DNA of 64,000 nt from Methanotrichaceae archaeon. Lineage in GTDB: Archaea; Halobacteriota; Methanosarcinia; Methanotrichales; Methanotrichaceae. The translations under genes were made by a program, and so were the position numbers. The notes beneath the pieces are model-generated. The model made no database searches, had not been told where the DNA came from, and saw only the letters and a list, made by a program, of their open reading frames with translations. Positions 1-64,000 of the stretch are shown here, in pieces. The DNA lies in NCBI GenBank assembly GCA_963748825.1, contig CAVVKN010000002.1, forward strand, positions 96,001 to 160,000, in the 5' to 3' direction. Positions within the stretch are counted from its first letter, which is position 1. Every line of letters begins with the position of its first letter.

Positions 1-29
1 GGAAGGATATCCGTTAGAGTTTTCTAAGG

Positions 30-2174
30 TTATCCTTTCATCGACAGCGATATTCTCTTCCTCTCCAGATCCACATCCAGCACCTTGACGGTGACCTTCT
101 GCCTGGCTTTCACCACGTCGGTTGGATTCTTCACATAGCCATCCCGAAGCTGGCTGATGTGCACCAGCCCATCCTGATGTACACCAATGTCCACGAAGGC
201 CCCGAAGGCAGTGACATTGGTCACAAGCCCTGGCAGCTTCATGCCGACCTTGAGATCCTCCATTTTCTCGATTCCCGGAGCAAAGCTGAAGGCCTCAAAC
301 TCCGCTCTGGGATCGCGGCCCGGCCGGGACAGCTCCTCCAAAATGTCCTGCAGCGTGGCGGCGCCCGCTTTCTCGCTGATGTACTTCTTGGGGTCCAGCT
401 TTTTCAGGAGGCTTTCATTATGCATCATCTCTTTTACGCTGACGCCTAAATCGCCCGCCATCTTCTCCACCAGAGGATAGCTCTCCGGATGCACAGCCGT
501 GCCGTCCAGGGGATTGTCGCTCTCACGAATGCGCAAAAATCCCGCCGCCTGCTCGAAGGCCTTGGGCCCCAGGCGCGGCACTTTGTGCAGATCCTGGCGC
601 GAGCAAAAGAGACCGTGCTCATTCCTGTACTTCACCACCGCCTCGGCCAACTTCGGGCCGAGACCGGAGACATAGGCCAGAAGCTCCCGGCTGGCGGCAT
701 TTACATCCACTCCCACCAGGTTTACGCAGGAGGAGACCACATCGTCCAATGCGCGCCTCAGCGCGGGCTGGTCCACGTCATGCTGATACTGTCCCACGCC
801 GATAGCATTGGGCTCGATTTTTACCAGCTCCGCCAGTGGGTCCATGAGCCGCCGCCCAATGGAGACTGTACCGCGCACGGTGGCATCCTCATGGGGAAAC
901 TCCTGCCGGGCGACTTCCGACGTAGAATAAACCGATGCCCCGGATTCATTGACCATCATGATTGCCGGCTTTAGCCGGAGGCTCTGCAAGAAGGCCTGTG
1001 TCTCTCTGCCCGCGGTGCCGTTACCAACCGCAATCACCTCGATGTCTTTTTCCCTGCAAATCTCCTGCACTTTGACGGCAGCCTCCTCCCTCCTCTTCTG
1101 AGTATCATGTGGGTAGATCACATGGCTCTCTTGCAGCCGGCCCAATCTGTCGAGCACGGCCAGCTTGCAGCCGGTGCGCAGGCCCGGGTCCACGGCCAGG
1201 ACGCACTTTTGTCCGAGAGGCGGGTCCAAGAGAACCTGGCGCAGGTTTTCGGAAAAGACCTCGATGGCCTTCTCCTCGGCATGGGCGCGTGCTGCCGCTA
1301 GCGTCTCATTTTCCATGGAGGGGGCGAGGAGACGACGGTAGCCGTCCTCTGCCGCCTGCATCACCTGATCTGCCGCCGGACAATTTCTTTTTATGAAGAG
1401 CTCCTCTAAAACCGCCAGCCCGTCCTCCTCCGCCGGGGCCACGTGCAGGCTAAGCGCGCCCGTTCGCGCTCCTCGCAGCATGGCCAGGAGCCTGTGCGGG
1501 CTTGCCCGAGCGAGGGCTTCGGAAAAGTCCAGATAGTCCCTGAATTTTGCGTCGTCTTTCGCATCAGACGATTCTCCTTTTCCGGCAACTGCCACAGACC
1601 GGAGTAAGCCCTGCGATTGATAGAGCCGCCTCATTCTGCTTCGCGCCTCGGCATCCTCGCTCATCCACTCGGCCATGATGTCCCTCGCCCCGGCCAGGGC
1701 TTCCTCTGCAGAGGCGACCCCCTTCTCGGCATCCACAAAGGACAATGCCTCTTTCTCCGGGTCTAGGCCGCCAAGGTCCTGAGCAAAGATCCTCTTGGCC
1801 AGCGGCTCCAGGCCGCGCTCTTTCGCTGCAGTGGCCCGGGTCTTCCTCTTGGGCCGGAAGGGAAGGTAAATATCTTCCAGCATGGCCAGGGTGTCGGCTG
1901 CCTGCAGCTTCGCTTGCAGATCCGGTGTGAGCAGCTCTCGTTTGGCCAGAGAATGAAGAATGGCGTCTCTTCTCTCTTCGAGCTGCCGATTTTTGTAGAG
2001 TTGATCACGAATCCTGGAAATCGCTACTTCATCCAGATTTCCTGTGGCCTCTTTTCGGTATCTGGCAATGAAGGGAAGCGTTGCGCCGCCATCCAGCAAC
2101 TCAGCGGTGGCCTGGACCTCTCTCTCGCCCAGTGATAACTGCAAAGCCACCTTTTTAATTTGAGGATCGGACAT
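30..2174 (-). CDS. tex: Tex family RNA-binding transcriptional accessory protein
   Basis: N-terminal LLDGGATLPFIARYRKEATGNLDE, YqgF-like AVDPGLRTGCK, HhH motifs and C-terminal S1 domain (VTNVTAFGAFVDIGVHQDGLVHISQL). Start placed at ATG 2174 (MSDPQIK); the ORF is open to 2204. Confidence 0.95.
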   Translation of the reverse strand: MSDPQIKKVALQLSLGEREVQATAELLDGGATLPFIARYRKEATGNLDEVAISRIRDQLYKNRQLEERRDAILHSLAKRELLTPDLQAKLQAADTLAMLEDIYLPFRPKRKTRATAAKERGLEPLAKRIFAQDLGGLDPEKEALSFVDAEKGVASAEEALAGARDIMAEWMSEDAEARSRMRRLYQSQGLLRSVAVAGKGESSDAKDDAKFRDYLDFSEALARASPHRLLAMLRGARTGALSLHVAPAEEDGLAVLEELFIKRNCPAADQVMQAAEDGYRRLLAPSMENETLAAARAHAEEKAIEVFSENLRQVLLDPPLGQKCVLAVDPGLRTGCKLAVLDRLGRLQESHVIYPHDTQKRREEAAVKVQEICREKDIEVIAVGNGTAGRETQAFLQSLRLKPAIMMVNESGASVYSTSEVARQEFPHEDATVRGTVSIGRRLMDPLAELVKIEPNAIGVGQYQHDVDQPALRRALDDVVSSCVNLVGVDVNAASRELLAYVSGLGPKLAEAVVKYRNEHGLFCSRQDLHKVPRLGPKAFEQAAGFLRIRESDNPLDGTAVHPESYPLVEKMAGDLGVSVKEMMHNESLLKKLDPKKYISEKAGAATLQDILEELSRPGRDPRAEFEAFSFAPGIEKMEDLKVGMKLPGLVTNVTAFGAFVDIGVHQDGLVHISQLRDGYVKNPTDVVKARQKVTVKVLDVDLERKRISLSMKG

Positions 2175-2316
2175 ATCGCATCCTTCTTGGAATGCAGAGA
2201 TCATTAATGCTTGGGCGATTAATGCCCGAAATTTTTAAAATAAAATTCTCACAATTTATTTTATCGAAACCTTTACCTACCCCCACGCCGTTCTTTCCTC
2301 CATCAGGTGACCCCTA

Positions 2317-4182
2317 TTGCAATTACTCTTAATCCACTCTGATTTCATTGAGTTCGAGGCCAAAAAGCCTACGAAGATGGCGGAAGAGATCGAAGACTCG
2401 GCCAAGAAAGGCCGGCTGGAAGAGGCACTCTGCGCCTTTATAGCCGTAGAGAAGTTTGACGAGGACGACCCGGATGCCGTCATAGCCGAAGGCGTCAAGC
2501 AGATCGCTGACGTAGCTGGCCAGGTGCACGCCGCCCGGATCATGCTCTATCCCTACGCGCACCTCAGCAGTCAGCTCTCCACTCCCGCGACGGCCATCAG
2601 AATCCTCAAAGGCATGCATGAGACCCTTTCCGCCAACTACGAGGTAATGCGCGCTCCTTTCGGCTGGTACAAGGCCTTTACCATCAGCTGCAAGGGCCAT
2701 CCGCTCTCTGAGCTGTCCCGTTCCATCCGGCTCGGAGAAGGCGAGGTGGTCTCCGAAGCCCTCAAGTCCGAGGCCAAGGCCGTCTCCTACTGGAAGGTGC
2801 TCGACTTAGAAGGCAACCTGATTGATGCCGACAAGTTCGACTTCACGGACCACGAAAACCTCAAGAAGTTCACCAACTACGAGATCTCCAAGGCCAGAGC
2901 CGTGGACAAGGTCCCGCCCCACGTGGAGCTGATGAGGCGCTTGGAGCTCGTGGACTACGAGCCCGGCTCCGATCCAGGCAACATGCGCTTCTATCCCAAG
3001 GGCAGGCTCATCAAATCGCTGCTGGAAAACTATGTACTTGACAGGGCCTCGGATATGGGCGCCATGGAGGTGGAGACGCCCATCATGTACGACATGGAGC
3101 ACCCCACCCTCAAGAAGTACCTGGACAGATTCCCGGCCCGGCAGTACCAGATCGATTCCGATAAGAAGAAGCTCTTCCTGAGATTCGCGGCCTGCTTCGG
3201 CCAGTTTCTCATGGGCCACGACATGACCATCTCCTACAAGGCCATGCCCCTTAAAATGTTCGAGATCACCCGATACTCCTTCCGGCGCGAACAACGGGGA
3301 GAGCTGGTAGGCATCCGCCGCCTGAGAGCTTTTACCATGCCCGATATGCACACCCTGGCCCGCGATATGAATTCCGCCATGGAGGAATTCAGAAAGCAGT
3401 ACCTGGCCAGCATCTCCGTCCTGAGCGAGGTGGGCATCGATCTGGCCGACTACGAGGTGGCCATCCGCTTCACCAAAGACTTCTATAACGAGAACCGCCA
3501 GTTTATCGAGGGCCTGGTAGACATCGTCAAGAAGCCCGTTCTTATTGAGATGTGGGATGAGAGGTTCTTTTACTTCGTGCTCAAGTTCGAGTTCAACTTC
3601 GTGGACACCCTGGACAAGGCCAGCGCCCTGGCCACCGTGCAGATCGATGTGGAGAACGCGGAGCGCTACGACATCACCTACATCGATGAGGCAGGAGAGA
3701 AACAGCAGCCCATTCTCTTGCACTGCTCCCCATCCGGGGCCATCGAGAGGGTCATGTACGCCCTCCTGGAGAAGGCGGCCCGCCTCTCCGAGGAAGGCAA
3801 GCTTCCCATGCTGCAGACCTGGCTGTCGCCCACGCAGGTCAGGATCATACCCGTGGCGGAGAGGCACCAGGCCCGCGCCCTGGAGATCGCCACGGAGCTC
3901 GGTTTCCGGACGGACATCGACGAGCGCGACGAGACGGTGAGCAAGAAGATTCGTGATGCAGGCCGCGAATGGATTCCCTACGTAGTGGTGATCGGGGACG
4001 AGGAGCTGGAATCCGGCAAGCTCTCCGTTACTATTCGCTCCGAATCCACGCCCAAGTCTCCAGCCAAGTCCAAGATGACTGTGGAATACCTGCGCCGAAG
4101 AGTCACTGCCGAGACCGCTGGCAAGCCCTGGCGCAGATTGCCGCTGCCCATGAAGCTCACCGAGCGGCCCAAGTTCATTTAA
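2317..4182 (+). CDS. thrS: Threonyl-tRNA synthetase, archaeal type with N-terminal editing domain
   Basis: MQLLLIHSD start, YPYAHLS editing-domain motif, FRREQRGEL motif 2, [11 protein letters not shown] motif 3. TTG start preceded by a GGTGA RBS. Confidence 0.97.
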
Positions 4183-4197
4183 GAAAGAACAGGCAAA

Positions 4198-4246
4198 GAG
4201 TCGCAGGCGCGCCAGGCCAGTGCTTGTGGCTTTGATCTCTTTTTTT
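4198..4246 (+). terminator. Hairpin plus T-tract after thrS
   Basis: GAGTCGCAGGCGC (4198-4210) pairs fully with GTGCTTGTGGCTT (4220-4232) using five G-U pairs, so it folds well only on the + transcript. T run at 4240-4246. Confidence 0.6.
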
Positions 4247-4500
4247 CATCAATCCAATTTCCGTCAACTCACGTTTTATGCCAGAGTTTGGAGGTAATAG
4301 AAGATGGTTTCACTTACCGGACTGATTATTGCGTAATTATCTTAGGCCTGGCCACATTCATACTGCCTGAAGCCCTCAACAGGTTCGCAGACTCTCGAAG
4401 CCAGCCCAGATAAGGGAAATCCGATTAAAGTAATCCATTTTTCGACCTCTTTTTGTTTAGCGAATTTAATTTTTATCCTTGGATTACTATCGATTTAAAT

Positions 4501-5640
4501 TTACGGCTCCGCCATTGGGTATCTGTCCACTCCCGGCCCACCCGGAACGTAGAAGATCCGTCCTAAATCGCTGTAGTGGTTGCCCACCAGGCCGTTGTCC
4601 CAGCGGTTGCTCTGGCCCATGTCATAGGCATTGTAACCATTGCCGACGAGATGGTTGGAAAAGAGCAGATTCCAGCCGGAGGAGAAAGATAGATAGATAC
4701 CGTATCCGTTCTCTTTCACGGTATTATTTTGCAGAGTATTATTGCTGCTGTGACCCGCTAGCTGCAATCCTTTCTCATTGAATGAAACGCTGTTGCCTTG
4801 CAGTGTGTTGTCATTGCTATCATATGAGAGGTAAATGCCCCGAGAATTGTCCGATGCCGTGTTTTCCCGGATGACGTTTCCTCGTGAACTGTCCAGATAT
4901 ATCCCCGCGTCCCTATTTCGGAATGCATTATTCTTTTCTATCAGATTTTGGTTGCTGGACTCTGATAAGGATATGCCATACCAATCGTTGTAGCTGATGC
5001 TATTGCCCCGCAGCGTGTTATTGCTTGCCGATCGCAGCGATAGGGATGAGTCGCCGTTGTTCATCAGATCATTATACTGAATGACGTTGTCTTGGGAATA
5101 GGCGAGAAAGATGCCGCAATCGCTCTCTTCATTGATGTTGTTATCCCGGACAGCATTTTTGGAAATAGTATTTCGCTCTGAGACATAGAGGGTGATGCCA
5201 TTGGTGTTGTTGTTTATATCATTGGAGGCGATGAAGTTGGAGCGGGAATGATCCAGACGAATTCCATCCAGGCACCCACTAATAGTATTATTCTCTATAA
5301 TATTATTTTCTGAAAGGACATGGATGCCTGTACGGCGCGTGGTTCTAATGTCAAATCCCGATATACTTGCCCCGTCGGCTCGAAGGATTATTGCACTGTT
5401 CATTGCGCCTGCATCCAGCAGAGGACGACCGATGCCCAACAGAATGATCGGTTTGCTTATGTTCAGGCTCTCTCGATAAACCCCGCTCTGAACAGATATG
5501 GTATCTCCGGAATTTGCCCCATTTACAGCGGCCTGAATGCTCTCTCCGGGGCTGACATTAATTGCAGCCGCCGGGGCCATTGACGACAGAAAGATGATGG
5601 CTACAGCCAGCACTGTTAGATGCTCTCCTCTATGCTTCAT
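4501..5640 (-). CDS. Secreted NosD/CASH parallel beta-helix protein
   Basis: Signal peptide, then VSPGESIQAAVN and many GIxLxxSxxNxIxxN repeats, ending in NRWDNGLVGNHYSD. Confidence 0.88.
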   Translation of the reverse strand: MKHRGEHLTVLAVAIIFLSSMAPAAAINVSPGESIQAAVNGANSGDTISVQSGVYRESLNISKPIILLGIGRPLLDAGAMNSAIILRADGASISGFDIRTTRRTGIHVLSENNIIENNTISGCLDGIRLDHSRSNFIASNDINNNTNGITLYVSERNTISKNAVRDNNINEESDCGIFLAYSQDNVIQYNDLMNNGDSSLSLRSASNNTLRGNSISYNDWYGISLSESSNQNLIEKNNAFRNRDAGIYLDSSRGNVIRENTASDNSRGIYLSYDSNDNTLQGNSVSFNEKGLQLAGHSSNNTLQNNTVKENGYGIYLSFSSGWNLLFSNHLVGNGYNAYDMGQSNRWDNGLVGNHYSDLGRIFYVPGGPGVDRYPMAEP

Positions 5641-5889
5641 TGCCTTTCCCAGATACTACTATGGTTTTCTAATTTAAAAACTTGCCTTTAGAAGTGCATC
5701 TTCCGAAGAGCTTATCCTGAAGAACTAATCAGGAAATCGCTTTGAAAAAGTAACTGTAGCTAAATCGCAGAGGCTGCAATCCATTTCATAATCAGAGGAG
5801 AGTAGATCACTAACATGATCGGTAGATTCCAGATCCCAGCCACCAAAGATCTATTAAGAAAAAAAGCACAATTAATAGTGGAGATTGAT

Positions 5890-6246
5890 ATGTCTGCTAT
5901 AGTTCATTTCGAGATTCCCTATGATGAAGCGGAAAGGGCCAAGAAATTCTACACGGAGCTTTTCGGTTGGAAGGTTGAGGCTTTTGCTCCTGGAATGGAT
6001 TACTGGATGATCCAAACCCAGGATGGAACAGGTGGCGGCTTGATGAAGCGCCAGCATCCAGATCATAAGATCACCGACTACTTTGGAGTCCCTTCCCTCC
6101 TGGAGTCTTCCGCCAAGGTAGAGAAGCTGGGTGGCAAGATTCTCATGCCCAAGATGGCCGTTCCCAAGATGGGCTACTTTGCAGTCTGCATGGACACCGA
6201 GGGAAATGTCTTCGGCCTCTGGGAGGAAGATTCCCTGGCCAAATGA
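5890..6246 (+). CDS. VOC/glyoxalase family protein
   Basis: IVHFEIP..ERAKKFYTELFGW and DTEGNVFGLWE motifs; start ATG 5890. Confidence 0.9.
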   Translation: MSAIVHFEIPYDEAERAKKFYTELFGWKVEAFAPGMDYWMIQTQDGTGGGLMKRQHPDHKITDYFGVPSLLESSAKVEKLGGKILMPKMAVPKMGYFAVCMDTEGNVFGLWEEDSLAK

Positions 6247-6422
6247 AACGGTGTGGGAATTCTTCGGGAGGATGTTGCTGATTTGAGAATGGCACTGCTG
6301 GCTACTGCTTTGCACCATGGCGTATGATTAAAGGCATGGCCAGAGCTGAAAACCTTCTCTGGCCAGAAGAAATTTCTATACGCCCTCAGGCTTTCGGGCT
6401 TATCATATCCCGATTGATATTT

Positions 6423-8939
6423 TTAAGACGTCTCCATGCGGTAGAAAATCTTTTTCACAAGCTCAGCAGCTGCGATGTAAATCCCCACAATAACTGCTAT
6501 TATGACCAGAAAATAAGTTGGTATTTTTGTGAAGCCAAAGGGCTCCGATAGCGGGCTGAATGGCAGGATGAAAGTAAATAGGCCAACCAAAAGTGTCACG
6601 ACTATCAATGAAATGCTTGGTCTGGACGAGAAAAATGGTCTTTTGGTGCGAATGATCAGCACAACAAAGGAGGCCGATACCACCGACTCGATGAACCATC
6701 CGGTTCTGAACTGATCAACAGTTGCATGTAGCAGGAATAACAGCGCTCCAAAGGTCAAGAAGTCAAATAAAGAGCTCAGCAGGCCGAAGGTCACCATGAA
6801 GTTCCTGATGAATCCAATTGACCATCGCCTTGGTTGTGATACCAGTTCTGGGTCCACCCTGTCCCCTGCAATGGTCATCTCCGGAAGGTCGGTCAAGAGG
6901 TTAGTGAGCAGGACCTGTGTGGGAAGAAGGGGCAGGAATGGAAGGAACAGGGAAAGCAGGGCCATGCTGAACATGTTTCCGAAATTGGCGGATGTAGCCA
7001 TGAAGACGTACTTCATAGTGTTGGAGAATGTCTTTCTCCCTTCGATGACACCTTGTTTTAGAACACTAAGGTCTTTTTCCAGGAGGACTATATCGGCAGC
7101 CTCCTTGGCCACATCTGCGGCACTGTCTACAGAGATACCGATATCAGCAGCGTGAAGGGCGGAGGCGTCGTTGATACCATCGCCCATATAACCCACCACG
7201 TTTCCGGTCTTGCGCAGGGCCAGGATAAGTCTCTCCTTCTGGTTTGGCTCCACCTCAGCAAAGACATCAACTTCCGAAACGAGCTTTGAAAGAGCCTCGT
7301 CGCTTTCCCGCCGAATTTCGGGGCCAGTCAGGATTCTTCCTTCAAGCAGCTTTAACTGTTTGCTGATACTTGTTGCCACAAGCCGGTTGTCGCCGGTTAT
7401 TATCTTGAGGCCAATCCCTAATTGGTTCAGGTCGCTAATGGTCTGTGCGATTCCCTCCTTTAGCGGATCGAATAAGACCAGGAATCCCAAGAACGTCATC
7501 TCCGCTTCATCTCTAGCAAGAAGGACGCCGGCCTCAACAGTCTTCTTGGCCAGGCCCAGAACTCGGAATCCCTTCCCGCTAAGCTCCTGGAATCTGGCCT
7601 GGATCTGGTCTTTGACCAAAGAGATATCCACAACTTCCTGGGCCATCATGGCGGAGGTACAGATCTCCAGGACGTTTACCAGGGCCCCCTTGGTAACGAT
7701 AGTGTGTTCGTCGTCATTTGATACCAGAATGCTTAGGCGCTTTCGGACAAAGTCGTAAGGCACCTCATCTAATTTTTTAAATCCGGAAACATCGAGTTTA
7801 CGATAACTGAGGATGGCCTGGTCGATAGGATTGGAAAACCCTGTCTCGAAGAAGGCGTTTACATAGGCCAAGAGAAAAACTCCTTCACTCTCCTCACCTT
7901 CAAGATCCAGAACTGAGTTTAGCTTTACTGTCCCTTCCGTCAGGGTTCCTGTCTTGTCGGTGCATAGAATGTTCATGCTCCCAAAATTTTCAATCGAAGC
8001 CAGACGTTTGACTATGACTTTATGAGTGGCCATTTGCCTGGCTCCGTGGGCCAGATTTATGCTGATAATGGCCGGAAGGAGCTGAGGTGTCAGGCCAACC
8101 GCCAGTGCCAAAGAAAAGAGAAAAGAATCTACAATTGGGCGGGCCAGGTAGACGTTTATGGCAAAAATGGCCACTACCAGAACCATTGTTACCTCTAGAA
8201 GCAGGTAGCCAAAGTGTTTGACACCGTGTTCAAACTCCGTCTCAGGCTCACGGAGCTTGAGTCGCTGAGATACGCGTCCAAACTCAGTATCCGTTCCTGT
8301 ATGGACGACTACAGCCTTGGCAGTCCCGCTGACTACGTTTGTCCCCATAAAAAGGCTATTGGTGCGCTTGCTTAGAGGCGTGTCCTCGTCCAGACTTCCG
8401 GTCATTTTTTCAGCAGGATAAGTCTCCCCGGTAAGTGTCGCCTCGTTGATGAAGAGATCTTTGGACTGGAGGATCCGGGAATCTCCTGGGACGATATCAC
8501 CCGCGTTCAGCACTATAATGTCTCCGGGTACGATATACTCCATCAGGACGTCCTTTTGTATTCCGTCCCTAAGAACGGAGGCTTTGATCTGAATTATGGC
8601 CAGCAGACCGGCTACTGCATCTGCGGCGCTCCTCTCCTGCCAGAAGCCCAGCAGGCCGCTTATGAAAATTATGGCCAGGATAATCGATGCGCTGGTCACT
8701 TGATGGAGATAGAAAGAAAGGCCAGCGGCGAATACTAGCAGCAGAATTATAGGGCTATTGAACTGAGCCAGCAGCAAAAGGATAGAATAAGACTTCTTGC
8801 GGGGCTTTAGCAGGTTAGCACCGTATTGTTTGAGCCTTTTTTGAGCCTCCTTTTCATCCAGCCCCACCTCCTTTGCATCGAGCAATCTGAGCAGTTCTTC
8901 GGGTGAAGCAGACCAAAAGGCGGATAGATCACGGCTCAC
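6423..8939 (-). CDS. mgtA: Magnesium-translocating P-type ATPase (P3B-like)
   Basis: DKTGTLT phosphorylation site, TGET, MGDGINDA, AVGLTPQLLP and ATSANFGNMFS motifs typical of MgtA. Confidence 0.88.
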   Translation of the reverse strand: MSRDLSAFWSASPEELLRLLDAKEVGLDEKEAQKRLKQYGANLLKPRKKSYSILLLLAQFNSPIILLLVFAAGLSFYLHQVTSASIILAIIFISGLLGFWQERSAADAVAGLLAIIQIKASVLRDGIQKDVLMEYIVPGDIIVLNAGDIVPGDSRILQSKDLFINEATLTGETYPAEKMTGSLDEDTPLSKRTNSLFMGTNVVSGTAKAVVVHTGTDTEFGRVSQRLKLREPETEFEHGVKHFGYLLLEVTMVLVVAIFAINVYLARPIVDSFLFSLALAVGLTPQLLPAIISINLAHGARQMATHKVIVKRLASIENFGSMNILCTDKTGTLTEGTVKLNSVLDLEGEESEGVFLLAYVNAFFETGFSNPIDQAILSYRKLDVSGFKKLDEVPYDFVRKRLSILVSNDDEHTIVTKGALVNVLEICTSAMMAQEVVDISLVKDQIQARFQELSGKGFRVLGLAKKTVEAGVLLARDEAEMTFLGFLVLFDPLKEGIAQTISDLNQLGIGLKIITGDNRLVATSISKQLKLLEGRILTGPEIRRESDEALSKLVSEVDVFAEVEPNQKERLILALRKTGNVVGYMGDGINDASALHAADIGISVDSAADVAKEAADIVLLEKDLSVLKQGVIEGRKTFSNTMKYVFMATSANFGNMFSMALLSLFLPFLPLLPTQVLLTNLLTDLPEMTIAGDRVDPELVSQPRRWSIGFIRNFMVTFGLLSSLFDFLTFGALLFLLHATVDQFRTGWFIESVVSASFVVLIIRTKRPFFSSRPSISLIVVTLLVGLFTFILPFSPLSEPFGFTKIPTYFLVIIAVIVGIYIAAAELVKKIFYRMETS

Positions 8940-9136
8940 AAATGTCTATTATACCTCTGAAGGGATAACTCTTTCCAACATCTCTAACGTTTTTTGATAT
9001 TCCCGGACCAACGACTTTCCAACGCGGCCGGAGCCGTTCGAATCTCACCCAAAATGGCCTGCCTGCATCTCAATATCTCATTCTCCTGATTATTTCTTTG
9101 GAGTGAAAATGATCTTTTCGGCCTGAACCGAAAGCC

Positions 9137-9144
9137 TTTTATAT
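9137..9144 (+). promoter_or_regulatory. Orphan TATA box with upstream BRE-like CCGAAA
   Basis: gaaccgaaagccTTTTATATcgg, about 25 nt upstream of a hairpin starting at G9168, with no convincing ORF downstream. Confidence 0.5.
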
Positions 9145-9167
9145 CGGCAATTGACGTATAGTATATT

Positions 9168-9230
9168 GGCAAAAGTCGAAGCTATTTTTCCCTCCTACAT
9201 CACTGACTTTTGCCTCCCTCCTTCTTATTC
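9168..9230 (+). ncRNA. Candidate small RNA with two anti-SD (TCCCTCCT) motifs
   Basis: Perfect 10-bp stem GGCAAAAGTC (9168-9177)/GACTTTTGCC (9205-9214). TCCCTCCT occurs in the loop (9189-9196) and again after the stem (9215-9222). TATA at a suitable distance. Confidence 0.45.
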
Positions 9231-9543
9231 ATCAAACGCTTTCATGAGGATCTAGAACATCCGATTTCATCCATCCTCCGCTTTCCAAAAGAAAGACTTA
9301 TAGCCTAAATCATCCTTATTCCTTCAAGAACGCCAGCCATTCGGAGGAGAGGCAATTAAGTCGGGGCGATGAGGCTTGAAGACTGGCCAGGCCCACAGCC
9401 CCATTTATATCCCCGGCACCCTTGATTTTTACAGGTGCATGTGTATCTGTATCTGGCTCAAAATCGATTTTCTGGATCGCGGCTCAGCTCTTCGGAGATA
9501 TTTGTATAGTATTATAAAAATAGTTTAGGAAAATGCCATAGAA

Positions 9544-9682
9544 CCATATTTGCCTGAATCTACCTGGGCGTTGTAGCGGCTGGCGAGACTGAGGAGGAGA
9601 CGTTGGAGCTGATGAAGGAAGCTACAGAATTCCACTTAAAAGAAGAGAATCGTCCATGCTTCCAGAATTCCTTAAGATCATA
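9544..9682 (+). pseudogene. HicB-family antitoxin remnant
   Basis: Across frameshifts reads YLP..LPG/VVAAGETEEETLELMKEATEFHLK, matching the HicB N-domain pattern (PDLPGC..G.T.EEA....EA..). The 5' part is missing. Confidence 0.65.
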
Positions 9683-9854
9683 ATCTTAGCAGAAATTTTT
9701 CGAACAATATTATATATACACATACATCCTTCAAGAAAGATAGCAAAAGCAACGCCTGGTGTACTCTCTGGAAAGCTCACCTCCCTTAAAAATCCTTAAA
9801 TAGTAATAATGCCCGATTGAGGGAAGTTGCAAAAAATATTTGGCGGTTATAGGC

Positions 9855-10286
9855 ATGAAAAGAATCTTGGTATGTATTCTATTATTACTACTATGGATCG
9901 GTGTGGATTCGGTAAGCGCAGACACAATCTCTGCCCAGATAGACTCGTTCGATTTTCCATCCGGTGACTGGTACCGAGGGTCCAATCAGGGAGGAGCCAA
10001 TGTCTGGATAAAAAATACAGGTGATGTCGGTCATCTATTTTGGGTCTCCTACCAAGTGATGGATAAAAGAGGCCGGTGGTACAGTGCGCCACCAGAGTCT
10101 GTATATGCGGAACCAGGCGACAGCACGTATTTTGTTAATCCGGTTTGGAATATTCCTGATGATGCGGAGCTGGGTAACTACCAAGCAGATTTTTATTTAT
10201 ATGGATATTATGACAGTCGCACAGGGGAGCTGTCCGAACAGTTGGATCAAGTAGACCAAGTAGGTGCATTTAGAGTTGTAGGATGA
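9855..10286 (+). CDS. Secreted hypothetical protein (beta-rich, Ig-like)
   Basis: MKR + hydrophobic signal peptide; VWIKNTG and WNIPDDAELGNY resemble CARDB/Ig-like folds. Confidence 0.7.
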   Translation: MKRILVCILLLLLWIGVDSVSADTISAQIDSFDFPSGDWYRGSNQGGANVWIKNTGDVGHLFWVSYQVMDKRGRWYSAPPESVYAEPGDSTYFVNPVWNIPDDAELGNYQADFYLYGYYDSRTGELSEQLDQVDQVGAFRVVG

Positions 10287-10605
10287 GGTGTTAGAGTAGG
10301 GGCCAATAAAATATTGGCCGCGTGGGTGAGTTACTGAAAACCAAGGGTAATCTTCACTTTACTATTTTTTGGTTGCAATTTGATAAAAGCTCGGGAGCCA
10401 AGTGGCCACTTGCGATCCCTTTCGACCACGCAGCAGCCGCCGCAGAGCGGGCCTCTGGTCCCCAGGCGTACGGTTTCCCGGTCATCTCTGCTCGATCAGA
10501 TTCCCGCCTGTTTTCCTGCCGCGTCCGATCCAAATCTGATCCAAATCCTTTTCTTCTTGTTTTCCTATTCTCATAAATGGCTCAAGTTTACAGGATGATG
10601 CATAT

Positions 10606-11724
10606 TTGAACCAATTCAAAATATGGTTTCGCTACAACAACAAGAACTCCTACAGCATTGCTGCCCTGATGCCGCTCGTCGAGGCAGGCATAGCACGGGA
10701 GCCGAAGGACGGCATCATGCTCTACAGTTTCGCCACTGCCCAGGCGGCGGAGGTCTACAGCGAGGTCAGCCGCGCGGTGGTGGATGCCGTCTACATCGCC
10801 GGCGGCCCACATCCTTCTGCTCTGCCCGAGCAGGTTCTGGAGCACTTCGACTTCGTGGTGATAGGAGAGGGAGAGGAAACGCTTCCGGAATTGATAGAGG
10901 CAATAGAAAACGGTCGGGACCCGGCCTCGGTTAAGGGCATAGCCTACAAATGCCAGGGACAGGTTTTATTCACGGAAAAGAGGGCCCCGGTAGATCTGGA
11001 CTCTTATCCGCCCTTCGCCAAGATCCTGGCCCCGATCGAGATCTCTCGCGGCTGCCCCTGGGGCTGCACTTACTGCCAGACGCCGCGCCTCTTCGGCTCT
11101 TGCATGCGCCACAGATCGATCCCTGTCATCGCCAAGTACGCCCGCTACCACAAGGATATCCGCTTCACCTCCCCCAACTCGCTGGCCTACGGCTCAGACG
11201 GCCGCAGGCCAAGGCTGGAGAAGGTCGAGGCACTGCTCAAGGTTCTGGCCGAGCAAAAAAAGCCCATCTACTTCGGAACATTTCCCTCCGAGGTCCGGCC
11301 GGAGTTCGTCACCCCAGCGGCCCTGGAGCTTGTCGTCAAATACTGTGCCAATAAGAGCCTCAGCCTGGGCGGTCAGTCCGGCAGCCCGGCAGTGCTGCGC
11401 AGCATCGGTCGGGGCCACGGGCGCGGTGAGATCGAGGCAGCTTGTGAACTGGCCCTGGATTATGGTCTAACTCCGCAGGTGGATCTGATCTTCGGCCTTC
11501 CAACGGAGTCAGAGGAGGATCAGCGCATGACCCTCGACCTGGTAAGATGGATCGCGGCCAAGGGCGGCAAAGTGCGGGCGCATCGCTTCATGCCCCTGCC
11601 GGGAACGCCCCTGGCGGAAACGCGGCCCGCGCCTCTGGCAGATGACGTGGAGGCGTGCCTGGGCAAGATGGCCCTGGAGGGACGCCTGACAGGCACCTGG
11701 TCGGCCGGGACCAGGACCGATTGA
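10606..11724 (+). CDS. B12-binding domain/radical SAM protein (TIGR04013/MJ1487-like)
   Basis: YSFAT, AGGPHPS and VVIGEGEETL cobalamin-domain motifs; EISRGCPWGCTYCQTP CX3CX2C. Confidence 0.88.
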   Translation: MNQFKIWFRYNNKNSYSIAALMPLVEAGIAREPKDGIMLYSFATAQAAEVYSEVSRAVVDAVYIAGGPHPSALPEQVLEHFDFVVIGEGEETLPELIEAIENGRDPASVKGIAYKCQGQVLFTEKRAPVDLDSYPPFAKILAPIEISRGCPWGCTYCQTPRLFGSCMRHRSIPVIAKYARYHKDIRFTSPNSLAYGSDGRRPRLEKVEALLKVLAEQKKPIYFGTFPSEVRPEFVTPAALELVVKYCANKSLSLGGQSGSPAVLRSIGRGHGRGEIEAACELALDYGLTPQVDLIFGLPTESEEDQRMTLDLVRWIAAKGGKVRAHRFMPLPGTPLAETRPAPLADDVEACLGKMALEGRLTGTWSAGTRTD

Positions 11725-11726
11725 CA

Positions 11727-12062
11727 TCAATGGTAGAATTGCTTGAAAGGTTTTTTGTACTCGTCCTGTAGCTCGTATTTTATTACCATCTTATCGGGCA
11801 TGACTTGAATCTCTCGTACCGATTGGGTAAAGAGGTACCAGATAAAGCCTCTGTCCGGGAGCCTGTATCTATCCGGCAAGGTAGTGGTGAACTCACAGGT
11901 GCCCATGATGTAAGTTCTGAGCATCTCGCTTCCTGAGGCAAAGAGGAAGGGAAAGCTTACGTTTTCAATCTCTCGCTGGCAGTAGCCCTGCAGGCGCAGG
12001 CGCTGGGCCAGGAACACCAGGTAATCTTCTTTGGTTACCACCAGCTCTCTGTACTCGCTCAT
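11727..12062 (-). CDS. Hypothetical protein (111 aa)
   Basis: ATG at 12062 preceded by a GGGGTGA RBS; lies directly downstream of the mmp10 homologue on the same strand. Confidence 0.75.
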   Translation of the reverse strand: MSEYRELVVTKEDYLVFLAQRLRLQGYCQREIENVSFPFLFASGSEMLRTYIMGTCEFTTTLPDRYRLPDRGFIWYLFTQSVREIQVMPDKMVIKYELQDEYKKPFKQFYH

Positions 12063-12123
12063 TGCATTCACCCCTGATAAACTGGCAGAGGGTGAGATAA
12101 AAGTTATCGTCGCAGACAAGAGG

Positions 12124-13476
12124 CTAAACTATCAGCTCGATTCTCTCATATTCGCTTGCCTGGGCCGCTCTGTCCCGGCTGGATGACTGAGAATGAAAGT
12201 GCTCGCTGGATAAGCAGCCTTCCTGGATGTGCTTTTTGCCTGCATAAAACTCTGGGATGATAGACCCGAGGTCATTGATCTGCGTAATTAAGCCTGTGAA
12301 AGCCTCGATCTCCTTTTCCAGCACCTCTTCAAGCGTATTGTAAATGCTTCGTTCCGATACAACCGTAAGTTCATCAGGGCCTCGGAAGACCAATCTTCTC
12401 TTGCCGTCTCGCCGTAAGGCTCTGTGAATATCTCTATCATGAGCCAGCACCATGCCGGGTATAATCACTCTTTCTTTAACATTTTTCAGTGCAAGCTTCT
12501 CAAAGTCTTCCAGGGTGATCAGATTGCCGATCTCCTTTTCTGTGGTCACCACATTTACCTCGTCTCCCAGTTCTTTGAATATCGATGATAAGAGGGGATA
12601 GGCTACGGAGCTGGTAATAATAGTCGCGCTCTTTTCTATGGCAGGAAGCCTCCGGAGCTCCTTCTTGTGATGGGCCAGGGCAAAGGGCGCTCCTGTGAGG
12701 GGATCCCAGAGCGGGGTGCCGATAACCCTCATGTCATAGTTTTCGCTGATTTTCGTCGCGATGCGGCGAATATCCTCCACGTCGTAGGGTGTTACATCCG
12801 GCATTATCGGCTCGTTACCGAAGATGAGACCCTGCTCTCGACTATTGGCAAACGACATGAGCATGAGGCCCTTGGCACCCATGTCCTGCAGATCCCGGCA
12901 GGTCTTCTCCAGCTCAAGGCCATCATTTACTCCGGGAATGAGGACGATCATGGCGTAGAGTTCAGATCTCTCGCAGAAAGTTCTAAAATTGTGGAGCACG
13001 ATCTCCGGATGCTTATCATTTACATACTTTCGGCGAAGATTTGGATTTGTGGAGAAGACAGAGAAGCTTATCCTCTGTACGCCGGCATCGATTAGGAGGT
13101 CTGCATCATCTTCTTTTGTAAATCCTTTTCCGCTGGTGTAATCTAAAAATACCGGCACACTGCCGTTGCTTACCGTCCTCACCAGATTGAGAAGATGTGG
13201 GTAGCAGCTTATATCGCCGTTTCCCTTGACGGTGATCATCTCCGGCGTAGAAGAGACGCTTTTTTGGGAGACCTCGAAGATCAGTTGATCCAGGGGCTTA
13301 TAGCCTGGTTCGATCTCTATTACCTCTCTCGAGCAGTAATCGCAACCTTTTTTATAGGGGCTGCATCGCCTGCATCCAGATGGTTCTACTCCTTTTACAC
13401 CTATAAAATAACAAAAGCTGCAGAAACCTCTGCAATCCAGACCGGGCCTGCCACCTACATCCACAGTCACTTGCAT
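12124..13476 (-). CDS. mmp10: Methanogenesis marker protein 10 family cobalamin-dependent radical SAM methyltransferase (divergent copy)
   Basis: VDVGGRPGLDCRGFCSFCYF, second Cys cluster CRRC..CDYC, DYTSGKGF, PGVNDG, GTPLWDPLTGAPFA and RRDG..RGP motifs are collinear with Mmp10. GTG 13482 is an alternative start. Confidence 0.85.
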   Translation of the reverse strand: MQVTVDVGGRPGLDCRGFCSFCYFIGVKGVEPSGCRRCSPYKKGCDYCSREVIEIEPGYKPLDQLIFEVSQKSVSSTPEMITVKGNGDISCYPHLLNLVRTVSNGSVPVFLDYTSGKGFTKEDDADLLIDAGVQRISFSVFSTNPNLRRKYVNDKHPEIVLHNFRTFCERSELYAMIVLIPGVNDGLELEKTCRDLQDMGAKGLMLMSFANSREQGLIFGNEPIMPDVTPYDVEDIRRIATKISENYDMRVIGTPLWDPLTGAPFALAHHKKELRRLPAIEKSATIITSSVAYPLLSSIFKELGDEVNVVTTEKEIGNLITLEDFEKLALKNVKERVIIPGMVLAHDRDIHRALRRDGKRRLVFRGPDELTVVSERSIYNTLEEVLEKEIEAFTGLITQINDLGSIIPEFYAGKKHIQEGCLSSEHFHSQSSSRDRAAQASEYERIELIV

Positions 13477-13616
13477 AGTCACGGATCATTCGTAAGGTAT
13501 TTAAATCTTACTAAAAATTATTTAACTGATTAAAATTATTATAAAAAAGTTTATTAATAATTGTTAAGATATTCACTTAATATATGTGGTTATAGCGTTC
13601 AGGGATGCGCCATCCG

Positions 13617-14288
13617 TCATGGATGCAATGGGATACCGCTGTCCAGCAGCTTTCTTGCCAGGCAAAGCTCTGCCAGGCTCATCTGCCCAGGTGCCGTGCT
13701 CTGTGTGATAAAGCCGTAGGTAAGGGCCGAGCCGTAGAGCGGCGCTACGGCGCGCAGATGTCTGCCCACCTGGCCCATGGCAATCATGCAAAGGGGCATA
13801 TCTGCATCCAGCAAAAACTGCAAGATCCTCAAATTATCATGGAGGCTTTTGGGCGTCACGGCGATCTTGGCAATGGCAGCTTTTGTCTTCTTCATCTCCT
13901 CGTAGATGCCGGCCAATTCCAATTCATTCGGCGTGCCCTGAAAGTCGTGGTAGGATACTATTACCGGTTTTTTTATCCTGGCAATGGCATTATCTCTTTG
14001 ATCCGCTAAGAGCTCCACATCCACGTAGTCGGCATAGTAGGCGGCCTTGATGAGCAGGTCAATTCTCTCTCTTTCGCTGCCCTGAAACATTCCGCCCTCC
14101 GTCTTGAGACGAGCCGTGGCGATGATCGGCTTGGCAGTGGACTTTCGGACGGCCCTTATGGTTTGAAGGGGATCGCCACCGGTAAGCAGGTCCAGTCGCA
14201 GCTCGATCATATCCGCATCGCCGGCGGCCTGAACATCTTTTTCCGCATCCTTTCCCAGGACGGCTACTATGCGCGGCTTGTGATTCAT
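13617..14288 (-). CDS. aroD: Type I 3-dehydroquinate dehydratase
   Basis: DMIELRLD, IVSYHDFQGTP, IAKIAV, IAMG and TAPGQ motifs. Confidence 0.93.
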   Translation of the reverse strand: MNHKPRIVAVLGKDAEKDVQAAGDADMIELRLDLLTGGDPLQTIRAVRKSTAKPIIATARLKTEGGMFQGSERERIDLLIKAAYYADYVDVELLADQRDNAIARIKKPVIVSYHDFQGTPNELELAGIYEEMKKTKAAIAKIAVTPKSLHDNLRILQFLLDADMPLCMIAMGQVGRHLRAVAPLYGSALTYGFITQSTAPGQMSLAELCLARKLLDSGIPLHP

Positions 14289-14292
14289 GGAT

Positions 14293-15414
14293 TTATTGCT
14301 CCACAATGCTCTCCTCGATCTTCATGCCGAAGTGGCGGGCCATCTCTTCCAGGTGCACCAGCACCTCGTCCCCGGCTTTGAGATCGGTCACCGGCCTGGG
14401 CATTCCATCGGAGCCGACCAGTTTTATGGTCTCGGCATTTTGCAGCAGAGTGCTTATCCTCTGGCCATTGGCCTCCGCCTCGATGAGGATCATGGGCCTC
14501 TTCTCGATCTTGGCGCGGCCAACTATGGCCGTTCTGGCAAGGCCCTCCTTGCTGACGATGGTAACTTCATCTCCCGATTTTAGCTCGGAGAGGTAGCGCG
14601 TCTTCTCTCCCACCCGGATGTAAGCATGCACCGCACCGGCATTTACCCGGAAGGGCCGCGCTGCCACGTAGGGGCTGTCTTCAGACTCGCTGTGAACCAG
14701 GAAGAATCCTTTGGCCTGGGAGCCGATGAGCATGCCCTCCCCAAAAGACATCATGCTGGCGGTGTCCACGCAGACCCGATCGCCCATGCCCACAGCTTTT
14801 ACAGCGGTGACCTTGGCTGAAATTAGCTCTATCCTGCTTTTTTCCGACTGCTCTACTGCGTCCATGACCCTCTTGATCTCGGAGGGGTCTGTGCTGTCCA
14901 GCAGCACTCCATCGGCGCCCTTTTCCAGAGTCGCCAATGCGAGGCGCGCCTCTTCTACCGTCTTGACGCCGCTGATGATCTTAACTTGCGCACCCTGCAG
15001 TCCAGCAATCATGTTCTCCAGGGGAATGACCTTCCAGTCCGTGCCGATGACGAGAAGATAATCTACAATCCTGCCCATCTCCACGGCGAACTCTTCATAC
15101 TTCTTGTTGGCAATGACCACATACGCAGCCTTTGTCCCAGAAACGGTCTTGGCGATAGCCCCGTCCATGGAGCTGCTCGGGTCTTTGGGTAGCTCTACAG
15201 TTCCATCGCCTTCGCCGCTCTTGCCTACAACTAAAATATCCTCAGTCCCTCTCTCTACACCAAAACAGGCCACCTTGATCTTGCCCAGTTCTCGCACGTG
15301 CTCGATATTCTCTCTGTCCACGAGCACGCAGTCGAAGCCCGATTCGAGAGCGGTGGTGATCCTGGGCTTGATCTCCTGCCACGACCCTTCGGCCATGAGC
15401 CACTTCTCTTTCAT
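14293..15414 (-). CDS. 3-dehydroquinate synthase II (archaeal AroB')
   Basis: DWKVIPLENMIA, GDRVCVDT, PFRVNAGAVHAY, LQNAETIKL and RHFG motifs. Confidence 0.95.
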   Translation of the reverse strand: MKEKWLMAEGSWQEIKPRITTALESGFDCVLVDRENIEHVRELGKIKVACFGVERGTEDILVVGKSGEGDGTVELPKDPSSSMDGAIAKTVSGTKAAYVVIANKKYEEFAVEMGRIVDYLLVIGTDWKVIPLENMIAGLQGAQVKIISGVKTVEEARLALATLEKGADGVLLDSTDPSEIKRVMDAVEQSEKSRIELISAKVTAVKAVGMGDRVCVDTASMMSFGEGMLIGSQAKGFFLVHSESEDSPYVAARPFRVNAGAVHAYIRVGEKTRYLSELKSGDEVTIVSKEGLARTAIVGRAKIEKRPMILIEAEANGQRISTLLQNAETIKLVGSDGMPRPVTDLKAGDEVLVHLEEMARHFGMKIEESIVEQ

Positions 15415-15495
15415 GTGTTACACCTTAACATACCATTACTAATTTCTTTTGCCGGCCAAGCTTAAAAATTTATACACGGAGAAAAGAATGAGCCT

Positions 15496-16203
15496 ATGGG
15501 AAATCGGTTGGTTTATAGCCCTGTAAGCTTGCTTCTTATGCTCATATTTGCATTTTTGCTCTTCTTTGTGGTTGGCTTTCTCTTTCTGGACCTGGCCAGG
15601 ACGGCTTTTACCAAGATCGGTTTTTCCTGGGGCCAGGCTTTATTTGTGCTGCTGGCATCACTCTTGGGCAGCAGCGTAAACATACCTGTAACCAACCTGG
15701 AGTGCAGCGCTCCCCTGGTGCGGGAGAGGTATGTGCGGGCCTTCGGCATAGCTTACCGGGTGCCTGTGGTGGAAGTTGTGAGCTGCAACACTCTGCTGGC
15801 CGTCAACCTGGGCGGAGCTGTGATACCATCGCTGATCTCCACGGCGCTGATCTACCGGTTCCCCGAGTCTCTGAATTATGCCCTTATCGGAATTGCTTTT
15901 GTTGCCATCATAACAAATCGTGTAGCTAGGCCTGTAAAGGGTCTGGGAATTGTCACTCCTGCTCTTCTTCCACCTCTCAGTGCGGCAATAGCCGCGATCC
16001 TGCTGGTCTATGTAGGAGGAGCCCCGCATGATCTCATCTTTCTCATCGCCTATGTGAGTGGAACTCTGGGTACGCTCATTGGCGCAGATATCTTGAACCT
16101 GAACAAGATCAGGGATCTGGGAGCGCCGGTGGCAAGCATTGGTGGAGCCGGAACATTTGACGGCGTCTTCCTATCCGGCCTGATCGCCGTGCTGCTGCTA
16201 TGA
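15496..16203 (+). CDS. DUF1614 membrane protein
   Basis: AVNLGGAVIP, GTLGTLIGADILNL and SIGGAGTFDGVFLSG motifs. Confidence 0.9.
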   Translation: MGNRLVYSPVSLLLMLIFAFLLFFVVGFLFLDLARTAFTKIGFSWGQALFVLLASLLGSSVNIPVTNLECSAPLVRERYVRAFGIAYRVPVVEVVSCNTLLAVNLGGAVIPSLISTALIYRFPESLNYALIGIAFVAIITNRVARPVKGLGIVTPALLPPLSAAIAAILLVYVGGAPHDLIFLIAYVSGTLGTLIGADILNLNKIRDLGAPVASIGGAGTFDGVFLSGLIAVLLL

Positions 16204-16308
16204 AAGCAATTTGCGCAAATTCATGGGTGAAGAAACATGAGTGATAAGGCAAGAGTGGTAAGGAACGAATGGGAAAGAGCTTTAAGATAAACGCTAAGAG
16301 GCTGAAGC

Positions 16309-16558
16309 ATGAGCTTTAGGGGAATCCTCGCGGGTCCGCAGAATGATGGACTGCTAAAAGAGGCGGGCGATCCCAAAGGCTACATCACCCGAGAGCAGGC
16401 CCGCGAGGGCCCCTTCGTGAACATCACCGGCTCCTGCGATCTCGTCCGAGAGAAGCCCGTTATTCGGCTCACCAGGATGATGACGCGCGAGAATCCCATC
16501 TACACGGCCTCTTACAGGCGGGCGGCGAGCATAAGAGGTTCTTGCAGCAGGTTGCCTG
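16309..16558 (+). pseudogene. UbiD-family decarboxylase remnant (internal deletion plus frameshift)
   Basis: An N-terminus-like MSFRG..DGLLKE..DP is joined directly to the catalytic-region GYI..AREGPFVNITGSCDLVREKPVIRLTRMMTRENPIY, which continues in another frame as GLLQAGGEHK. Confidence 0.7.
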
Positions 16559-16592
16559 AATGGCGGGGAGTTTTGAGGGAGAAAAGATTGTC

Positions 16593-17234
16593 ATGATGTG
16601 GCGTTTGGCTTTATTATTGGTTTTGGTTTTGATGCCCGCAGCTTTCGGGCTGCCTGACGAGGCTGTCGGGCGTGTGGTAAGCGTAATCAGCGGCGACTCG
16701 CTGGGCATAGAGATGCTGATTGCCGATGCGAGGACAAACAACATCGATAGCATCAAGCTCGCCGATATCGAAGCGCCCTCAACCGTAACCGCCGAAGGTA
16801 AAGCCGCTCAAAAATACGCCCTTTCTTTGCTGAAGAACAAGACGGTATATCTGGATATCAATGACAACACCACCGGCACACGCAACGAGTGGAGCCAACT
16901 GATCTGTGTCATTTACCTTATGGATTCGGAATTTCGGCCGGTCTGGCCGCCCGTTAACAGAATCCTTGTAGACGGCGGCTATGCCAAGCTAAACGACGAC
17001 ACAAATAATGAATTCAATTCATCTGCCTGGTGGCAGAAGCCTCCGGTATTCCCACCGGGAGAAAAGAGAGATTTGCTAAAAGCGATACTGGAAAAAAGGC
17101 CTCTACCAGAACAGGAGAACCTTGTTGCGCCTTCTTCCTCTCCGGCCGGTGTAATAATGGGCAGTTCCAAGAAGGGCAGCGTTTTGGAGAAGGACAGCGC
17201 ATCCGGGCGCATCAGCATCGGATATCGCAAATAA
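16593..17234 (+). CDS. Secreted thermonuclease (SNase)-fold protein, degenerate active site
   Basis: Signal peptide; GRVVSVISGDS, IKLADIEAP and VNRILVDGGYA. Confidence 0.75.
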   Translation: MMWRLALLLVLVLMPAAFGLPDEAVGRVVSVISGDSLGIEMLIADARTNNIDSIKLADIEAPSTVTAEGKAAQKYALSLLKNKTVYLDINDNTTGTRNEWSQLICVIYLMDSEFRPVWPPVNRILVDGGYAKLNDDTNNEFNSSAWWQKPPVFPPGEKRDLLKAILEKRPLPEQENLVAPSSSPAGVIMGSSKKGSVLEKDSASGRISIGYRK

Positions 17235-17312
17235 TTATCTCGGTAAGATGGTCGGCAAGAGTGTCTGCAGGAGCAAATTATTATTGACGCCTAATTCAAT
17301 CGGTCACTGAAG

Positions 17313-18920
17313 ATGAAGATACGGATCGTCCTGAAAACCCTGGGTTTGCTCGCAGTCTTGCTCGGAATACTCATGGTTATACCCGGGCTGGTTTCGGCCA
17401 TCTACAAAGAGCCCTTGGGCGTAGTGGCATTTGGCTTCAGCTCCTTTGTCGCCATCATAACGGGCTTCATCTTGAAGCATTTTAGCGAAAATTCGACTAT
17501 GGGCCACAGAGAGGCTTTTGCTGCCGTCTCTTTAAGCTGGCTCTTGGCTGCCATGCTGGGCGCTCTACCCTACATATTCCTGGGATTGAGTCCAATGGAT
17601 GCAATCTTCGAATCCATGTCGGGATTCACAACTGCTGGCGCGACAATCCTAAGTGAATATAATTCGCAGGGCTATTGGATTTTAAACAAGGATCTTGTGC
17701 AAGGCAGTCTGGCCTATGCACTGGCTGATCGAGCCGCAAGTTATCTGCTTCATTACTCATCTTCCGACACAATCAGTCTTCACTTCGGCATAACTTTAGA
17801 TCTTAAGGATATGCTTGCCATCAAGGGAACGTATTATGGCCTTCTCTTTTGGAGGTCTTTCACACAGCTCTTGGGCGGTTTAGGGATCGTACTGCTATTC
17901 ATAGCGGTACTGCCTAATCTTGGAGTTGCAGGCAGAGAGCTCTATTCGGTGGAAGGCCTGGGACTCACCAAGGAGGCTCTTACGCCAAGGGTGAAAAACA
18001 CCGCCAAAACCTTCTGGGGCATTTACCTGGGACTGGCAGGTCTTGAAGCTTTACTTTTAGTTGCGGCAGGTTTGCCGTTCTACGACTCTCTTTGCACTGC
18101 ATTTGCCAGCATTGCTACGGGCGGTTTTTCTCCCGTTGCTTACAGCATTGCAAAATACAATAGTGTGTTAGTGGAAGCCATTGTCTGCATATTCCTCTTG
18201 CTGGGCGGCACTAATTTTATTATATACTACCAGATAATACTTAAGAAAAACTTAAAAAATCTTTTCCAAGATTCAGAGTTCAGATTCTACATCCTGATAA
18301 TGAGCATATCAGTATTGATGTTGATGCTCTGGGGCAAAATTCCTGGTGAATTCCCTACCGAGCTTCGTTCCTCCATCTTTCAGGTTATCTCTACCATGAC
18401 CACAACGGGCTTTGTAAACAATTTTGATTATGATGCATGGTCATTAGCCGCAAAGATTACATTGATACTATTGATGCTGATTGGAGGCTGCACCGGATCG
18501 ACCGGGGGCGGAATAAAAGTGGGAAGGGTGCTGATAGTCCTGAAATACACCTACAATGAGCTGATCCGAAGCCTTCACCCTAAGGCTGTGATGGTCATAA
18601 AGATGGGCGATAAGATCGTTAAAGAGAATACCGTCAAATCCGTGCTGCTATTTGTACAACTATACCTTTTGATATTCATTTGCGCAATGCTGGCCTTTGC
18701 TATTACGGAGTCTGCAAATCCTCAGTTCAACGCCTTGTCAGCCATTTCCGCTGCCGCGAGCTGCCTTGGCGTAGTCGGTCCGGGCTTTGGCATTGTGGCA
18801 CTGGACTTTACCGGTATCTCTCAGGCAGGGCGTGCTTTGGGAGTCTTCTGCATGTACATTGGGCGTCTGGAAATCCTTCCTGTGATATTGATGTTCTTGC
18901 CGGAAACCTGGAAAAAATAG
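17313..18920 (+). CDS. trkH: TrkH potassium uptake protein
   Basis: Four pore loops (FESMSGFTTAG, IATGGFS, TMTTTGF, CLGVVGPG), GGCTGSTGGGIK and GRLEI. Confidence 0.93.
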   Translation: MKIRIVLKTLGLLAVLLGILMVIPGLVSAIYKEPLGVVAFGFSSFVAIITGFILKHFSENSTMGHREAFAAVSLSWLLAAMLGALPYIFLGLSPMDAIFESMSGFTTAGATILSEYNSQGYWILNKDLVQGSLAYALADRAASYLLHYSSSDTISLHFGITLDLKDMLAIKGTYYGLLFWRSFTQLLGGLGIVLLFIAVLPNLGVAGRELYSVEGLGLTKEALTPRVKNTAKTFWGIYLGLAGLEALLLVAAGLPFYDSLCTAFASIATGGFSPVAYSIAKYNSVLVEAIVCIFLLLGGTNFIIYYQIILKKNLKNLFQDSEFRFYILIMSISVLMLMLWGKIPGEFPTELRSSIFQVISTMTTTGFVNNFDYDAWSLAAKITLILLMLIGGCTGSTGGGIKVGRVLIVLKYTYNELIRSLHPKAVMVIKMGDKIVKENTVKSVLLFVQLYLLIFICAMLAFAITESANPQFNALSAISAAASCLGVVGPGFGIVALDFTGISQAGRALGVFCMYIGRLEILPVILMFLPETWKK

Positions 18921-19100
18921 GTTTTCAAGACAGATGAATTACAAAAAATTGCATGTTGCCTGTATGGTGATACTGCGAGAAAATATTAGATTAGCAATAA
19001 AGTTAATAAAGCAAAGAGTAATATTCCCTCTAATTCCAAAAGCATGCGAATTAGCTTGTACGGTTATTCTCCCAAAACAAAGCAGAATGAGGGAATGCAT

Positions 19101-20051
19101 ATGGCTCGAAGTTGGATAGTCCCCGTATCGCTGGCTCTTTTTGCATTAGCATTATGGCTTGTTACTTTTTTATATGAAAGTATTCATCTCACACGTACAA
19201 TTATCACTTTAATTGTAGTATTAATAATATATATTGTTTTTAAAATGATCGTTGACGATAGATTCATCAGCAGAGTCTCGTCTTCTGAGAGGAGATACTA
19301 TCTTTCTAAGTCATTGTATTTTATTTATCTAGTAATTAATTTTATCGCTTTATGGATTATCTGGGTGGAAGACCTGCAGACTTTGTTGCTGGGCTTCGGC
19401 CTGGTAGCCGCCGCTTTTACGATCTCGCTGCAGGACGTTGCAAAGAACTTTGTTGGTGGGCTTACCATTTTTTTCAATGGTATCTATCGCGTTGGAGACC
19501 GTATAGAGGTCGGTGCAAAAAAAGGCGATGTGATAGATATAGATCTACTTTATACTACAATTATGGAAATGAGCGAATGGGTCTCTGCTGATCAGCATAC
19601 AGGCAGGATCTCTTCTTTGCCCAACGCCCTGGTTTTATCCAATGCGGTAAATAACTACACCAAAGATTTCCATTTTCTGTGGGATGAGATAACAGTCCCC
19701 ATAAGCTATGGCAGCGATTGGAGGGCAGCCCAATCTTTGATCATGGATGTCGTTGCACAAGAAACCCACATGGTGAAAGATATTGCCGAAGAAGAAATAT
19801 CTCATATGGAACGAAAATACTATCTCTCAAAGGGTTCGACAGACCCGGAGATCTTTCTTAAACTTACTGACAATTGGATCGAGCTGACAGCCCGATATGT
19901 GACTCCCGTGAGACAGAGAAGGATGATACGAAACAAAGTGAGCCACAGGATTCTGGAAGAAATCGAGAAATCTGAAGGAATAAAGGTAGCTTCCCAGACC
20001 ATAGATATCGTTGGTTTTCCTGAAATCAGTTTGAAAAAGGATGATATTTAA
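19101..20051 (+). CDS. Small-conductance mechanosensitive channel (MscS family)
   Basis: TM helices, then YRVGDRIEVG..GDVIDI, TGRISSLPN and NYTKDFHFLWDEI. Confidence 0.9.
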   Translation: MARSWIVPVSLALFALALWLVTFLYESIHLTRTIITLIVVLIIYIVFKMIVDDRFISRVSSSERRYYLSKSLYFIYLVINFIALWIIWVEDLQTLLLGFGLVAAAFTISLQDVAKNFVGGLTIFFNGIYRVGDRIEVGAKKGDVIDIDLLYTTIMEMSEWVSADQHTGRISSLPNALVLSNAVNNYTKDFHFLWDEITVPISYGSDWRAAQSLIMDVVAQETHMVKDIAEEEISHMERKYYLSKGSTDPEIFLKLTDNWIELTARYVTPVRQRRMIRNKVSHRILEEIEKSEGIKVASQTIDIVGFPEISLKKDDI

Positions 20052-20174
20052 CGTCATTTACACCCGTATGTGGTTGTAATTTTTTTTTGCTAATCGATTC
20101 TCATAATGCATATCATCTGCCATGTATGAACATTTCCCAATGGGTGTTTTTTTGGGGGGAAAAATAGAAGTAAA

Positions 20175-21995
20175 ATGTCCGTCAAAGACAATCATGATAT
20201 GACAACGAGATGGGAAGATTGCTGGGAGGCAGCACCCGAACTACATATGCTGCTCAAGGAGAGCAAGACTCTAGAGAGTGCCCGCAATAAGGTGGCACGC
20301 TACATAGAAGCCAGAGAATGGACTTATTCCTGTGATGTGGGTGAGATTGAAAGCTGGGACTATGTTCTCTTTAAAGAAGTCATACGCACATTTAAAAATA
20401 TCATCTCTCCAAGAAATGAGCGAATTGCCGGCACTTCAGCCCTGGAGAATCTGTGGAGCGCTGCAGTGAACGGCGATGCAGATGTCAGTGACGACTTTAT
20501 TGCTGAGTTTGTCCATTTCTTTAAGGCCCTAAAATTGAAGGCAGACGTCTATCCTTCTCGATTAATGGAAGGAATAGATAACCCAAAATTCGATGAATAT
20601 GAGGGGAGAGTTGCCGGCCAGATGCGCTCGGACTATCTGGATCTGATGGGAAAGCGCATGGATGGATACTTGACAAGATATCAGTCAGGCCTTGATCCTC
20701 AGATAGTTGCCAAACGAAATGAGAATAGAAAAAGAATCTTAGAAACGCTGGATTCCACGGAGGATGATTGGAAGGATTGGCACTGGCAATTCCGGCATGT
20801 ATTCAAAGATATTCAGGGCCTGGATACAATTAAAAAAATAATAAAAATAGAGCCGCACCATGAAGAATCCATAAGGCTGGCCCTGGAAAACCATGTGCCA
20901 TTTGGAGTAACCCCATATTATCTGCATCTTATGGACCAGGAGCCCTGCGATCAGGACTATGCCGTTCGCAGACAGGTCTTCCCTCCGCTAGGCTATGTGC
21001 AGAATATGATCACCCACCGGAAGGACAAGAAGTGGGCTTTCGATTTCATGAAGGAAGGGGACACATCGCCAATAGACCTGGTCACTCGCCGCTATCCCAG
21101 GGTGGCGATAATTAAGCCTTATGAATCATGCCCACAGATCTGCGTCTATTGCCAGCGCAATTGGGAGATATCCTCGCCCCTCATGGCCTCGGCTTTGGCA
21201 CCCCTGGAGAAGATCGAGGCCGCCTTGCAGTGGTTCTCAGAACATGAAGAGATGATGGACGTTCTGCTCACAGGTGGCGACCCGCTGGTGATGGATGACT
21301 CTCTGATTGACAGGATCTTGGGCAAGCTCTCAGAGATGCCCCATCTTAGAAGCATCCGGGTAGCTACCAGAACCCCAGCAACTGTGCCCCAAAGGATAAC
21401 CAGTGAGCTTTGTGAGATACTGGCCCAATACCATGAGTTTGGAAAGAGAAACCTTTGCATGGTGACGCACTTCATGCATCCCTATGAGGTGACGCCGGAA
21501 ACAGTAGATGCCATAAAGAAGGTGAAGATGACCGGCATTGAGGTCTACAACCAGCAGGTCTTCACCTTTGCCAACAGCCGTAAGTTCGAGACATCAGCCC
21601 TTAGAATCGTCCTCAAGCAGATTGGTGTTGACCCGTACTATACGTTCAATATGAAGGGCAAGACTGAGATGGAGGACTATGCTGTGCCCATATCTCGCAT
21701 CTTGCAGGAGCGAAAGGAAGAGGCACGGCTGCTTCCGGGAATATTTCGCACCGACGAGCCGGTCTTCAATGTTCCCGGCCTTGGCAAGGACCATCTACGA
21801 GCCTGGCAAAATCACGAGCTAATCGCCATTACTCCAGAGGGCCGAAGGATGTATTCCTTCCTCCCTTGGGAAAAGAACATTGCTCAGGTAAAGCCCTACC
21901 TCTACACGGACGTTTCCATCCAGAGGTATCTGCAAAGGCTAAAAAATAGAGGCGAGGATCCGGAGGACTATAGAAGCATATGGTACTACTATTAG
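20175..21995 (+). CDS. Long KamA-family radical SAM/PLP aminomutase
   Basis: WKDWHWQ, PFGVTPYYL, TRRYP, CPQICVYCQR, LTGGDPL, THFMHPYE and PGLGK (likely PLP lysine); about 190-aa N-terminal extension. Confidence 0.88.
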   Translation: MSVKDNHDMTTRWEDCWEAAPELHMLLKESKTLESARNKVARYIEAREWTYSCDVGEIESWDYVLFKEVIRTFKNIISPRNERIAGTSALENLWSAAVNGDADVSDDFIAEFVHFFKALKLKADVYPSRLMEGIDNPKFDEYEGRVAGQMRSDYLDLMGKRMDGYLTRYQSGLDPQIVAKRNENRKRILETLDSTEDDWKDWHWQFRHVFKDIQGLDTIKKIIKIEPHHEESIRLALENHVPFGVTPYYLHLMDQEPCDQDYAVRRQVFPPLGYVQNMITHRKDKKWAFDFMKEGDTSPIDLVTRRYPRVAIIKPYESCPQICVYCQRNWEISSPLMASALAPLEKIEAALQWFSEHEEMMDVLLTGGDPLVMDDSLIDRILGKLSEMPHLRSIRVATRTPATVPQRITSELCEILAQYHEFGKRNLCMVTHFMHPYEVTPETVDAIKKVKMTGIEVYNQQVFTFANSRKFETSALRIVLKQIGVDPYYTFNMKGKTEMEDYAVPISRILQERKEEARLLPGIFRTDEPVFNVPGLGKDHLRAWQNHELIAITPEGRRMYSFLPWEKNIAQVKPYLYTDVSIQRYLQRLKNRGEDPEDYRSIWYYY

Positions 21996-22130
21996 CGTTA
22001 CTGATTAGCGCTGCAAATTTTCATTTAGGTGCCAATATTTTGGGCAGAATTAAGTCGCCCAAAACCTCCGGCACCATTTTCCTATCGAGCCGCAATTGAT
22101 CGACGCGGGATTGTCAAGGCCCATGCCCAT

Positions 22131-23423
22131 CTAACCCGTCAGCCAGTCGGCAAGCGCTTGCGTGGCCTCTAGGGTCTCCCCGCAGTAAGCTTGGATAAAC
22201 TCCTTGGGCAGCTCATTATGCATGGCAATCGTCTCGCTCGCTGCCAGTGACCTTGCTCCTGCAAAATTTATGTACGATATCCTGGCAGTAAGCTCTTCGC
22301 AGGGCCTCTCGAATACCCTTCCTGGAAGCATGGCAACCCCCGTTTCCTGTAGCAGGCGTTCGCAGAGCGTCGCGCTATTTCTTATATTCTTCTTGGCCAG
22401 TTTCTCGGCAAAGGGTGAAAAATCGGGAAACATGTAAAAAGCGCCCTCCGGTGGATGTATCCGCACGCCTGCATCTGCTAGTATCTGGTAGCACTTCTGT
22501 CCTAAAGTTGACAGGATGCGTCGGGCATGCCAGAGGTAGCGCTCGATGGCCATCGATCCCCTGAAGGCTTCCACCGCAGCATACTGAATGGGCGCGCTTA
22601 CTGATGTGTATGTCTCACTGGCAACTGCAGCCATGGCCCCCATCAGCCAGTCCAGGCTCCGGGGGAAGGTGAATGTCCCAAGTCTCCAGCCACCAGCCCC
22701 GCACCACTTGGAAAGACCGGAGCTAATTATGGTCCCTTCCGGGTAGAAGCGGGCCACAGAAACATGGCCGCCTCTGTGATGGAGCTGGCCGTAAATCTCA
22801 TCCGATAGGAGGATGATCTCATATTCCCGGGCGACCTTTGCAATCTCCTTGAGTTCATTTGCCGTGTAAGTGAGGCCGTCGGGGTTTCCAGGATAATTAA
22901 GAACCAGCAAGCGCGGACGGTACAGATCCTGCTCGACCTCTAAAAGTTCAGAGAGGCGATCGGCGCTGATATGCCATTTATCTTCGAAGGAGGTGTGAAG
23001 CAGGCTCACCCTTTTTCCCAGGATCTGAGCCTGAGGTACATAGGAGACCCAGCAGGGCGTGGGTACAATGATCTCTCCGTAAAAGACCAGTTGCAGCAGG
23101 AACATAAGTTCTTTTGAGCCAGGACCTACAAGAACGCAATCGGCATTCGCTTCCACCAGGTCTTTTTGCCGGTGAAATCCAGCCACCGCCTCCTTAAGGG
23201 CCAGAAGGCCTTTGACAGGGAGGTAATCCTTCTCATGAGCATGCAGCCGCAAAGCTTCCACAACCGGAGCCGGCACGGGGAAAGGAGATTGGCCCAATCC
23301 GAAGTTGTAAATCTTTTTTCCCTGGCTTTGCAATAGCTTTACCCTCTCGTTGATAGCCAGGGTGGGTGATTCGCCTAAGCCGCGAACATTAATATTCAAG
23401 CTGACATGCTTTTGAAGGGTCAT
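22131..23423 (-). CDS. PLP-dependent class I/II aminotransferase
   Basis: GSKELMF, NYPGNPDG, SDEIY and SGLSKWCGAGGWRLG. Confidence 0.9.
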   Translation of the reverse strand: MTLQKHVSLNINVRGLGESPTLAINERVKLLQSQGKKIYNFGLGQSPFPVPAPVVEALRLHAHEKDYLPVKGLLALKEAVAGFHRQKDLVEANADCVLVGPGSKELMFLLQLVFYGEIIVPTPCWVSYVPQAQILGKRVSLLHTSFEDKWHISADRLSELLEVEQDLYRPRLLVLNYPGNPDGLTYTANELKEIAKVAREYEIILLSDEIYGQLHHRGGHVSVARFYPEGTIISSGLSKWCGAGGWRLGTFTFPRSLDWLMGAMAAVASETYTSVSAPIQYAAVEAFRGSMAIERYLWHARRILSTLGQKCYQILADAGVRIHPPEGAFYMFPDFSPFAEKLAKKNIRNSATLCERLLQETGVAMLPGRVFERPCEELTARISYINFAGARSLAASETIAMHNELPKEFIQAYCGETLEATQALADWLTG

Positions 23424-23469
23424 CTAAAGAGCTCCTCGGCTTTTATATTCCGAATTTGCAGGCCATTAT

Positions 23470-25290
23470 TTATAAAGATGGGCTCTTGTTTGGATAATGC
23501 ATGCTGACCAACTTTTGCCCGGCGCAGGGAATCGGCGTAGAATCTTCTGTAAAAAATTGCACCGATCCATCGCTGCTTATCAGCATCATAGGGATGGTAT
23601 TTGCATCATGAAATGGCGCTGTTGGATCATACTTGAAATTTTCTGTAAATTCGTTTATCACCAGAGACCCTCCTGATTTGAGCCTTTCATCCAGGTAGGA
23701 GTATGTTAGCTGGGAGGAAAAAAGAAAGCGTCCGCGCAAATGCGTCGGAGCAATTGCCTTTTTCCCCCTGAAACCTGTGATCTCTGAGCGAATTTGATAG
23801 ACCTCTTTTCTTCCAAATACATCCCTGAATCTTATGGCTGAAAGGGAATTGACCATATCGTCGGAAGTAAGGGCCATGAAGTGTCCTAGATCAGAAATAT
23901 CTATTTCATCCAATATCGATTCGGAAATTATGCTGCCATGGTATGTAGGTAGCCCCTCCTCGTACGCTCTGGCAATTTCTGTGCAATTTGTATCGACCAA
24001 AAGAACGGGAAGACCCTGATCGCTAATAATTGATGCGATCTTTCTCGCCCAGGGATGGGCCCCCGCAATTAAAAATCCCGTTTGGTTTCTGGAGGCGAGA
24101 TGCAAATACCTGGCAAGCGGTCCTGCAGTTAGACTGTAAATTGCGACCGTTCCAGCAACTACGAAAAAAGTAATGGGTGCCAGCATTTCCGCTTGGGGCA
24201 GGCCCTGCTCGGATAGGAAAAGGCCGAAAATGGAGGCTACTGCAGCTGCGACTATTCCCCGAGGAGCCATCCAGGCGATGAAGACCTTCTCTTGCCAGCT
24301 CAGGCCCGACCGATGCGTTGAAAGGATAACCGCGGCTGGGCGCGCTATGAATAACAGACATCCAAGGTATAATACCGAATTTAGATTAATGTAATCAAAA
24401 TAGTCCAAAGGCAGCTTTGCAACCAGGATAATAAATAAAAGCGAAATTAGGAGCGTCCTCAGATCTTCTTTGAACTTGATTATGGGCGTGATATTGACCA
24501 TGTTCTGATTGGCCAGTACTACGCCCATCAGAGTAGCTGCTAAAAGCCCGGATTCTTCTTGAATGAGTTCCGACGCGGTGAAGACCAATACTACGAGCAT
24601 GAGCGATATGACTTCCAGCAATCTATCTGGGGCCCAATAATTTTTCATTACTTTTATTATTATGAGGGCCCCGAGAAATCCTAAGGAGCATCCTGCTACT
24701 ATCGTCATCATGACTCCCAGTGCCGCTGTTAGAGCCGCTTCATGCGGACCGGATGCGAGGATGCCTTCTAAGACGATTATGGCTAGAATCGCCCCAATCG
24801 GATCGTTCATTATTCCCTCCCATTTGACGATGGGACCAACCCTTCCTGAGGGGCGTACGTACAGAAGTAGAGGTGTTATAACCGTAGGGCCTGTCACAAC
24901 TAGAATCGACCCAAGAAGCACTGATAAAAGCGGATTTAGCCCTAAAATAATATATGCAGAGCTTGAGGCTATAAACCACGTTGTGAGTACTCCTACTGTA
25001 AGGAGGTTTCGTACCACAATTCTTGTTCCGATCAGGTCTGTGATCTTCAAGCCCATTCCGCCCTCAAAGAGAATCAACGCCAGAGAGATGCTTATGAAAG
25101 GCGAAAGGAGCTTTCCCAATAACTGATCGGGATGCAGAAAGCCGGTTACTGGGCCTGCCGCAAATCCAAAGACCAGTAGCAAAAGGATAGAAGGGAGCTT
25201 TGCACGCCAGGCAAGCCATTGGGCAGATATCCCTATGATAATAATACCTGCCAGCTCCATTAAGGGGATTTGATCCATGGACAACCTCAC
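23470..25290 (-). CDS. CPA1/NhaP-type cation:proton antiporter with C-terminal TrkA-N-like domain
   Basis: LILFEGG, VTGPTVITP, WEGIMNDPIGA and APRGIVAAAVAS. Start could instead be ATG 25278. Confidence 0.9.
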   Translation of the reverse strand: MRLSMDQIPLMELAGIIIIGISAQWLAWRAKLPSILLLLVFGFAAGPVTGFLHPDQLLGKLLSPFISISLALILFEGGMGLKITDLIGTRIVVRNLLTVGVLTTWFIASSSAYIILGLNPLLSVLLGSILVVTGPTVITPLLLYVRPSGRVGPIVKWEGIMNDPIGAILAIIVLEGILASGPHEAALTAALGVMMTIVAGCSLGFLGALIIIKVMKNYWAPDRLLEVISLMLVVLVFTASELIQEESGLLAATLMGVVLANQNMVNITPIIKFKEDLRTLLISLLFIILVAKLPLDYFDYINLNSVLYLGCLLFIARPAAVILSTHRSGLSWQEKVFIAWMAPRGIVAAAVASIFGLFLSEQGLPQAEMLAPITFFVVAGTVAIYSLTAGPLARYLHLASRNQTGFLIAGAHPWARKIASIISDQGLPVLLVDTNCTEIARAYEEGLPTYHGSIISESILDEIDISDLGHFMALTSDDMVNSLSAIRFRDVFGRKEVYQIRSEITGFRGKKAIAPTHLRGRFLFSSQLTYSYLDERLKSGGSLVINEFTENFKYDPTAPFHDANTIPMMLISSDGSVQFFTEDSTPIPCAGQKLVSMHYPNKSPSL

Positions 25291-25758
25291 ATTCTAGTAA
25301 TGCTGTCTAGATAAGCCTTTTCGGATCGCACCGGAATGTATGATCCCGGTCGATTTTTCTTTCGGAGAAACGAGAAAAAACGGGAGAATGCCTGCCACAT
25401 ATATTGGCCACGATTTTTTACTATTATAAAATTCGTAATGATTATAAAATTACGGTTGATTGGTTGAATATCCAAATTTTTGTGGCAATTGTTTTCATAT
25501 TATTTGATTAATCCTGGACAATGCTTGGTATTTTAGGCAAAAAAGGTAAATACGATAAAGGTATAGGACTATTTGGCCACAGTTGGAAAGGTCTATTGTG
25601 ATTTTGGCGGCGAATAGATCTAATTTGGTCATTATGATTTGGTCAGGTTCTTACAAACTCCATTTGCAGAATTGGGCCCAATTATGAAACTGTGGTCTCC
25701 CCCCTCTCATTATCAAAGAAAAAAATAAGGACTGGGTCCTATCCATTTTAGTTTCAAT

Positions 25759-27216
25759 TCAATACTGTCTGGCCATGTAGGTCCTACCTGCGCTCTTCTT
25801 GCCGCAGACAGCACAGGCAGCCTCGGGGAAGCTTTGATACTGCGGCTCACCCAGCATGTTCGCTTCTACTTGATTCTCCAGTTGGTGGCCGCAGTCCACC
25901 TCGCCGCACCAGGGCACCAGGGCCACGCCCACCTGTGTCTGTGTTTTGGCCTCCTCGATGTCTGCGACCTCTTTTACCTTGGCATCATGAAGATTCGTGG
26001 CCTTCGTGTAGAGAGCTGCCTGAAGCTCTTCCGCCTCTTTATTGATGGCATCGACCAATCCCTCCATGGGCACTGCTTTCTTGGCTCCGTCGCGACGGGC
26101 TAAGGTGACGACACCCTTCTCAATATCCCTGGGCCCTACCTCCAGTCGAATGGGTACGCCCTTCATCTCCCACTTGTAGAACTTGGCTCCCGGCCGCTCA
26201 TCGCTGGTATCCAGTTGCACGCGAACGTGCGCAGCAGAAAGCTTGCGTTGCAGCTCCCGGCAAACGGCCAGCACCTTCTCCTTGTCGCCCAGAAGGATGG
26301 GCACAATTACCACCTGCGTAGGGGCTACACCCCATGGCAAAACCAGCCCCTTCTCGTCTCCATGCACGGAGATGAGGGCGGCAATGCAGCGCTCCGATAT
26401 GCCGTAGCAGGTCTGAGAGACCAGCTTCTGCTCGCCACTCTCCGCCTCGTAGGTTATCTCGTAGGTCTTGGCGAAGGTCGAGCCCAGGTGGTGCGCCGTG
26501 CCCACCTGCAGCGTCTTGCCGTCGGGCATTATCACATCTATGGCCGTGGTGTAGTCCGCGCCGGGGAACTTGTCCCAGCTGGGGCGGCGGCTTACCAGGA
26601 ATGGCAAGGCCAGGCGACGGTAGAACTCCGAGTACCTGGAAATGGCCACCTCCACCTGTTCTGCCGCCTCTTCCCAGGTAGCATGAACGGTGTGCGCTTC
26701 CTTGAAGGATGTGATCTCGCGCAGACGTATGAGCGGCCGGGTGTGCTTGGTCTCATAGCGGAAGGTGTTGACGATCTGGTAAATTCGTAGCGGCAGATCG
26801 GCATGCGACCTGATCCAGAGCTTGAACATGGGATAGATGGCCGTCTCGCTCGTAGGCCGCAAGGCGAGCTTGACCTCCAGTGGCGATGTCCCGCCATGGG
26901 TCACCCAGTAGACCTCCTCCTCGAAGCCCTTGATATGCTGCGCCTCCTTCATGAACTCGTTTTCCGGTATCATGAGAGGAAACTGGGTTTCCTGATGATC
27001 GGGATCTAAAAGCTCCCGGATAACGGCGTAGACATTCTTTTTGATGGCAAAGCCGAAGGGAAACCAGACGCACATGCCCTTAACTGGGTAGCGGTTATCG
27101 ACGATCTCCGCCGTCATGAGCAGCTCGTGATACCACTCGCTGAAGTTGTCCTTGCCAGGAAGCTTTGCTTGCTTGTTATCCTTTGCTTTGGATTTAATTA
27201 TCTTGGAATCGGTCAT
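25759..27216 (-). CDS. proS: Prolyl-tRNA synthetase, archaeal type
   Basis: [33 protein letters not shown] and YKWEMKGVP. Confidence 0.97.
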
Positions 27217-27797
27217 GTAACCACCGATATAGCGATTGGGGTGATAAAAGTTTCAATGGCCGCGGCCAGGAAGAGCAGAGGCGTGACCCAGTGCCAGAGG
27301 AAATGAATGGCCATCCTGGTCTCGCCGGAAAGGTCGACCTTCTCTTTGGCCAGGGTCAAGGCCAGCAGATAGCCCAGCCTAAAGCCGATAGCAATGCTGA
27401 CCAGGACCACTGGCAGCTCAATGATGCCGTGGGGCAGGATACCTGCCGCCAGAAAGAGGAAGCCTGCCTTCTGCACGGCAGCGTAGCCCACTATGCCCAG
27501 CAGAAAGCCATTGCTGGTAACGACCATCAGAGGAATGAGCCCCAGGCCCAGGCCCAGCAGCATGGCCATAGCCGAAGCCAGGAGATTCTTCAGGAAGATT
27601 ATTATCATTATGAGGATAGGTGGCTGATCCAAAATCCATTTCAGCATCTCCAGCTCTTTTGTCCAGTTGGATGCCAGCTCTGGATCGATCGCGGCGGCAT
27701 AATAACCCATCACAGTCGTAAGCCCGAAGATGAAGACGGACAGGCCAATGAATACGCCAATCGACTTCAGATAGGCCAGATCATCCTTTATTGACAC
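27213..27797 (-). CDS. SpoIIM-domain membrane protein
   Basis: [21 protein letters not shown] and [10 protein letters not shown]; overlaps the proS start (ATGA). Confidence 0.88.
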
Positions 27798-27836
27798 AAT
27801 ATCTCCCCTTCAACCTCGCCCGGCCTTTATTTAAGG

Positions 27837-28721
27837 CTAGCGCGGTTTTATGATAGCGAGGAGAATGAAAAAGGCAGTCTCGGCCAGGACGGCGAAAGCC
27901 GCCGGAAGGCTGGCTGCCGGTCCGAAGAGCATCAGTGAGACGGCAGCCGCCAGGCCCAGATTTTTGTAAGAGCCGAGAAGGGTATAGGATATCGCTTTTT
28001 ATCTGCTCTGGCCGGCCAGAATGGCGGCAATGTATATGGCCAATCCTATGGCAAAGGTGCGCGCCAGCGCGATTGCCGCCATAGCCGCGCTGCCCTGCCA
28101 GAGGGCGCCATGATTGAGGCCGATCACAGTGTATGTTACGAGGAAAAATCCCAGGTTGATAGGAAGAACCGGATTGATGGGGATACGTGCTGCAGCCCGG
28201 GAGGCAAGGGCGGGCAGAAGAATCAGGGCCAGGGATATCTGTACCAGGTAGCTGCCACTGATGCCCGTCTGGCGGGTGAGGGCGAAGATGATGGCCGGCA
28301 TGAGCAGAAGAGACGCCAGATAGGAGATGACCTCGGAGCCCAAAGAGAGGAGAGCGTCCCCCCGCAGGAGCCTGGTCATGGGCAGGACCGCGACCGCGGG
28401 AGGCACGGCCGCCATGACGATGAATCCCTGGCGCAGGGCCTCATCCTGCAGAGTATAGGATAATAGTAATATGAGCCCGGAGAGAAGGCCGTAGTTCAAG
28501 AAAAGACCTAGCAGAGAGCTTTTAAGGTAAATGCGCCAGGCCTTTGTTTTGCTGATGTCGATCTCGGTTAAGGAAAAGGCCATCATAAGCATGAGGGCGG
28601 GAGTGATGAATCCCTCTGTGACCTCTGCCGGCCCGGGAAAGGCCAGGCCCATGGCAATGGAAAGCAACAGAATCAAGGATGAATTATTGAGAAGGCCTAC
28701 TGCCCATTTTCCCGCGTTCAA
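27837..28721 (-). pseudogene. Bile acid:sodium symporter (BASS)-like transporter with in-frame premature TAA
   Basis: The ORF stops at TAA 27999-28001, but the same frame continues KAISYTLLGSYKNLGLAAAVSLMLFGPAASLPAAFAVLAETAFFILLAIIKPR to TAG 27837. This supplies the family's KN.GLA motif and last helices. Confidence 0.75.
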
Positions 28722-28734
28722 TGCTTCCTCCTCG

Positions 28735-29343
28735 TTAAGCAGCGCTCAGGAAATAGATGCCAAAGCAGACTAAAAAGCCGCCGCATATTCCCAGGATCCC
28801 TCGGTAACTTCGATCGGATAGTATGCTGCGTCCCCGATCCAGGCTGATCGAGACAAGGATCAGCCATCCGAAGTCCGCAACCCAGTGGCCGATCATGAAA
28901 AGGGCAGCCATGATTACACCCGAACGCAGGCCCGAGAGGACCAGGGCGCTGCCGATGGAGAGCCACCAGATCCAGAAGTAGGGATTGGCCGCGCTGGTGA
29001 TAATTCCCGCCAGGTAGGCATTGCCTATCACTTGCCCTTGTGATGCGACCAATGTGGCGTTTTTGCTCCCTTTTGCGGTCATAACTCCAAAAACGATGAG
29101 TGCCAGCCCGCCTGCTATGGAAACGGCGCGGGAATACTGCTGCATAGCTGCAGCCAGCCCACCAACAATGGACAGAAAGACCAAAACCTCAACCAGAGCG
29201 TGGCCTGCTGCCACTTTGGGGCCTGCCGTCCAGCCCTCTTTGAGAGAGGAGTTGACAGTGGCCACCAATGTCGGCCCGGGGGCCAGCGCGCCCGTAAGGC
29301 CGATGGTAAAGGCCATGAACAGCATCTGCAGGATCTCGTACAT
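28735..29343 (-). CDS. LysE family translocator
   Basis: GLTGALAPGP, GHALVE, NPYFWIWW and GHWVADFGW. Confidence 0.9.
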   Translation of the reverse strand: MYEILQMLFMAFTIGLTGALAPGPTLVATVNSSLKEGWTAGPKVAAGHALVEVLVFLSIVGGLAAAMQQYSRAVSIAGGLALIVFGVMTAKGSKNATLVASQGQVIGNAYLAGIITSAANPYFWIWWLSIGSALVLSGLRSGVIMAALFMIGHWVADFGWLILVSISLDRGRSILSDRSYRGILGICGGFLVCFGIYFLSAA

Positions 29344-29474
29344 CTCTCTCCCCTTTGCCAGATTTCCAGACAAAATGGCCTATGATTTAGGCCAAGGACT
29401 AAAGACCTTTGACATAAGCCTTTGCCCAAAGAAATAATGCTCGAAAGAATTAGACCGCCGAAAACAGACGAAAA

Positions 29475-29547
29475 TGGACAGGTCGGGATTTGAACCCGAG
29501 GCCTCTACCATGCCAAGGTAGCGATCTTCCAGCTGATCTACCTGCCC
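29475..29547 (-). tRNA. tRNA-Ala(GGC)
   Basis: GGGCAGG TA GATC..GATC G CTACC TT GGC AT GGTAG AGGCC TCGGG TTCAAAT CCCGA CCTGTCC A: 73-nt cloverleaf with the G3:U70 Ala identity pair, no intron, CCA not encoded. TTTAAA box at about 29576-29581. Confidence 0.97.
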
Positions 29548-29912
29548 AACAGCACTGAAGGTAAGTCGTACCCCATTTAAACATGTCGGTAGGAGGGTGG
29601 CCAACGGGCTATCCGCGTGTTCGCCTTTCCCCATCCTTCTCACAGGAAAAGCAGTATCATGCTTTTTAAAATGAATACCCCGCAGCTTGCTGCACGGGTG
29701 CGCCACCCTTTCACTGGCCATCGAGCCCGAGATTAAGCGCCCGATTGGCCCAAAGAGGCGATCTCAGGTGCTGATCAGAAAATCCTGGACTATGGCTCTA
29801 ATTCTCTTTTTATTTGACTGGAATGGGCCTTTTTCATTCTGCTGGAAGCGTGCGCGGAATGTGACGAGGCCGCTCGCCCCAGATCCTAAGAGTTATATCT
29901 ACCTTCTTTGAA

Positions 29913-30458
29913 ATGGTAGCGACTACCATGAAACACTGGGCACTGATATCACTCTTGTTCATCCTTTCTGCAGGCAGCGGCGAAGGGACCATGTATCTCT
30001 ATGGCGGCAGCGACGCCTACGGCCAAGGTCTGAGCTATCCTGGTTATAGCAGCCCTCTCTCCCTCGCCTCCTTTGTAGCCGGCAACAACACCACCGCCGT
30101 ATCATCGGTATTCCTGATCACCACCGTCTTCCGGCCCGAGTTCAGGTTTATAAACCAGAACCGTTCCGGCTATTATCATCCCATCCAGCCCCTCTGGGGT
30201 CAGTTCACATTTTACCTGCCATTTCTCAGCATGCAAGACTGGTTTTCCGGCAGCTACGATAGCTATGTTCCCGCCGTCAAGGATTTCCGGAAAGACGATT
30301 GGAAATCGACAGCCCCGGACTATGATACTCCTGCGGTAAGGCAGTTTATGCAGCAAGACAGCTATCTGGAAGGAGTCGAGCCGCACAACGATCCGGACCG
30401 CATGGGACTGAATAGTTTCCTGGATGATGATGAGCCGCCGGGAAGGCCGCTATTATAA
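29913..30458 (+). CDS. Secreted hypothetical protein
   Basis: Signal peptide (MKHWALISLLFILSA), acidic/Pro-rich C-terminus with a short internal repeat (PAVKDF/PAVRQF). Confidence 0.7.
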   Translation: MVATTMKHWALISLLFILSAGSGEGTMYLYGGSDAYGQGLSYPGYSSPLSLASFVAGNNTTAVSSVFLITTVFRPEFRFINQNRSGYYHPIQPLWGQFTFYLPFLSMQDWFSGSYDSYVPAVKDFRKDDWKSTAPDYDTPAVRQFMQQDSYLEGVEPHNDPDRMGLNSFLDDDEPPGRPLL

Positions 30459-30471
30459 ATATAATATAAGC

Positions 30472-31890
30472 CTAAATTGAGAACCGCTCTCCTCTCGCCG
30501 GAATAGCGACATTGGATATTCCCAATTTGCTCAGCCCTGCGGCCATTGCCGCTGTCGCATCCAGCTCTCCGTGCACCACAAATACACGTTCGGGCTTGTT
30601 CGGGATTGCTGCGATGAAATCGAGCAGCTCGCCCCCGTCTGCATGGGCACTGTAGCCGTCAATCTCCTCCATCCTGGCCCTTACCTCGTACTCCTCGCCG
30701 TATATGCGCGCAATCTTGTCTCCCTGCAAGAGCTTTCGGCCCAGAGTATTCTCCGCCTGATAGCCTACGAAAAGAACTGTGGTCTTGGGATTGCCGATAT
30801 TGCGGCGCAGGTGATGTAGCACTCTTCCGCCTTCGCACATACCCGAAGCGCTGATGATAATGGCCGGCTTTCTAAGGTCGTTGAGCCTCTTTGATTCCTC
30901 CGTACTGCGAGTGTACGTGAGCATATCAAAGCCAAAGGGGTCCTGCCCCCCGTCTTGCAGCAAGAGCTTCTCGGTTTCCTCATCATAGCACTCGGGATGT
31001 TGCCGGAAGATCTCTGTGACATTGGTTGCCAGAGGGCTGTCCACATAGACAGGCATTGAGGGAATTTGTTTTGATTCCATCAATTCGTGCAGATGATAGA
31101 CAACATCCTGGGTCCTCCCCACGGCAAATGCGGGAATTATGAGCAGGCCGCCTCTTTGCGCCGTATCGCTTACAATTCTGGCCAGCTTTTCTTTGGCCTC
31201 ATTCATAGGACCGTGACTTCGGCCACCATAAGTCGACTCTGTGATGAGAACATCCGCACGGCTGAAGACCTCAGGGTCTCGCACCACAGCAGCACCTTTT
31301 CGTCCCAGATCGCCGGTAAAAGCCAACGTTGTCGTCTTCTTTTCATCTCGGCCCTCGGCAATCTCAAGCGCGACCGTTGCTGAGCCGAGAATGTGTCCCG
31401 CATCTCTGAAGGTGAGTTTTATGCCGGGAAGAATCTCAAGGGGACGCCTGTATTCTACGGTTTGAAAGAGACGCAGTGCGGTCGTAACATCATGTCTTGT
31501 GAATAGCGGCTTGATAAAAGGCAATCCCCTCTCTGCGCTTAGCTTGTTTACATATTTCGTGTCCATCTCCTGAAGAGAGGCGGAGTCGCGCAGCATGGCA
31601 CTGCAGAGGTCGCGCGTCGCTGATGTCGAGAAGATGCTGTTGTCAAAGCCATTTTTAATCAGCATGGGCAATTTGCCGCTGTGGTCAAGATGGGCATGAG
31701 ATAGCACCACGGCATCGATGCTCTTGACGTCAAAAGGAAATTCAGAATTTAGCTTCCTGGCTTCCTGCCGTTTGCCCTGCACCATTCCGCAGTCCAGCAG
31801 CAACCGATGCCCATTTGCCTCAACCAGATGCATTGAGCCTGTAACGGACTGTGCGGCTCCAAAGAATTGCAGTATCAATTTGATCACCAT
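30472..31890 (-). CDS. Metallo-beta-lactamase/beta-CASP ribonuclease
   Basis: GAAQSVTGS, SHAHLDHSG, AGHILGS, ESTYG, PAFAVGRTQ, ASGMCEGGR, SAHAD and VHGE. Confidence 0.93.
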   Translation of the reverse strand: MVIKLILQFFGAAQSVTGSMHLVEANGHRLLLDCGMVQGKRQEARKLNSEFPFDVKSIDAVVLSHAHLDHSGKLPMLIKNGFDNSIFSTSATRDLCSAMLRDSASLQEMDTKYVNKLSAERGLPFIKPLFTRHDVTTALRLFQTVEYRRPLEILPGIKLTFRDAGHILGSATVALEIAEGRDEKKTTTLAFTGDLGRKGAAVVRDPEVFSRADVLITESTYGGRSHGPMNEAKEKLARIVSDTAQRGGLLIIPAFAVGRTQDVVYHLHELMESKQIPSMPVYVDSPLATNVTEIFRQHPECYDEETEKLLLQDGGQDPFGFDMLTYTRSTEESKRLNDLRKPAIIISASGMCEGGRVLHHLRRNIGNPKTTVLFVGYQAENTLGRKLLQGDKIARIYGEEYEVRARMEEIDGYSAHADGGELLDFIAAIPNKPERVFVVHGELDATAAMAAGLSKLGISNVAIPARGERFSI

Positions 31891-32088
31891 TTCTAAAATT
31901 CTTCTTTTCTGTTTCCTGTTTGCACCATCCAGCGCCCAGGAATTTGCTTCTATTCTTGTTTATCGGGTTAACTTGTATTTGGTGCTGGAGTCGTTTGATA
32001 TTTAGCCTGCTTAAGATAAATATCCTGTGCCAAGATATCGAGAAACTATTTAACGCCAGGCAGACTAATTTGATGTCACTATAGAAAG

Positions 32089-32469
32089 GTGAAGATCATG
32101 ATTCATCCTGAGCGCGTATTCTCCTTCAAGGAGCTGGAAAGCGAAGACGATCTGGTAGAGGCCATGACCAACCACAAGTGGCCTATCTGCTATGGCTTTT
32201 ACTATGGAAATCTGCTCTACCTGGGTGACGGTGATAGTGAGGACAAGCCCGAGTTTGCCGTCATGACTGTCGATAAGACGGAAGGCCACCATGGCGTTCA
32301 TGGCCGTGAAGTTGGAAGGATCAAGCCTACCGGGATGTCCGCAGAACAGGTCCATAAATTCATCCAGGAGATGACGGCAGGCCACTACAGCAGCGAAAAT
32401 CCTGTTCAGATCGAGGCCGAGCCCATATGGCATCATAGCTGCACTTTCTGCCGGCTGGAAGAGGAATAG
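32089..32469 (+). CDS. Hypothetical protein with C-terminal HxCxxC
   Basis: Coherent 126-aa ORF with GTG start, ending WHHSCTFCRLEEE. Confidence 0.75.
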   Translation: MKIMIHPERVFSFKELESEDDLVEAMTNHKWPICYGFYYGNLLYLGDGDSEDKPEFAVMTVDKTEGHHGVHGREVGRIKPTGMSAEQVHKFIQEMTAGHYSSENPVQIEAEPIWHHSCTFCRLEEE

Positions 32470-32792
32470 ACAAGCATCTGCATCCACTCCATTTCGGCTT
32501 CAAGATATTGCTTGAGGTCCTTAATTTTTATTTATATATTCATTATTTAACCTCATCTAGCATCGTAAGAGTATGACATATGCCGATTGATTTTATTCAC
32601 AAGCATGAACATATTCTGCGCAGCCCAAGAGTCCTGCCGCAGTTTAATACCGTTTTGCAGGCTTCCACCCCCTTTTAGAGATAAAAATCCGGCGGATTCT
32701 CTTGCCATCTAGATAAAATTAATATAATGGTATTCTGTATAACAATTAATCAGGTATCATTTGGTTAAATTGGGAAGCACGGAGGGAATTTG

Positions 32793-33065
32793 ATGGCTGA
32801 AACAAGAAATTTCGCCCTCAGGGACGAAAAAGGCAATGAGATTGGAGTCTTCACCGGAAAGCAACCAAGGCAAGCAGCCTTGAAAGCGGCCAACCGAGGC
32901 ATAACAGACATACGGCTCAGGGAGCGCGGCACAAAGAAGGTGCATATTTTCACAGGGGAAAGGGTTCAGGTAAAGAAACCCAAAGGAGCGCCTGCCTGGA
33001 TGCCGGATAAGATCTGGAAGCCAAAGGTAAAAAAAATGGGTGTCGAGAAGCTGGAAGAGCTATAA
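32793..33065 (+). CDS. Non-histone chromosomal protein MC1
   Basis: RNFALRD..GNEIGVFTGKQPRQAALKAANRG..IRLRERGTKKVHIF..PAWMP is the MC1 signature. Confidence 0.96.
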   Translation: MAETRNFALRDEKGNEIGVFTGKQPRQAALKAANRGITDIRLRERGTKKVHIFTGERVQVKKPKGAPAWMPDKIWKPKVKKMGVEKLEEL

Positions 33066-33649
33066 GAAACTGGATTTTTTCCGAACAATGAGCTTTGTCC
33101 GGTCTGATCTGTCAGACGAACATATCTCATTGCGTATCTTATTTTATTGAATTTTCGGGAATGCAAATTAAGCGCTCAAGCCGGAAGGGATACTATCGGT
33201 CCTTTTTATCAAGCGTTTAGGGATGGCCCCAAACCGACAAAACGTTTCAGCAAAGATTTTGGGCTATTGCTTGCCATATCCAGGATCTATCCGAAACTCT
33301 TCCACCTCAGTAAGATTATATTATTTTTTTATTTATTATTTGTTCTCGTATTAATTTACTCATGCACCAACCTCATAATAGGATGTGATTACTATGAACA
33401 ATATCGCTAATACCGGTATTACTACGAAGATTATCTTCAAAGAATAATGCGTTCGCTGCACATTTAATTAAATTTAAATAGTTTAAAATGCTATTAATAA
33501 ATTGGAGCCTCCGATGAGTCGCCATCCCTTCTCCATCGAAGGCTTTCGCCCCCAATTATCTCTTGATATTCGAGTATTTTTGCCCGAAATTCCCACCACA
33601 GCCAAAGCCTATTTCTTCTCAACAGCCTCTTGTATCGCAGGGTGTTTTA

Positions 33650-34630
33650 ATGGAGGTACTCTGGCTCACGGAAGAAGAAGTGAAATCCCTTTTGACCATG
33701 GACGAGGCAATTGACTCCGTAGAGAATGCCTTTTATGACCACGGAATGGGCCGTACTCAAATGCCGCCCAAGTCCTATCTTTACTTCTCAAAATATGACG
33801 GTGATCTTAGAACCATGCCCGCTTATCTCGAGGGAATGGATAAGGCAGGAGTGAAGATTGTCAACGTCCATACCGCAAATCCAAAAATCGGTCTTCCCAC
33901 CGTCATGGCCCTGTTGACCTTGATCTCTCCGAAAAACGGAACGCCTCTGGCCATTATGGGTGCGACCTTTCTCACGGCCATGCGCACGGGGGCGGCAGGT
34001 ACTGTGGCGGCCAAGCACCTCGCCAGACACAATTGCCGCGTGGTGGGAATGATTGGGGCCGGAGTGCAGGCAAGAGCCCAGCTCTTGGGCCTGTCCAGGC
34101 ACTTTAAGATTGAGCAAGTGATAGTTTTCGACACATCGCAAGAGCGATCCCAGTCTTTGGAAAAGGATGGTAGAGAATTTTTAGAGTGCGAGTACTTGAT
34201 CTCTGCAAAGCCCCAGGAGGCCTGCGAATGCGATATTCTTGTTACTACCACTCCCTCGCGCAGGCCAGTCATCAAAGACAGTTGGATCTTGCCCGGAACA
34301 CACATAAATGCCATCGGAGCCGATGCGAAAGGCAAGCAAGAGCTGCAGTCCTCTCTCACCAAGAGGGCTAAGGTTTTTGTAGATGATCTGGCCCAGGCAG
34401 TGCACTCCGGCGAGGTGAATGTTCCGATATCCGAAGGTGTGCTCTTGCCTGAGGAAATCTATGCAGAGATCGGCGAGGTCCTGGCAGGCAAGAAACCAGG
34501 GAGGGAAAACGATAAAGAGATCACCATCTTCGACTCCACTGGCCTTGGCATACAGGATGTGGCTACAGGCTTTGCAGTTTATGAAAAAGCTCTGCAAACT
34601 GGAAGGGGAATAAAGCTACCAATGGCCTGA
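33650..34630 (+). CDS. ala: Alanine dehydrogenase, archaeal (ornithine cyclodeaminase/mu-crystallin family)
   Basis: QMPPKSYLYF..DGDLRTMPAY, KIVNVH, MRTGAAG, HINAIGADAKGKQEL and FDSTGLGIQD; start ATG 33650. Confidence 0.85.
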   Translation: MEVLWLTEEEVKSLLTMDEAIDSVENAFYDHGMGRTQMPPKSYLYFSKYDGDLRTMPAYLEGMDKAGVKIVNVHTANPKIGLPTVMALLTLISPKNGTPLAIMGATFLTAMRTGAAGTVAAKHLARHNCRVVGMIGAGVQARAQLLGLSRHFKIEQVIVFDTSQERSQSLEKDGREFLECEYLISAKPQEACECDILVTTTPSRRPVIKDSWILPGTHINAIGADAKGKQELQSSLTKRAKVFVDDLAQAVHSGEVNVPISEGVLLPEEIYAEIGEVLAGKKPGRENDKEITIFDSTGLGIQDVATGFAVYEKALQTGRGIKLPMA

Positions 34631-34683
34631 ACGCCGGCGGCATGTAGCCGCAATCTATATCAATTTTGACATAGACGTGTGGC

Positions 34684-34926
34684 ATGGTAACTATGGCAAG
34701 AGACAAAAAGAAGGGCAAGGGTCCACAGGATCGCAACAGCAATTATCAGATGAAAAACGGCAATCCCGTCTCCAAGAAAAAGGATAAAAAATCCAGTGCT
34801 TCCAAGCCCACAGAGACGAAATCTGCTGCCCAGACAAAGCCCGCGGAGCCTAAGAGCTTCATTTCAGGCATTTCCAGCAGCATTTCCAATGCCACAAACA
34901 GCATAAGCAAAATGTTCAAACACTAA
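34684..34926 (+). CDS. Small basic low-complexity hypothetical protein
   Basis: Lys/Ser-rich 80-aa ORF with a possible amphipathic C-terminal helix (FISGISSSISNATNSISKMF), followed by a hairpin. Confidence 0.65.
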   Translation: MVTMARDKKKGKGPQDRNSNYQMKNGNPVSKKKDKKSSASKPTETKSAAQTKPAEPKSFISGISSSISNATNSISKMFKH

Positions 34927-34948
34927 CCGATATTTCAAAGGATATAGG

Positions 34949-34991
34949 TCCGGCGCAACAGGACGACGTGCGCCGGAAAACCCGGTTTTTT
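34949..34991. terminator. Hairpin between convergent genes
   Basis: TCCGGCGCA (34949-34957)/TGCGCCGGA (34969-34977) followed by a T run. Confidence 0.55.
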
Positions 34992-35010
34992 AGGCAATTT
35001 GGATTAAAGC

Positions 35011-35949
35011 TTATCCTTGTTCCTTGGTTCTGCTCTGAAACTCATTCTGCACATCGCATCCCAGCCGCCCAATGGCATCAGAGCGACACTGCCGGCAATG
35101 CTTCATCTGCTTGATGATCTTACCCAGCTCCTCCTGGATATTTCTTTTCTCCTCGGGCGAAGGGGGCTTGATGTGGGCAAACTTGTACTGGGGAATGAGG
35201 GGCATGACGTTATGGATGTAGACACCCATGGACTTAATCTTGCGGGCGATGTCGAAGACATGTTTGTCATTTATGCCTGGAATGAGGACGGTATTGACCT
35301 TCACGATCTTCTTCAGCTTCAGGGCCTCTTCGATGCCTTTGAGCTGGTGGTCGCGCAGGATGGTTGCCGCCTCCAGGCCCTCGTATCTCTTGCCCTGATA
35401 GGTCACATATTCGTAGATCTGCTGGCCAATCTCCGGGTCGATGGCATTCAATGTAACCGTAATGTTGGAGACGCCCAAACGGTCCAATTCCTCGATCTTG
35501 TCAGGCAGAAGCAGGCCATTGGTGCTGAGGCAAAGGATCATGCCCGGATACTTTTCGCCCACCAGGCGCATCGTCTCAAATGTCTCCTCGTTGGCCAGAG
35601 GCTCGCCAGGACCGGCTACGGCTACCACTTTGATGTAGTGATATTTCTCCAGGACCTCGTCCACGCGCTCTAACGCTTCCTTTGGTTTCAGAACTTGAGA
35701 CGTCACCCCTGGCCGGGACTCATTAACGCAGTCGAAATCCCGCACACAGTACTTGCACTGGATGTTGCACTTGGGGGCCACAGCCAGGTGCATTCTGCCA
35801 AAGGCATGGCAGGCCTTTTCGCTGAAGCACGGATGCTCCTGGATCCGTCTGAGCTGATCCGGGTCGTATGGGATTTCCTTTCCACCGACATTGGCAACGG
35901 GAAATGTCTCTTCGCTCATTATTTGCAGCTCCACTGTTGTACTAGACAT
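35011..35949 (-). CDS. nifB: NifB-type radical SAM protein (short archaeal form, no NifX domain)
   Basis: HPC, RMHLAVAPKCNIQCKYC, CVNESRPG, AGPGEPLAN and C-terminal HCRQCRSDAIG. Confidence 0.92.
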   Translation of the reverse strand: MSSTTVELQIMSEETFPVANVGGKEIPYDPDQLRRIQEHPCFSEKACHAFGRMHLAVAPKCNIQCKYCVRDFDCVNESRPGVTSQVLKPKEALERVDEVLEKYHYIKVVAVAGPGEPLANEETFETMRLVGEKYPGMILCLSTNGLLLPDKIEELDRLGVSNITVTLNAIDPEIGQQIYEYVTYQGKRYEGLEAATILRDHQLKGIEEALKLKKIVKVNTVLIPGINDKHVFDIARKIKSMGVYIHNVMPLIPQYKFAHIKPPSPEEKRNIQEELGKIIKQMKHCRQCRSDAIGRLGCDVQNEFQSRTKEQG

Positions 35950-36023
35950 CAATTATGGCCGAACATGGCTAAAAGACTTTTCGTGCCGGAGAATACTTTA
36001 AGGATGTAGCAATACTACAGTCT

Positions 36024-36326
36024 ATGCCCGAGAAGGACAAGCTTGTCATATGGCCCATCTACTTCGACATAGCTCGCACCAGGTCAGAAGGCAGAATGGT
36101 TTCCCATCAAGATGCCGTCAATGAGCCGAACCTGGATATGGTGATCACAGCCTCACTTAAATCCGGTTTCAAGCCGGAGATCGAGCGCGAGAAGAAGCAC
36201 CCCAAGACCTGGCACCAGGAAGAAGCTTCCGGGAGAATACTGGTTGCCAAAAAAGGCTCCAAATCAGCCGTCTTAAAGAGGATCGCAGGCTCCATGAAGT
36301 CAAAATACAAGAAGAAGAGCCATTGA
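36024..36326 (+). CDS. srp19: Signal recognition particle 19 kDa protein
   Basis: VIWPIYFD..RTRSEGR.V..AV.EP, KKHPKTW and GRILV. Confidence 0.93.
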   Translation: MPEKDKLVIWPIYFDIARTRSEGRMVSHQDAVNEPNLDMVITASLKSGFKPEIEREKKHPKTWHQEEASGRILVAKKGSKSAVLKRIAGSMKSKYKKKSH

Positions 36327-36327
36327 T

Positions 36328-36966
36328 ATGATCGACCTGCATACTCATACAATTTTCAGCGATGGCGAACTCATTCCTTCCGAGCTGGTACGCCGGGCGG
36401 AGGTATTGGGATACACGGCCATCGGCATAACCGATCATGCGGACTATACCAATATCGAGCACATCTTATCCTGCATATCTAAAGTCAAATATTTGGAAGA
36501 CGTATTGGATATCAAGATCCTGGTGGGAGCGGAGCTGACTCATGTGCCCCCCCAGAAGATTGGGCCGCTAGCTGCGCTTGCCCGCAAGCTGGGGGCAGAG
36601 ATCGTGGTTGTACACGGGGAGACGCCGGTGGAGCCCGTCCGACCTGGCACAAACCGCGCTGCCCTGGAAGCGAGAGTGGACATCCTGGCCCATCCCGGCT
36701 TCATCACCCTGGAGGAGGCAGAGCTGGCACGTGAGAACAATGTCTGTCTGGAGATCACATCCCGCTCGGGCCACAATATCACCAACGGCCATGTGGTGCG
36801 CATGGCAAAGCTGGCCGGAGCAAAAATGGTGGTGGACACGGATAGCCACGCACCCAGAGATCTCATAAACAGCGAGCGCGCCATAGAGATCGCTATGGGT
36901 GCAAGCTTAACTCGGGAAGAGGCTACCGCGATAGTTAAGCAGCATGCCATCATCAAAAGGGGTTGA
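36328..36966 (+). CDS. PHP-family phosphoesterase (histidinol phosphatase domain-like)
   Basis: DLHTHT..SDG, ITDH, ELTHVPP, VHGET..EPV, LAHPG and DSH. Confidence 0.92.
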   Translation: MIDLHTHTIFSDGELIPSELVRRAEVLGYTAIGITDHADYTNIEHILSCISKVKYLEDVLDIKILVGAELTHVPPQKIGPLAALARKLGAEIVVVHGETPVEPVRPGTNRAALEARVDILAHPGFITLEEAELARENNVCLEITSRSGHNITNGHVVRMAKLAGAKMVVDTDSHAPRDLINSERAIEIAMGASLTREEATAIVKQHAIIKRG

Positions 36967-36970
36967 ATAG

Positions 36971-37360
36971 ATAGACATCCTGGCAATTGATATTTCAGGC
37001 CGGCATGCCGTGAATGGCAGATATAAGATGGTATGCGCTGTTGTCTGCGCCCGCATATCTCCGAATTTTATTGAAAAAATTCACTCGGTGAGGCTGATAC
37101 CTCGTGTGGCCAAGGCTTTGGACCTCAATGTTGTGGCCGACTTCATAGGCGAGGCGTGCATGTGCCTTCCCGGAACAATCGTCGCTGAATCCGGAGACCT
37201 CTACAATATGGAGATCTGGAGAGTGAAAAGCATTCTGGGCAGGGACTTCAAATATCCAGAGACCATCGCGGAGAGGACGGCGATTGAAATGGCCCATCAT
37301 GTCTCAGTGGCGGGACGAAGGCTTATCATCGATGCACGAGAAGATAATACCGATGAATGA
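36971..37360 (+). CDS. DUF2209-family protein (RNase H-like N-terminus), apparent ATA start
   Basis: The frame of 37010..37360 extends upstream as (ATA)DILAIDISGRH up to an in-frame TAG at 36968; C-terminal ERTAIEMAHHVS. Confidence 0.7.
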   Translation: MDILAIDISGRHAVNGRYKMVCAVVCARISPNFIEKIHSVRLIPRVAKALDLNVVADFIGEACMCLPGTIVAESGDLYNMEIWRVKSILGRDFKYPETIAERTAIEMAHHVSVAGRRLIIDAREDNTDE

Positions 37361-38594
37361 AGAAAAGACCGCCGTCCTGCTTATACGAGAGAACCCGATC
37401 AAGTCACCAGATCCCTACAAGATAAAAGAGCTGCGGGGCCTGGCAGACGCAGCCGGATATCGGGTTTTGGCGGAGGTTTTCCAGCGTAGGAGCCGGGACT
37501 TTCGCTTCCAGATGGGAAGGGTAAAGATCGAACAGGCCTTAAGCTACAATCCAGAAAAGCTGATTTTTTACAATGCACTCAGTCCCAATCAGGTCTTCAA
37601 CATAAGAAGCGAGTTTTCCGCCCAGGTGCTGGACAGATTCAACCTCATTTTAGAGATCTTTTCCACCCGTGCCTCCACCCGCGAGGCCAAGCTGCAGGTG
37701 GAGCTGGCAAAGCTTAGCTATGATGCGCCCCAGGTAAAAAGTGCCCTCGCCCTGAAAAAGCGTGGCGAGCAGCCGGGCTTTCGCGGCGCTGGCGCTTATG
37801 AGCAATCCATGTACCACGACATCCGGGGAAGAATGTCCAAGATCCGGGCCGAGCTGAAAGATGTGGAGAACATGGGCGAGGACAGACGGCAGAGGCGCAG
37901 GGAGCAGGGCTTTGATCTGGTGGCCCTGGCCGGTTACACCAACGCCGGCAAGTCCACGTTGCATAGCGCCCTCACCGGCTCCGAGGTAGAGGCTAAGGAC
38001 CAGCCATTTACCACTCTTTCGCCCACTACCAGGGCGCTGGAGGTTTTGGGCAGAAAGGTCCTTCTCACAGACACCGTGGGCTTCATCGACGATCTGCCCC
38101 ACTTCCTCATCAAGGCCTTCCGTTCCACTCTTTCCGAAATCTCCGAGGCAGATCTGGTGCTCCTCGTGGCGGACATGAGCGATCCGCCTGAATTGTTGCG
38201 GCGCAAATTGGTAGCCTCTCACAAGGCACTTTGGGACTGCGAGGTCACTGCGCCCATAGTGACAGTCCTGAACAAGGCGGACCGGCTGGAAGAGGGCAAG
38301 GCGGAAGAGTTGGTGGAGCTGATCAGAGATTTGGCTCCCTATCCTGTTTTGGCATCGGCGATTACCGGCCAGGGGCTGGGAGTGCTGGAAGAGTGCATCT
38401 CTCAGCGTTTGCAGCCTTTGCAGGAGTACCAGCTCAGTTTGCCTTACACGGCGCAGGGCCTCGCCGAGCTTTCCCGGCTCTACGAGACGACCGAGCTGTT
38501 GTCAGTAAGCTATGAGGAGGAGCTGATTGTCCGGCTGCGTGGAAAGGAGGAGACGGTAGCCAGGGCCGGGCTGTCAGGAGCACGTCGGCTGTGA
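37353..38594 (+). CDS. hflX: GTPase HflX
   Basis: ELRGLA..AGY, EAKLQVELA, GYTNAGKST, FTTL, DTVGFI and NKAD; start ATG 37353. Confidence 0.96.
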   Translation: MNEEKTAVLLIRENPIKSPDPYKIKELRGLADAAGYRVLAEVFQRRSRDFRFQMGRVKIEQALSYNPEKLIFYNALSPNQVFNIRSEFSAQVLDRFNLILEIFSTRASTREAKLQVELAKLSYDAPQVKSALALKKRGEQPGFRGAGAYEQSMYHDIRGRMSKIRAELKDVENMGEDRRQRRREQGFDLVALAGYTNAGKSTLHSALTGSEVEAKDQPFTTLSPTTRALEVLGRKVLLTDTVGFIDDLPHFLIKAFRSTLSEISEADLVLLVADMSDPPELLRRKLVASHKALWDCEVTAPIVTVLNKADRLEEGKAEELVELIRDLAPYPVLASAITGQGLGVLEECISQRLQPLQEYQLSLPYTAQGLAELSRLYETTELLSVSYEEELIVRLRGKEETVARAGLSGARRL

Positions 38595-38600
38595 GCGGCC

Positions 38601-39323
38601 ATGCCTGAAATTTTGCGGGTGCATTTCCAGCTCAAAGAGACCATTGTCACCATTTTTGCCCGCGAGATCAGTCACATAGACGCGGCCCGAGAATCCATAA
38701 GAGAGCAGCGCGCCTATTTGGAGAATTTTATAAGAATAGATCCATTTTTTCAGATAACCTTAGAGCCTTACGATCTTGTCCAGGATAAAGCCCCGCGAAT
38801 CGTCAAGCAGATGATAGAGAAGAGCGCCGTCTTTGGCATAGGCCCCATGGCTGCAGTAGCTGGTGCCATTGCCGGCTTTGCCGTGCAGGCCATGATGGAA
38901 GAAGGAGCGACTTATGCCGTGGTGGATAACGGCGGGGATATCTGCATTTTAAATGATCAGCCCATGGTAGTAGGAATATATGCGGGAAGCTCGCCCATCC
39001 GGGACCTGGCCTTCCAGCTGGCGGCGCGAGGCAAGCCTTTGGGCATCTGCACCAGCTCGGGCAGCGTGGGGCCTTCCATCTCCTTTGGCTGTGCTGATGC
39101 TGCGGTGGTGATATCAGAGGATGTGGCTCTGGCTGATGCAGCGGCCACGGCTCTGGGAAATGCCGTTACGGCAGAGGGACCGCTGCAAGAGTGCTTCCAG
39201 GCGATTGATCGGCCGGGGATCGATGGCGCCCTGGTCATACGTGGCGAGAAAATGGCATTGTGGAAGGAGCTGCCACCCCTGCGCCGCGCTCATGTGGGTG
39301 CGGAGAGGATTACTAAGGAATAG
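38601..39323 (+). CDS. UPF0280 (ApbE-like) protein
   Basis: GPMAAVAGAIA, DNGGDI, GICTSSGSVGPSISFG and ADAAATALGN. Confidence 0.92.
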   Translation: MPEILRVHFQLKETIVTIFAREISHIDAARESIREQRAYLENFIRIDPFFQITLEPYDLVQDKAPRIVKQMIEKSAVFGIGPMAAVAGAIAGFAVQAMMEEGATYAVVDNGGDICILNDQPMVVGIYAGSSPIRDLAFQLAARGKPLGICTSSGSVGPSISFGCADAAVVISEDVALADAAATALGNAVTAEGPLQECFQAIDRPGIDGALVIRGEKMALWKELPPLRRAHVGAERITKE

Positions 39324-39391
39324 AGAATAGATATAATAATGCGCTGTGCATTCGAGATTTACTGTTAGAAGTTCGCAAGAAGGGCAAAAAA

Positions 39392-40576
39392 ATGATGAGA
39401 CAAAAGTTGAAACAAAAAAGGCCTTTTCACGTCATGATCATCCCCACCCTGGGCTGTCCCTCCAAATGCGCCTACTGCTGGAGTTCTGAGGTGGGCTCCC
39501 CTATTATGAGCATAGAGACTGTTAAAGATATCGTCGCCTGGCTCAAGGACTTTCGCAGCGATCCCGTTACCTTCACATTTCATGGGGGGGAGCCGCTTCT
39601 TGCAGGAGCCGATTTCTACAGGCAGGCTCTTCCCCTGCTTACCGGAGAGCTCCAGCATCTCGAGCCCAACTTTGCTCTGCAGACCAACCTCTGGAAGCTC
39701 ACCCCGGAGCTGGCCGATGTCCTGGCAGAGTACAATATCCCCATCGGCTCCAGCCTGGACGGGCCCCAGGAGCTCAACGACCTGCAAAGATCGGAGGGCT
39801 ACTACGAGAGGACCATGAGAGGATATGAACTGGCAAAAGAGCATGGTCTTTCGGTGCAGTTTATCTGCACTTTTACCTCTTATTCAGTGCAGTTCAAAGA
39901 AGATATCTTCAATTTCTTCCTGGAAAACGGTCTTACACTCAAACTGCATCCGGCACTCCCGTCTCTAAGAAGTGGCGAGCCGGACAAATGGGCGCTATCC
40001 CCGGAAAAGTATGGAGAGCTGCTGGTTTACCTGCTGGACAAGTACCTGGAAAACATGAGCAGGATAGAGGTCCGAAACATCAACGACTACAGTCGATGCG
40101 TCTTCACAGGCAGGGGCACTGTTTGCACATTTGTAGACTGCATGGAGAATACCTTTGCCGTGGGCCCGGACGGCAGCATCTATCCTTGCTATCGCTTCGT
40201 GGGCATGCCTGAGTACGTCATGGGCCATGTCCGGGATCGTCCCAGCCAAAAAGAGCTGGCAGAGTCGCCTGCGGGAGTACGCATGCGCGCCTTCAAGGAG
40301 TATGTGGACCGGGAATGCAAGGGCTGCAAGCACATCCGCTACTGCCGGGGAGGCTGTCCCTATAACGCCATCGCGCCTACCAACGGCGAGATTAAAGGCG
40401 TCGACCCCCATTGCATTGCCTATCAGAGGATCTTCGATGAGATCGCTGATCGTTTCAACCAGGAGATGATGGGATCCCTGGGCCTGGAGATGGGCTTATC
40501 TGCGGGGCAGGCCACGCCGGCCAAGGGCACCAGGCCGGCCATCATGCCGCTAGTCCGGAAGCTGGCATCGAATTGA
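39392..40576 (+). CDS. Radical SAM/SPASM enzyme, methanogen TIGR04083-like putative peptide/protein maturase
   Basis: FHVMIIPTLGCPSKCAYCW, FHGGEPLL, QTN and SLDG; SPASM Cys pattern C..GSIYPC..CKGC..CRGGC..C. Confidence 0.88.
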   Translation: MMRQKLKQKRPFHVMIIPTLGCPSKCAYCWSSEVGSPIMSIETVKDIVAWLKDFRSDPVTFTFHGGEPLLAGADFYRQALPLLTGELQHLEPNFALQTNLWKLTPELADVLAEYNIPIGSSLDGPQELNDLQRSEGYYERTMRGYELAKEHGLSVQFICTFTSYSVQFKEDIFNFFLENGLTLKLHPALPSLRSGEPDKWALSPEKYGELLVYLLDKYLENMSRIEVRNINDYSRCVFTGRGTVCTFVDCMENTFAVGPDGSIYPCYRFVGMPEYVMGHVRDRPSQKELAESPAGVRMRAFKEYVDRECKGCKHIRYCRGGCPYNAIAPTNGEIKGVDPHCIAYQRIFDEIADRFNQEMMGSLGLEMGLSAGQATPAKGTRPAIMPLVRKLASN

Positions 40577-40683
40577 GAGAGACGCAGAAGTATGCGTTTT
40601 ATTGTTTAACGGGTTTATCGGTTGGAAAAAAACAATGGGGACGTTCGGCATCCTTCACCGTGCCGAAAGATCCCACGAATACT

Positions 40684-43600
40684 TCAGCTCTTCCTTCTAA
40701 ATCCCGTCCAGATCATGAAGAGCACGACGAGCACCAGCCCTATTCCGAGCAATGGAGCCGCAGAGGAGCTGGGCTGGGAGGTCTTGGTGTTCACCGCCTC
40801 CATCACAAATCCTTTTACATCGCCCTCAGTTGAATCAGACGGCTCAGGTTTCTGGGCGGTTTTCGTTCCAAAACCGGAGGGTTTGGTCTGGTTGTAGCTT
40901 GATGCCTTTTCGCCAGCCGAGGAATGTTTGCTGGGCGAGGATTTGCTGGACTTGCTGCTGGCAGAGACGCTGCCGGAACTTTGGGAGGGATCGGGCTTTG
41001 GAGAAGGAAGGACTCCCTGCATGTACTCCTGCAAAGCCAGGTTGCCGCAGGTATGATGGCAGCAGGTGACACCATAATCCTGCACCGACTGCTCGTAGCG
41101 CTGTGCAAGCTCTTTTTTCATCTCCTCAGATGGATGCCACCGATCCTTTCTGGCTGTTTCCAGCAGCCTTCCGCTCAGCGCCTGAGAAGCCCAGGGATTG
41201 TTCTCATCAAAGAACTCCTTCAAGCCCATTTTGTATTTGTCATCGACATAAATCTCGTGCACCTCCGACCAGGTATTCTCACTGACCAGATCGGGAACCG
41301 TCGTCTCCCATCCCCACAGATATTCGGTGAACTTGTCCATCTCCCTGGCTCCTGAGTAGCCCTGTTCCATCATCCCTTCAATCCACTGGGGATTGTAGTA
41401 ACGCGTCCGCAGCTCCTTAGAGAAGAAGTCATGCAGGGAGGACACTTCGCTTCGCTCCGGGTCTCTCCCGTCGGTAACATACATTTCGGGGGTCTTTCCG
41501 GTTACAGTTCTCACCGCCATGCCAATGCCACCCAGATACTGGAAGACATCATCGTTGTCGATGAATCCGTAGAGGTTGGAGTTAGTGTGATGGACCGCAG
41601 CCTGCACCTCGGCCAGATTGGTCCGGAAGAGATCCTTTTGCAGACCGGAGAGATCCCTTCCCGAGGCCAATTTGCTGCTCCAGATACCGTCACCGTAGAT
41701 GTACGACATCCTATCTATGAAGAGGTTGCCTAGCTTTGTGTCGTTCTCCCAGGTATTGCTGGCGGAAATGGGGCTGTCTAGGTTGGGACCATAAGTTCCC
41801 GCCTCTTCCAGGAATATCCGGGAGGCGGAGAGGAGGGCAGCGTCCTCTTCGCTGAAGTTTCCACTGGCCATAAGTTCCTTGAAGATCTCCTCTGAATTCT
41901 CCCGCACATAGTTGGGATACTCTGCGCTCGTGTCGTTAGAAGCCAGTCGTATGGCTCGATCGAGGAGCTGCAGCTTCTCCGGGAAGAGATCTCTATGCAG
42001 TCCCGAGGGGACGACGACAACGTCAACCCTCGGCCTGCCAAGCTGGGAGAGGGGAATAAGCTGCACATCGGAGACACCGCCATAGGCATCGTAGACCGGC
42101 TTTGCTCCCACCAGGCTCAGGATCTCAGACTCCACCACCCCGTGGTCAGTCATGGCCCAGGCCCAGAGCACCATGGCCATCTTGCGAGGATAGGTGCCGT
42201 TGTGATCCTGCCGGTAGCTCTCAATGAGCTTTTCCGCCAGGTCAGATCCCACCTGCCAGGCGGCGCTCGTGGGAACGCGCCGCGGATCCACTGAGCGAAA
42301 ATTCCTGCCCGTGGGAAGGACCTGGGGGTCCCGGATGGGATCGTCAGCGGGAGACGGCTGTGTATAATTGGAATCCAGGGCATTGATGAGGCTTGGAACC
42401 TCCACAGAGCAGGCGGCAATGCTCTGTGCATACTGCAGGGAAAGGTTGAGCTGATCTGTCAGGTTCCTGGATACATTTCCAAAAATCTCTCTCTGAGCGG
42501 CTTCGGGTGATGTGCCGTTGATTATCACATCCATAAGCAGCTTCTCTGTGCAGTTTTCCAGCTCTTGCTCCTTGTCAAGCCTGGCTGGATTGGGATAGTC
42601 CTGGTAGGAGATCATGGGCGCGACCTCTCTGGACAGGCCATCTCCCAGCATCGACCTCACCAGGCCGGTCAGGGGCACCCCCTGAGGAGGCTGGCCGAAG
42701 ACGTGCAGGCCATAGGGCATGAACTGGTTTTTCAGATCGTAAAGGTACTGCTCCAGCTCGTCTGCGAATTGGTCAAAAGCAGATTCATTGGCCGAGATAT
42801 TGGCGGCGTCCACCTGCAGGTCTTCATCCAGGTGCATCTCCCGGCTGATGTTGATGATCTGCTTCATGTAGCCCTCCTTGACGCTGGCGTTTTGCACGCT
42901 CTTGTACTGGAAGACCATCTCAGCCAGGTTGGTCAGATTGCCGTAGAGCCCCGAAGCCACAATTGGCGGCGTCAAATGGGTGATCATCACCGCATCGCCC
43001 CGGCGCTTGGCCTGGGTGCCTTCGGCGATGTTGTCCACGATGTAAGGATAGACCACGGGCAGATCCTGAATAAGCAGAGCCGGCCAGGAGTCATTTATGG
43101 AGATTCCGCATTCCTTTCCCGGCAGCCACTCCTGGGTGCCGTGCTTACCCAGGTGGACTATGGCATCGGCGCCAAATCCCTTCTTGAGCCAGAGATAAAA
43201 GGCAATGTACTGATGATGGGGAGGTATGGACTTGCTATGATAAAGAATGGTGCTGTTCTCCAGCCATCCCCGGCTGGGCTGAGGCAGGAGGATGACATTT
43301 CCGAATGAGAGCTTGGGAATCACTATGAACTTTCCGCTCTGATTCTGATAGACCATGATCTCTCCCGGCGGCGGACCCCACATCTGGGTCACTTCTTTTT
43401 GTTTATCTTCCGGGAGGGATGCAAACCACTGCATGTAAATTTCGGCAGGTAGCAGAGTAGCATTGCCGGCTTTGACCATGGACTCCAGCTCGCCTGGGGC
43501 CCAGGAGCCCACATTGGTTCCCTGGTGAGCCAGAAGATCGACCAGAGCTTTTTCCTCCGGGACAGTCCCATTTACGCTGTAGCCGGCCTGAATCATTCCG

Positions 43601-46230
43601 TCAAGGATGTTTTGCAGACTGCGGGGGACATTAAGGTAGCAGCCCTCAATATTGTCCTTTCCCCCGCCGTGGTTGTAGTAGATGACGGCTACCTTCTTCT
43701 CCGCATGGCTGACATTGCGTAGCTTTGCCCAGGCTATTGCCCTATCTGCCAGCCAGTCCATTTGGCTCTCAATAGGCTGGTAGCCGGAGTCGGTTCTGCC
43801 TGACATGACTATCGGCTCTATAACACCGTCCATCTCCGGCAGGGCTATCTGGAAGTGGATCTCCATGGGGTCCATGCCCGTGCCGTTCTTCCATTCCTCG
43901 GGTGTTTGATAATAGAGCCTCATGCCTCTAAGCACCGGCACATTCAGCTCCTGCAGGTCGGCAATGCCCTGCTCGGGATCGCCATAGCTGAGCCGGAAGG
44001 ACTTGGTGAGAATGACGGCATCAACAATTGAGGTATTGTTTCGCATGAAGAAACTGTGCAAAGAGGAGGTACTCGAGAAGCCCAGGTCGATCACATTTGC
44101 TCCTTTCTTCTCCAAAGCGGAAATCAGGGCGGATCTGTCCGCATGGCCCAGATCCTGATAATAACTGATTATGCCAATGGTGGGCGCAGTGCTATTGAAA
44201 CTGTGTCCGGTTTTATTGCCATACCAGCTCAGGTAAGAGGTGACATTTTCGAAGAGGTCTGGTGAATCGGGATGATAGACGTATTCCTTGGGGGTGGGCA
44301 GCGGATCCTCCACTTTGAGGTTTAGGCCGCAGAAATTGACGGCCAGATAAGAGAAGAGACGCCTCATGTTCTCGACGCGGCCATAGTCCCAGTATTGCTG
44401 AATAGAAGGATGATCGGTGAGGTTTACATTTCCCAGGTGCTCATAACCGGCGGAATTGAGTACAATAACCGGCACTCCTTTCTGCTTTGCATCTTGCAGT
44501 GGGGCCGCCAGCTGGGTGGCGGCTTCGGCCCCCATCATCTCTATGAATATGAGTTCATATGAAGATAAATTGGAAGCATTCTGAAGTGAAATTAAAGTTA
44601 CATTAAGAACAGAATTTAAAGAGGCCTGCCTTATCTGGGGCTGGCTTCCTACCGTTAAAAAAAGGGCCTCGGGCCTCCTGAGGAGGACCCGGGCAGAGAT
44701 CTCCAGGCGAGGCGAATCCTCGGGCCTCGCCCGTCTGTCTCCAAAATAAAATAGCACTCGATCTTCATCTCTCAAATCAACCAGGTCAGGCCCGGATGCA
44801 GGCATGGCTTCCTCTGGGTAGTTTATCCAGAACCGCCAGGATCTGTCCCCATCGGCTCTGAAGCCCCCAAGAGACTCGACCTGCAGCCCGTAAAGATCGT
44901 AGAGAGAATCGTTCAAGCTTAGGTTCAATCCGCTTTGCTCACAGGCCTTGAAAAGCGCCCCCAGGGCGGTGCTCTGGTTGACCCGGTAGCTCTTGCCGCT
45001 ACTGGCCGTGAGGTTAAAGCTTTCCTCCTCCAGCAAGACCTCTCCGTCCCAGATCAGATCTTTTGGCCGGGAGCTGAAGGCGTACAGCCGACCATCATCA
45101 GCTCCCACGAAGAGCATGCCATCTGAGGCCGAGGCAGAGGACATGATAAAGGCACCCACAGGATAGGACCATACCACCGATCCATTGCCGGCATCCAGGG
45201 CATAAAAGGCTCCGTCGCCGCAGCTTGTCCCGAAATACACTTTGTTGTCTAAAACCAATGGAGAGGACTTGACAGGACCATTTACCTCCGTCCTCCAGAT
45301 CAGTGAGCCATTTCGAGCATCAAAGCAGCTCAGATGGCCCTTTGGCTTATCATCTGATCCCACATAAACCCGGCCAAAACTGGCCGCAGGAGAGGAGATG
45401 CTGCCATTGATCTCTGCCGTCCAGAGCTGCTTTCCCGATGCGGCGTCCAGGGCCAGGATCGCCTCCTTCGTAACCAGGAAGACCTCTGTCTCCCCCAGCG
45501 TGGGCGTGGCCGTGATCTGAGAAACGACTGCCGTCTTCCACAACGTCTCTTTGGAAACGGAATCGACGCAGTACAGGGCAGGATCGCCTCCCGGGAAGTA
45601 GATCTTCTGGTCCGAGGCGGCAGCCGAGACGTAGTTGCTTACCTGGCCGGTGGACAGATTCCACAGCTCCTTGCCATCTAGGCTCAGGGCATGCAGCGCC
45701 CCGTCCGAGTAGCTCATGACATAGACCACGCCATCCTGTATCAGGGGCGAGGAGGCCACACCCCACCATTTAGGATTTTGTTCAAGGGTCCTATTCCAGA
45801 CCGTCTCGCCCGTATCGGCGTTTAGACAGTAAAGATCGCCAGTGAGAGAGCCCACAAAGATCTTGTCTCCCTCCAGGGCAGGGGTTGATGCACCACCCTT
45901 GCCACCCAGCGGGTTGATCCACAGCCTCTTGCCGTCAGCCCGGTTCAGGCAGGCCAGGCCAAGCTCACCTTTGAAGGTCATGTCCGGCCAGTTGGAGACG
46001 AATACTCTCTCCCCAGAGATTGCGGCTGCACCGCCTACATAGCCGTGGCCGGTCAGACTTGTGCTCCAGAGCAGCTCTGCCTCGTCCGGCCCTGTACCGC
46101 TCAGATTGCCAGTTCTTTGATTGTCGCCCTGAAATGTCACGAAGTTTGCACTGGCCACAGAGACAAGGGCAAGCAAAAAGATGGTCATGAGGAGGGGCCA
46201 TCTTGACCCGACGTCAATTGCGAATCTCAT
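40684..46230 (-). CDS. Secreted, C-terminally anchored CobN/HmuS-like chelatase fused to a PQQ-type beta-propeller and a DUF4430 domain
   Basis: Signal peptide; about 8 PQQ-like repeats (aa ~30-385); DUF4430-like segment (~395-510); CobN motifs LPEMDG, YYNHGGGK, PPHHQY, HLGKHGTQEWLPGK, QAKRRG, PTGRNF, RPRVDVV and NPQWIEGM; CCHHTC; S/K/P linker; TM helix + RRKS. Confidence 0.92.
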   Translation of the reverse strand: MRFAIDVGSRWPLLMTIFLLALVSVASANFVTFQGDNQRTGNLSGTGPDEAELLWSTSLTGHGYVGGAAAISGERVFVSNWPDMTFKGELGLACLNRADGKRLWINPLGGKGGASTPALEGDKIFVGSLTGDLYCLNADTGETVWNRTLEQNPKWWGVASSPLIQDGVVYVMSYSDGALHALSLDGKELWNLSTGQVSNYVSAAASDQKIYFPGGDPALYCVDSVSKETLWKTAVVSQITATPTLGETEVFLVTKEAILALDAASGKQLWTAEINGSISSPAASFGRVYVGSDDKPKGHLSCFDARNGSLIWRTEVNGPVKSSPLVLDNKVYFGTSCGDGAFYALDAGNGSVVWSYPVGAFIMSSASASDGMLFVGADDGRLYAFSSRPKDLIWDGEVLLEEESFNLTASSGKSYRVNQSTALGALFKACEQSGLNLSLNDSLYDLYGLQVESLGGFRADGDRSWRFWINYPEEAMPASGPDLVDLRDEDRVLFYFGDRRARPEDSPRLEISARVLLRRPEALFLTVGSQPQIRQASLNSVLNVTLISLQNASNLSSYELIFIEMMGAEAATQLAAPLQDAKQKGVPVIVLNSAGYEHLGNVNLTDHPSIQQYWDYGRVENMRRLFSYLAVNFCGLNLKVEDPLPTPKEYVYHPDSPDLFENVTSYLSWYGNKTGHSFNSTAPTIGIISYYQDLGHADRSALISALEKKGANVIDLGFSSTSSLHSFFMRNNTSIVDAVILTKSFRLSYGDPEQGIADLQELNVPVLRGMRLYYQTPEEWKNGTGMDPMEIHFQIALPEMDGVIEPIVMSGRTDSGYQPIESQMDWLADRAIAWAKLRNVSHAEKKVAVIYYNHGGGKDNIEGCYLNVPRSLQNILDGMIQAGYSVNGTVPEEKALVDLLAHQGTNVGSWAPGELESMVKAGNATLLPAEIYMQWFASLPEDKQKEVTQMWGPPPGEIMVYQNQSGKFIVIPKLSFGNVILLPQPSRGWLENSTILYHSKSIPPHHQYIAFYLWLKKGFGADAIVHLGKHGTQEWLPGKECGISINDSWPALLIQDLPVVYPYIVDNIAEGTQAKRRGDAVMITHLTPPIVASGLYGNLTNLAEMVFQYKSVQNASVKEGYMKQIINISREMHLDEDLQVDAANISANESAFDQFADELEQYLYDLKNQFMPYGLHVFGQPPQGVPLTGLVRSMLGDGLSREVAPMISYQDYPNPARLDKEQELENCTEKLLMDVIINGTSPEAAQREIFGNVSRNLTDQLNLSLQYAQSIAACSVEVPSLINALDSNYTQPSPADDPIRDPQVLPTGRNFRSVDPRRVPTSAAWQVGSDLAEKLIESYRQDHNGTYPRKMAMVLWAWAMTDHGVVESEILSLVGAKPVYDAYGGVSDVQLIPLSQLGRPRVDVVVVPSGLHRDLFPEKLQLLDRAIRLASNDTSAEYPNYVRENSEEIFKELMASGNFSEEDAALLSASRIFLEEAGTYGPNLDSPISASNTWENDTKLGNLFIDRMSYIYGDGIWSSKLASGRDLSGLQKDLFRTNLAEVQAAVHHTNSNLYGFIDNDDVFQYLGGIGMAVRTVTGKTPEMYVTDGRDPERSEVSSLHDFFSKELRTRYYNPQWIEGMMEQGYSGAREMDKFTEYLWGWETTVPDLVSENTWSEVHEIYVDDKYKMGLKEFFDENNPWASQALSGRLLETARKDRWHPSEEMKKELAQRYEQSVQDYGVTCCHHTCGNLALQEYMQGVLPSPKPDPSQSSGSVSASSKSSKSSPSKHSSAGEKASSYNQTKPSGFGTKTAQKPEPSDSTEGDVKGFVMEAVNTKTSQPSSSAAPLLGIGLVLVVLFMIWTGFRRKS

Positions 46231-46541
46231 GGCGCATCACCTCCCTGGCCAAATGCATACATTGTGCCGCTGCCTATGGTAAAGACCATGCCGCCAGCCA
46301 CTGCGAGAGCCGAGCCGCCGACAGGATAGCTCCAGACAGCCTTGCATGTGCTGGCGTTGAGGGCGCGAAGTGCTGTATTTGTATCAAAGCAGTAGGCGGC
46401 CTTGGACGGTTGGGCTGCCCCGAGCAGGTCCGGCTCTTTCTCCAAACCATCTATTTTAGCGCCCCCTCGGCTCCGAACCTTGAAGTCAAATAACGCTTCA
46501 TTCATATCATTCATTTTTAGGGATTTTTTCTCACCTGCCAT
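46227..46541 (-). pseudogene. Truncated PQQ-repeat gene remnant coupled to the CobN-like gene
   Basis: The C-terminal half is one propeller blade (LRALNAST..VWSYPVGG...GMVFT..GTMYAF). GAGGAGG RBS; the stop overlaps the next ATG. Confidence 0.55.
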
Positions 46542-46905
46542 TTTATGTCCTCCTCAGCGATCCACTTCAACTTTAAGCAGGAGATGAAGTGGAAGCGATA
46601 TCCTCGTGTTTTGCCCACCCACATCCTGACTAAAATGGGCCCGTGGAATTCTGATCCACTTATTTTTAGTTAATACAAATATAGTTTACTTAAATGTTCT
46701 GGTGCAAAAGATCCATGCAGAGGACGCATGAAGATTCAACTGCATCTTAAAAGTCAATAGTAACCTGGGGCTTGTCAGGGAAATAGCGAAGAAACCAAAA
46801 AAAACTTCAAGAATCCAGGCAAATTCAGGAGCTAGAGGAAAGGTCAATTCGGATCTTAAGAAAAAATAAGGGGGATTGATTAGGATACTTTCGGCAAAGC
46901 ATACT

Positions 46906-47892
46906 TCACGGCTTTAGTTTGTAATCTTCGGTAGGAAACTGCGCTGCAGTTGCATTCCAGGTAGGCCTGTAGCTCTCCAAAGCAGTCTCCCTGCAGGTGC
47001 AGTCGAAGATGCCCTTCTGGCCGGCATACTGCTTATCGAAATTCCAGGAGGGAAGATCGAAGAAGCCGCCACTGCAACAGGGTAGCCAGTCCTCGCCCCA
47101 TGTGGCTTTGTACTTGGTAAGATCCAATTTCATGGTCTTTTGCACCTGGAAGTCGCCTATGTAGTCATTGTCGATCTCGATTACGGGATTCTTCCAGCCC
47201 AGCAGATTCTTTACTTTGGGTGTTACCTTACATCCGCCTGATTTCATGGGCTGAGCCAGTAGCTCACCGATATGGAGCGTACCCTGGGTAACATCATCGT
47301 CGATCCTCATGTTGAGAAGGCCCTTTCCATCCTCCGTGGCAGTGGCTCCGGTACAGTTCATTTCCACAGCAATGTCGCCCTTGAGGGCTCGTGCATACTC
47401 CACCTGCCGGTGCATTGATGCTGATTCCTGGTAGCTCTTGGCCACAGTCTTATCCTTAAGAAGGGAATTGTAGCCCACAGGATGAGAGGCATACCAGCCG
47501 GTTCCATACGCAAATGCTGTAGGTGACTGGATATTGTCATACTGCCTGGTGTAGGAGATGACGCTGCTAGCGCCTTTACATTTCTTCTGCCACTGTCCAT
47601 CATAGTCCAGGTAATAGTAAGAACTTATGTGTGTCGATTTCTGTTCGGAATTCAATATATCAGCTAAGTCTATGCTGCCGCTGCCATGGAAATACTCCAG
47701 CAGGGAAAGGTTGTTAGTGTTGATTCTCTTATATTCCATCACATATCCCTGACCAGTAACATCATCAGTCATCTCATGCTTGTGCAGTATAGCCTCCTGG
47801 CCCGGATTAAAGTCAAAATCCCCTGCCCAAGACAGCCCTGATAACACTGGCATTAACAGCAATGCCAGACAAATCCACAAAAAGTCCCTCAA
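46906..47892 (-). CDS. Secreted hypothetical protein with WLPCC and DCTC motifs
   Basis: TTG start 3 nt after the binding-protein gene; signal peptide; 328 aa. Confidence 0.8.
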   Translation of the reverse strand: MRDFLWICLALLLMPVLSGLSWAGDFDFNPGQEAILHKHEMTDDVTGQGYVMEYKRINTNNLSLLEYFHGSGSIDLADILNSEQKSTHISSYYYLDYDGQWQKKCKGASSVISYTRQYDNIQSPTAFAYGTGWYASHPVGYNSLLKDKTVAKSYQESASMHRQVEYARALKGDIAVEMNCTGATATEDGKGLLNMRIDDDVTQGTLHIGELLAQPMKSGGCKVTPKVKNLLGWKNPVIEIDNDYIGDFQVQKTMKLDLTKYKATWGEDWLPCCSGGFFDLPSWNFDKQYAGQKGIFDCTCRETALESYRPTWNATAAQFPTEDYKLKP

Positions 47893-47895
47893 GAA

Positions 47896-48999
47896 TTAAT
47901 CCTCCTGATAAACGAATATCCTATCCGCAGGAAAATCCTGCCCCAAACGCTCAAAATACTCTTTATAGATGCTTTCTGGATTCAGATCAGCTTCAGGATG
48001 CAAAATTTTGGCCAGGTAAGCCAGCCCCACCACGCTCTCCATGCCATAAAACATGTCTGAGTACACAACGAAAACCTGTCCGCTCTTGGCGGCAGAGATG
48101 CGCACCCCCCCCGGTCTGTCCAGGATCTCACTTATTGTCTTTTCAAGTTCCAGAGTATCCTGGCTTGGGCCCTTCTTCCAGCCGAGAGAACCCTCCGAGG
48201 ACAATGTTCTGACTATCACCTCTGGATCTTCAGACAACACAAACTCCCAGCTAACATGGGCCGATTTCTCCAGCTCACCTGCGATGTTTCGTCCCCTCGC
48301 AGTCCGGGCGAGATCATTGAGTCCCGATCCATCACCAAAGGTGATCAGATCCCCAATACCCTTCTTGGGGCTTCTCTCCAGGTAAACACTGGTAAGGGAA
48401 AGACCAGACACCGCCTTTTCAATCGCTTCTATCTTTTCATCTCGCCATTTCAGGTAGTTGGAAGCCTCTTCTTCCCTGACCAGGATGCTGCCCAGCGCGG
48501 TCATCTCCCGGCTGAGGTTCTCAGGCTGATAGAAGTCCAGACCTGCATTTATGCTGCCGAAGGGTGCAACCTTTTTCTCCACCTCTGCGGCTCCGTAGTC
48601 CTTTCCTACGCCGCTAAAGCCTATTACCAGCAGATCGGAAGGCTCGCTTTGCCCTGCTGTGGCCATCTCTCCTATCAGCTCGTAGTCGATCTCGCCACCC
48701 ATCTGGCTGGTTCCAACCACCTGTTTGCCCAATAGGTCGGGGAGATGGCTGCTGCGCCCCAGGATCTCCTCAGTAATGCCTACGATCTTGTCCCCGGCGC
48801 CAAGAGTGACCACCGCCTCTGCAGCATCGGAATTGAGCACGATGATTCTCTCTATGGGCATAGGGATAGAGACCGTCCTTCCCGCGCTATCGACTATGGT
48901 TTTGGGGTATGCATCATCATCCAGGGCTGCAGCACCATAAGCCGGAAAATTAAGAAACAGCAAAATAGCTGCCAGCACCTTAATCGATCTATCTTTCAT
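47896..48999 (-). CDS. ABC substrate-binding protein, BtuF/siderophore/heme class III type
   Basis: Signal peptide; YPKTIVDSAGRTV..PIERIIVL, VSWEFVLSEDPEVIV, AAKSGQVF and YLAKILHPE. Confidence 0.88.
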   Translation of the reverse strand: MKDRSIKVLAAILLFLNFPAYGAAALDDDAYPKTIVDSAGRTVSIPMPIERIIVLNSDAAEAVVTLGAGDKIVGITEEILGRSSHLPDLLGKQVVGTSQMGGEIDYELIGEMATAGQSEPSDLLVIGFSGVGKDYGAAEVEKKVAPFGSINAGLDFYQPENLSREMTALGSILVREEEASNYLKWRDEKIEAIEKAVSGLSLTSVYLERSPKKGIGDLITFGDGSGLNDLARTARGRNIAGELEKSAHVSWEFVLSEDPEVIVRTLSSEGSLGWKKGPSQDTLELEKTISEILDRPGGVRISAAKSGQVFVVYSDMFYGMESVVGLAYLAKILHPEADLNPESIYKEYFERLGQDFPADRIFVYQED

Positions 49000-49335
49000 C
49001 CTTTCCTCCTGCACCTACAGTCCATAATCAAATTATTTTGTTTTAATTCAACTAAGCTTTATTTTGCAGGGGATGAAGTTAGTAAATAAAAGTGTTACGG
49101 TCCTCCGAGTATTCAGAAATAATTAACTAACAATAAAATTATTATTTTCTTTTTTATTAAGATTCACATACATGGACTCGAAGAGGCAAAAAACCATTAT
49201 TTATTCGCTACTGTTCATATAAGGTCCTTATTTTTGATCTAGAGGATGAAAGCAAATACAATTGTTTTTATTCCTCGTAGCTTGCGTAAGAGTTAAATCC
49301 AATAAAGTTGCCTTCAAATCAGTCAAGTTTAGTAG

Positions 49336-50028
49336 GTGTCTTTCTTGGATCTGACGTGGCTTTCTATCTCTGGAGTGCTGATCGGAATTCTGATCTTCGC
49401 CCTTAAGGTTAGTTTGGGTTGCGGTCTGGCCAGCCTGAACCGCCGTGAAGTGCTTTATATCGCCGCAGGATATTTGATAATCTCTCTTTTTATGGGCATG
49501 GCCATAGAGCTGCTGCCGGAAAACGCACTGAATGCAACTTTGAACGCCGGGGTGGCAATGCACCTTGCTGTTGCCCTGATGTTGGTAGCTTTAGGCGTCA
49601 TGACAGCCAGAAAATGGAACAGCCATCATCATGACATATCCAGGAAGACCTTCTGGGTCTTATCCATGCCCTGTCCGGCCTGCCTGGCAGCCAGCTTCAT
49701 CTCCTGCAGCTTTCTGGCCGGACTTGTGGATATCGATCCATGGAAGATCGGCGCCCTGGTGGGCATTCTCTTCTTCTTTTGCATAGCTATCTTCTCCACG
49801 GCACTGGGACGGATCAAAGGGACGCCTGCATCTCTTGGAAATGCCATGATCTTTATCGGCATCTTCTACATACTCTCCATTCTCCTCATCCCCGCATACC
49901 TTAATTCTCAGAAGATCTCTTTCCTCTCCCAGAGCCCTCCACTAGCCGAAATAGGCCTATCCTATCTGATGATACTCTCTTTAGTGGCTTTGGGGTTCTT
50001 AGGCAGAAGATGGGGGATCTCCTTTTGA
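49336..50028 (+). CDS. DUF2162 membrane protein (HmuT-like)
   Basis: About 7 TM helices; IFALKVSLG, PCPAC motif and LGNAMIFIGIFY. Confidence 0.82.
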   Translation: MSFLDLTWLSISGVLIGILIFALKVSLGCGLASLNRREVLYIAAGYLIISLFMGMAIELLPENALNATLNAGVAMHLAVALMLVALGVMTARKWNSHHHDISRKTFWVLSMPCPACLAASFISCSFLAGLVDIDPWKIGALVGILFFFCIAIFSTALGRIKGTPASLGNAMIFIGIFYILSILLIPAYLNSQKISFLSQSPPLAEIGLSYLMILSLVALGFLGRRWGISF

Positions 50029-50663
50029 GCCTTTATGAGGCCAGTGTAGAGCTGCTCTATATCTTCTCTACCGCATTCCTTTACCCAGTCATAGTGAGCC
50101 TCTTGCTCCTTTTTGCCTGGTCGTTAGCCCTGCTGGGATCCCTGATTAACGAGTACACCTCCCGGCACAGGGCTTTGTCAGAGTTGGAAGAACTCAGCCT
50201 CAAAGCGGCCCATCTGAATAAAGAAGGCAGGACTAGAGAGGCGTCAGAGGCCCTTAAGTGTTACAAATGCCCCCGGCAGCTCTCCCTGGCCCTTCTGCAG
50301 ATTGGCCGATCTTTGGAGACGGGGCTCTTTAATCTCAAGTTCGAGAAGATCCTGCAAGATATTGAGCTATCCATGGCAAGAGCTCTTGAGCCCGTGAGGA
50401 TTGGAGTTAAAGTTGGGCCGATTTTAGGGCTGATGGGAACTCTGATTCCCATGGGCCCTGCCCTCCTAGGCCTCTCCCAGGGAGACATCAAATCCCTGGC
50501 CGACAACCTGGTCATTGCTTTTGCTACCACAGTCATTGGGCTGGTGGTGGGTGGTGTCTGCTACGCGACGATGGTGATCAGAACCAGGTGGTACCGGCAA
50601 GACTTGAGCGACCTGGAGTATGCAGTGGACCTTATGAGGGGCAGAATGGATGAGACGACGTAG
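50010..50663 (+). CDS. MotA/TolQ/ExbB proton channel family protein (HmuU-like)
   Basis: GPILGLMGTLIPMGPAL..L..GD...LA.NL.IAFATTVIGL and RWYRQDL. Confidence 0.92.
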   Translation: MGDLLLSLYEASVELLYIFSTAFLYPVIVSLLLLFAWSLALLGSLINEYTSRHRALSELEELSLKAAHLNKEGRTREASEALKCYKCPRQLSLALLQIGRSLETGLFNLKFEKILQDIELSMARALEPVRIGVKVGPILGLMGTLIPMGPALLGLSQGDIKSLADNLVIAFATTVIGLVVGGVCYATMVIRTRWYRQDLSDLEYAVDLMRGRMDETT

Positions 50664-50997
50664 GCTAGGACTTTTGGGCGACCCGGAGGATGACGATCCC
50701 ATGAGCGGGGTGGCCAATCTCTTTGACACGGCCATGGTCTTCGCTGTAGCCCTCCTCCTGGCGCTTGTCGTTTCATATAATGTCCCGGAGCTGCTCCAGC
50801 CTGAGAGCAATGTGACCATCGTCAAAAACCCGGGCGATCCGAATATGCAGATCATAATCAAAGACATGGATCAGATCCAGGTTCTTGACATGACCGAAAA
50901 GATTGCCGGCGGTCAGGGCACCAGGATGGGGACAGCCTACCAACTTAAGAGCGGCCAGGTGGTGTATGTCCCAGAAAATGCCACGGATATTCGGTGA
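50650..50997 (+). CDS. DUF2149 protein (ExbD/HmuV-like)
   Basis: DPMSGVANLFDTAMVFA single TM with Asp, VKNPG and GTAYQLKSGQVVYVPE. Confidence 0.9.
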   Translation: MRRRRLGLLGDPEDDDPMSGVANLFDTAMVFAVALLLALVVSYNVPELLQPESNVTIVKNPGDPNMQIIIKDMDQIQVLDMTEKIAGGQGTRMGTAYQLKSGQVVYVPENATDIR

Positions 50998-51069
50998 GGC
51001 GGGAGAAGATGAGGCTCATGCCCGAGTTCACACGTCAAGTATAAGCTCTCAGCGATTTATTATTTATCC

Positions 51070-51924
51070 ATGTTGCAGGACCTACGACTGACCATTGTGG
51101 TTGAGAACTCTGCCTCGCTTGGCGACACTCCTGTCTGGGCCCAGCATGGGCTATCCATCTTTTTGGAGACGGAGCTGGGCTCAGAGAGCATGAAGCTGCT
51201 CATGGATACAGGCGCCTCCTCGGAGGTGATGCTGCATAATGCCGATGCTTTGCATATCGACCTTCACCATCTCGATCTGATCTGCCTCAGCCACGGCCAT
51301 TATGATCACACGGGTGGACTGATGGGCATCCTCCAGCGCCTGAACAGCAAGATTTGCATCCTGGCCCATCCCGATATCTTCGCGCCCAAGCTGAAAGAGC
51401 GGCCCATTCTCAAGTTCATCGGCCCGCCCTTCACACGGGCAGAGGCGGAGGCTGCGGGGGCAATCATGCTCGAAGCCCGCGGACCGGTAGCAATAGCACC
51501 GGAGGTCATGACCACAGGTGAGGTGCCACGCATCGAGCCCTTCGAGAAGGTGGAGGACTTCTGGACGATCAAGGATGGCCAATACTGCCAAGACAAGATC
51601 CCGGACGACCAGGCCCTGGCCATCAACATGGAAGGCAAAGGCTTAGTTGTCATCACCGGCTGTGCTCACGCCGGAATCATCAATACTATCAAGCATGCTC
51701 AGAAGATCACGGGTGTGGAGGAGCTTTATGCCGTGATAGGAGGCTTTCATCTCATGGGAGCGGATGAAAAGCGCATAGAAGCGACAGCAAAGGCGCTGCA
51801 ACAGCTTGATCCAGCCATCGTCCGGCCTGGTCACTGCACAGGACAAAAGGCCGTCTGCCGGCTGCAAGAGGCTTTGGGCGAGAGATGCTGGCCCCTGACT
51901 GTGGGAGACTCGATACGGATCTAA
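51070..51924 (+). CDS. MBL-fold hydrolase (MJ0301-like dihydropterin-RFA-P synthase family)
   Basis: QHGLS, DTG, SHGHYDHTGG, DDQAL, GCAHAGI, GGFHL and HCTG. Confidence 0.85.
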   Translation: MLQDLRLTIVVENSASLGDTPVWAQHGLSIFLETELGSESMKLLMDTGASSEVMLHNADALHIDLHHLDLICLSHGHYDHTGGLMGILQRLNSKICILAHPDIFAPKLKERPILKFIGPPFTRAEAEAAGAIMLEARGPVAIAPEVMTTGEVPRIEPFEKVEDFWTIKDGQYCQDKIPDDQALAINMEGKGLVVITGCAHAGIINTIKHAQKITGVEELYAVIGGFHLMGADEKRIEATAKALQQLDPAIVRPGHCTGQKAVCRLQEALGERCWPLTVGDSIRI

Positions 51925-51946
51925 AAATAGATGAAGGTGTGAAAAA

Positions 51947-52895
51947 ATGATAGCTTTCGGGCCCGTGCCCTCCAGGAGGCTGGGACGCAGCCTGGGCATT
52001 AACAACATACCTGCCAAAATATGCACTTATTCCTGCGCCTACTGCCAGGTGGGCAGGACCATGCAAATGGAGGTAAAGCGCCGTTCCTACTACTCGCCCC
52101 AAGAGATCTGGCAAGAAGTGAAGGCGAAAGTGGACAGTTCCAAAAGCCAGGGTTTGGCCATCGATTACCTTACCTTCGTGCCGGACGGAGAGCCCACCTT
52201 AGACATAAATCTGGGCCAAGAGATCGATATGCTAAGATCCCTGGGCATCAAGATTGCAGTGATAAGCAACGCCTCACTGATCTGGGATGAAAACGTGAGA
52301 GAGGAACTCTCAAAGGCGGATTGGGTATCGGTCAAGGTGGATGCACTGGACGAGCATATCTGGAGGCGCATGGACAGACCTCATCGAGCGCTAGGGCATG
52401 AGGCAATTTTGCAGGGCATCCTCGACTTCTCAAAGGAATTTTAAAGGCATGCTTGTCACAGAGAGCATGCTGCTGTCAGGCATAAATGATGATGAGATCA
52501 CTCTGCTGGGAATGGCAGAATTCCTGGAAAAGGTTGATCCAGCCATTGCCTATATCTCAGTGCCCACCCGGCCGCCCGCAGAAAAATGGGCTGCGCTGCC
52601 CTCAGAGAAGAGCATTAACCGCGCCTACCAGATATTCAGCGCAAAGGTGAAGCAAGTGGAGCTTCTCGTGGGATATGAGGGAGATAGCTTTGATTTTACG
52701 GGCAATGTGGAGCGCGACCTGCTGGCAATTGCCGCAGTTCACCCCATGAGAGAAGAAGCGGTCAGAAAATTTGTGCAGCAGGCCCAGGAGAGTTGGGGAG
52801 TTGTGGAAAAACTGATCGATCAGGGAGAGCTCGTCAAGACCGAATATCGGGGCCACAGTTTCTATCTGAGGAGGCCGAATATTTCCACAGAATAG
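51947..52895 (+). pseudogene. Radical SAM protein split by a +1 frameshift at GAA TTT TAA
   Basis: The 5' ORF (FGPVPSRRLGRSLG, CTYSCAYC, GEPTL) stops at 52444. The C-terminal half (ESMLLSGIND, PTRPPAE, VHPMRE) continues in the +1 frame; removing one T gives EF-KGMLVTE. Confidence 0.85.
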
Positions 52896-52974
52896 ATTAT
52901 CGACCACAGTTATTACTGTTAATTCGATAATCTGATATATTCAGAACACCAATATAACAATTAGGTGTTGCAAT

Positions 52975-54132
52975 ATGAAGCCAATTCTTGTCGCCTTATT
53001 GTTAGGTTTGCTGCTCTTTTCCTCTGGATGCATTCAGCCTGAAAAGGCCCCTGTCGTGGAAGAGAAAGTAGCCACAGAAGGGTGGAATGCTGATGGAATC
53101 GTGGGGAATAGCGAATACTCTCGCAGCATGGTCTTGCATGCTCCGGCCAGGCAGGGATATACCGGAGGCGAGATGGAGATCTCCTGGAAGAACGATCAGG
53201 AATATCTCTACATGGGACTGAACGGCAGCACCGAAGGCTGGCTGGCTATAGGCTTTGAGCCTTTGGAGTGGATGAAGAACGCCGACATAATACTAGCCTC
53301 GGTGCAAGGAGGCAAAGCGACAGTACTGGATGAGTATTGCACGGGCAACTACGGTCCGCACATCGAGGATACCATGCTGGGAGGCACAAACGATATCACA
53401 GAATTTGGCGGCAGCAAAGGAGCCGGTCGCACTGTCATCGAGCTGAAGAGAAAGCTGGATACGGGAGACAAGTTCGACAAGGCTTTCTCACCCGGCCAGG
53501 CGATCTCCATAATCTGGGCCTTGTCCAATAACCCAGAGATCAGCTTCAAACACAATGTAGCCTACGGCGAGGGCATCATGACCTTGACTAGTGGACAGGC
53601 GATGACTTCTGCGGCCACAGCTACAGCAGCAACCTTAACCTCACGCGAGAAAGAAGGAATGCTCTTCATCTGGGAGGAAGAAAAGGCTGCCCGCGACCTG
53701 TATATGTCCCTTTATGACAAAAACAACCTCACCATCTTCATGAATCTGGTGAGATCGGAGCAAAGCCATATGGACCAGGCCAAAGCCATCATAGACAAAT
53801 ACGGGCTGACTATTCCAGGAAATGATGAGCAGGGAGTATTTCCGAATCAGACTTTGCAGAAGATTCATGACGACCTCCTAGCAGAAGGATTGCGATCTGA
53901 TCAGGATGCTCTGAAGGTGGCTGCCGCCTTCGAGGAGATTAGCATAATGGACCTGGAGAAGGAGATATCAGCAACTAAGACGGAGGATATCAGGGTTGTC
54001 TACCAGGGACTGTTGGCCGGCTCCAGAAAGCACCTGCGCTCATACGTCGCCGACTTGCAGGGCCGTGGAATACAATACGCACCCAAGTACCTGAGCAAGA
54101 GCGAATTTGAAGAGACGATAAAGGCAAACTAA
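52975..54132 (+). CDS. Lipoprotein: DOMON domain fused to DUF2202 ferritin-like domain
   Basis: Lipobox LLFSSGC; DOMON GWLAIGF...MKNAD..IELKRKLDTGDKFD..FKH; DUF2202 EEEKAARDLY, SEQSHM, EEISIMDL and GSRKHLRSY. Confidence 0.85.
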   Translation: MKPILVALLLGLLLFSSGCIQPEKAPVVEEKVATEGWNADGIVGNSEYSRSMVLHAPARQGYTGGEMEISWKNDQEYLYMGLNGSTEGWLAIGFEPLEWMKNADIILASVQGGKATVLDEYCTGNYGPHIEDTMLGGTNDITEFGGSKGAGRTVIELKRKLDTGDKFDKAFSPGQAISIIWALSNNPEISFKHNVAYGEGIMTLTSGQAMTSAATATAATLTSREKEGMLFIWEEEKAARDLYMSLYDKNNLTIFMNLVRSEQSHMDQAKAIIDKYGLTIPGNDEQGVFPNQTLQKIHDDLLAEGLRSDQDALKVAAAFEEISIMDLEKEISATKTEDIRVVYQGLLAGSRKHLRSYVADLQGRGIQYAPKYLSKSEFEETIKAN

Positions 54133-54148
54133 GCCGCAATCAGAAATC

Positions 54149-54179
54149 ATGGGGAGCCGCCCGGCTCTCCATTTCTTCT
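54149..54179 (+). terminator. Hairpin after the DOMON-DUF2202 gene
   Basis: ATGGGGAGCCG/CGGCTCTCCAT inverted repeat followed by TTCTTCT. Confidence 0.5.
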
Positions 54180-54269
54180 CCACAAAACCCTTTTAGCCCT
54201 TTCAACGCATGTGTCTCTGCACTCAATGGATCCGTGATTTTTTAGTATTCCTGGCATTCCTGGGTCAGA

Positions 54270-54860
54270 CTATGCCGACCTGCCACCCTGAATTGTTCCG
54301 GACCAGGCCTGGCCCTGAGCATCGAAGGCATTGAAGCTGCCGGAGAGGAAATCTCTGCTCATGGCCAGAGTGCACCGGTAGAGCATCAGCTCCTCTGCAT
54401 TGACCAGATCCAAATAGAGAATATCTTTGACTGCCCACCCGCTAGCGGAGACTGCAAAGGTGGAACCGCCCATAGACAGGGTGCCCCGTCCAAGAACTGC
54501 ATCCCGGTTCTGGACAAGCAGCAGATCGACTTTTCCAGGCGTGCCGCCTCGCAGATCCAGATTCCAGTTGCCCCGCAGGTCTTCCTGAACCGGCACGAAA
54601 GGCCCTAGATACTGACGACCGCTGATTGCGCTCAGATACTCCGTCGTATGCTCAGGGTCAAGCGGGCGCATCAAGGGATCGATGCTTAGAGGATCCGTAT
54701 TGGGATCGATATAGATTTCTTGTGCATTCAGGCTGCTCGTTCTTCTCAGATCCTCCGGCAAAGTGAAGATGTCACTTGCCAATGGATCAATCTGTGACTG
54801 GCCTTGCACACTCAGGCACATGACTATAACTGCCCAGGCAATTAGCATCTTTGCAAACAT
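54270..54860 (-). CDS. Secreted hypothetical protein (C-terminal beta-barrel-like)
   Basis: Signal peptide, Pro/Asp-rich linker, then LRGNWNLDL followed by beta strands. Confidence 0.72.
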   Translation of the reverse strand: MFAKMLIAWAVIVMCLSVQGQSQIDPLASDIFTLPEDLRRTSSLNAQEIYIDPNTDPLSIDPLMRPLDPEHTTEYLSAISGRQYLGPFVPVQEDLRGNWNLDLRGGTPGKVDLLLVQNRDAVLGRGTLSMGGSTFAVSASGWAVKDILYLDLVNAEELMLYRCTLAMSRDFLSGSFNAFDAQGQAWSGTIQGGRSA

Positions 54861-54956
54861 TTAATCAAAACCCTCAATCTCTTATATTCCCCAGGGCATA
54901 AAAATTGGACCTTCATATGAGCTATACAGAGCACTTACATGATTGACATAGGCAAT

Positions 54957-55811
54957 TCAAAGCTGTTTTTCCAGAACTCCCCACATCTCAGATATGGCAT
55001 CCGCTACCGGCCCGCCATTCTCCACCACAGACCGGCCCAATACCATGGCCTCCACCACAGAAGGATGGAAGGGCAGCCTTCCCGCGACTATAACGGCTCG
55101 CTCCTGGCAGAGGGCCTCGATGCGCCTGGACCCCGCAGGATTGAGGTCGTATTTGTTTATGCAGACGGCAGTTTTGATGCCGAAGTGACCTGCCACGTCC
55201 AGGATTCTCTCCAGGTCGTGCTCGCCGGTGATGGTGGGCTCGGTCACCACCAGGGCCAGGTCGACTCCGGTAAGTGAGGCTATTACCGGGCAGCCGATGC
55301 CGGGAGAGCCGTCGATCAGGATCAGATCAAGCTTGCAGGATGCAGCCAGATCACGAGCCATCTCCCTTACCATGGCCACCAATTTTCCCGATGCTTCCTC
55401 ACCCGGGAACAGCTCGGCATGCACCAGGGGACCGAACCTGGTGTCGGATATATAGGCATAACCGGCCAGGCTTTCGCTCATTTCCACAGCCTCGGACGGA
55501 CAGACCAGTTTGCAGACGCCGCATCCCTCGCATAGCGCTGGATTGACCTGAAAGTCGGCTATAGCCCCAAAGCGGCAGGCATCCTGGCAGGAGCCGCACT
55601 GGGTGCACTTCTCGCTATCGATAAACGCCCTTTTAATGCCGAAGAACTCGCGACGCTCCCTGATATGAGGCTGGAGGATGAGGTGCAGGTCGGGAGCGTC
55701 CACATCGCAGTCGGCATAGACGGCCCGGCCGCGGGCCAAAGCCGCCAAAGAGGCTATTATTGAGGTCTTGCCTGTTCCTCCTTTGCCGCTTACAATGGCG
55801 ATCTGCTTCAT
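54957..55811 (-). CDS. MinD-superfamily P-loop ATPase with inserted 2x[4Fe-4S] domain
   Basis: SGKGGTGKT, DCDVDAPDL, CTQCGSC...C, CEGCGVC...C, DGSPGIGCPV and VTEPT. Confidence 0.93.
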   Translation of the reverse strand: MKQIAIVSGKGGTGKTSIIASLAALARGRAVYADCDVDAPDLHLILQPHIRERREFFGIKRAFIDSEKCTQCGSCQDACRFGAIADFQVNPALCEGCGVCKLVCPSEAVEMSESLAGYAYISDTRFGPLVHAELFPGEEASGKLVAMVREMARDLAASCKLDLILIDGSPGIGCPVIASLTGVDLALVVTEPTITGEHDLERILDVAGHFGIKTAVCINKYDLNPAGSRRIEALCQERAVIVAGRLPFHPSVVEAMVLGRSVVENGGPVADAISEMWGVLEKQL

Positions 55812-56656
55812 GATATCATCTCCTTAATTTCCCGGACCATGCCGGAAAATTTTGCCTTCCACTCCGGCATTTTCTCGGCAAATATCTCTCCCCGGGAGTA
55901 GAGCTCTGCTATCTTCCGATCCAGGGGAATTTCCATGAGCAGGGGTATGTTTCTTTCCACCAGGTACTTGTAGACGTTTCTGTCTCCCATGCCGCTCTTG
56001 TTGACCAGAACCGCGCGCGGTATATTCATCTTCTCCAGTACCCGCAGAGCGATGTCCAGATCGTAAAGGCCGAACGGTGTGGGTTCGGTGACCAGAAGGC
56101 AAAAGTCGGTGCCGCGCACGGACTCTACCAGGGAGCAGGAGGTGCCGGGCGGGCAGTCCACTATCACATTCTCGCCTGCGGCCCTTTCCTTTACGGCCTT
56201 GATGAGTGGAGTGGTCCGTGCTTCACCTAATGCCAGCTCACCCCAGATGATCTCCACGTCCCCGGATCGGGCCCGAAATATCTCTCCAACGGAGCGGGTG
56301 GTTTCACTGACTGCCTTCTCAGGGCAGATGATCGTGCATGCTCCGCAACCGTGGCACAGTTCAGGGAATAAAAGAACTGTCTCGGGGAGAACGGCCAAGG
56401 CATGATAGGCGCAAACTTCGGAGCATTTGCCGCAGTGCGTGCACTTTGCCTCATCAATGACGGGCACGGAAACCTGGCATTTTTCCCTCTCTAGAAGGGT
56501 CCTCTCGGGAAAGAAAAGATAGGCATTGGGCTCTTCGACGTCGCAGTCGGCCACGGTTACGTGCCCGATTCCAGTCGAGGCCAGCGAGACGGCTATGTTC
56601 GTAGCCACCAGGGTCTTGCCCGTGCCGCCCTTACCGCTTGCTATGGAAATCTTCAA
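55808..56656 (-). CDS. MinD-superfamily P-loop ATPase with inserted 2x[4Fe-4S] domain (partner paralogue)
   Basis: SGKGGTGKT, DCDVEEPN, CTHCGKC...C, CHGCGAC...C, DCPPGTSC and TEPTPFG. Confidence 0.93.
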   Translation of the reverse strand: MKISIASGKGGTGKTLVATNIAVSLASTGIGHVTVADCDVEEPNAYLFFPERTLLEREKCQVSVPVIDEAKCTHCGKCSEVCAYHALAVLPETVLLFPELCHGCGACTIICPEKAVSETTRSVGEIFRARSGDVEIIWGELALGEARTTPLIKAVKERAAGENVIVDCPPGTSCSLVESVRGTDFCLLVTEPTPFGLYDLDIALRVLEKMNIPRAVLVNKSGMGDRNVYKYLVERNIPLLMEIPLDRKIAELYSRGEIFAEKMPEWKAKFSGMVREIKEMIS

Positions 56657-56677
56657 TTAATTACCCCGGATTAAGGT

Positions 56678-57037
56678 CTAATGCTTGTGCTCTTTGCAGG
56701 CATTGTCCAGGGCGGCGCGGCTCAGTATATTCGCTCGCCAGTCATCGATGGCATCTTTGACAGTGCCGGTTGCACCTACGAATACATCTACGCCCCCCTC
56801 GTTGAACATTGTGACCGCTTTGGGTCCCAGGCCGCCTACAATCATCAACTGCACACCAGCTGCAAAAATGGTCTCCGTAGGAAGGCCCGTTCCGCCCATG
56901 TGCTCGCTAACGTTCGGCAGGACCGTTATTTTTCCGCTATCCAGATCTATAATGGTAAAAGTAGGAGCCCGGCCGAAGTGCTGGCAGATGGCCTCTTGCA
57001 TGCCGGCCTCGCCCATGGTGGGAACACATATCTTCAT
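56678..57037 (-). CDS. NifB/NifX-family domain protein
   Basis: MKICVP, HFGRAPTF, GGLGPKA and C-terminal C.EHKH. Confidence 0.9.
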   Translation of the reverse strand: MKICVPTMGEAGMQEAICQHFGRAPTFTIIDLDSGKITVLPNVSEHMGGTGLPTETIFAAGVQLMIVGGLGPKAVTMFNEGGVDVFVGATGTVKDAIDDWRANILSRAALDNACKEHKH

Positions 57038-57546
57038 TGTCCCTGACCTCCTCTTCCCATGCCCTGACCACTGCTGCCGCCAACACCGGATCCGCTTCCA
57101 GTTCCCTGGCCGCCGCCTCTTCCCGCACCAGCGCCTCTACCACCGCCACCGCCTCTTCCTCTGCCCTGACCCATACCTTGACCCATGCCGGCATGGCCCG
57201 GTACAGAAGGACCGGCGATTTTCGTGAGTTCTCCCCGCTGGAATTTTTCCACGACATCTTTGACGCTTCCCCCTCCCTGGTGCTGATAAACATCGATCTT
57301 GGCGGCAGAGAGGGTTTGCATGGCATTGGGGCCGATATTTCCTGTAATCAGGGCAGATACGCCCTGCTTCGCTATTTCCTGGGCCGCCTGTATCCCTGCA
57401 CCACTGGATGCCATGACGTTGGAGTTGGGAAGGGAATTCTCGCTCATGCTGTCCAGGTCAACCACCACGAAAAATGGGCATCGGCCAAATCTAGGATCCA
57501 TAGGGGCATCAAGGCCAGATGCTCCTGCAGTAACACATATCTTCAT
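57034..57546 (-). CDS. NifB/NifX-family protein with Gly/Arg-rich tail (IssA-like)
   Basis: RFGRCPFF, GAGIQAAQ and ITGNIGPNA; tail GMGQGMGQGRGRGGGGGRG... Confidence 0.9.
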   Translation of the reverse strand: MKICVTAGASGLDAPMDPRFGRCPFFVVVDLDSMSENSLPNSNVMASSGAGIQAAQEIAKQGVSALITGNIGPNAMQTLSAAKIDVYQHQGGGSVKDVVEKFQRGELTKIAGPSVPGHAGMGQGMGQGRGRGGGGGRGAGAGRGGGQGTGSGSGVGGSSGQGMGRGGQGQ

Positions 57547-57807
57547 CAAAAAACCTCACTGTTTTATGAATTCATACATCATATATTCCGATCTACTGGG
57601 CTCTTTTTTGATTACACTTTTTTGCATCAAAACTTGGCATATCTCTCATTTAATTAATCAGAGAATGCTGCAGTTAATCACCCCATAACATAATTAATCT
57701 TATATGCGAGGTATTATTTAAGCATTTCCTAAAAATACGCAGGCAAAACCGCGGACCAAAATGAGACAATCCCGTCTTTACCATCCGAAAATTCATGACC
57801 CTCCGCT

Positions 57808-59070
57808 CTAGTCGCTCCAGTTGCCTGCAGAGTTTTCGCTCTTTGCCTCCAGCAGACTATTGATCAGCTCCTCTAATGTTTTTGCCCCGGTTTCGGACGT
57901 CTCTACCCCAGCTTCGGCGAAGGCATAGCCAGGTCCCTTGCCGATGAGGCTCTCTTTGACAAAAATAACATCCGGCTTATAGCTCAACAGAAACTGGGCA
58001 ACCTTCAGGCCTTTGCCCTTCGCCATATCCTTGTAGGGATTGGCCACGATCTCCTGTTTGTTAAGCTTCATCTCTTGCAGATCTATCTCCACAAGGGCGA
58101 AATAAAGAGACTCGCCGAAGTGCTCTCCCAATGTCCCCCGTGCGTCCTGGAGAGCAACAGCATATCTCAGGCTCGTCCGGGCCTGCGGCTCATAATGAAT
58201 GAGCACCCGATCCACATGAGGAAGCTCTCTACGAATCTTTGTCTCAATGCGTTGGCTGGCCAGATGCGCTCTTTTAAGATCGGTTATCCTGAAGATCACG
58301 TTGGCCTGCACAAAGAGGTATCGACCGGAGTTCCTGGCCACCAGTTCTTTGAGAGAAGCAACCTCAGGAGCTTCCATTATCAGGGCACGGATCTTTTCCA
58401 GGGTTTTCGCGTCTACAGAGGCATCCAGGAGCACGCGCATGCCATCGACCAGAATTTCCCACCCCTCTTTAACGATTACGAGGGCGATGATCGCTGCAGC
58501 GATTCTGTCCAGAGGGAAAGCAACGCTCTGAGCAATGAGAGCCAGAAAGACCAGAGCAGAGGTGAGCACATCGGCCTTGTGCTGCACGCCGTCGGCGATG
58601 AGACTGGGCGAGCCGGTCTGATTTCCTACCCTGATCTGAAAGCTGCCGAATAGAAATGGCAGAGGGATGATGGCAGCCACGGCATAGAGAACAAATCCCG
58701 GGTAATGGGTGGGCTCTGCTTCACCCAAAACTGCCTCCAGCACGATCTCATAGGCAGTTGCAAAGAGCAGAAAAGAGATGGCAATGGATGCCAGGTTCTC
58801 CACTTTGTACAGCCCCAGTGGGAAACTCTGGCTCTTTTTCTCTGAAATCTTGAGCCCCAGGATGAGGGCCAGGGAGGCCAGGACGTCCACCATGGTGTGA
58901 ACGGCATCAGCTCGCAGGGCCAGGCTTCCCGAGAGTGTAAAGAGGAAGAACTTAGCCACTACCAAGCCCAGGTTAAATACAAGTGAATAGAGGGCAACTC
59001 TCATCACGGTGGGCGTTTTGGCTGAAAAATTATCAGGTGAATCAGCAGATTGCTGATTATTGTCTCTCAT
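57808..59070 (-). CDS. Cation diffusion facilitator fused to C-terminal NifB/NifX domain
   Basis: SLAL.ADAVHT..D, FPLGLYKVEN, SLIADG.QH..D and IHYEP, then HFGES.YF..NPY..GKGLKVA. Confidence 0.92.
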   Translation of the reverse strand: MRDNNQQSADSPDNFSAKTPTVMRVALYSLVFNLGLVVAKFFLFTLSGSLALRADAVHTMVDVLASLALILGLKISEKKSQSFPLGLYKVENLASIAISFLLFATAYEIVLEAVLGEAEPTHYPGFVLYAVAAIIPLPFLFGSFQIRVGNQTGSPSLIADGVQHKADVLTSALVFLALIAQSVAFPLDRIAAAIIALVIVKEGWEILVDGMRVLLDASVDAKTLEKIRALIMEAPEVASLKELVARNSGRYLFVQANVIFRITDLKRAHLASQRIETKIRRELPHVDRVLIHYEPQARTSLRYAVALQDARGTLGEHFGESLYFALVEIDLQEMKLNKQEIVANPYKDMAKGKGLKVAQFLLSYKPDVIFVKESLIGKGPGYAFAEAGVETSETGAKTLEELINSLLEAKSENSAGNWSD

Positions 59071-59137
59071 GGTGCTTGTCTTACGCCGTATGCGCTAAAA
59101 CTCTGGCCCTTCTCCTGCACACACCCAAATAATATTA

Positions 59138-59791
59138 TTAGCCATGGATTATGCCATCGTACTCTTTTAAAGAGAGGTACTCGGGGCGGTATTCAAATCC
59201 TTGCCTTTGCAGGTTATTGACAAAGGCCTGCAGATGATTTTCCGAGCCCTTTTCTAAATTGGCATAAACCATCAATATATCCTGCCGGTCGGTTTGGGCC
59301 ATACGCTCCTTCAGGTCGAGAATGTCTATCTCCTCGACGGCTGCCCCCACCTGAAGTGCATCCCTGGCGGAAGCACTCCCCCGGCTCACCAGATCATCAT
59401 AGAGCACCTGCAAAGTCTCATTGGAGAATACACCTGCCCCTTTTGTGGGATCGGGCAGAGAGTATCTGGTGAGAAGCGTCTTGACGGCAGCTTCATGAGT
59501 CCTTTCCGCTTTGCCGATGTTATTGAAGACACGCAGGTTCCACTTCTCGTTGAGGGCCTGATAGACATCTCCAGCCAGCTTCTCCTCCTCAGCCATAAAG
59601 AGCAGGCCATCTTTCTCGGAGGCGGTCAATTCTCCGGAAGGCTGGCCAGCCAGGGCCAGGCCCAGAGCGCTATCGTTCAGCTCACTGGTATAGTTATCCG
59701 ATACTTTAAGCAGATTCTGATCTGTTGCATAGGCTGTGCCCAGGAATGCTGCCAGCAGCAGAAAGAGGCTGAATGTCATAATTTTCTTCAT
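59138..59791 (-). CDS. Secreted DUF2202 ferritin-like protein
   Basis: Signal peptide; EEEKLAGDVY, AERTHE, EEIDILDL and GSENHLQAF. Confidence 0.88.
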   Translation of the reverse strand: MKKIMTFSLFLLLAAFLGTAYATDQNLLKVSDNYTSELNDSALGLALAGQPSGELTASEKDGLLFMAEEEKLAGDVYQALNEKWNLRVFNNIGKAERTHEAAVKTLLTRYSLPDPTKGAGVFSNETLQVLYDDLVSRGSASARDALQVGAAVEEIDILDLKERMAQTDRQDILMVYANLEKGSENHLQAFVNNLQRQGFEYRPEYLSLKEYDGIIHG

Positions 59792-59921
59792 CACCGATCA
59801 CCAGATTAAAAGCTCAAATCTAGATAGCAATATTGCAGGAAGTTATTTAAACCTTGACACAGGGGGCGGGCAGTACTTGCACCAGACCATAGCGGCTATG
59901 CCAGCCCCAATTCTTAATGCC

Positions 59922-60680
59922 TCAGAAAGTGCCCATCAAGATAAGTCCTACCATCATTACTAAAAATCCAGCTATGATTCCCAGGTTGGTGAGATGCTCG
60001 CTCCCATATCTATTGGCGATAGGTATGAGTTCATCAAGGCTGATGAAGACCATGATTCCTGCCACCAGGGCAGAGGATGCCGCCAGCAGCCAGTCATTGA
60101 GGAAGGGATAGAGCAGAACCACTGCCAGGATCGCACCCAGGGGCTCGGTCATGCCGGCGGCAAATGAGAGCAAGCAGGATTTCTTGCGGTCGGATGTGGC
60201 ACAGTAAAGGGGAATGCTGCAGGCCAGCCCCTCGGGGATGTTATGGATGGCAATGGCTATGGCCACGGGCACTCCCAGCCGAAGGTCGGCCAGGGAGACC
60301 AGGGCCACCGTCATCCCCTCCGGCAGATTGTGAATAGCGATACCGATTGTGGTCATTATTCCACTCCTGTAAAGACGGTCGCAGTGAGAGTCCACCTGCC
60401 CATCCATGTGGATATGCGGAATTGCCTGGTCAAGCAAATAGATAAGGAGAAGTCCAAGCAGGAAGAAGATATTGGCGTAGCCGAATCCGAGGACGAGCTT
60501 GGAGCTGCAAAAGAGGTCCACAAAGCCCACGTAGATCATCACTCCTGCTGCAAATCCCAGGCTCAACGAGAGGGCACGCATGTCGGGCTTGGGGATGAAG
60601 TAGGCGACCAGGCTGCCTATGCCGGTAGCCAGGCCTGCAAAAAGAGTTAAAGCCAAGGCTATGAGGATATTGCCTTCCAC
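59922..60680 (-). CDS. zupT: ZIP family metal transporter
   Basis: AGLATGIG, FAAGVMIY, IAIHNLPEG, IAIHNIPEG, EPLGA and DELIP. Confidence 0.9.
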   Translation of the reverse strand: MEGNILIALALTLFAGLATGIGSLVAYFIPKPDMRALSLSLGFAAGVMIYVGFVDLFCSSKLVLGFGYANIFFLLGLLLIYLLDQAIPHIHMDGQVDSHCDRLYRSGIMTTIGIAIHNLPEGMTVALVSLADLRLGVPVAIAIAIHNIPEGLACSIPLYCATSDRKKSCLLSFAAGMTEPLGAILAVVLLYPFLNDWLLAASSALVAGIMVFISLDELIPIANRYGSEHLTNLGIIAGFLVMMVGLILMGTF

Positions 60681-61008
60681 AAACAGTCATATGTCGGTCG
60701 AATATATTTTAAATTGATGCTCGAATAAGATTCATTCATCTTCATATCCTTGAGAGCGATATGATAGAAGCCACCTAGTTGCTCTTGCAACATTTACCTC
60801 TTGCCTCCTTTTCCTTTGCCCATGGCTTTTCTGTGCCCATAACCTCAGGGAAAGGCCGGTTATCCTGGGATGCTCTGGCCTTTCGAATGGTCGAAGAGAT
60901 GGGATTTGATAGGTGCTACCAATGACGATGAGACGGACCCATGTGGACCGCACCTTGGAATCCTGAGGGGACCCTTTCCCATACCGGAACTTATAAGAGC
61001 CATTCTCC

Positions 61009-61518
61009 TCATCTCCGTCTTCTCGATCGTACAGATGCAGTCCGACTTGCAGGCTGGTTGGACTCATGACGAGCGCAGAGATTGCATTCCACCAGCTCCC
61101 CCGTCTCGCAATACCTCCTGAAGTTCTCAATCCAGAGAGGTTCTGAGGGAGATATACTTGCGAACTGCACGAACCTCTCCAGCCTTTCCATGGTCTCCCG
61201 GCCTACATGGTGCTCCATCTGGCAGGCATCACGCTCCGCCACACTCCTGTCCACACCGATGATCTCCAGAAAATCGGCTATAGCCTTATGTTTGCACTTC
61301 AGCTCCAGGGCCAGCCTCCGGCCGGAATCGGTCAAAGTGGCTCCCGCATAGGTCTCATACTGCAAGAGCCCCTCATGTTGCAGCTTCCTCAGCATCTCCG
61401 TGGCCGAGGAGGGTTTCACCTTCATCTCCGTGGCGATCCTTCCCGTTGCAGCGCGCCCTTCTTGAATCTCCAGGGCATGGATGATCTCGATGTATTCCTC
61501 CATCGTCTTCTGTCTCAT
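61009..61518 (-). CDS. DtxR/MntR family metal-dependent repressor
   Basis: EEYIEII, VKPSSATEMLRKL, ATLTDSG, H..IADFL and ACQMEHH; Cys-containing tail. Last gene of feoAB-dtxR. Confidence 0.93.
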   Translation of the reverse strand: MRQKTMEEYIEIIHALEIQEGRAATGRIATEMKVKPSSATEMLRKLQHEGLLQYETYAGATLTDSGRRLALELKCKHKAIADFLEIIGVDRSVAERDACQMEHHVGRETMERLERFVQFASISPSEPLWIENFRRYCETGELVECNLCARHESNQPASRTASVRSRRRR

Positions 61519-61519
61519 A

Positions 61520-63238
61520 TTATCCCCCTCCTATCAAAGCCCATCGCATGGCACCTCCCACCAGCAGAGCCGTTGCCACCATCAACGTTGTGGATTTTAT
61601 CGTATCTTTGATCCCCAGCTCCTTTAGCAACACCGCAAAGGTGGCAACGCATGGGAAGTAAAGAGAGAGCACGGTAGTTGCCACCACCATCTGCTCTGCA
61701 TTCAGCCCTAATGGCAGGAGCATGCCCACTGCCAGATCCTTTCGGAAAAAACCCACCAGAAGAGCGGCCACAGCCTCTTTCGGGATGGCAAGCCAACCTT
61801 CCATAAGCGGAGCGAAGAGGTGGCCTATCCATTCGATGAAGCCTATAGTGTAGAGAACATTGACCATCAGCACCCCCAGGAACAGGAATGGTATGGCCTC
61901 TCTGAGAAACCACCGTATGCGCATCCAGGTCTTATTAAGGATCATGCGCACTGTCGGCATTCTGTAGGGTGGTATTTCCAGGAAAATCTCAGGGCTCTCT
62001 CCCTGCACCACTTTATTTAAAATCAGCCCCGCTGCCACATAGACCAGGGCCAGGGTTGCAAAGACCAGGAGCACATAGCTCTGGCCATAGGAGCCCAGCA
62101 CGCCGAAGATCATGGCCGATTTGGCTGTGCAGGGCACAGCCAGGCCCAGGAGAGTGGCGGAGATGAAGCGCTGCTTCCTGGTCTCCAGAGTTCTGGTGGC
62201 CAGGGCACCCGGGACATTACAGCCCAGGCCCAAAAAAAGAGGCACGATGGCGTGGCCGTGCATGCCCAGACGATGGAATACGTTATCCGATAAAGTGGCC
62301 AATCGTGGCAGATATCCGGAATCTTCCAGGAGAGAGAGAACCAGGTAGAAGCCAACTATGTAAGGAAGGACCATGCCCAGGGGAACGTAGATGCCCGTGG
62401 TCAAGACCCCCATGGACTGGACATAGTCGATCTCTCCATTTATGAGCCTCCCGATGAGGAGGTCATGCAGCATGCCGGACCCAAGCAAGGCGCTGATCTG
62501 CATGGCCAGGGGACGGTACAGCTCAAAGAGGGGTTCGAAGAGATAGGCAATCAGGCCCTCGCCGATAAGCCTCACCATCCAGAAAGTGGCAAGTATGACA
62601 ATCAGGGCGATGGGTGTTCCAGTCAGAGGTTTGATGGTGGCCTCGGAAAACCTGTTCCAGACCCCTGGATGCTTGTGGGTCACCTTCTGGACGTCTCTGG
62701 TTATTCGTCCTATTTCTATCCATTTTTCTTCATCTGTTAGCATCTTGCTTTCACGAGGGGAACGTGCCTCATTCAGCCTGCTTACTAAATCCTTTATTCC
62801 TTCTCCAGTCAGGGCAATGGTGGCGACCACCGGCAGCAACAGGTGCGTCTCCAGTTCCTTTACATCTATCTCTATTCCAGAACGCTCTGCTTCATCCCAC
62901 ATGTTGAGCACGAGGATCATGGGCTTTTTGCGTTCTAAAAGCTCTAAGGTCAGGAATAGATTTCTCTCCAGGTTGGTGGCGTCGACCACATTAATGATCA
63001 GGTCTGCCCATCGCAGCACCTCGACAGCCACCTCTTCTGCCCGATTTGTCGGCTGCAAGGAGTAGGTTCCCGGTGCATCAATCACCTCCACCTGGCTTCC
63101 CTGCAGCCGTGCCTTGCCTCTTGAGAAGTCCACTGTGGTTCCCGGATAGTTGGAGGTGATCACCTCGGCCCCTGTCAGCCGAGAAAAGACCACGCTCTTT
63201 CCTATGTTCGGGTTGCCCATCAGGACAATTCGCTTCAA
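61520..63238 (-). CDS. feoB: Ferrous iron transporter FeoB
   Basis: GNPNIGKS, NYPGTTVD, DAPGTYSL, LEDSGYLPR, GCNVP, VPC, EIPPYR and YFPC. The true start is TTG 63238, overlapping the feoA stop. Confidence 0.95.
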   Translation of the reverse strand: MKRIVLMGNPNIGKSVVFSRLTGAEVITSNYPGTTVDFSRGKARLQGSQVEVIDAPGTYSLQPTNRAEEVAVEVLRWADLIINVVDATNLERNLFLTLELLERKKPMILVLNMWDEAERSGIEIDVKELETHLLLPVVATIALTGEGIKDLVSRLNEARSPRESKMLTDEEKWIEIGRITRDVQKVTHKHPGVWNRFSEATIKPLTGTPIALIVILATFWMVRLIGEGLIAYLFEPLFELYRPLAMQISALLGSGMLHDLLIGRLINGEIDYVQSMGVLTTGIYVPLGMVLPYIVGFYLVLSLLEDSGYLPRLATLSDNVFHRLGMHGHAIVPLFLGLGCNVPGALATRTLETRKQRFISATLLGLAVPCTAKSAMIFGVLGSYGQSYVLLVFATLALVYVAAGLILNKVVQGESPEIFLEIPPYRMPTVRMILNKTWMRIRWFLREAIPFLFLGVLMVNVLYTIGFIEWIGHLFAPLMEGWLAIPKEAVAALLVGFFRKDLAVGMLLPLGLNAEQMVVATTVLSLYFPCVATFAVLLKELGIKDTIKSTTLMVATALLVGGAMRWALIGGG

Positions 63239-63471
63239 TCCTCCACCCTCACCATGATTCTCTGGGCAATGCTCCGGCCCAGTGTGATCTCCCTGCCTTC
63301 TATTTCCAGCACCAGCGGGCCGGCGAAGGGATGGACAGCCACTACCTTCAGCCTTTTTCCCTCTCTTATCCCCATGGTCCGCAGCTTTCTTTGAAATGAG
63401 CAACCTTGGCCCAGCAATGCTGTGATCTGGGCCACAGCCCCCGCCCGCAAGCTCGTGATAGGTGTTTCCAT
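63235..63471 (-). CDS. feoA: FeoA
   Basis: RKLRTMGIREG..V....PFAGPLV...EITLGRSIAQRI.V. Confidence 0.93.
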   Translation of the reverse strand: METPITSLRAGAVAQITALLGQGCSFQRKLRTMGIREGKRLKVVAVHPFAGPLVLEIEGREITLGRSIAQRIMVRVED

Positions 63472-63498
63472 TCTATATCCCTGTAGTCTATGATTAAT

Positions 63499-63553
63499 TT
63501 TTAGGTAAACCTAAAACAGGGTTTAATAAATAAACGTTTCGGATTACCTAAAA
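63499..63553. promoter_or_regulatory. Two DtxR-type operators flanking the feoA TATA box
   Basis: TTTTAGGT-AA-ACCTAAAA perfect inverted repeat (63499-63516) and a 13/18 copy GTTTCGGATTACCTAAAA (63536-63553), with minus-strand TTTATTTA between them. Confidence 0.75.
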
Positions 63554-63658
63554 CGGGATCATAAAGCTTTATTTCCAGATATTTGTCTTTGTGAAAAATA
63601 TTTGTAAAAAAAATAAGCTAAGCGCTTCGTGATCGACAAGGCAAATTAGGTCCGCAGA

Positions 63659-63919
63659 TCATACCCCGGATTGAAGCTTTTCAATTCTCTCTTTAACCGA
63701 GAAAAGCTCTTCCTCCAATCTCCTGGCTACGTCCTCCAGGTAGCTCTTTTCCTCGGAAGGCGTGGGCTGGTGAGGCACTGCATAACCGGCCGGCATAAAA
63801 GCCCGCCTGGCGGCATTGCCCCGTACCATTCGCATTCCTCTGCCACAGCACCAATACCCTGATGCTCTATTCGCCCCAGCATTCATCCACCAGGGCCCAG
63901 TGCAATCTCCCCAAGGCAT
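63659..63919 (-). CDS. DUF5320-family small protein
   Basis: MPWGDCTGP start, G/R-rich middle and C-terminal coiled coil (EKSYLE...LEEEL..VKERIEKL). Confidence 0.8.
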   Translation of the reverse strand: MPWGDCTGPWWMNAGANRASGYWCCGRGMRMVRGNAARRAFMPAGYAVPHQPTPSEEKSYLEDVARRLEEELFSVKERIEKLQSGV

Positions 63920-64000
63920 TATTTCACCTAATTAGTAACTTATGAGATGATATACTTAAATATTTTCATAGGGCAACTTAGAAATACGACCTTGCGCAAT

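Follow-up and report, generated by a model that had tools for sequence, protein, structure and literature searches.

An exported CobN-like protein encoded opposite an ExbB/DUF2149-type motor in a Methanotrichaceae archaeon: a possible (de)chelatase system that acquires cobalt at the cell surface

What would a chelatase-family protein do on the outside of an archaeal cell, encoded next to an ion-channel-type motor? The question is raised by a locus of a Methanotrichaceae archaeon, at positions 40684-50997 of the 64,000-nucleotide stretch of DNA analysed here (the window), and our tentative answer, to which we assign a probability of roughly 0.4, is that it belongs to a surface system which acquires cobalt by (de)chelation, powered by an ion gradient. 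ORF calling recovered all seven reading frames of the locus at the positions given in a preliminary description, and together with Pfam analysis it confirmed the divergent arrangement. The minus strand carries the genes of an 1848-aa CobN-like protein (40684..46230), a 104-aa ORF overlapping its start by 4 nt (46227..46541), a secreted orphan protein of 328 aa with eight cysteines (46906..47892) and a class III substrate-binding protein (47896..49014; Peripla_BP_2, 62.1 bits). On the plus strand, the gene of a DUF2162 polytopic membrane protein (49336..50028; Pfam, 186.7 bits) is followed by those of a MotA/TolQ/ExbB-family channel protein with three transmembrane (TM) segments (50010..50663; MotA_ExbB, 34.9 bits, cut-off 22.9) and of a DUF2149 protein, an ExbD/TolR-like single-pass partner (50650..50997; Pfam, 116.5 bits), the ExbB-like gene overlapping both of its neighbors. 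Between the two arms lies an AT-rich divergent intergenic (promoter) region (49015..49335) with weak repeats only, and no Rfam riboswitch was found in positions 38000-53000 of the window.

The CobN-like protein consists, in order, of a PQQ-type propeller, a putative DUF4430 (transcobalamin-beta-like) domain, a CobN domain and a C-terminal anchor. Its CobN/Mg-chelatase domain (aa 612-1704; 41119..44397, minus strand) was recognized by Pfam (CobN-Mg_chel, 1149.4 bits, besides 167.8 bits for PQQ_2) and by phmmer searches of the PDB, in which the scores were 538.6 bits for HmuS (9d26), 489.9 for CobN (7c6o) and 467.4 for ChlH (4zhj). Surface export and membrane anchoring are predicted from an N-terminal hydrophobic signal-like segment (aa 5-23), a C-terminal TM segment (aa 1822-1840) and a heavy load of N-x-S/T sequons: the protein has 42, or 2.27 per 100 aa, where the cytoplasmic paralog encoded in the same genome has 5 (0.40 per 100 aa). 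These three features agree with the export proposed earlier. Moreover, exported forms run on from domain VI to the membrane through a tail specific to them (40687..41118, minus strand), which comprises a Cys/His motif (CCHHTC, aa 1723-1728), a Ser-rich linker, a V-x-G-x-x-M motif (VKGFVM, aa 1805-1810), the TM anchor and a basic end. The exact CCHHTC motif occurs in 45 of 48 archaeal exported proteins, is varied to CCDHTC in Trichlorobacter and CGHTTC in Runella, and was not found in the aligned cytoplasmic CobN/BchH or Prevotella/Bacteroides HmuS sequences.

Orthologs of this protein are publicly annotated as "cobaltochelatase subunit CobN", and it shares with the CobNST/ChlHID enzymes the six-domain CobN fold family and a metal-site pattern of His (HxGxHG), Glu and Asp-x-Asp-Asp ... 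Gln. However, the idea of an ordinary biosynthetic cobaltochelatase subunit that happens to lie near unrelated membrane genes is hardly credible. The CobNST/ChlHID proteins insert metal in the cytoplasm with AAA+/VWA partners as their drivers, and their chains stop after domain VI, whereas the window protein is predicted to be exported, with its heavy sequon load, Cys/His tail and anchor, and has no such partners nearby. As the preliminary description had stated, no CobS/CobT, ChlI/ChlD or cob/cbi gene was detected by Pfam among the 57 window ORFs, in which the only CbiA-family matches were two Mrp/NBP35-like P-loop proteins; ChlI/ChlD-like matches exist in the genome, away from the window. 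All nine NCBIfam CobN/BchH equivalog models scored below their cut-offs (best, 1239.1 against 1619). In phylogenetic analysis, the exported forms made up a clade (support 100 in FastTree with 62 rows and 99 in IQ-TREE with 34 rows) that holds the archaeal proteins, Bacteroidota HmuS and bacterial TonB-linked CobN-like proteins, and the AU test rejected its union with biosynthetic CobN (delta lnL 219, p-AU 5.8e-6), so the grouping with HmuS-type exported proteins anticipated for the CobN domain stands. The conserved linkage to membrane genes likewise contradicts a biosynthetic identity.

This linkage of the CobN-like gene with DUF2162, ExbB and DUF2149, also proposed earlier, was upheld by the analysis of gene neighborhoods. 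DUF2149 was present in 64 of 201 sampled Halobacteriota genomes, and a CobN-like gene (E<1e-50) was located within 10 kb of it in 44 of the 60 loci fetched from 52 Halobacteriota genomes, or in 41 of the 52 genomes. When all ORFs of 61 neighborhoods were clustered, the only widely shared families were the ExbB-like (58), DUF2149 (57), DUF2162 (52) and CobN-like (46) ones, and the next most shared family reached 11 loci. In a named set of 42 loci of at least 15 kb, which overlaps the 60-locus set, a CobN-like gene was found in 31, including those of Methanosarcina, Methanococcoides, Methanohalophilus, Methanoculleus, ANME-1, Syntrophoarchaeum and Methanovorans. All 45 full-length CobN-like neighbors combine an N-terminal hydrophobic segment with a C-terminal TM segment, three further CobN-like ORFs near DUF2149 being fragments outside this count. 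Within the family of the window itself, the linkage is less strict (3/6 genomes), and in one complete genome (G101) the exported CobN-like gene is about 286 kb from the DUF2162/ExbB/DUF2149 trio. We take the locus to be an archaeal version of a module with four parts: an exported, C-terminally anchored protein of the class I chelatase family, an ExbB-like channel, its ExbD-like partner DUF2149 and the Cys-rich membrane protein DUF2162.

The remaining minus-strand genes, which had been counted with the module, fell outside the conserved unit in the neighborhood clustering and are local extras. The 104-aa ORF, for which no Pfam family was found, is indeed the remnant of a PQQ-repeat protein gene: its tblastn match is confined to residues 781-820 of an 831-aa PQQ protein (67.5% identity, E 1e-11) encoded before the CobN-like gene in a related locus (L061), and phmmer gave 3e-13. 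The 328-aa protein has a signal-like segment (aa 4-22), no Pfam or NCBIfam family and no usable Atlas match, and is a singleton among the 61 neighborhoods. As for the binding protein, the label "BtuF-like" is loose, its closest PDB match being an iron/siderophore binding protein (6b2x, 55.7 bits); no permease or ATPase gene lies beside it, and of 60 other loci only two (L038, L053) have a homolog no more than 10 kb away.

Within the exported clade, HmuS removes iron from heme (PMC12583661), which provides a precedent for an exported (de)chelatase. The hmu operon resembles the window in its extracytoplasmic CobN-family protein with N- and C-terminal membrane segments, and in it HmuS is followed by a polytopic membrane protein of about 230 aa, a MotA/ExbB protein and a DUF2149 protein. 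The last two, HmuU and HmuV, appear as hmu partners in annotation tables (PMC11681262, PMC10434189), and Prevotella HmuV belongs to the DUF2149 family (Pfam, 118.2 bits). The claim that both systems hold the same four families is therefore correct for HmuS, HmuU and HmuV but does not detectably extend to HmuT: the one Prevotella HmuT sequence compared gave no DUF2162 match in Pfam, a BLASTP E of 0.013 and an hhalign probability of 1.2%, does not have the invariant PCPxC/GCG cysteines of DUF2162, and agrees with it only in size, polytopic nature and position, so that any relationship would be a very distant one.

The shared clade and the HmuU/HmuV-type partners would suit an HmuS-like dechelatase that strips heme iron at the surface for uptake by FeoB, and so would the best PDB score, that of HmuS, an S-N-x-(Y/W)-G segment before motif 2 common to both proteins, and a sister grouping of the archaeal proteins with HmuS that was not rejected (p-AU 0.224). 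In addition, genes for FeoB (61520-63403) and a DtxR-type repressor (61009-61518) are found 10-12 kb from the module. Metal-importer genes are thus present nearby, as the preliminary description had pointed out, but FeoB and a ZIP protein (59922-60680) belong to a separate metal-homeostasis cluster for which no tie to the module was found. Nonetheless, we consider heme-iron stripping very unlikely. Both proteins have HxGxHG, a subsequent Glu and a V/G-x-x-M motif before the anchor, and the window's HLGKHG (aa 1026-1031) matches the HFG(T/A)HG motif of HmuS His538, but this motif is superfamily-wide and not restricted to HmuS. The segment LSLDHxxEFMGG, with His1209 and Glu1212, is reported to show strict conservation across the HmuS family (PMC12583661), and all three HmuS rows in our alignment read SLDHVYEFMGG, where the window protein reads DNDDVFQYLGG, with D1561 and Q1564 in place of His1209 and Glu1212. 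Because this is the CobN pattern, heme iron is the least favored of the three metals originally considered (cobalt, iron and nickel). Only 5 of the 48 archaeal exported proteins have His at that position, the window protein not being among them. Furthermore, no HmuY hemophore or HmuR TonB-dependent receptor family was detected by Pfam among the 57 window ORFs, identity to HmuS is only 27-29%, and the propeller and DUF4430 domain, like CCHHTC, are not shared with HmuS. In the IQ-TREE analysis, the three HmuS rows formed their own group (100) and the archaeal proteins another (100) within the shared exported clade; the window protein is thus placed outside the HmuS subclade, and the Asp/Gln replacements likewise set it apart from the HmuS family.

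The window residues H1026, H1030, E1070, D1558, D1560, D1561 and Q1564 constitute a CobN-type metal site by motif alignment. D1560 corresponds to CobN D1100 and HmuS D1208. In CobN, two Co2+ ions occupy a site of H554, E593 and D1100 (preprint 10.64898/2026.07.21.739949), and the window's counterparts of these residues in the alignment are H1030, E1070 and D1560. Glu is conserved in the E1070 column in 47/48 archaeal exported rows and 18/18 other rows, while four of the 48 archaeal proteins are without both catalytic motifs and still keep the trio.

The metal contexts of relatives point to cobalt or nickel, and for the Asp-Asp-type bacterial relatives and one archaeal trio this also speaks against heme. 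The "CobN" cluster (Glov_3671 region) on plasmid pGLOV01/pSZ77 of Trichlorobacter (Geobacter) lovleyi SZ encodes MotA/ExbB and DUF2149 proteins together with a true DUF2162 (214.6 bits). Its CobN-like protein is likewise exported and carries the motifs DNDD..Q and CCDHTC, and the CobN domain of this protein is 37.2% identical to that of the window, more than in any other named comparator for which identity was measured. Directly upstream of the TBDR-DUF2162-MotA/ExbB-DUF2149-CobN-like genes of the cluster, two cobalamin riboswitches (107.3 and 65.5 bits) stand in tandem. Unlike the window, this bacterial cluster includes, besides the riboswitches, a pair of TonB-dependent receptors and an ExbB-ExbD-TonB set of its own, and Pfam reported no propeller or DUF4430 in its CobN-like protein. 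According to PMC3403914, the organism has no CobS/CobT and the "exact biochemical role" of this CobN is "unknown". Besides, an archaeal trio without a CobN-like gene (L067) shares its neighborhood with CbiM (194.3 bits), CbiQ, an ATPase of the ABC type and a protein resembling DsbD_2; the exported form of Cupriavidus adjoins cobW and cobN; and in Runella hypF and hypCDE enclose the module, in which a weakly NicO/DsbD_2-like protein takes the place of DUF2162.

On the most likely reading, the module obtains cobalt (or nickel) from the surroundings of the cell. The surface enzyme would capture a cobalt-bearing, possibly nickel-bearing, corrinoid-type chelate through its N-terminal propeller and transcobalamin-beta-like domain, and the ExbB/DUF2149 pair would convert an ion gradient into the mechanical work that AAA+ CobST/ChlID perform in the cytoplasmic relatives, the force acting through the membrane-tethered tail after domain VI. 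The CobN-type His/Glu/Asp site would then release the metal, and the ion could pass via the CCHHTC cluster to DUF2162 for import. Of the metal recovery from tetrapyrroles first suggested, the part concerning cobalt from corrinoids gains support from the cobalt contexts of the relatives and from the DUF4430 domain. Against cobalt acquisition, the host probably makes its own corrinoids, so that salvage of the whole ring would seem cheaper. In addition, removal of cobalt from a corrin is chemically demanding, and we know of no enzymatic precedent for it.

The ExbB-like protein has TM segments at aa 28-46, 135-153 and 167-185, and in DUF2149 N23-L24-F25 is invariant in an alignment of 15 sequences including bacteria (A2) and at least 90% conserved in one of 21 archaeal sequences (A5), whereas D26, nearly invariant in both, opens the TM helix, which is followed by a short conserved outer domain; this aspartate presumably resembles Asp25 of ExbD. 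Pfam reported only DUF2149 for this protein. The pair is like ExbB-ExbD, TolQ-TolR and MotA-MotB in joining a three-TM MotA_ExbB protein to a single-pass partner with a TM aspartate, encoded by overlapping genes, but it differs from them in having no TonB, TolA, flagellar partner or outer membrane and in the short outer domain of DUF2149 itself. Since archaea have no outer membrane, and since Trichlorobacter has a separate ExbB-ExbD-TonB set, we read the motor as belonging with the enzyme rather than with TonB. As a force-receiving partner, in place of TonB, TolA or a rotor, our candidate is the tail by which the CobN-like protein is anchored; in CobN, the AAA+ motor contacts domain VI (preprint 10.64898/2026.07.21.739949). 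DUF2162, present in a single copy in the genome, has invariant G28-C29, P112-C113-P114-x-C116 and C124 motifs, plus H76 and D100. Its AF2 model (eight helices, pLDDT 83.5) gave no clear fold relative in Foldseek (best E 0.14), a ZIP transporter reaching only TMq 0.50 and Z 6.6 in a wide search; that no transporter fold could be recognized counts against the proposed import step.

The N-terminal domains bear on the ligand. The propeller (about aa 40-400; 45031..46113, minus strand; Pfam PQQ_2 and Beta-prop_ACSF4), whose PDB sequence matches are designed and natural PQQ-like propellers and BamB, is confined to Methanothrix-type orthologs, and other lineages have CarboxypepD_reg/SdrD_B/PKD, DUF11 or nothing recognizable in its place. 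The DUF4430 domain (PF14478; aa 393-515; 44686..45054, minus strand) scored 15.6 bits (E 0.023) in the window protein, below the cut-off of 23.8, which was exceeded at the same position in two orthologs (34.3 bits in P0070 and 32.9 in P0077). The AF2 model of the region (pLDDT 95.8) had transcobalamin at all of Foldseek ranks 1-10, with probabilities of 0.97-1.00 and E of 7e-3 to 6e-2, none at E<=0.001, and TMt values of 0.57/0.56 for the isolated transcobalamin beta domains 5no0/5np4. A homologous stretch is present in 79 of 124 homologs, but because the N-terminal capture domains vary between lineages, this clue to the ligand does not generalize.

The same domain, together with the riboswitches that control the Trichlorobacter module and the class III binding protein adjoining the module in the window, would also fit whole-corrinoid capture, with the CobN-like protein as a receptor from which DUF2162 and ExbB/DUF2149 move the intact ring, or release it to the binding protein, the metal being kept. 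Cobalamin riboswitches also control B12 importers, and their presence agrees equally well with the import of corrinoids and with that of cobalt. Parallels exist in small Cys-bearing membrane proteins such as BtuM, which can carry cobalamin, and in the B12-capture protein BtuG of Bacteroides, a propeller. For Porphyromonas gingivalis, moreover, a possible passing of heme from HmuS to HmuTUV, which would transport it, has been suggested (PMC13227078). We find this reading doubtful, since the His/Glu/Asp metal site, which a mere receptor would not need, is retained almost throughout the family, 58 of the 60 other loci lack the binding protein, DUF4430 and the propeller are lineage-specific, and relatives adjoin ion-type systems (CbiMNQO, a NicO/DsbD_2-like protein, cobW).

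Those ion-transporter and metallochaperone neighbors could also indicate that no tetrapyrrole is involved, and that the cleft and CCHHTC bind free or weakly complexed Co2+/Ni2+ in sulfidic habitats, with the motor forcing release to DUF2162. The Cys/His cluster specific to exported forms, the invariant cysteines of DUF2162 and the binding of Co2+ in the CobN cleft (preprint 10.64898/2026.07.21.739949) would all be in keeping with this. Free-ion capture is quite unlikely, however, given that the module occurs with TonB-dependent receptors, importers of chelates and not of free ions, in 7 of the 8 bacterial loci examined (Trichlorobacter, Prevotella, B. finegoldii, Aureibacter, Runella and Diaphorobacter, not Cupriavidus), that the only characterized member of the clade acts on a tetrapyrrole, and that the DUF4430 domain speaks in favor of a corrinoid as the ligand.

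In agreement with the preliminary description, the literature searched contained no description of the archaeal module, and the role of the archaeal homologs is called unclear in PMC12583661; the module is thus a conserved archaeal gene set not previously studied in archaea. ExbB/DUF2149 pairs were also observed beside S-layer proteins without any CobN-like gene, which suggests, against the reading favored here, that the role of the motor may extend to anchored surface proteins at large.

The association of an exported CobN-like protein with DUF2162, a MotA/ExbB-like protein and DUF2149 is widely conserved, and the module is an unstudied surface system that combines an enzyme of the chelatase family with a stator-like motor. 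DUF2149 was detected in 64 of the 201 genomes sampled from the phylum Halobacteriota, including 6/6 genomes of the family of the window and 24/25 of family f2. In the neighbourhoods of plus or minus 10 kb around the best 60 of 88 DUF2149 matches by E-value (52 genomes), a CobN-like gene (phmmer E<1e-50) was present at 44 loci and in 41 genomes. Linkage was found in families f2 (24/24), f3 (4/4), f5 (2/2), f15 (1/1), f11 (4/9), f4 (3/5) and f1 (3/6) and not in f18 (0/1), and several of the loci without a CobN-like gene are short contigs. Clustering of the ORFs from the 60 loci and the window recovered ExbB-like proteins at 58 loci, DUF2149 at 57, DUF2162 at 52 and CobN-like proteins at 46, while the next most frequent family occurred at only 11, and the linkage on which the preliminary description depended is therefore supported by both the neighbourhood count and the clustering. 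Additionally, a named set of loci obtained by a scan with DUF2149, which overlaps the first set and is not independent of it, contained DUF2162 in 42/42 and a CobN-like gene in 31/42 of the loci of at least 15 kb, with representatives in Methanosarcina, Methanococcoides, Methanohalophilus, Methanoculleus, ANME-1, Ca. Syntrophoarchaeum and Ca. Methanovorans. The genome of Methanosarcina acetivorans also yielded matches to DUF2162 and DUF2149 in control searches. The linkage is looser in Methanotrichaceae, as the complete genome G101 has the exported gene and the trio about 286 kb apart. DUF2149 genes 62-68% identical to that of the window were also found on two short contigs, one of 6 kb that also has a CobN-like gene, from a Nitrosotalea MAG (L154), and one of 2.6 kb from a 'Proteobacteria bacterium' MAG (L155); both resemble methanogen contigs that were wrongly binned more than genuine occurrences.

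In the window, the minus strand encodes the exported CobN-like protein of 1848 aa (40684-46230), a 104-aa ORF (46227-46541), a secreted 328-aa protein with eight Cys residues (46906-47892) and a Peripla_BP_2 binding protein (47896-49014). The genes for DUF2162 (49336-50028), MotA_ExbB (50010-50663) and DUF2149 (50650-50997) lie divergently on the plus strand, overlap one another and are transcribed away from the minus-strand group. The 104-aa ORF corresponds to the final 40 residues of a PQQ protein of 831 aa, whose gene stands before the CobN-like gene in a relative, and is indeed the remnant it had been taken for. The binding protein, the Cys-containing protein and the PQQ remnant had been counted as part of the module, a membership that conservation does not support, since they recur in two, none and none of the other 60 loci, respectively, and the binding protein was rejected as a module component on this basis. 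The Cys-containing protein was matched by no Pfam or NCBIfam family and by no Atlas entry, and the other neighbourhoods lacked a homolog of it. Near the module, Rfam gave no match at the gathering score, riboswitches included, and one sub-threshold snoRNA-like match, and the divergent intergenic region contained no convincing palindrome. As previously noted, neither CobS/CobT and ChlI/ChlD nor cob/cbi genes occur among the 57 window ORFs scanned. The FeoB and ZIP importers suggested to take up the released ion are present, albeit as members of a separate metal-homeostasis cluster downstream of the module (52975-63403), which also encodes an exported DOMON+DUF2202 protein, two Mrp/NBP35-like Fe-S P-loop NTPases, a CDF transporter fused to a Nitro_FeMo-Co domain, a second DUF2202 protein and a DtxR-type repressor. 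Two overlapping 165-aa ORFs in different frames at 51947-52895, the first with a radical SAM domain and the second without a family, may represent a frameshifted or split radical SAM gene.

The CobN-like protein of the window begins with a signal-like segment (aa 5-23), followed by a PQQ-type beta-propeller, a 120-aa middle domain and the CobN/Mg-chelatase domain (aa 612-1704, 1149 bits). Its tail carries a CCHHTC Cys/His motif (aa 1723), a Ser-rich linker and the sequence VKGFVM (aa 1805), and ends in a transmembrane anchor (aa 1822-1840) and a basic stretch. Export had been predicted, and both the N-terminal hydrophobic segment and the C-terminal transmembrane helix were found in 45/45 full-length proteins among the 48 CobN-like ORFs adjacent to the trio, the remaining three being fragments that each retain the expected half. 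Moreover, the protein of the window has 42 N-x-S/T sequons (2.27 per 100 aa, compared to 0.40 in the cytoplasmic 1260-aa paralog of the same genome), a load that fits an archaeal surface glycoprotein. The N-terminal extensions vary by lineage, comprising a PQQ propeller, CarboxypepD_reg/SdrD_B/PKD domains, DUF11 or nothing recognisable, and the domains found there are typical surface-protein modules. The exact CCHHTC motif is present in 45/48 archaeal exported proteins and a V-x-G-x-x-M motif precedes the anchor by about 30 residues in all of them; no PGF-CTERM-type sorting signal was matched in the anchor by NCBIfam at E<=0.01. The middle domain is DUF4430-like, with the protein of the window below threshold and its orthologs passing at 33-34 bits; its AF2 model had a pLDDT of 95.8, and the ten best Foldseek matches were all transcobalamins, at E 7e-3 or weaker. 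DUF4430 is described as the C-terminal domain of transcobalamins (PMC4350170).

Phylogenetic analysis of the CobN domain, which had been proposed as a way to separate HmuS-type from biosynthetic proteins, placed the archaeal proteins with the former. Trees were obtained with FastTree on 62 rows and with IQ-TREE (quick mode, LG+G4) on 34 rows, the latter with the 48 archaeal exported rows reduced to 16 representatives. All archaeal exported proteins, four bacterial module proteins other than HmuS and the HmuS rows formed a single clade (support of 100 in FastTree and 99 in IQ-TREE), separate from biosynthetic CobN, three groups of archaeal cytoplasmic paralogs and BchH. A tree constrained to unite the archaeal exported proteins with biosynthetic CobN was 219 lnL units worse and was rejected (p-AU 5.8e-6). 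The unconstrained tree positioned the archaeal group beside a Trichlorobacter/Runella group (99), while a pairing with HmuS was not rejected (p-AU 0.224). All of these placements should be read in light of long branches, uneven composition and a single-matrix model. The archaeal protein belongs to the exported HmuS/CobN-like clade and falls outside the HmuS family itself.

Two motifs have been described for HmuS, HFG(T/A)HG with His538, conserved superfamily-wide, and LSLDHxxEFMGG with His1209 and Glu1212, strict in HmuS (PMC12583661). The first is kept in the protein of the window as HLGKHG together with the following Glu (E1070, a column occupied by Glu in 47/48 archaeal exported rows), and the second reads DNDDVFQYLGG. 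According to the ungapped phmmer alignment, D1560 is equivalent to D1208 of HmuS and D1100 of CobN, D1561 to H1209 and D1101, and Q1564 to E1212 and Q1104. In CobSTN, two Co2+ ions occupy a site formed by H554, E593 and D1100, and the AAA+ motor grips domain VI (preprint 10.64898/2026.07.21.739949). By its sequence, the enzyme of the window thus combines a metal site of the CobN type with an exported scaffold that resembles HmuS. At the second motif, 36 of the 48 archaeal exported proteins have Asp-Asp, two Asp-Glu and one Asp-Gly, whereas five have the His of HmuS (L020, L037, L038, L053 and one copy at locus L057). With Asp1561 and Gln1564 at the places of His1209 and Glu1212, we regard stripping of iron from heme, the activity of HmuS, as very unlikely for the module of the window. 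Both motifs are lost in four proteins (L025, L043, L044 and L049), with EHPMVAAYFGG as the sequence at the second; the CCHHTC cluster, anchor and trio are all retained there, so these proteins may be non-catalytic binders. In view of this variety of motifs, paralogs in genomes that carry more than one module may differ in substrate. The main rival reading, in which the module captures a corrinoid and the whole molecule is imported, would be compatible with the transcobalamin-like middle domain; with the metal-site residues retained in nearly all of the proteins, we consider it unlikely.

DUF2149 has a basic N-terminus and a transmembrane helix starting with N-L-F-D, whose Asp is nearly invariant in archaea and bacteria, which we take to be the pattern of ExbD/TolR, and its combination with the 3-TM MotA/ExbB protein resembles a stator powered by ions. 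Two copies of DUF2149 (alignment A5) modelled with the CobN-like tail (alignment A4, residues 85-149) obtained a complex-prediction score of 0.01, compared to a mark of 0.32, a value that speaks neither for nor against an interaction. DUF2162 has eight predicted helices and invariant G-C and P-C-P-x-C motifs, besides further invariant Cys, His and Asp residues. Its fold had no Foldseek match in the PDB at E<=0.001 (best E 0.14; the best by TM was a ZIP transporter, TMq 0.50), a wide fold search (VIA) gave a best Z of 7.3, within noise for helical proteins, and its profile (A1) matched PDB sequences only by chance. It had been proposed that the archaeal module and the hmu operon share the same four families, which holds for the CobN-like protein, ExbB and DUF2149 and not for HmuT, as the Prevotella HmuT, of the same size and at the same position, has no detectable homology to DUF2162 and lacks its cysteines; hhalign of DUF2162 with the Runella membrane protein gave a probability of 0.5%. 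The fourth member, a membrane protein, varies (DUF2162, HmuT or NicO/DsbD_2-like) around a constant set of ExbB, DUF2149 and CobN-like protein. The archaeal module differs from the hmu system by its CobN-type site, by a Cys/His tail of its own, by having DUF2162 where the latter has HmuT and by lacking any outer-membrane parts. Pairs of MotA/ExbB and DUF2149 without DUF2162 or a CobN-like gene were also observed at L055:6277-10103, L071:9774-13580 and L074:9777-13642, adjoining S-layer proteins of 871-873 aa (PF07752, about 660 bits, plus CARDB) with a C-terminal anchor, which raises the possibility of a wider role of this motor in the service of anchored surface proteins.

Annotated comparators were obtained by tblastn against plasmid records, with the CobN of Ralstonia, Sinorhizobium and Haloferax and the BchH of Thiodictyon as true biosynthetic ones. 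Plasmid pGLOV01 of Trichlorobacter lovleyi has the order TBDR, DUF2162, MotA/ExbB, DUF2149, CobN-like, ExbB, ExbD, TonB and TBDR, adjoins cobT and bzaF, and has two cobalamin riboswitches directly upstream; this organism is reported to lack CobS/T, and the role of its CobN-like protein is given as unknown (PMC3403914). In Runella slithyformis pRUNSL01 (L093:1104-9138), a hydrogenase maturation cluster is interrupted between hypF and hypCDE by genes for a TBDR, a membrane protein with weak similarity to NicO/DsbD_2, MotA/ExbB, DUF2149 and a CobN-like protein, an insertion that suggests a nickel-supplying version. Diaphorobacter has TBDRs, a CobN-like gene and MotA, and in Cupriavidus the exported CobN-like gene is followed by cobW, cobN and a VWA gene. 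Prevotella nigrescens, Bacteroides finegoldii and Aureibacter have hmuY and hmuR, in either order, followed by hmuS, a hypothetical gene, MotA/ExbB and DUF2149. In archaea, the trio at L067:9780-15278 has no CobN-like gene within 10 kb and is accompanied on the same strand by a DsbD_2-like membrane protein, an ABC ATPase, CbiQ, a 97-aa ORF and CbiM, which is a cobalt/nickel ECF importer set. The contexts of the Asp-Asp-type bacterial relatives and of L067 are those of cobalt or nickel, namely a cobalamin riboswitch, CbiMNQO beside an archaeal trio, cobW-cobN and hyp genes. Ion transporters as neighbours would also agree with capture of free ions by the module, an explanation that we judge quite improbable.

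Archaea have no outer membrane or TonB, and Trichlorobacter has a separate ExbBD-TonB in the same cluster, so the simplest assignment of the conserved motor is to the CobN-like enzyme. In the cytoplasmic relatives the AAA+ motor works on domain VI, which in the exported forms continues into the membrane-tethered tail, and the ion gradient would replace ATP. The one characterised member of the exported clade, HmuS, removes metal from a tetrapyrrole (PMC12583661). Based on this activity and on the cobalt and nickel contexts of the relatives, our preferred reading, to which we assign a probability of roughly 0.4 and of which we infer every mechanistic step, is a (de)chelatase at the surface that is powered by the motor and serves the supply of cobalt, the ion taking its path through DUF2162. 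A more detailed version, which we offer tentatively and with some doubt, would have the MotA/ExbB-DUF2149 motor replace the AAA+ ATPases by pulling the tethered tail behind domain VI, allowing methanogens and methane- and alkane-oxidising archaea to strip cobalt (or, for some paralogs, nickel or iron) from corrinoids or other tetrapyrroles at the surface and to import the ion through DUF2162; by the same logic of a missing outer membrane in archaea, HmuU and HmuV of gut and oral Bacteroidota would drive HmuS rather than the HmuR receptor.

Methanothrix, Methanosarcina, Methanoculleus and ANME/alkane-oxidising archaea have a high demand for Co, Ni and Fe cofactors and inhabit sites at which sulfide limits free metal, and to our knowledge it is poorly understood how they secure cobalt and nickel beyond ECF/ABC importers. 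The HmuS paper, in its statements on archaea, mentions numerous homologs of unclear role and no complete hmu operons (PMC12583661), HmuT, HmuU and HmuV are called uncharacterised in a 2026 paper (PMC13227078), and a term search of a review on methanogen iron and sulfur acquisition retrieved neither CobN nor ExbB (PMC8351635). In agreement with the preliminary description, which knew of no archaeal characterisation, full-text searches on DUF2162/DUF2149, CobN with ExbB and methanogens, and cobaltochelatase with methanogen metal limitation, whose coverage excludes most subscription journals, found no description of the module. Our reading provides a way, open to testing, by which the principal biological producers and consumers of methane could gain trace metals or corrinoids. 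It would also assign a first function to the archaeal 'CobN' paralogs left unexplained in the HmuS paper, and it carries over, across domains, into an argument on the role of HmuT/U/V in Bacteroidota of the gut and the mouth that have hmu systems. If true, this would be the first case in which an ion gradient, and not ATP, drives a class I chelatase-type enzyme.

CobN paralogs were also found outside the module. The cytoplasmic paralog of 1260 aa, without a signal segment, is encoded about 84 kb beyond the gene of the window (L002:1015-4797; G000:C2:223564-227346) inside a BtuF/BtuC/BtuD-like ABC transporter operon; its motif, DLDHYYEFFGG, follows the His/Glu pattern of HmuS/BchH and not that of CobN, which makes it a candidate for a porphyrin (de)chelatase that acts in the cytoplasm in association with an importer. 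Other cytoplasmic paralogs (L083 and L088 in G101, L079 in genome G200 and L080 in genome G024) have G-C-C-C-Y-F-G where CobN has D-S-D-D and HmuS has L-D-H, and we know of no function for a triple-Cys metal site in the class I chelatase scaffold. Besides, Haloferax mediterranei pHME322 has a separate PQQ-like propeller gene (L014:2272-3501) in its cob cluster, beside a VWA gene and the biosynthetic cobN, and the association of propeller and CobN therefore also occurs as separate genes in haloarchaea.
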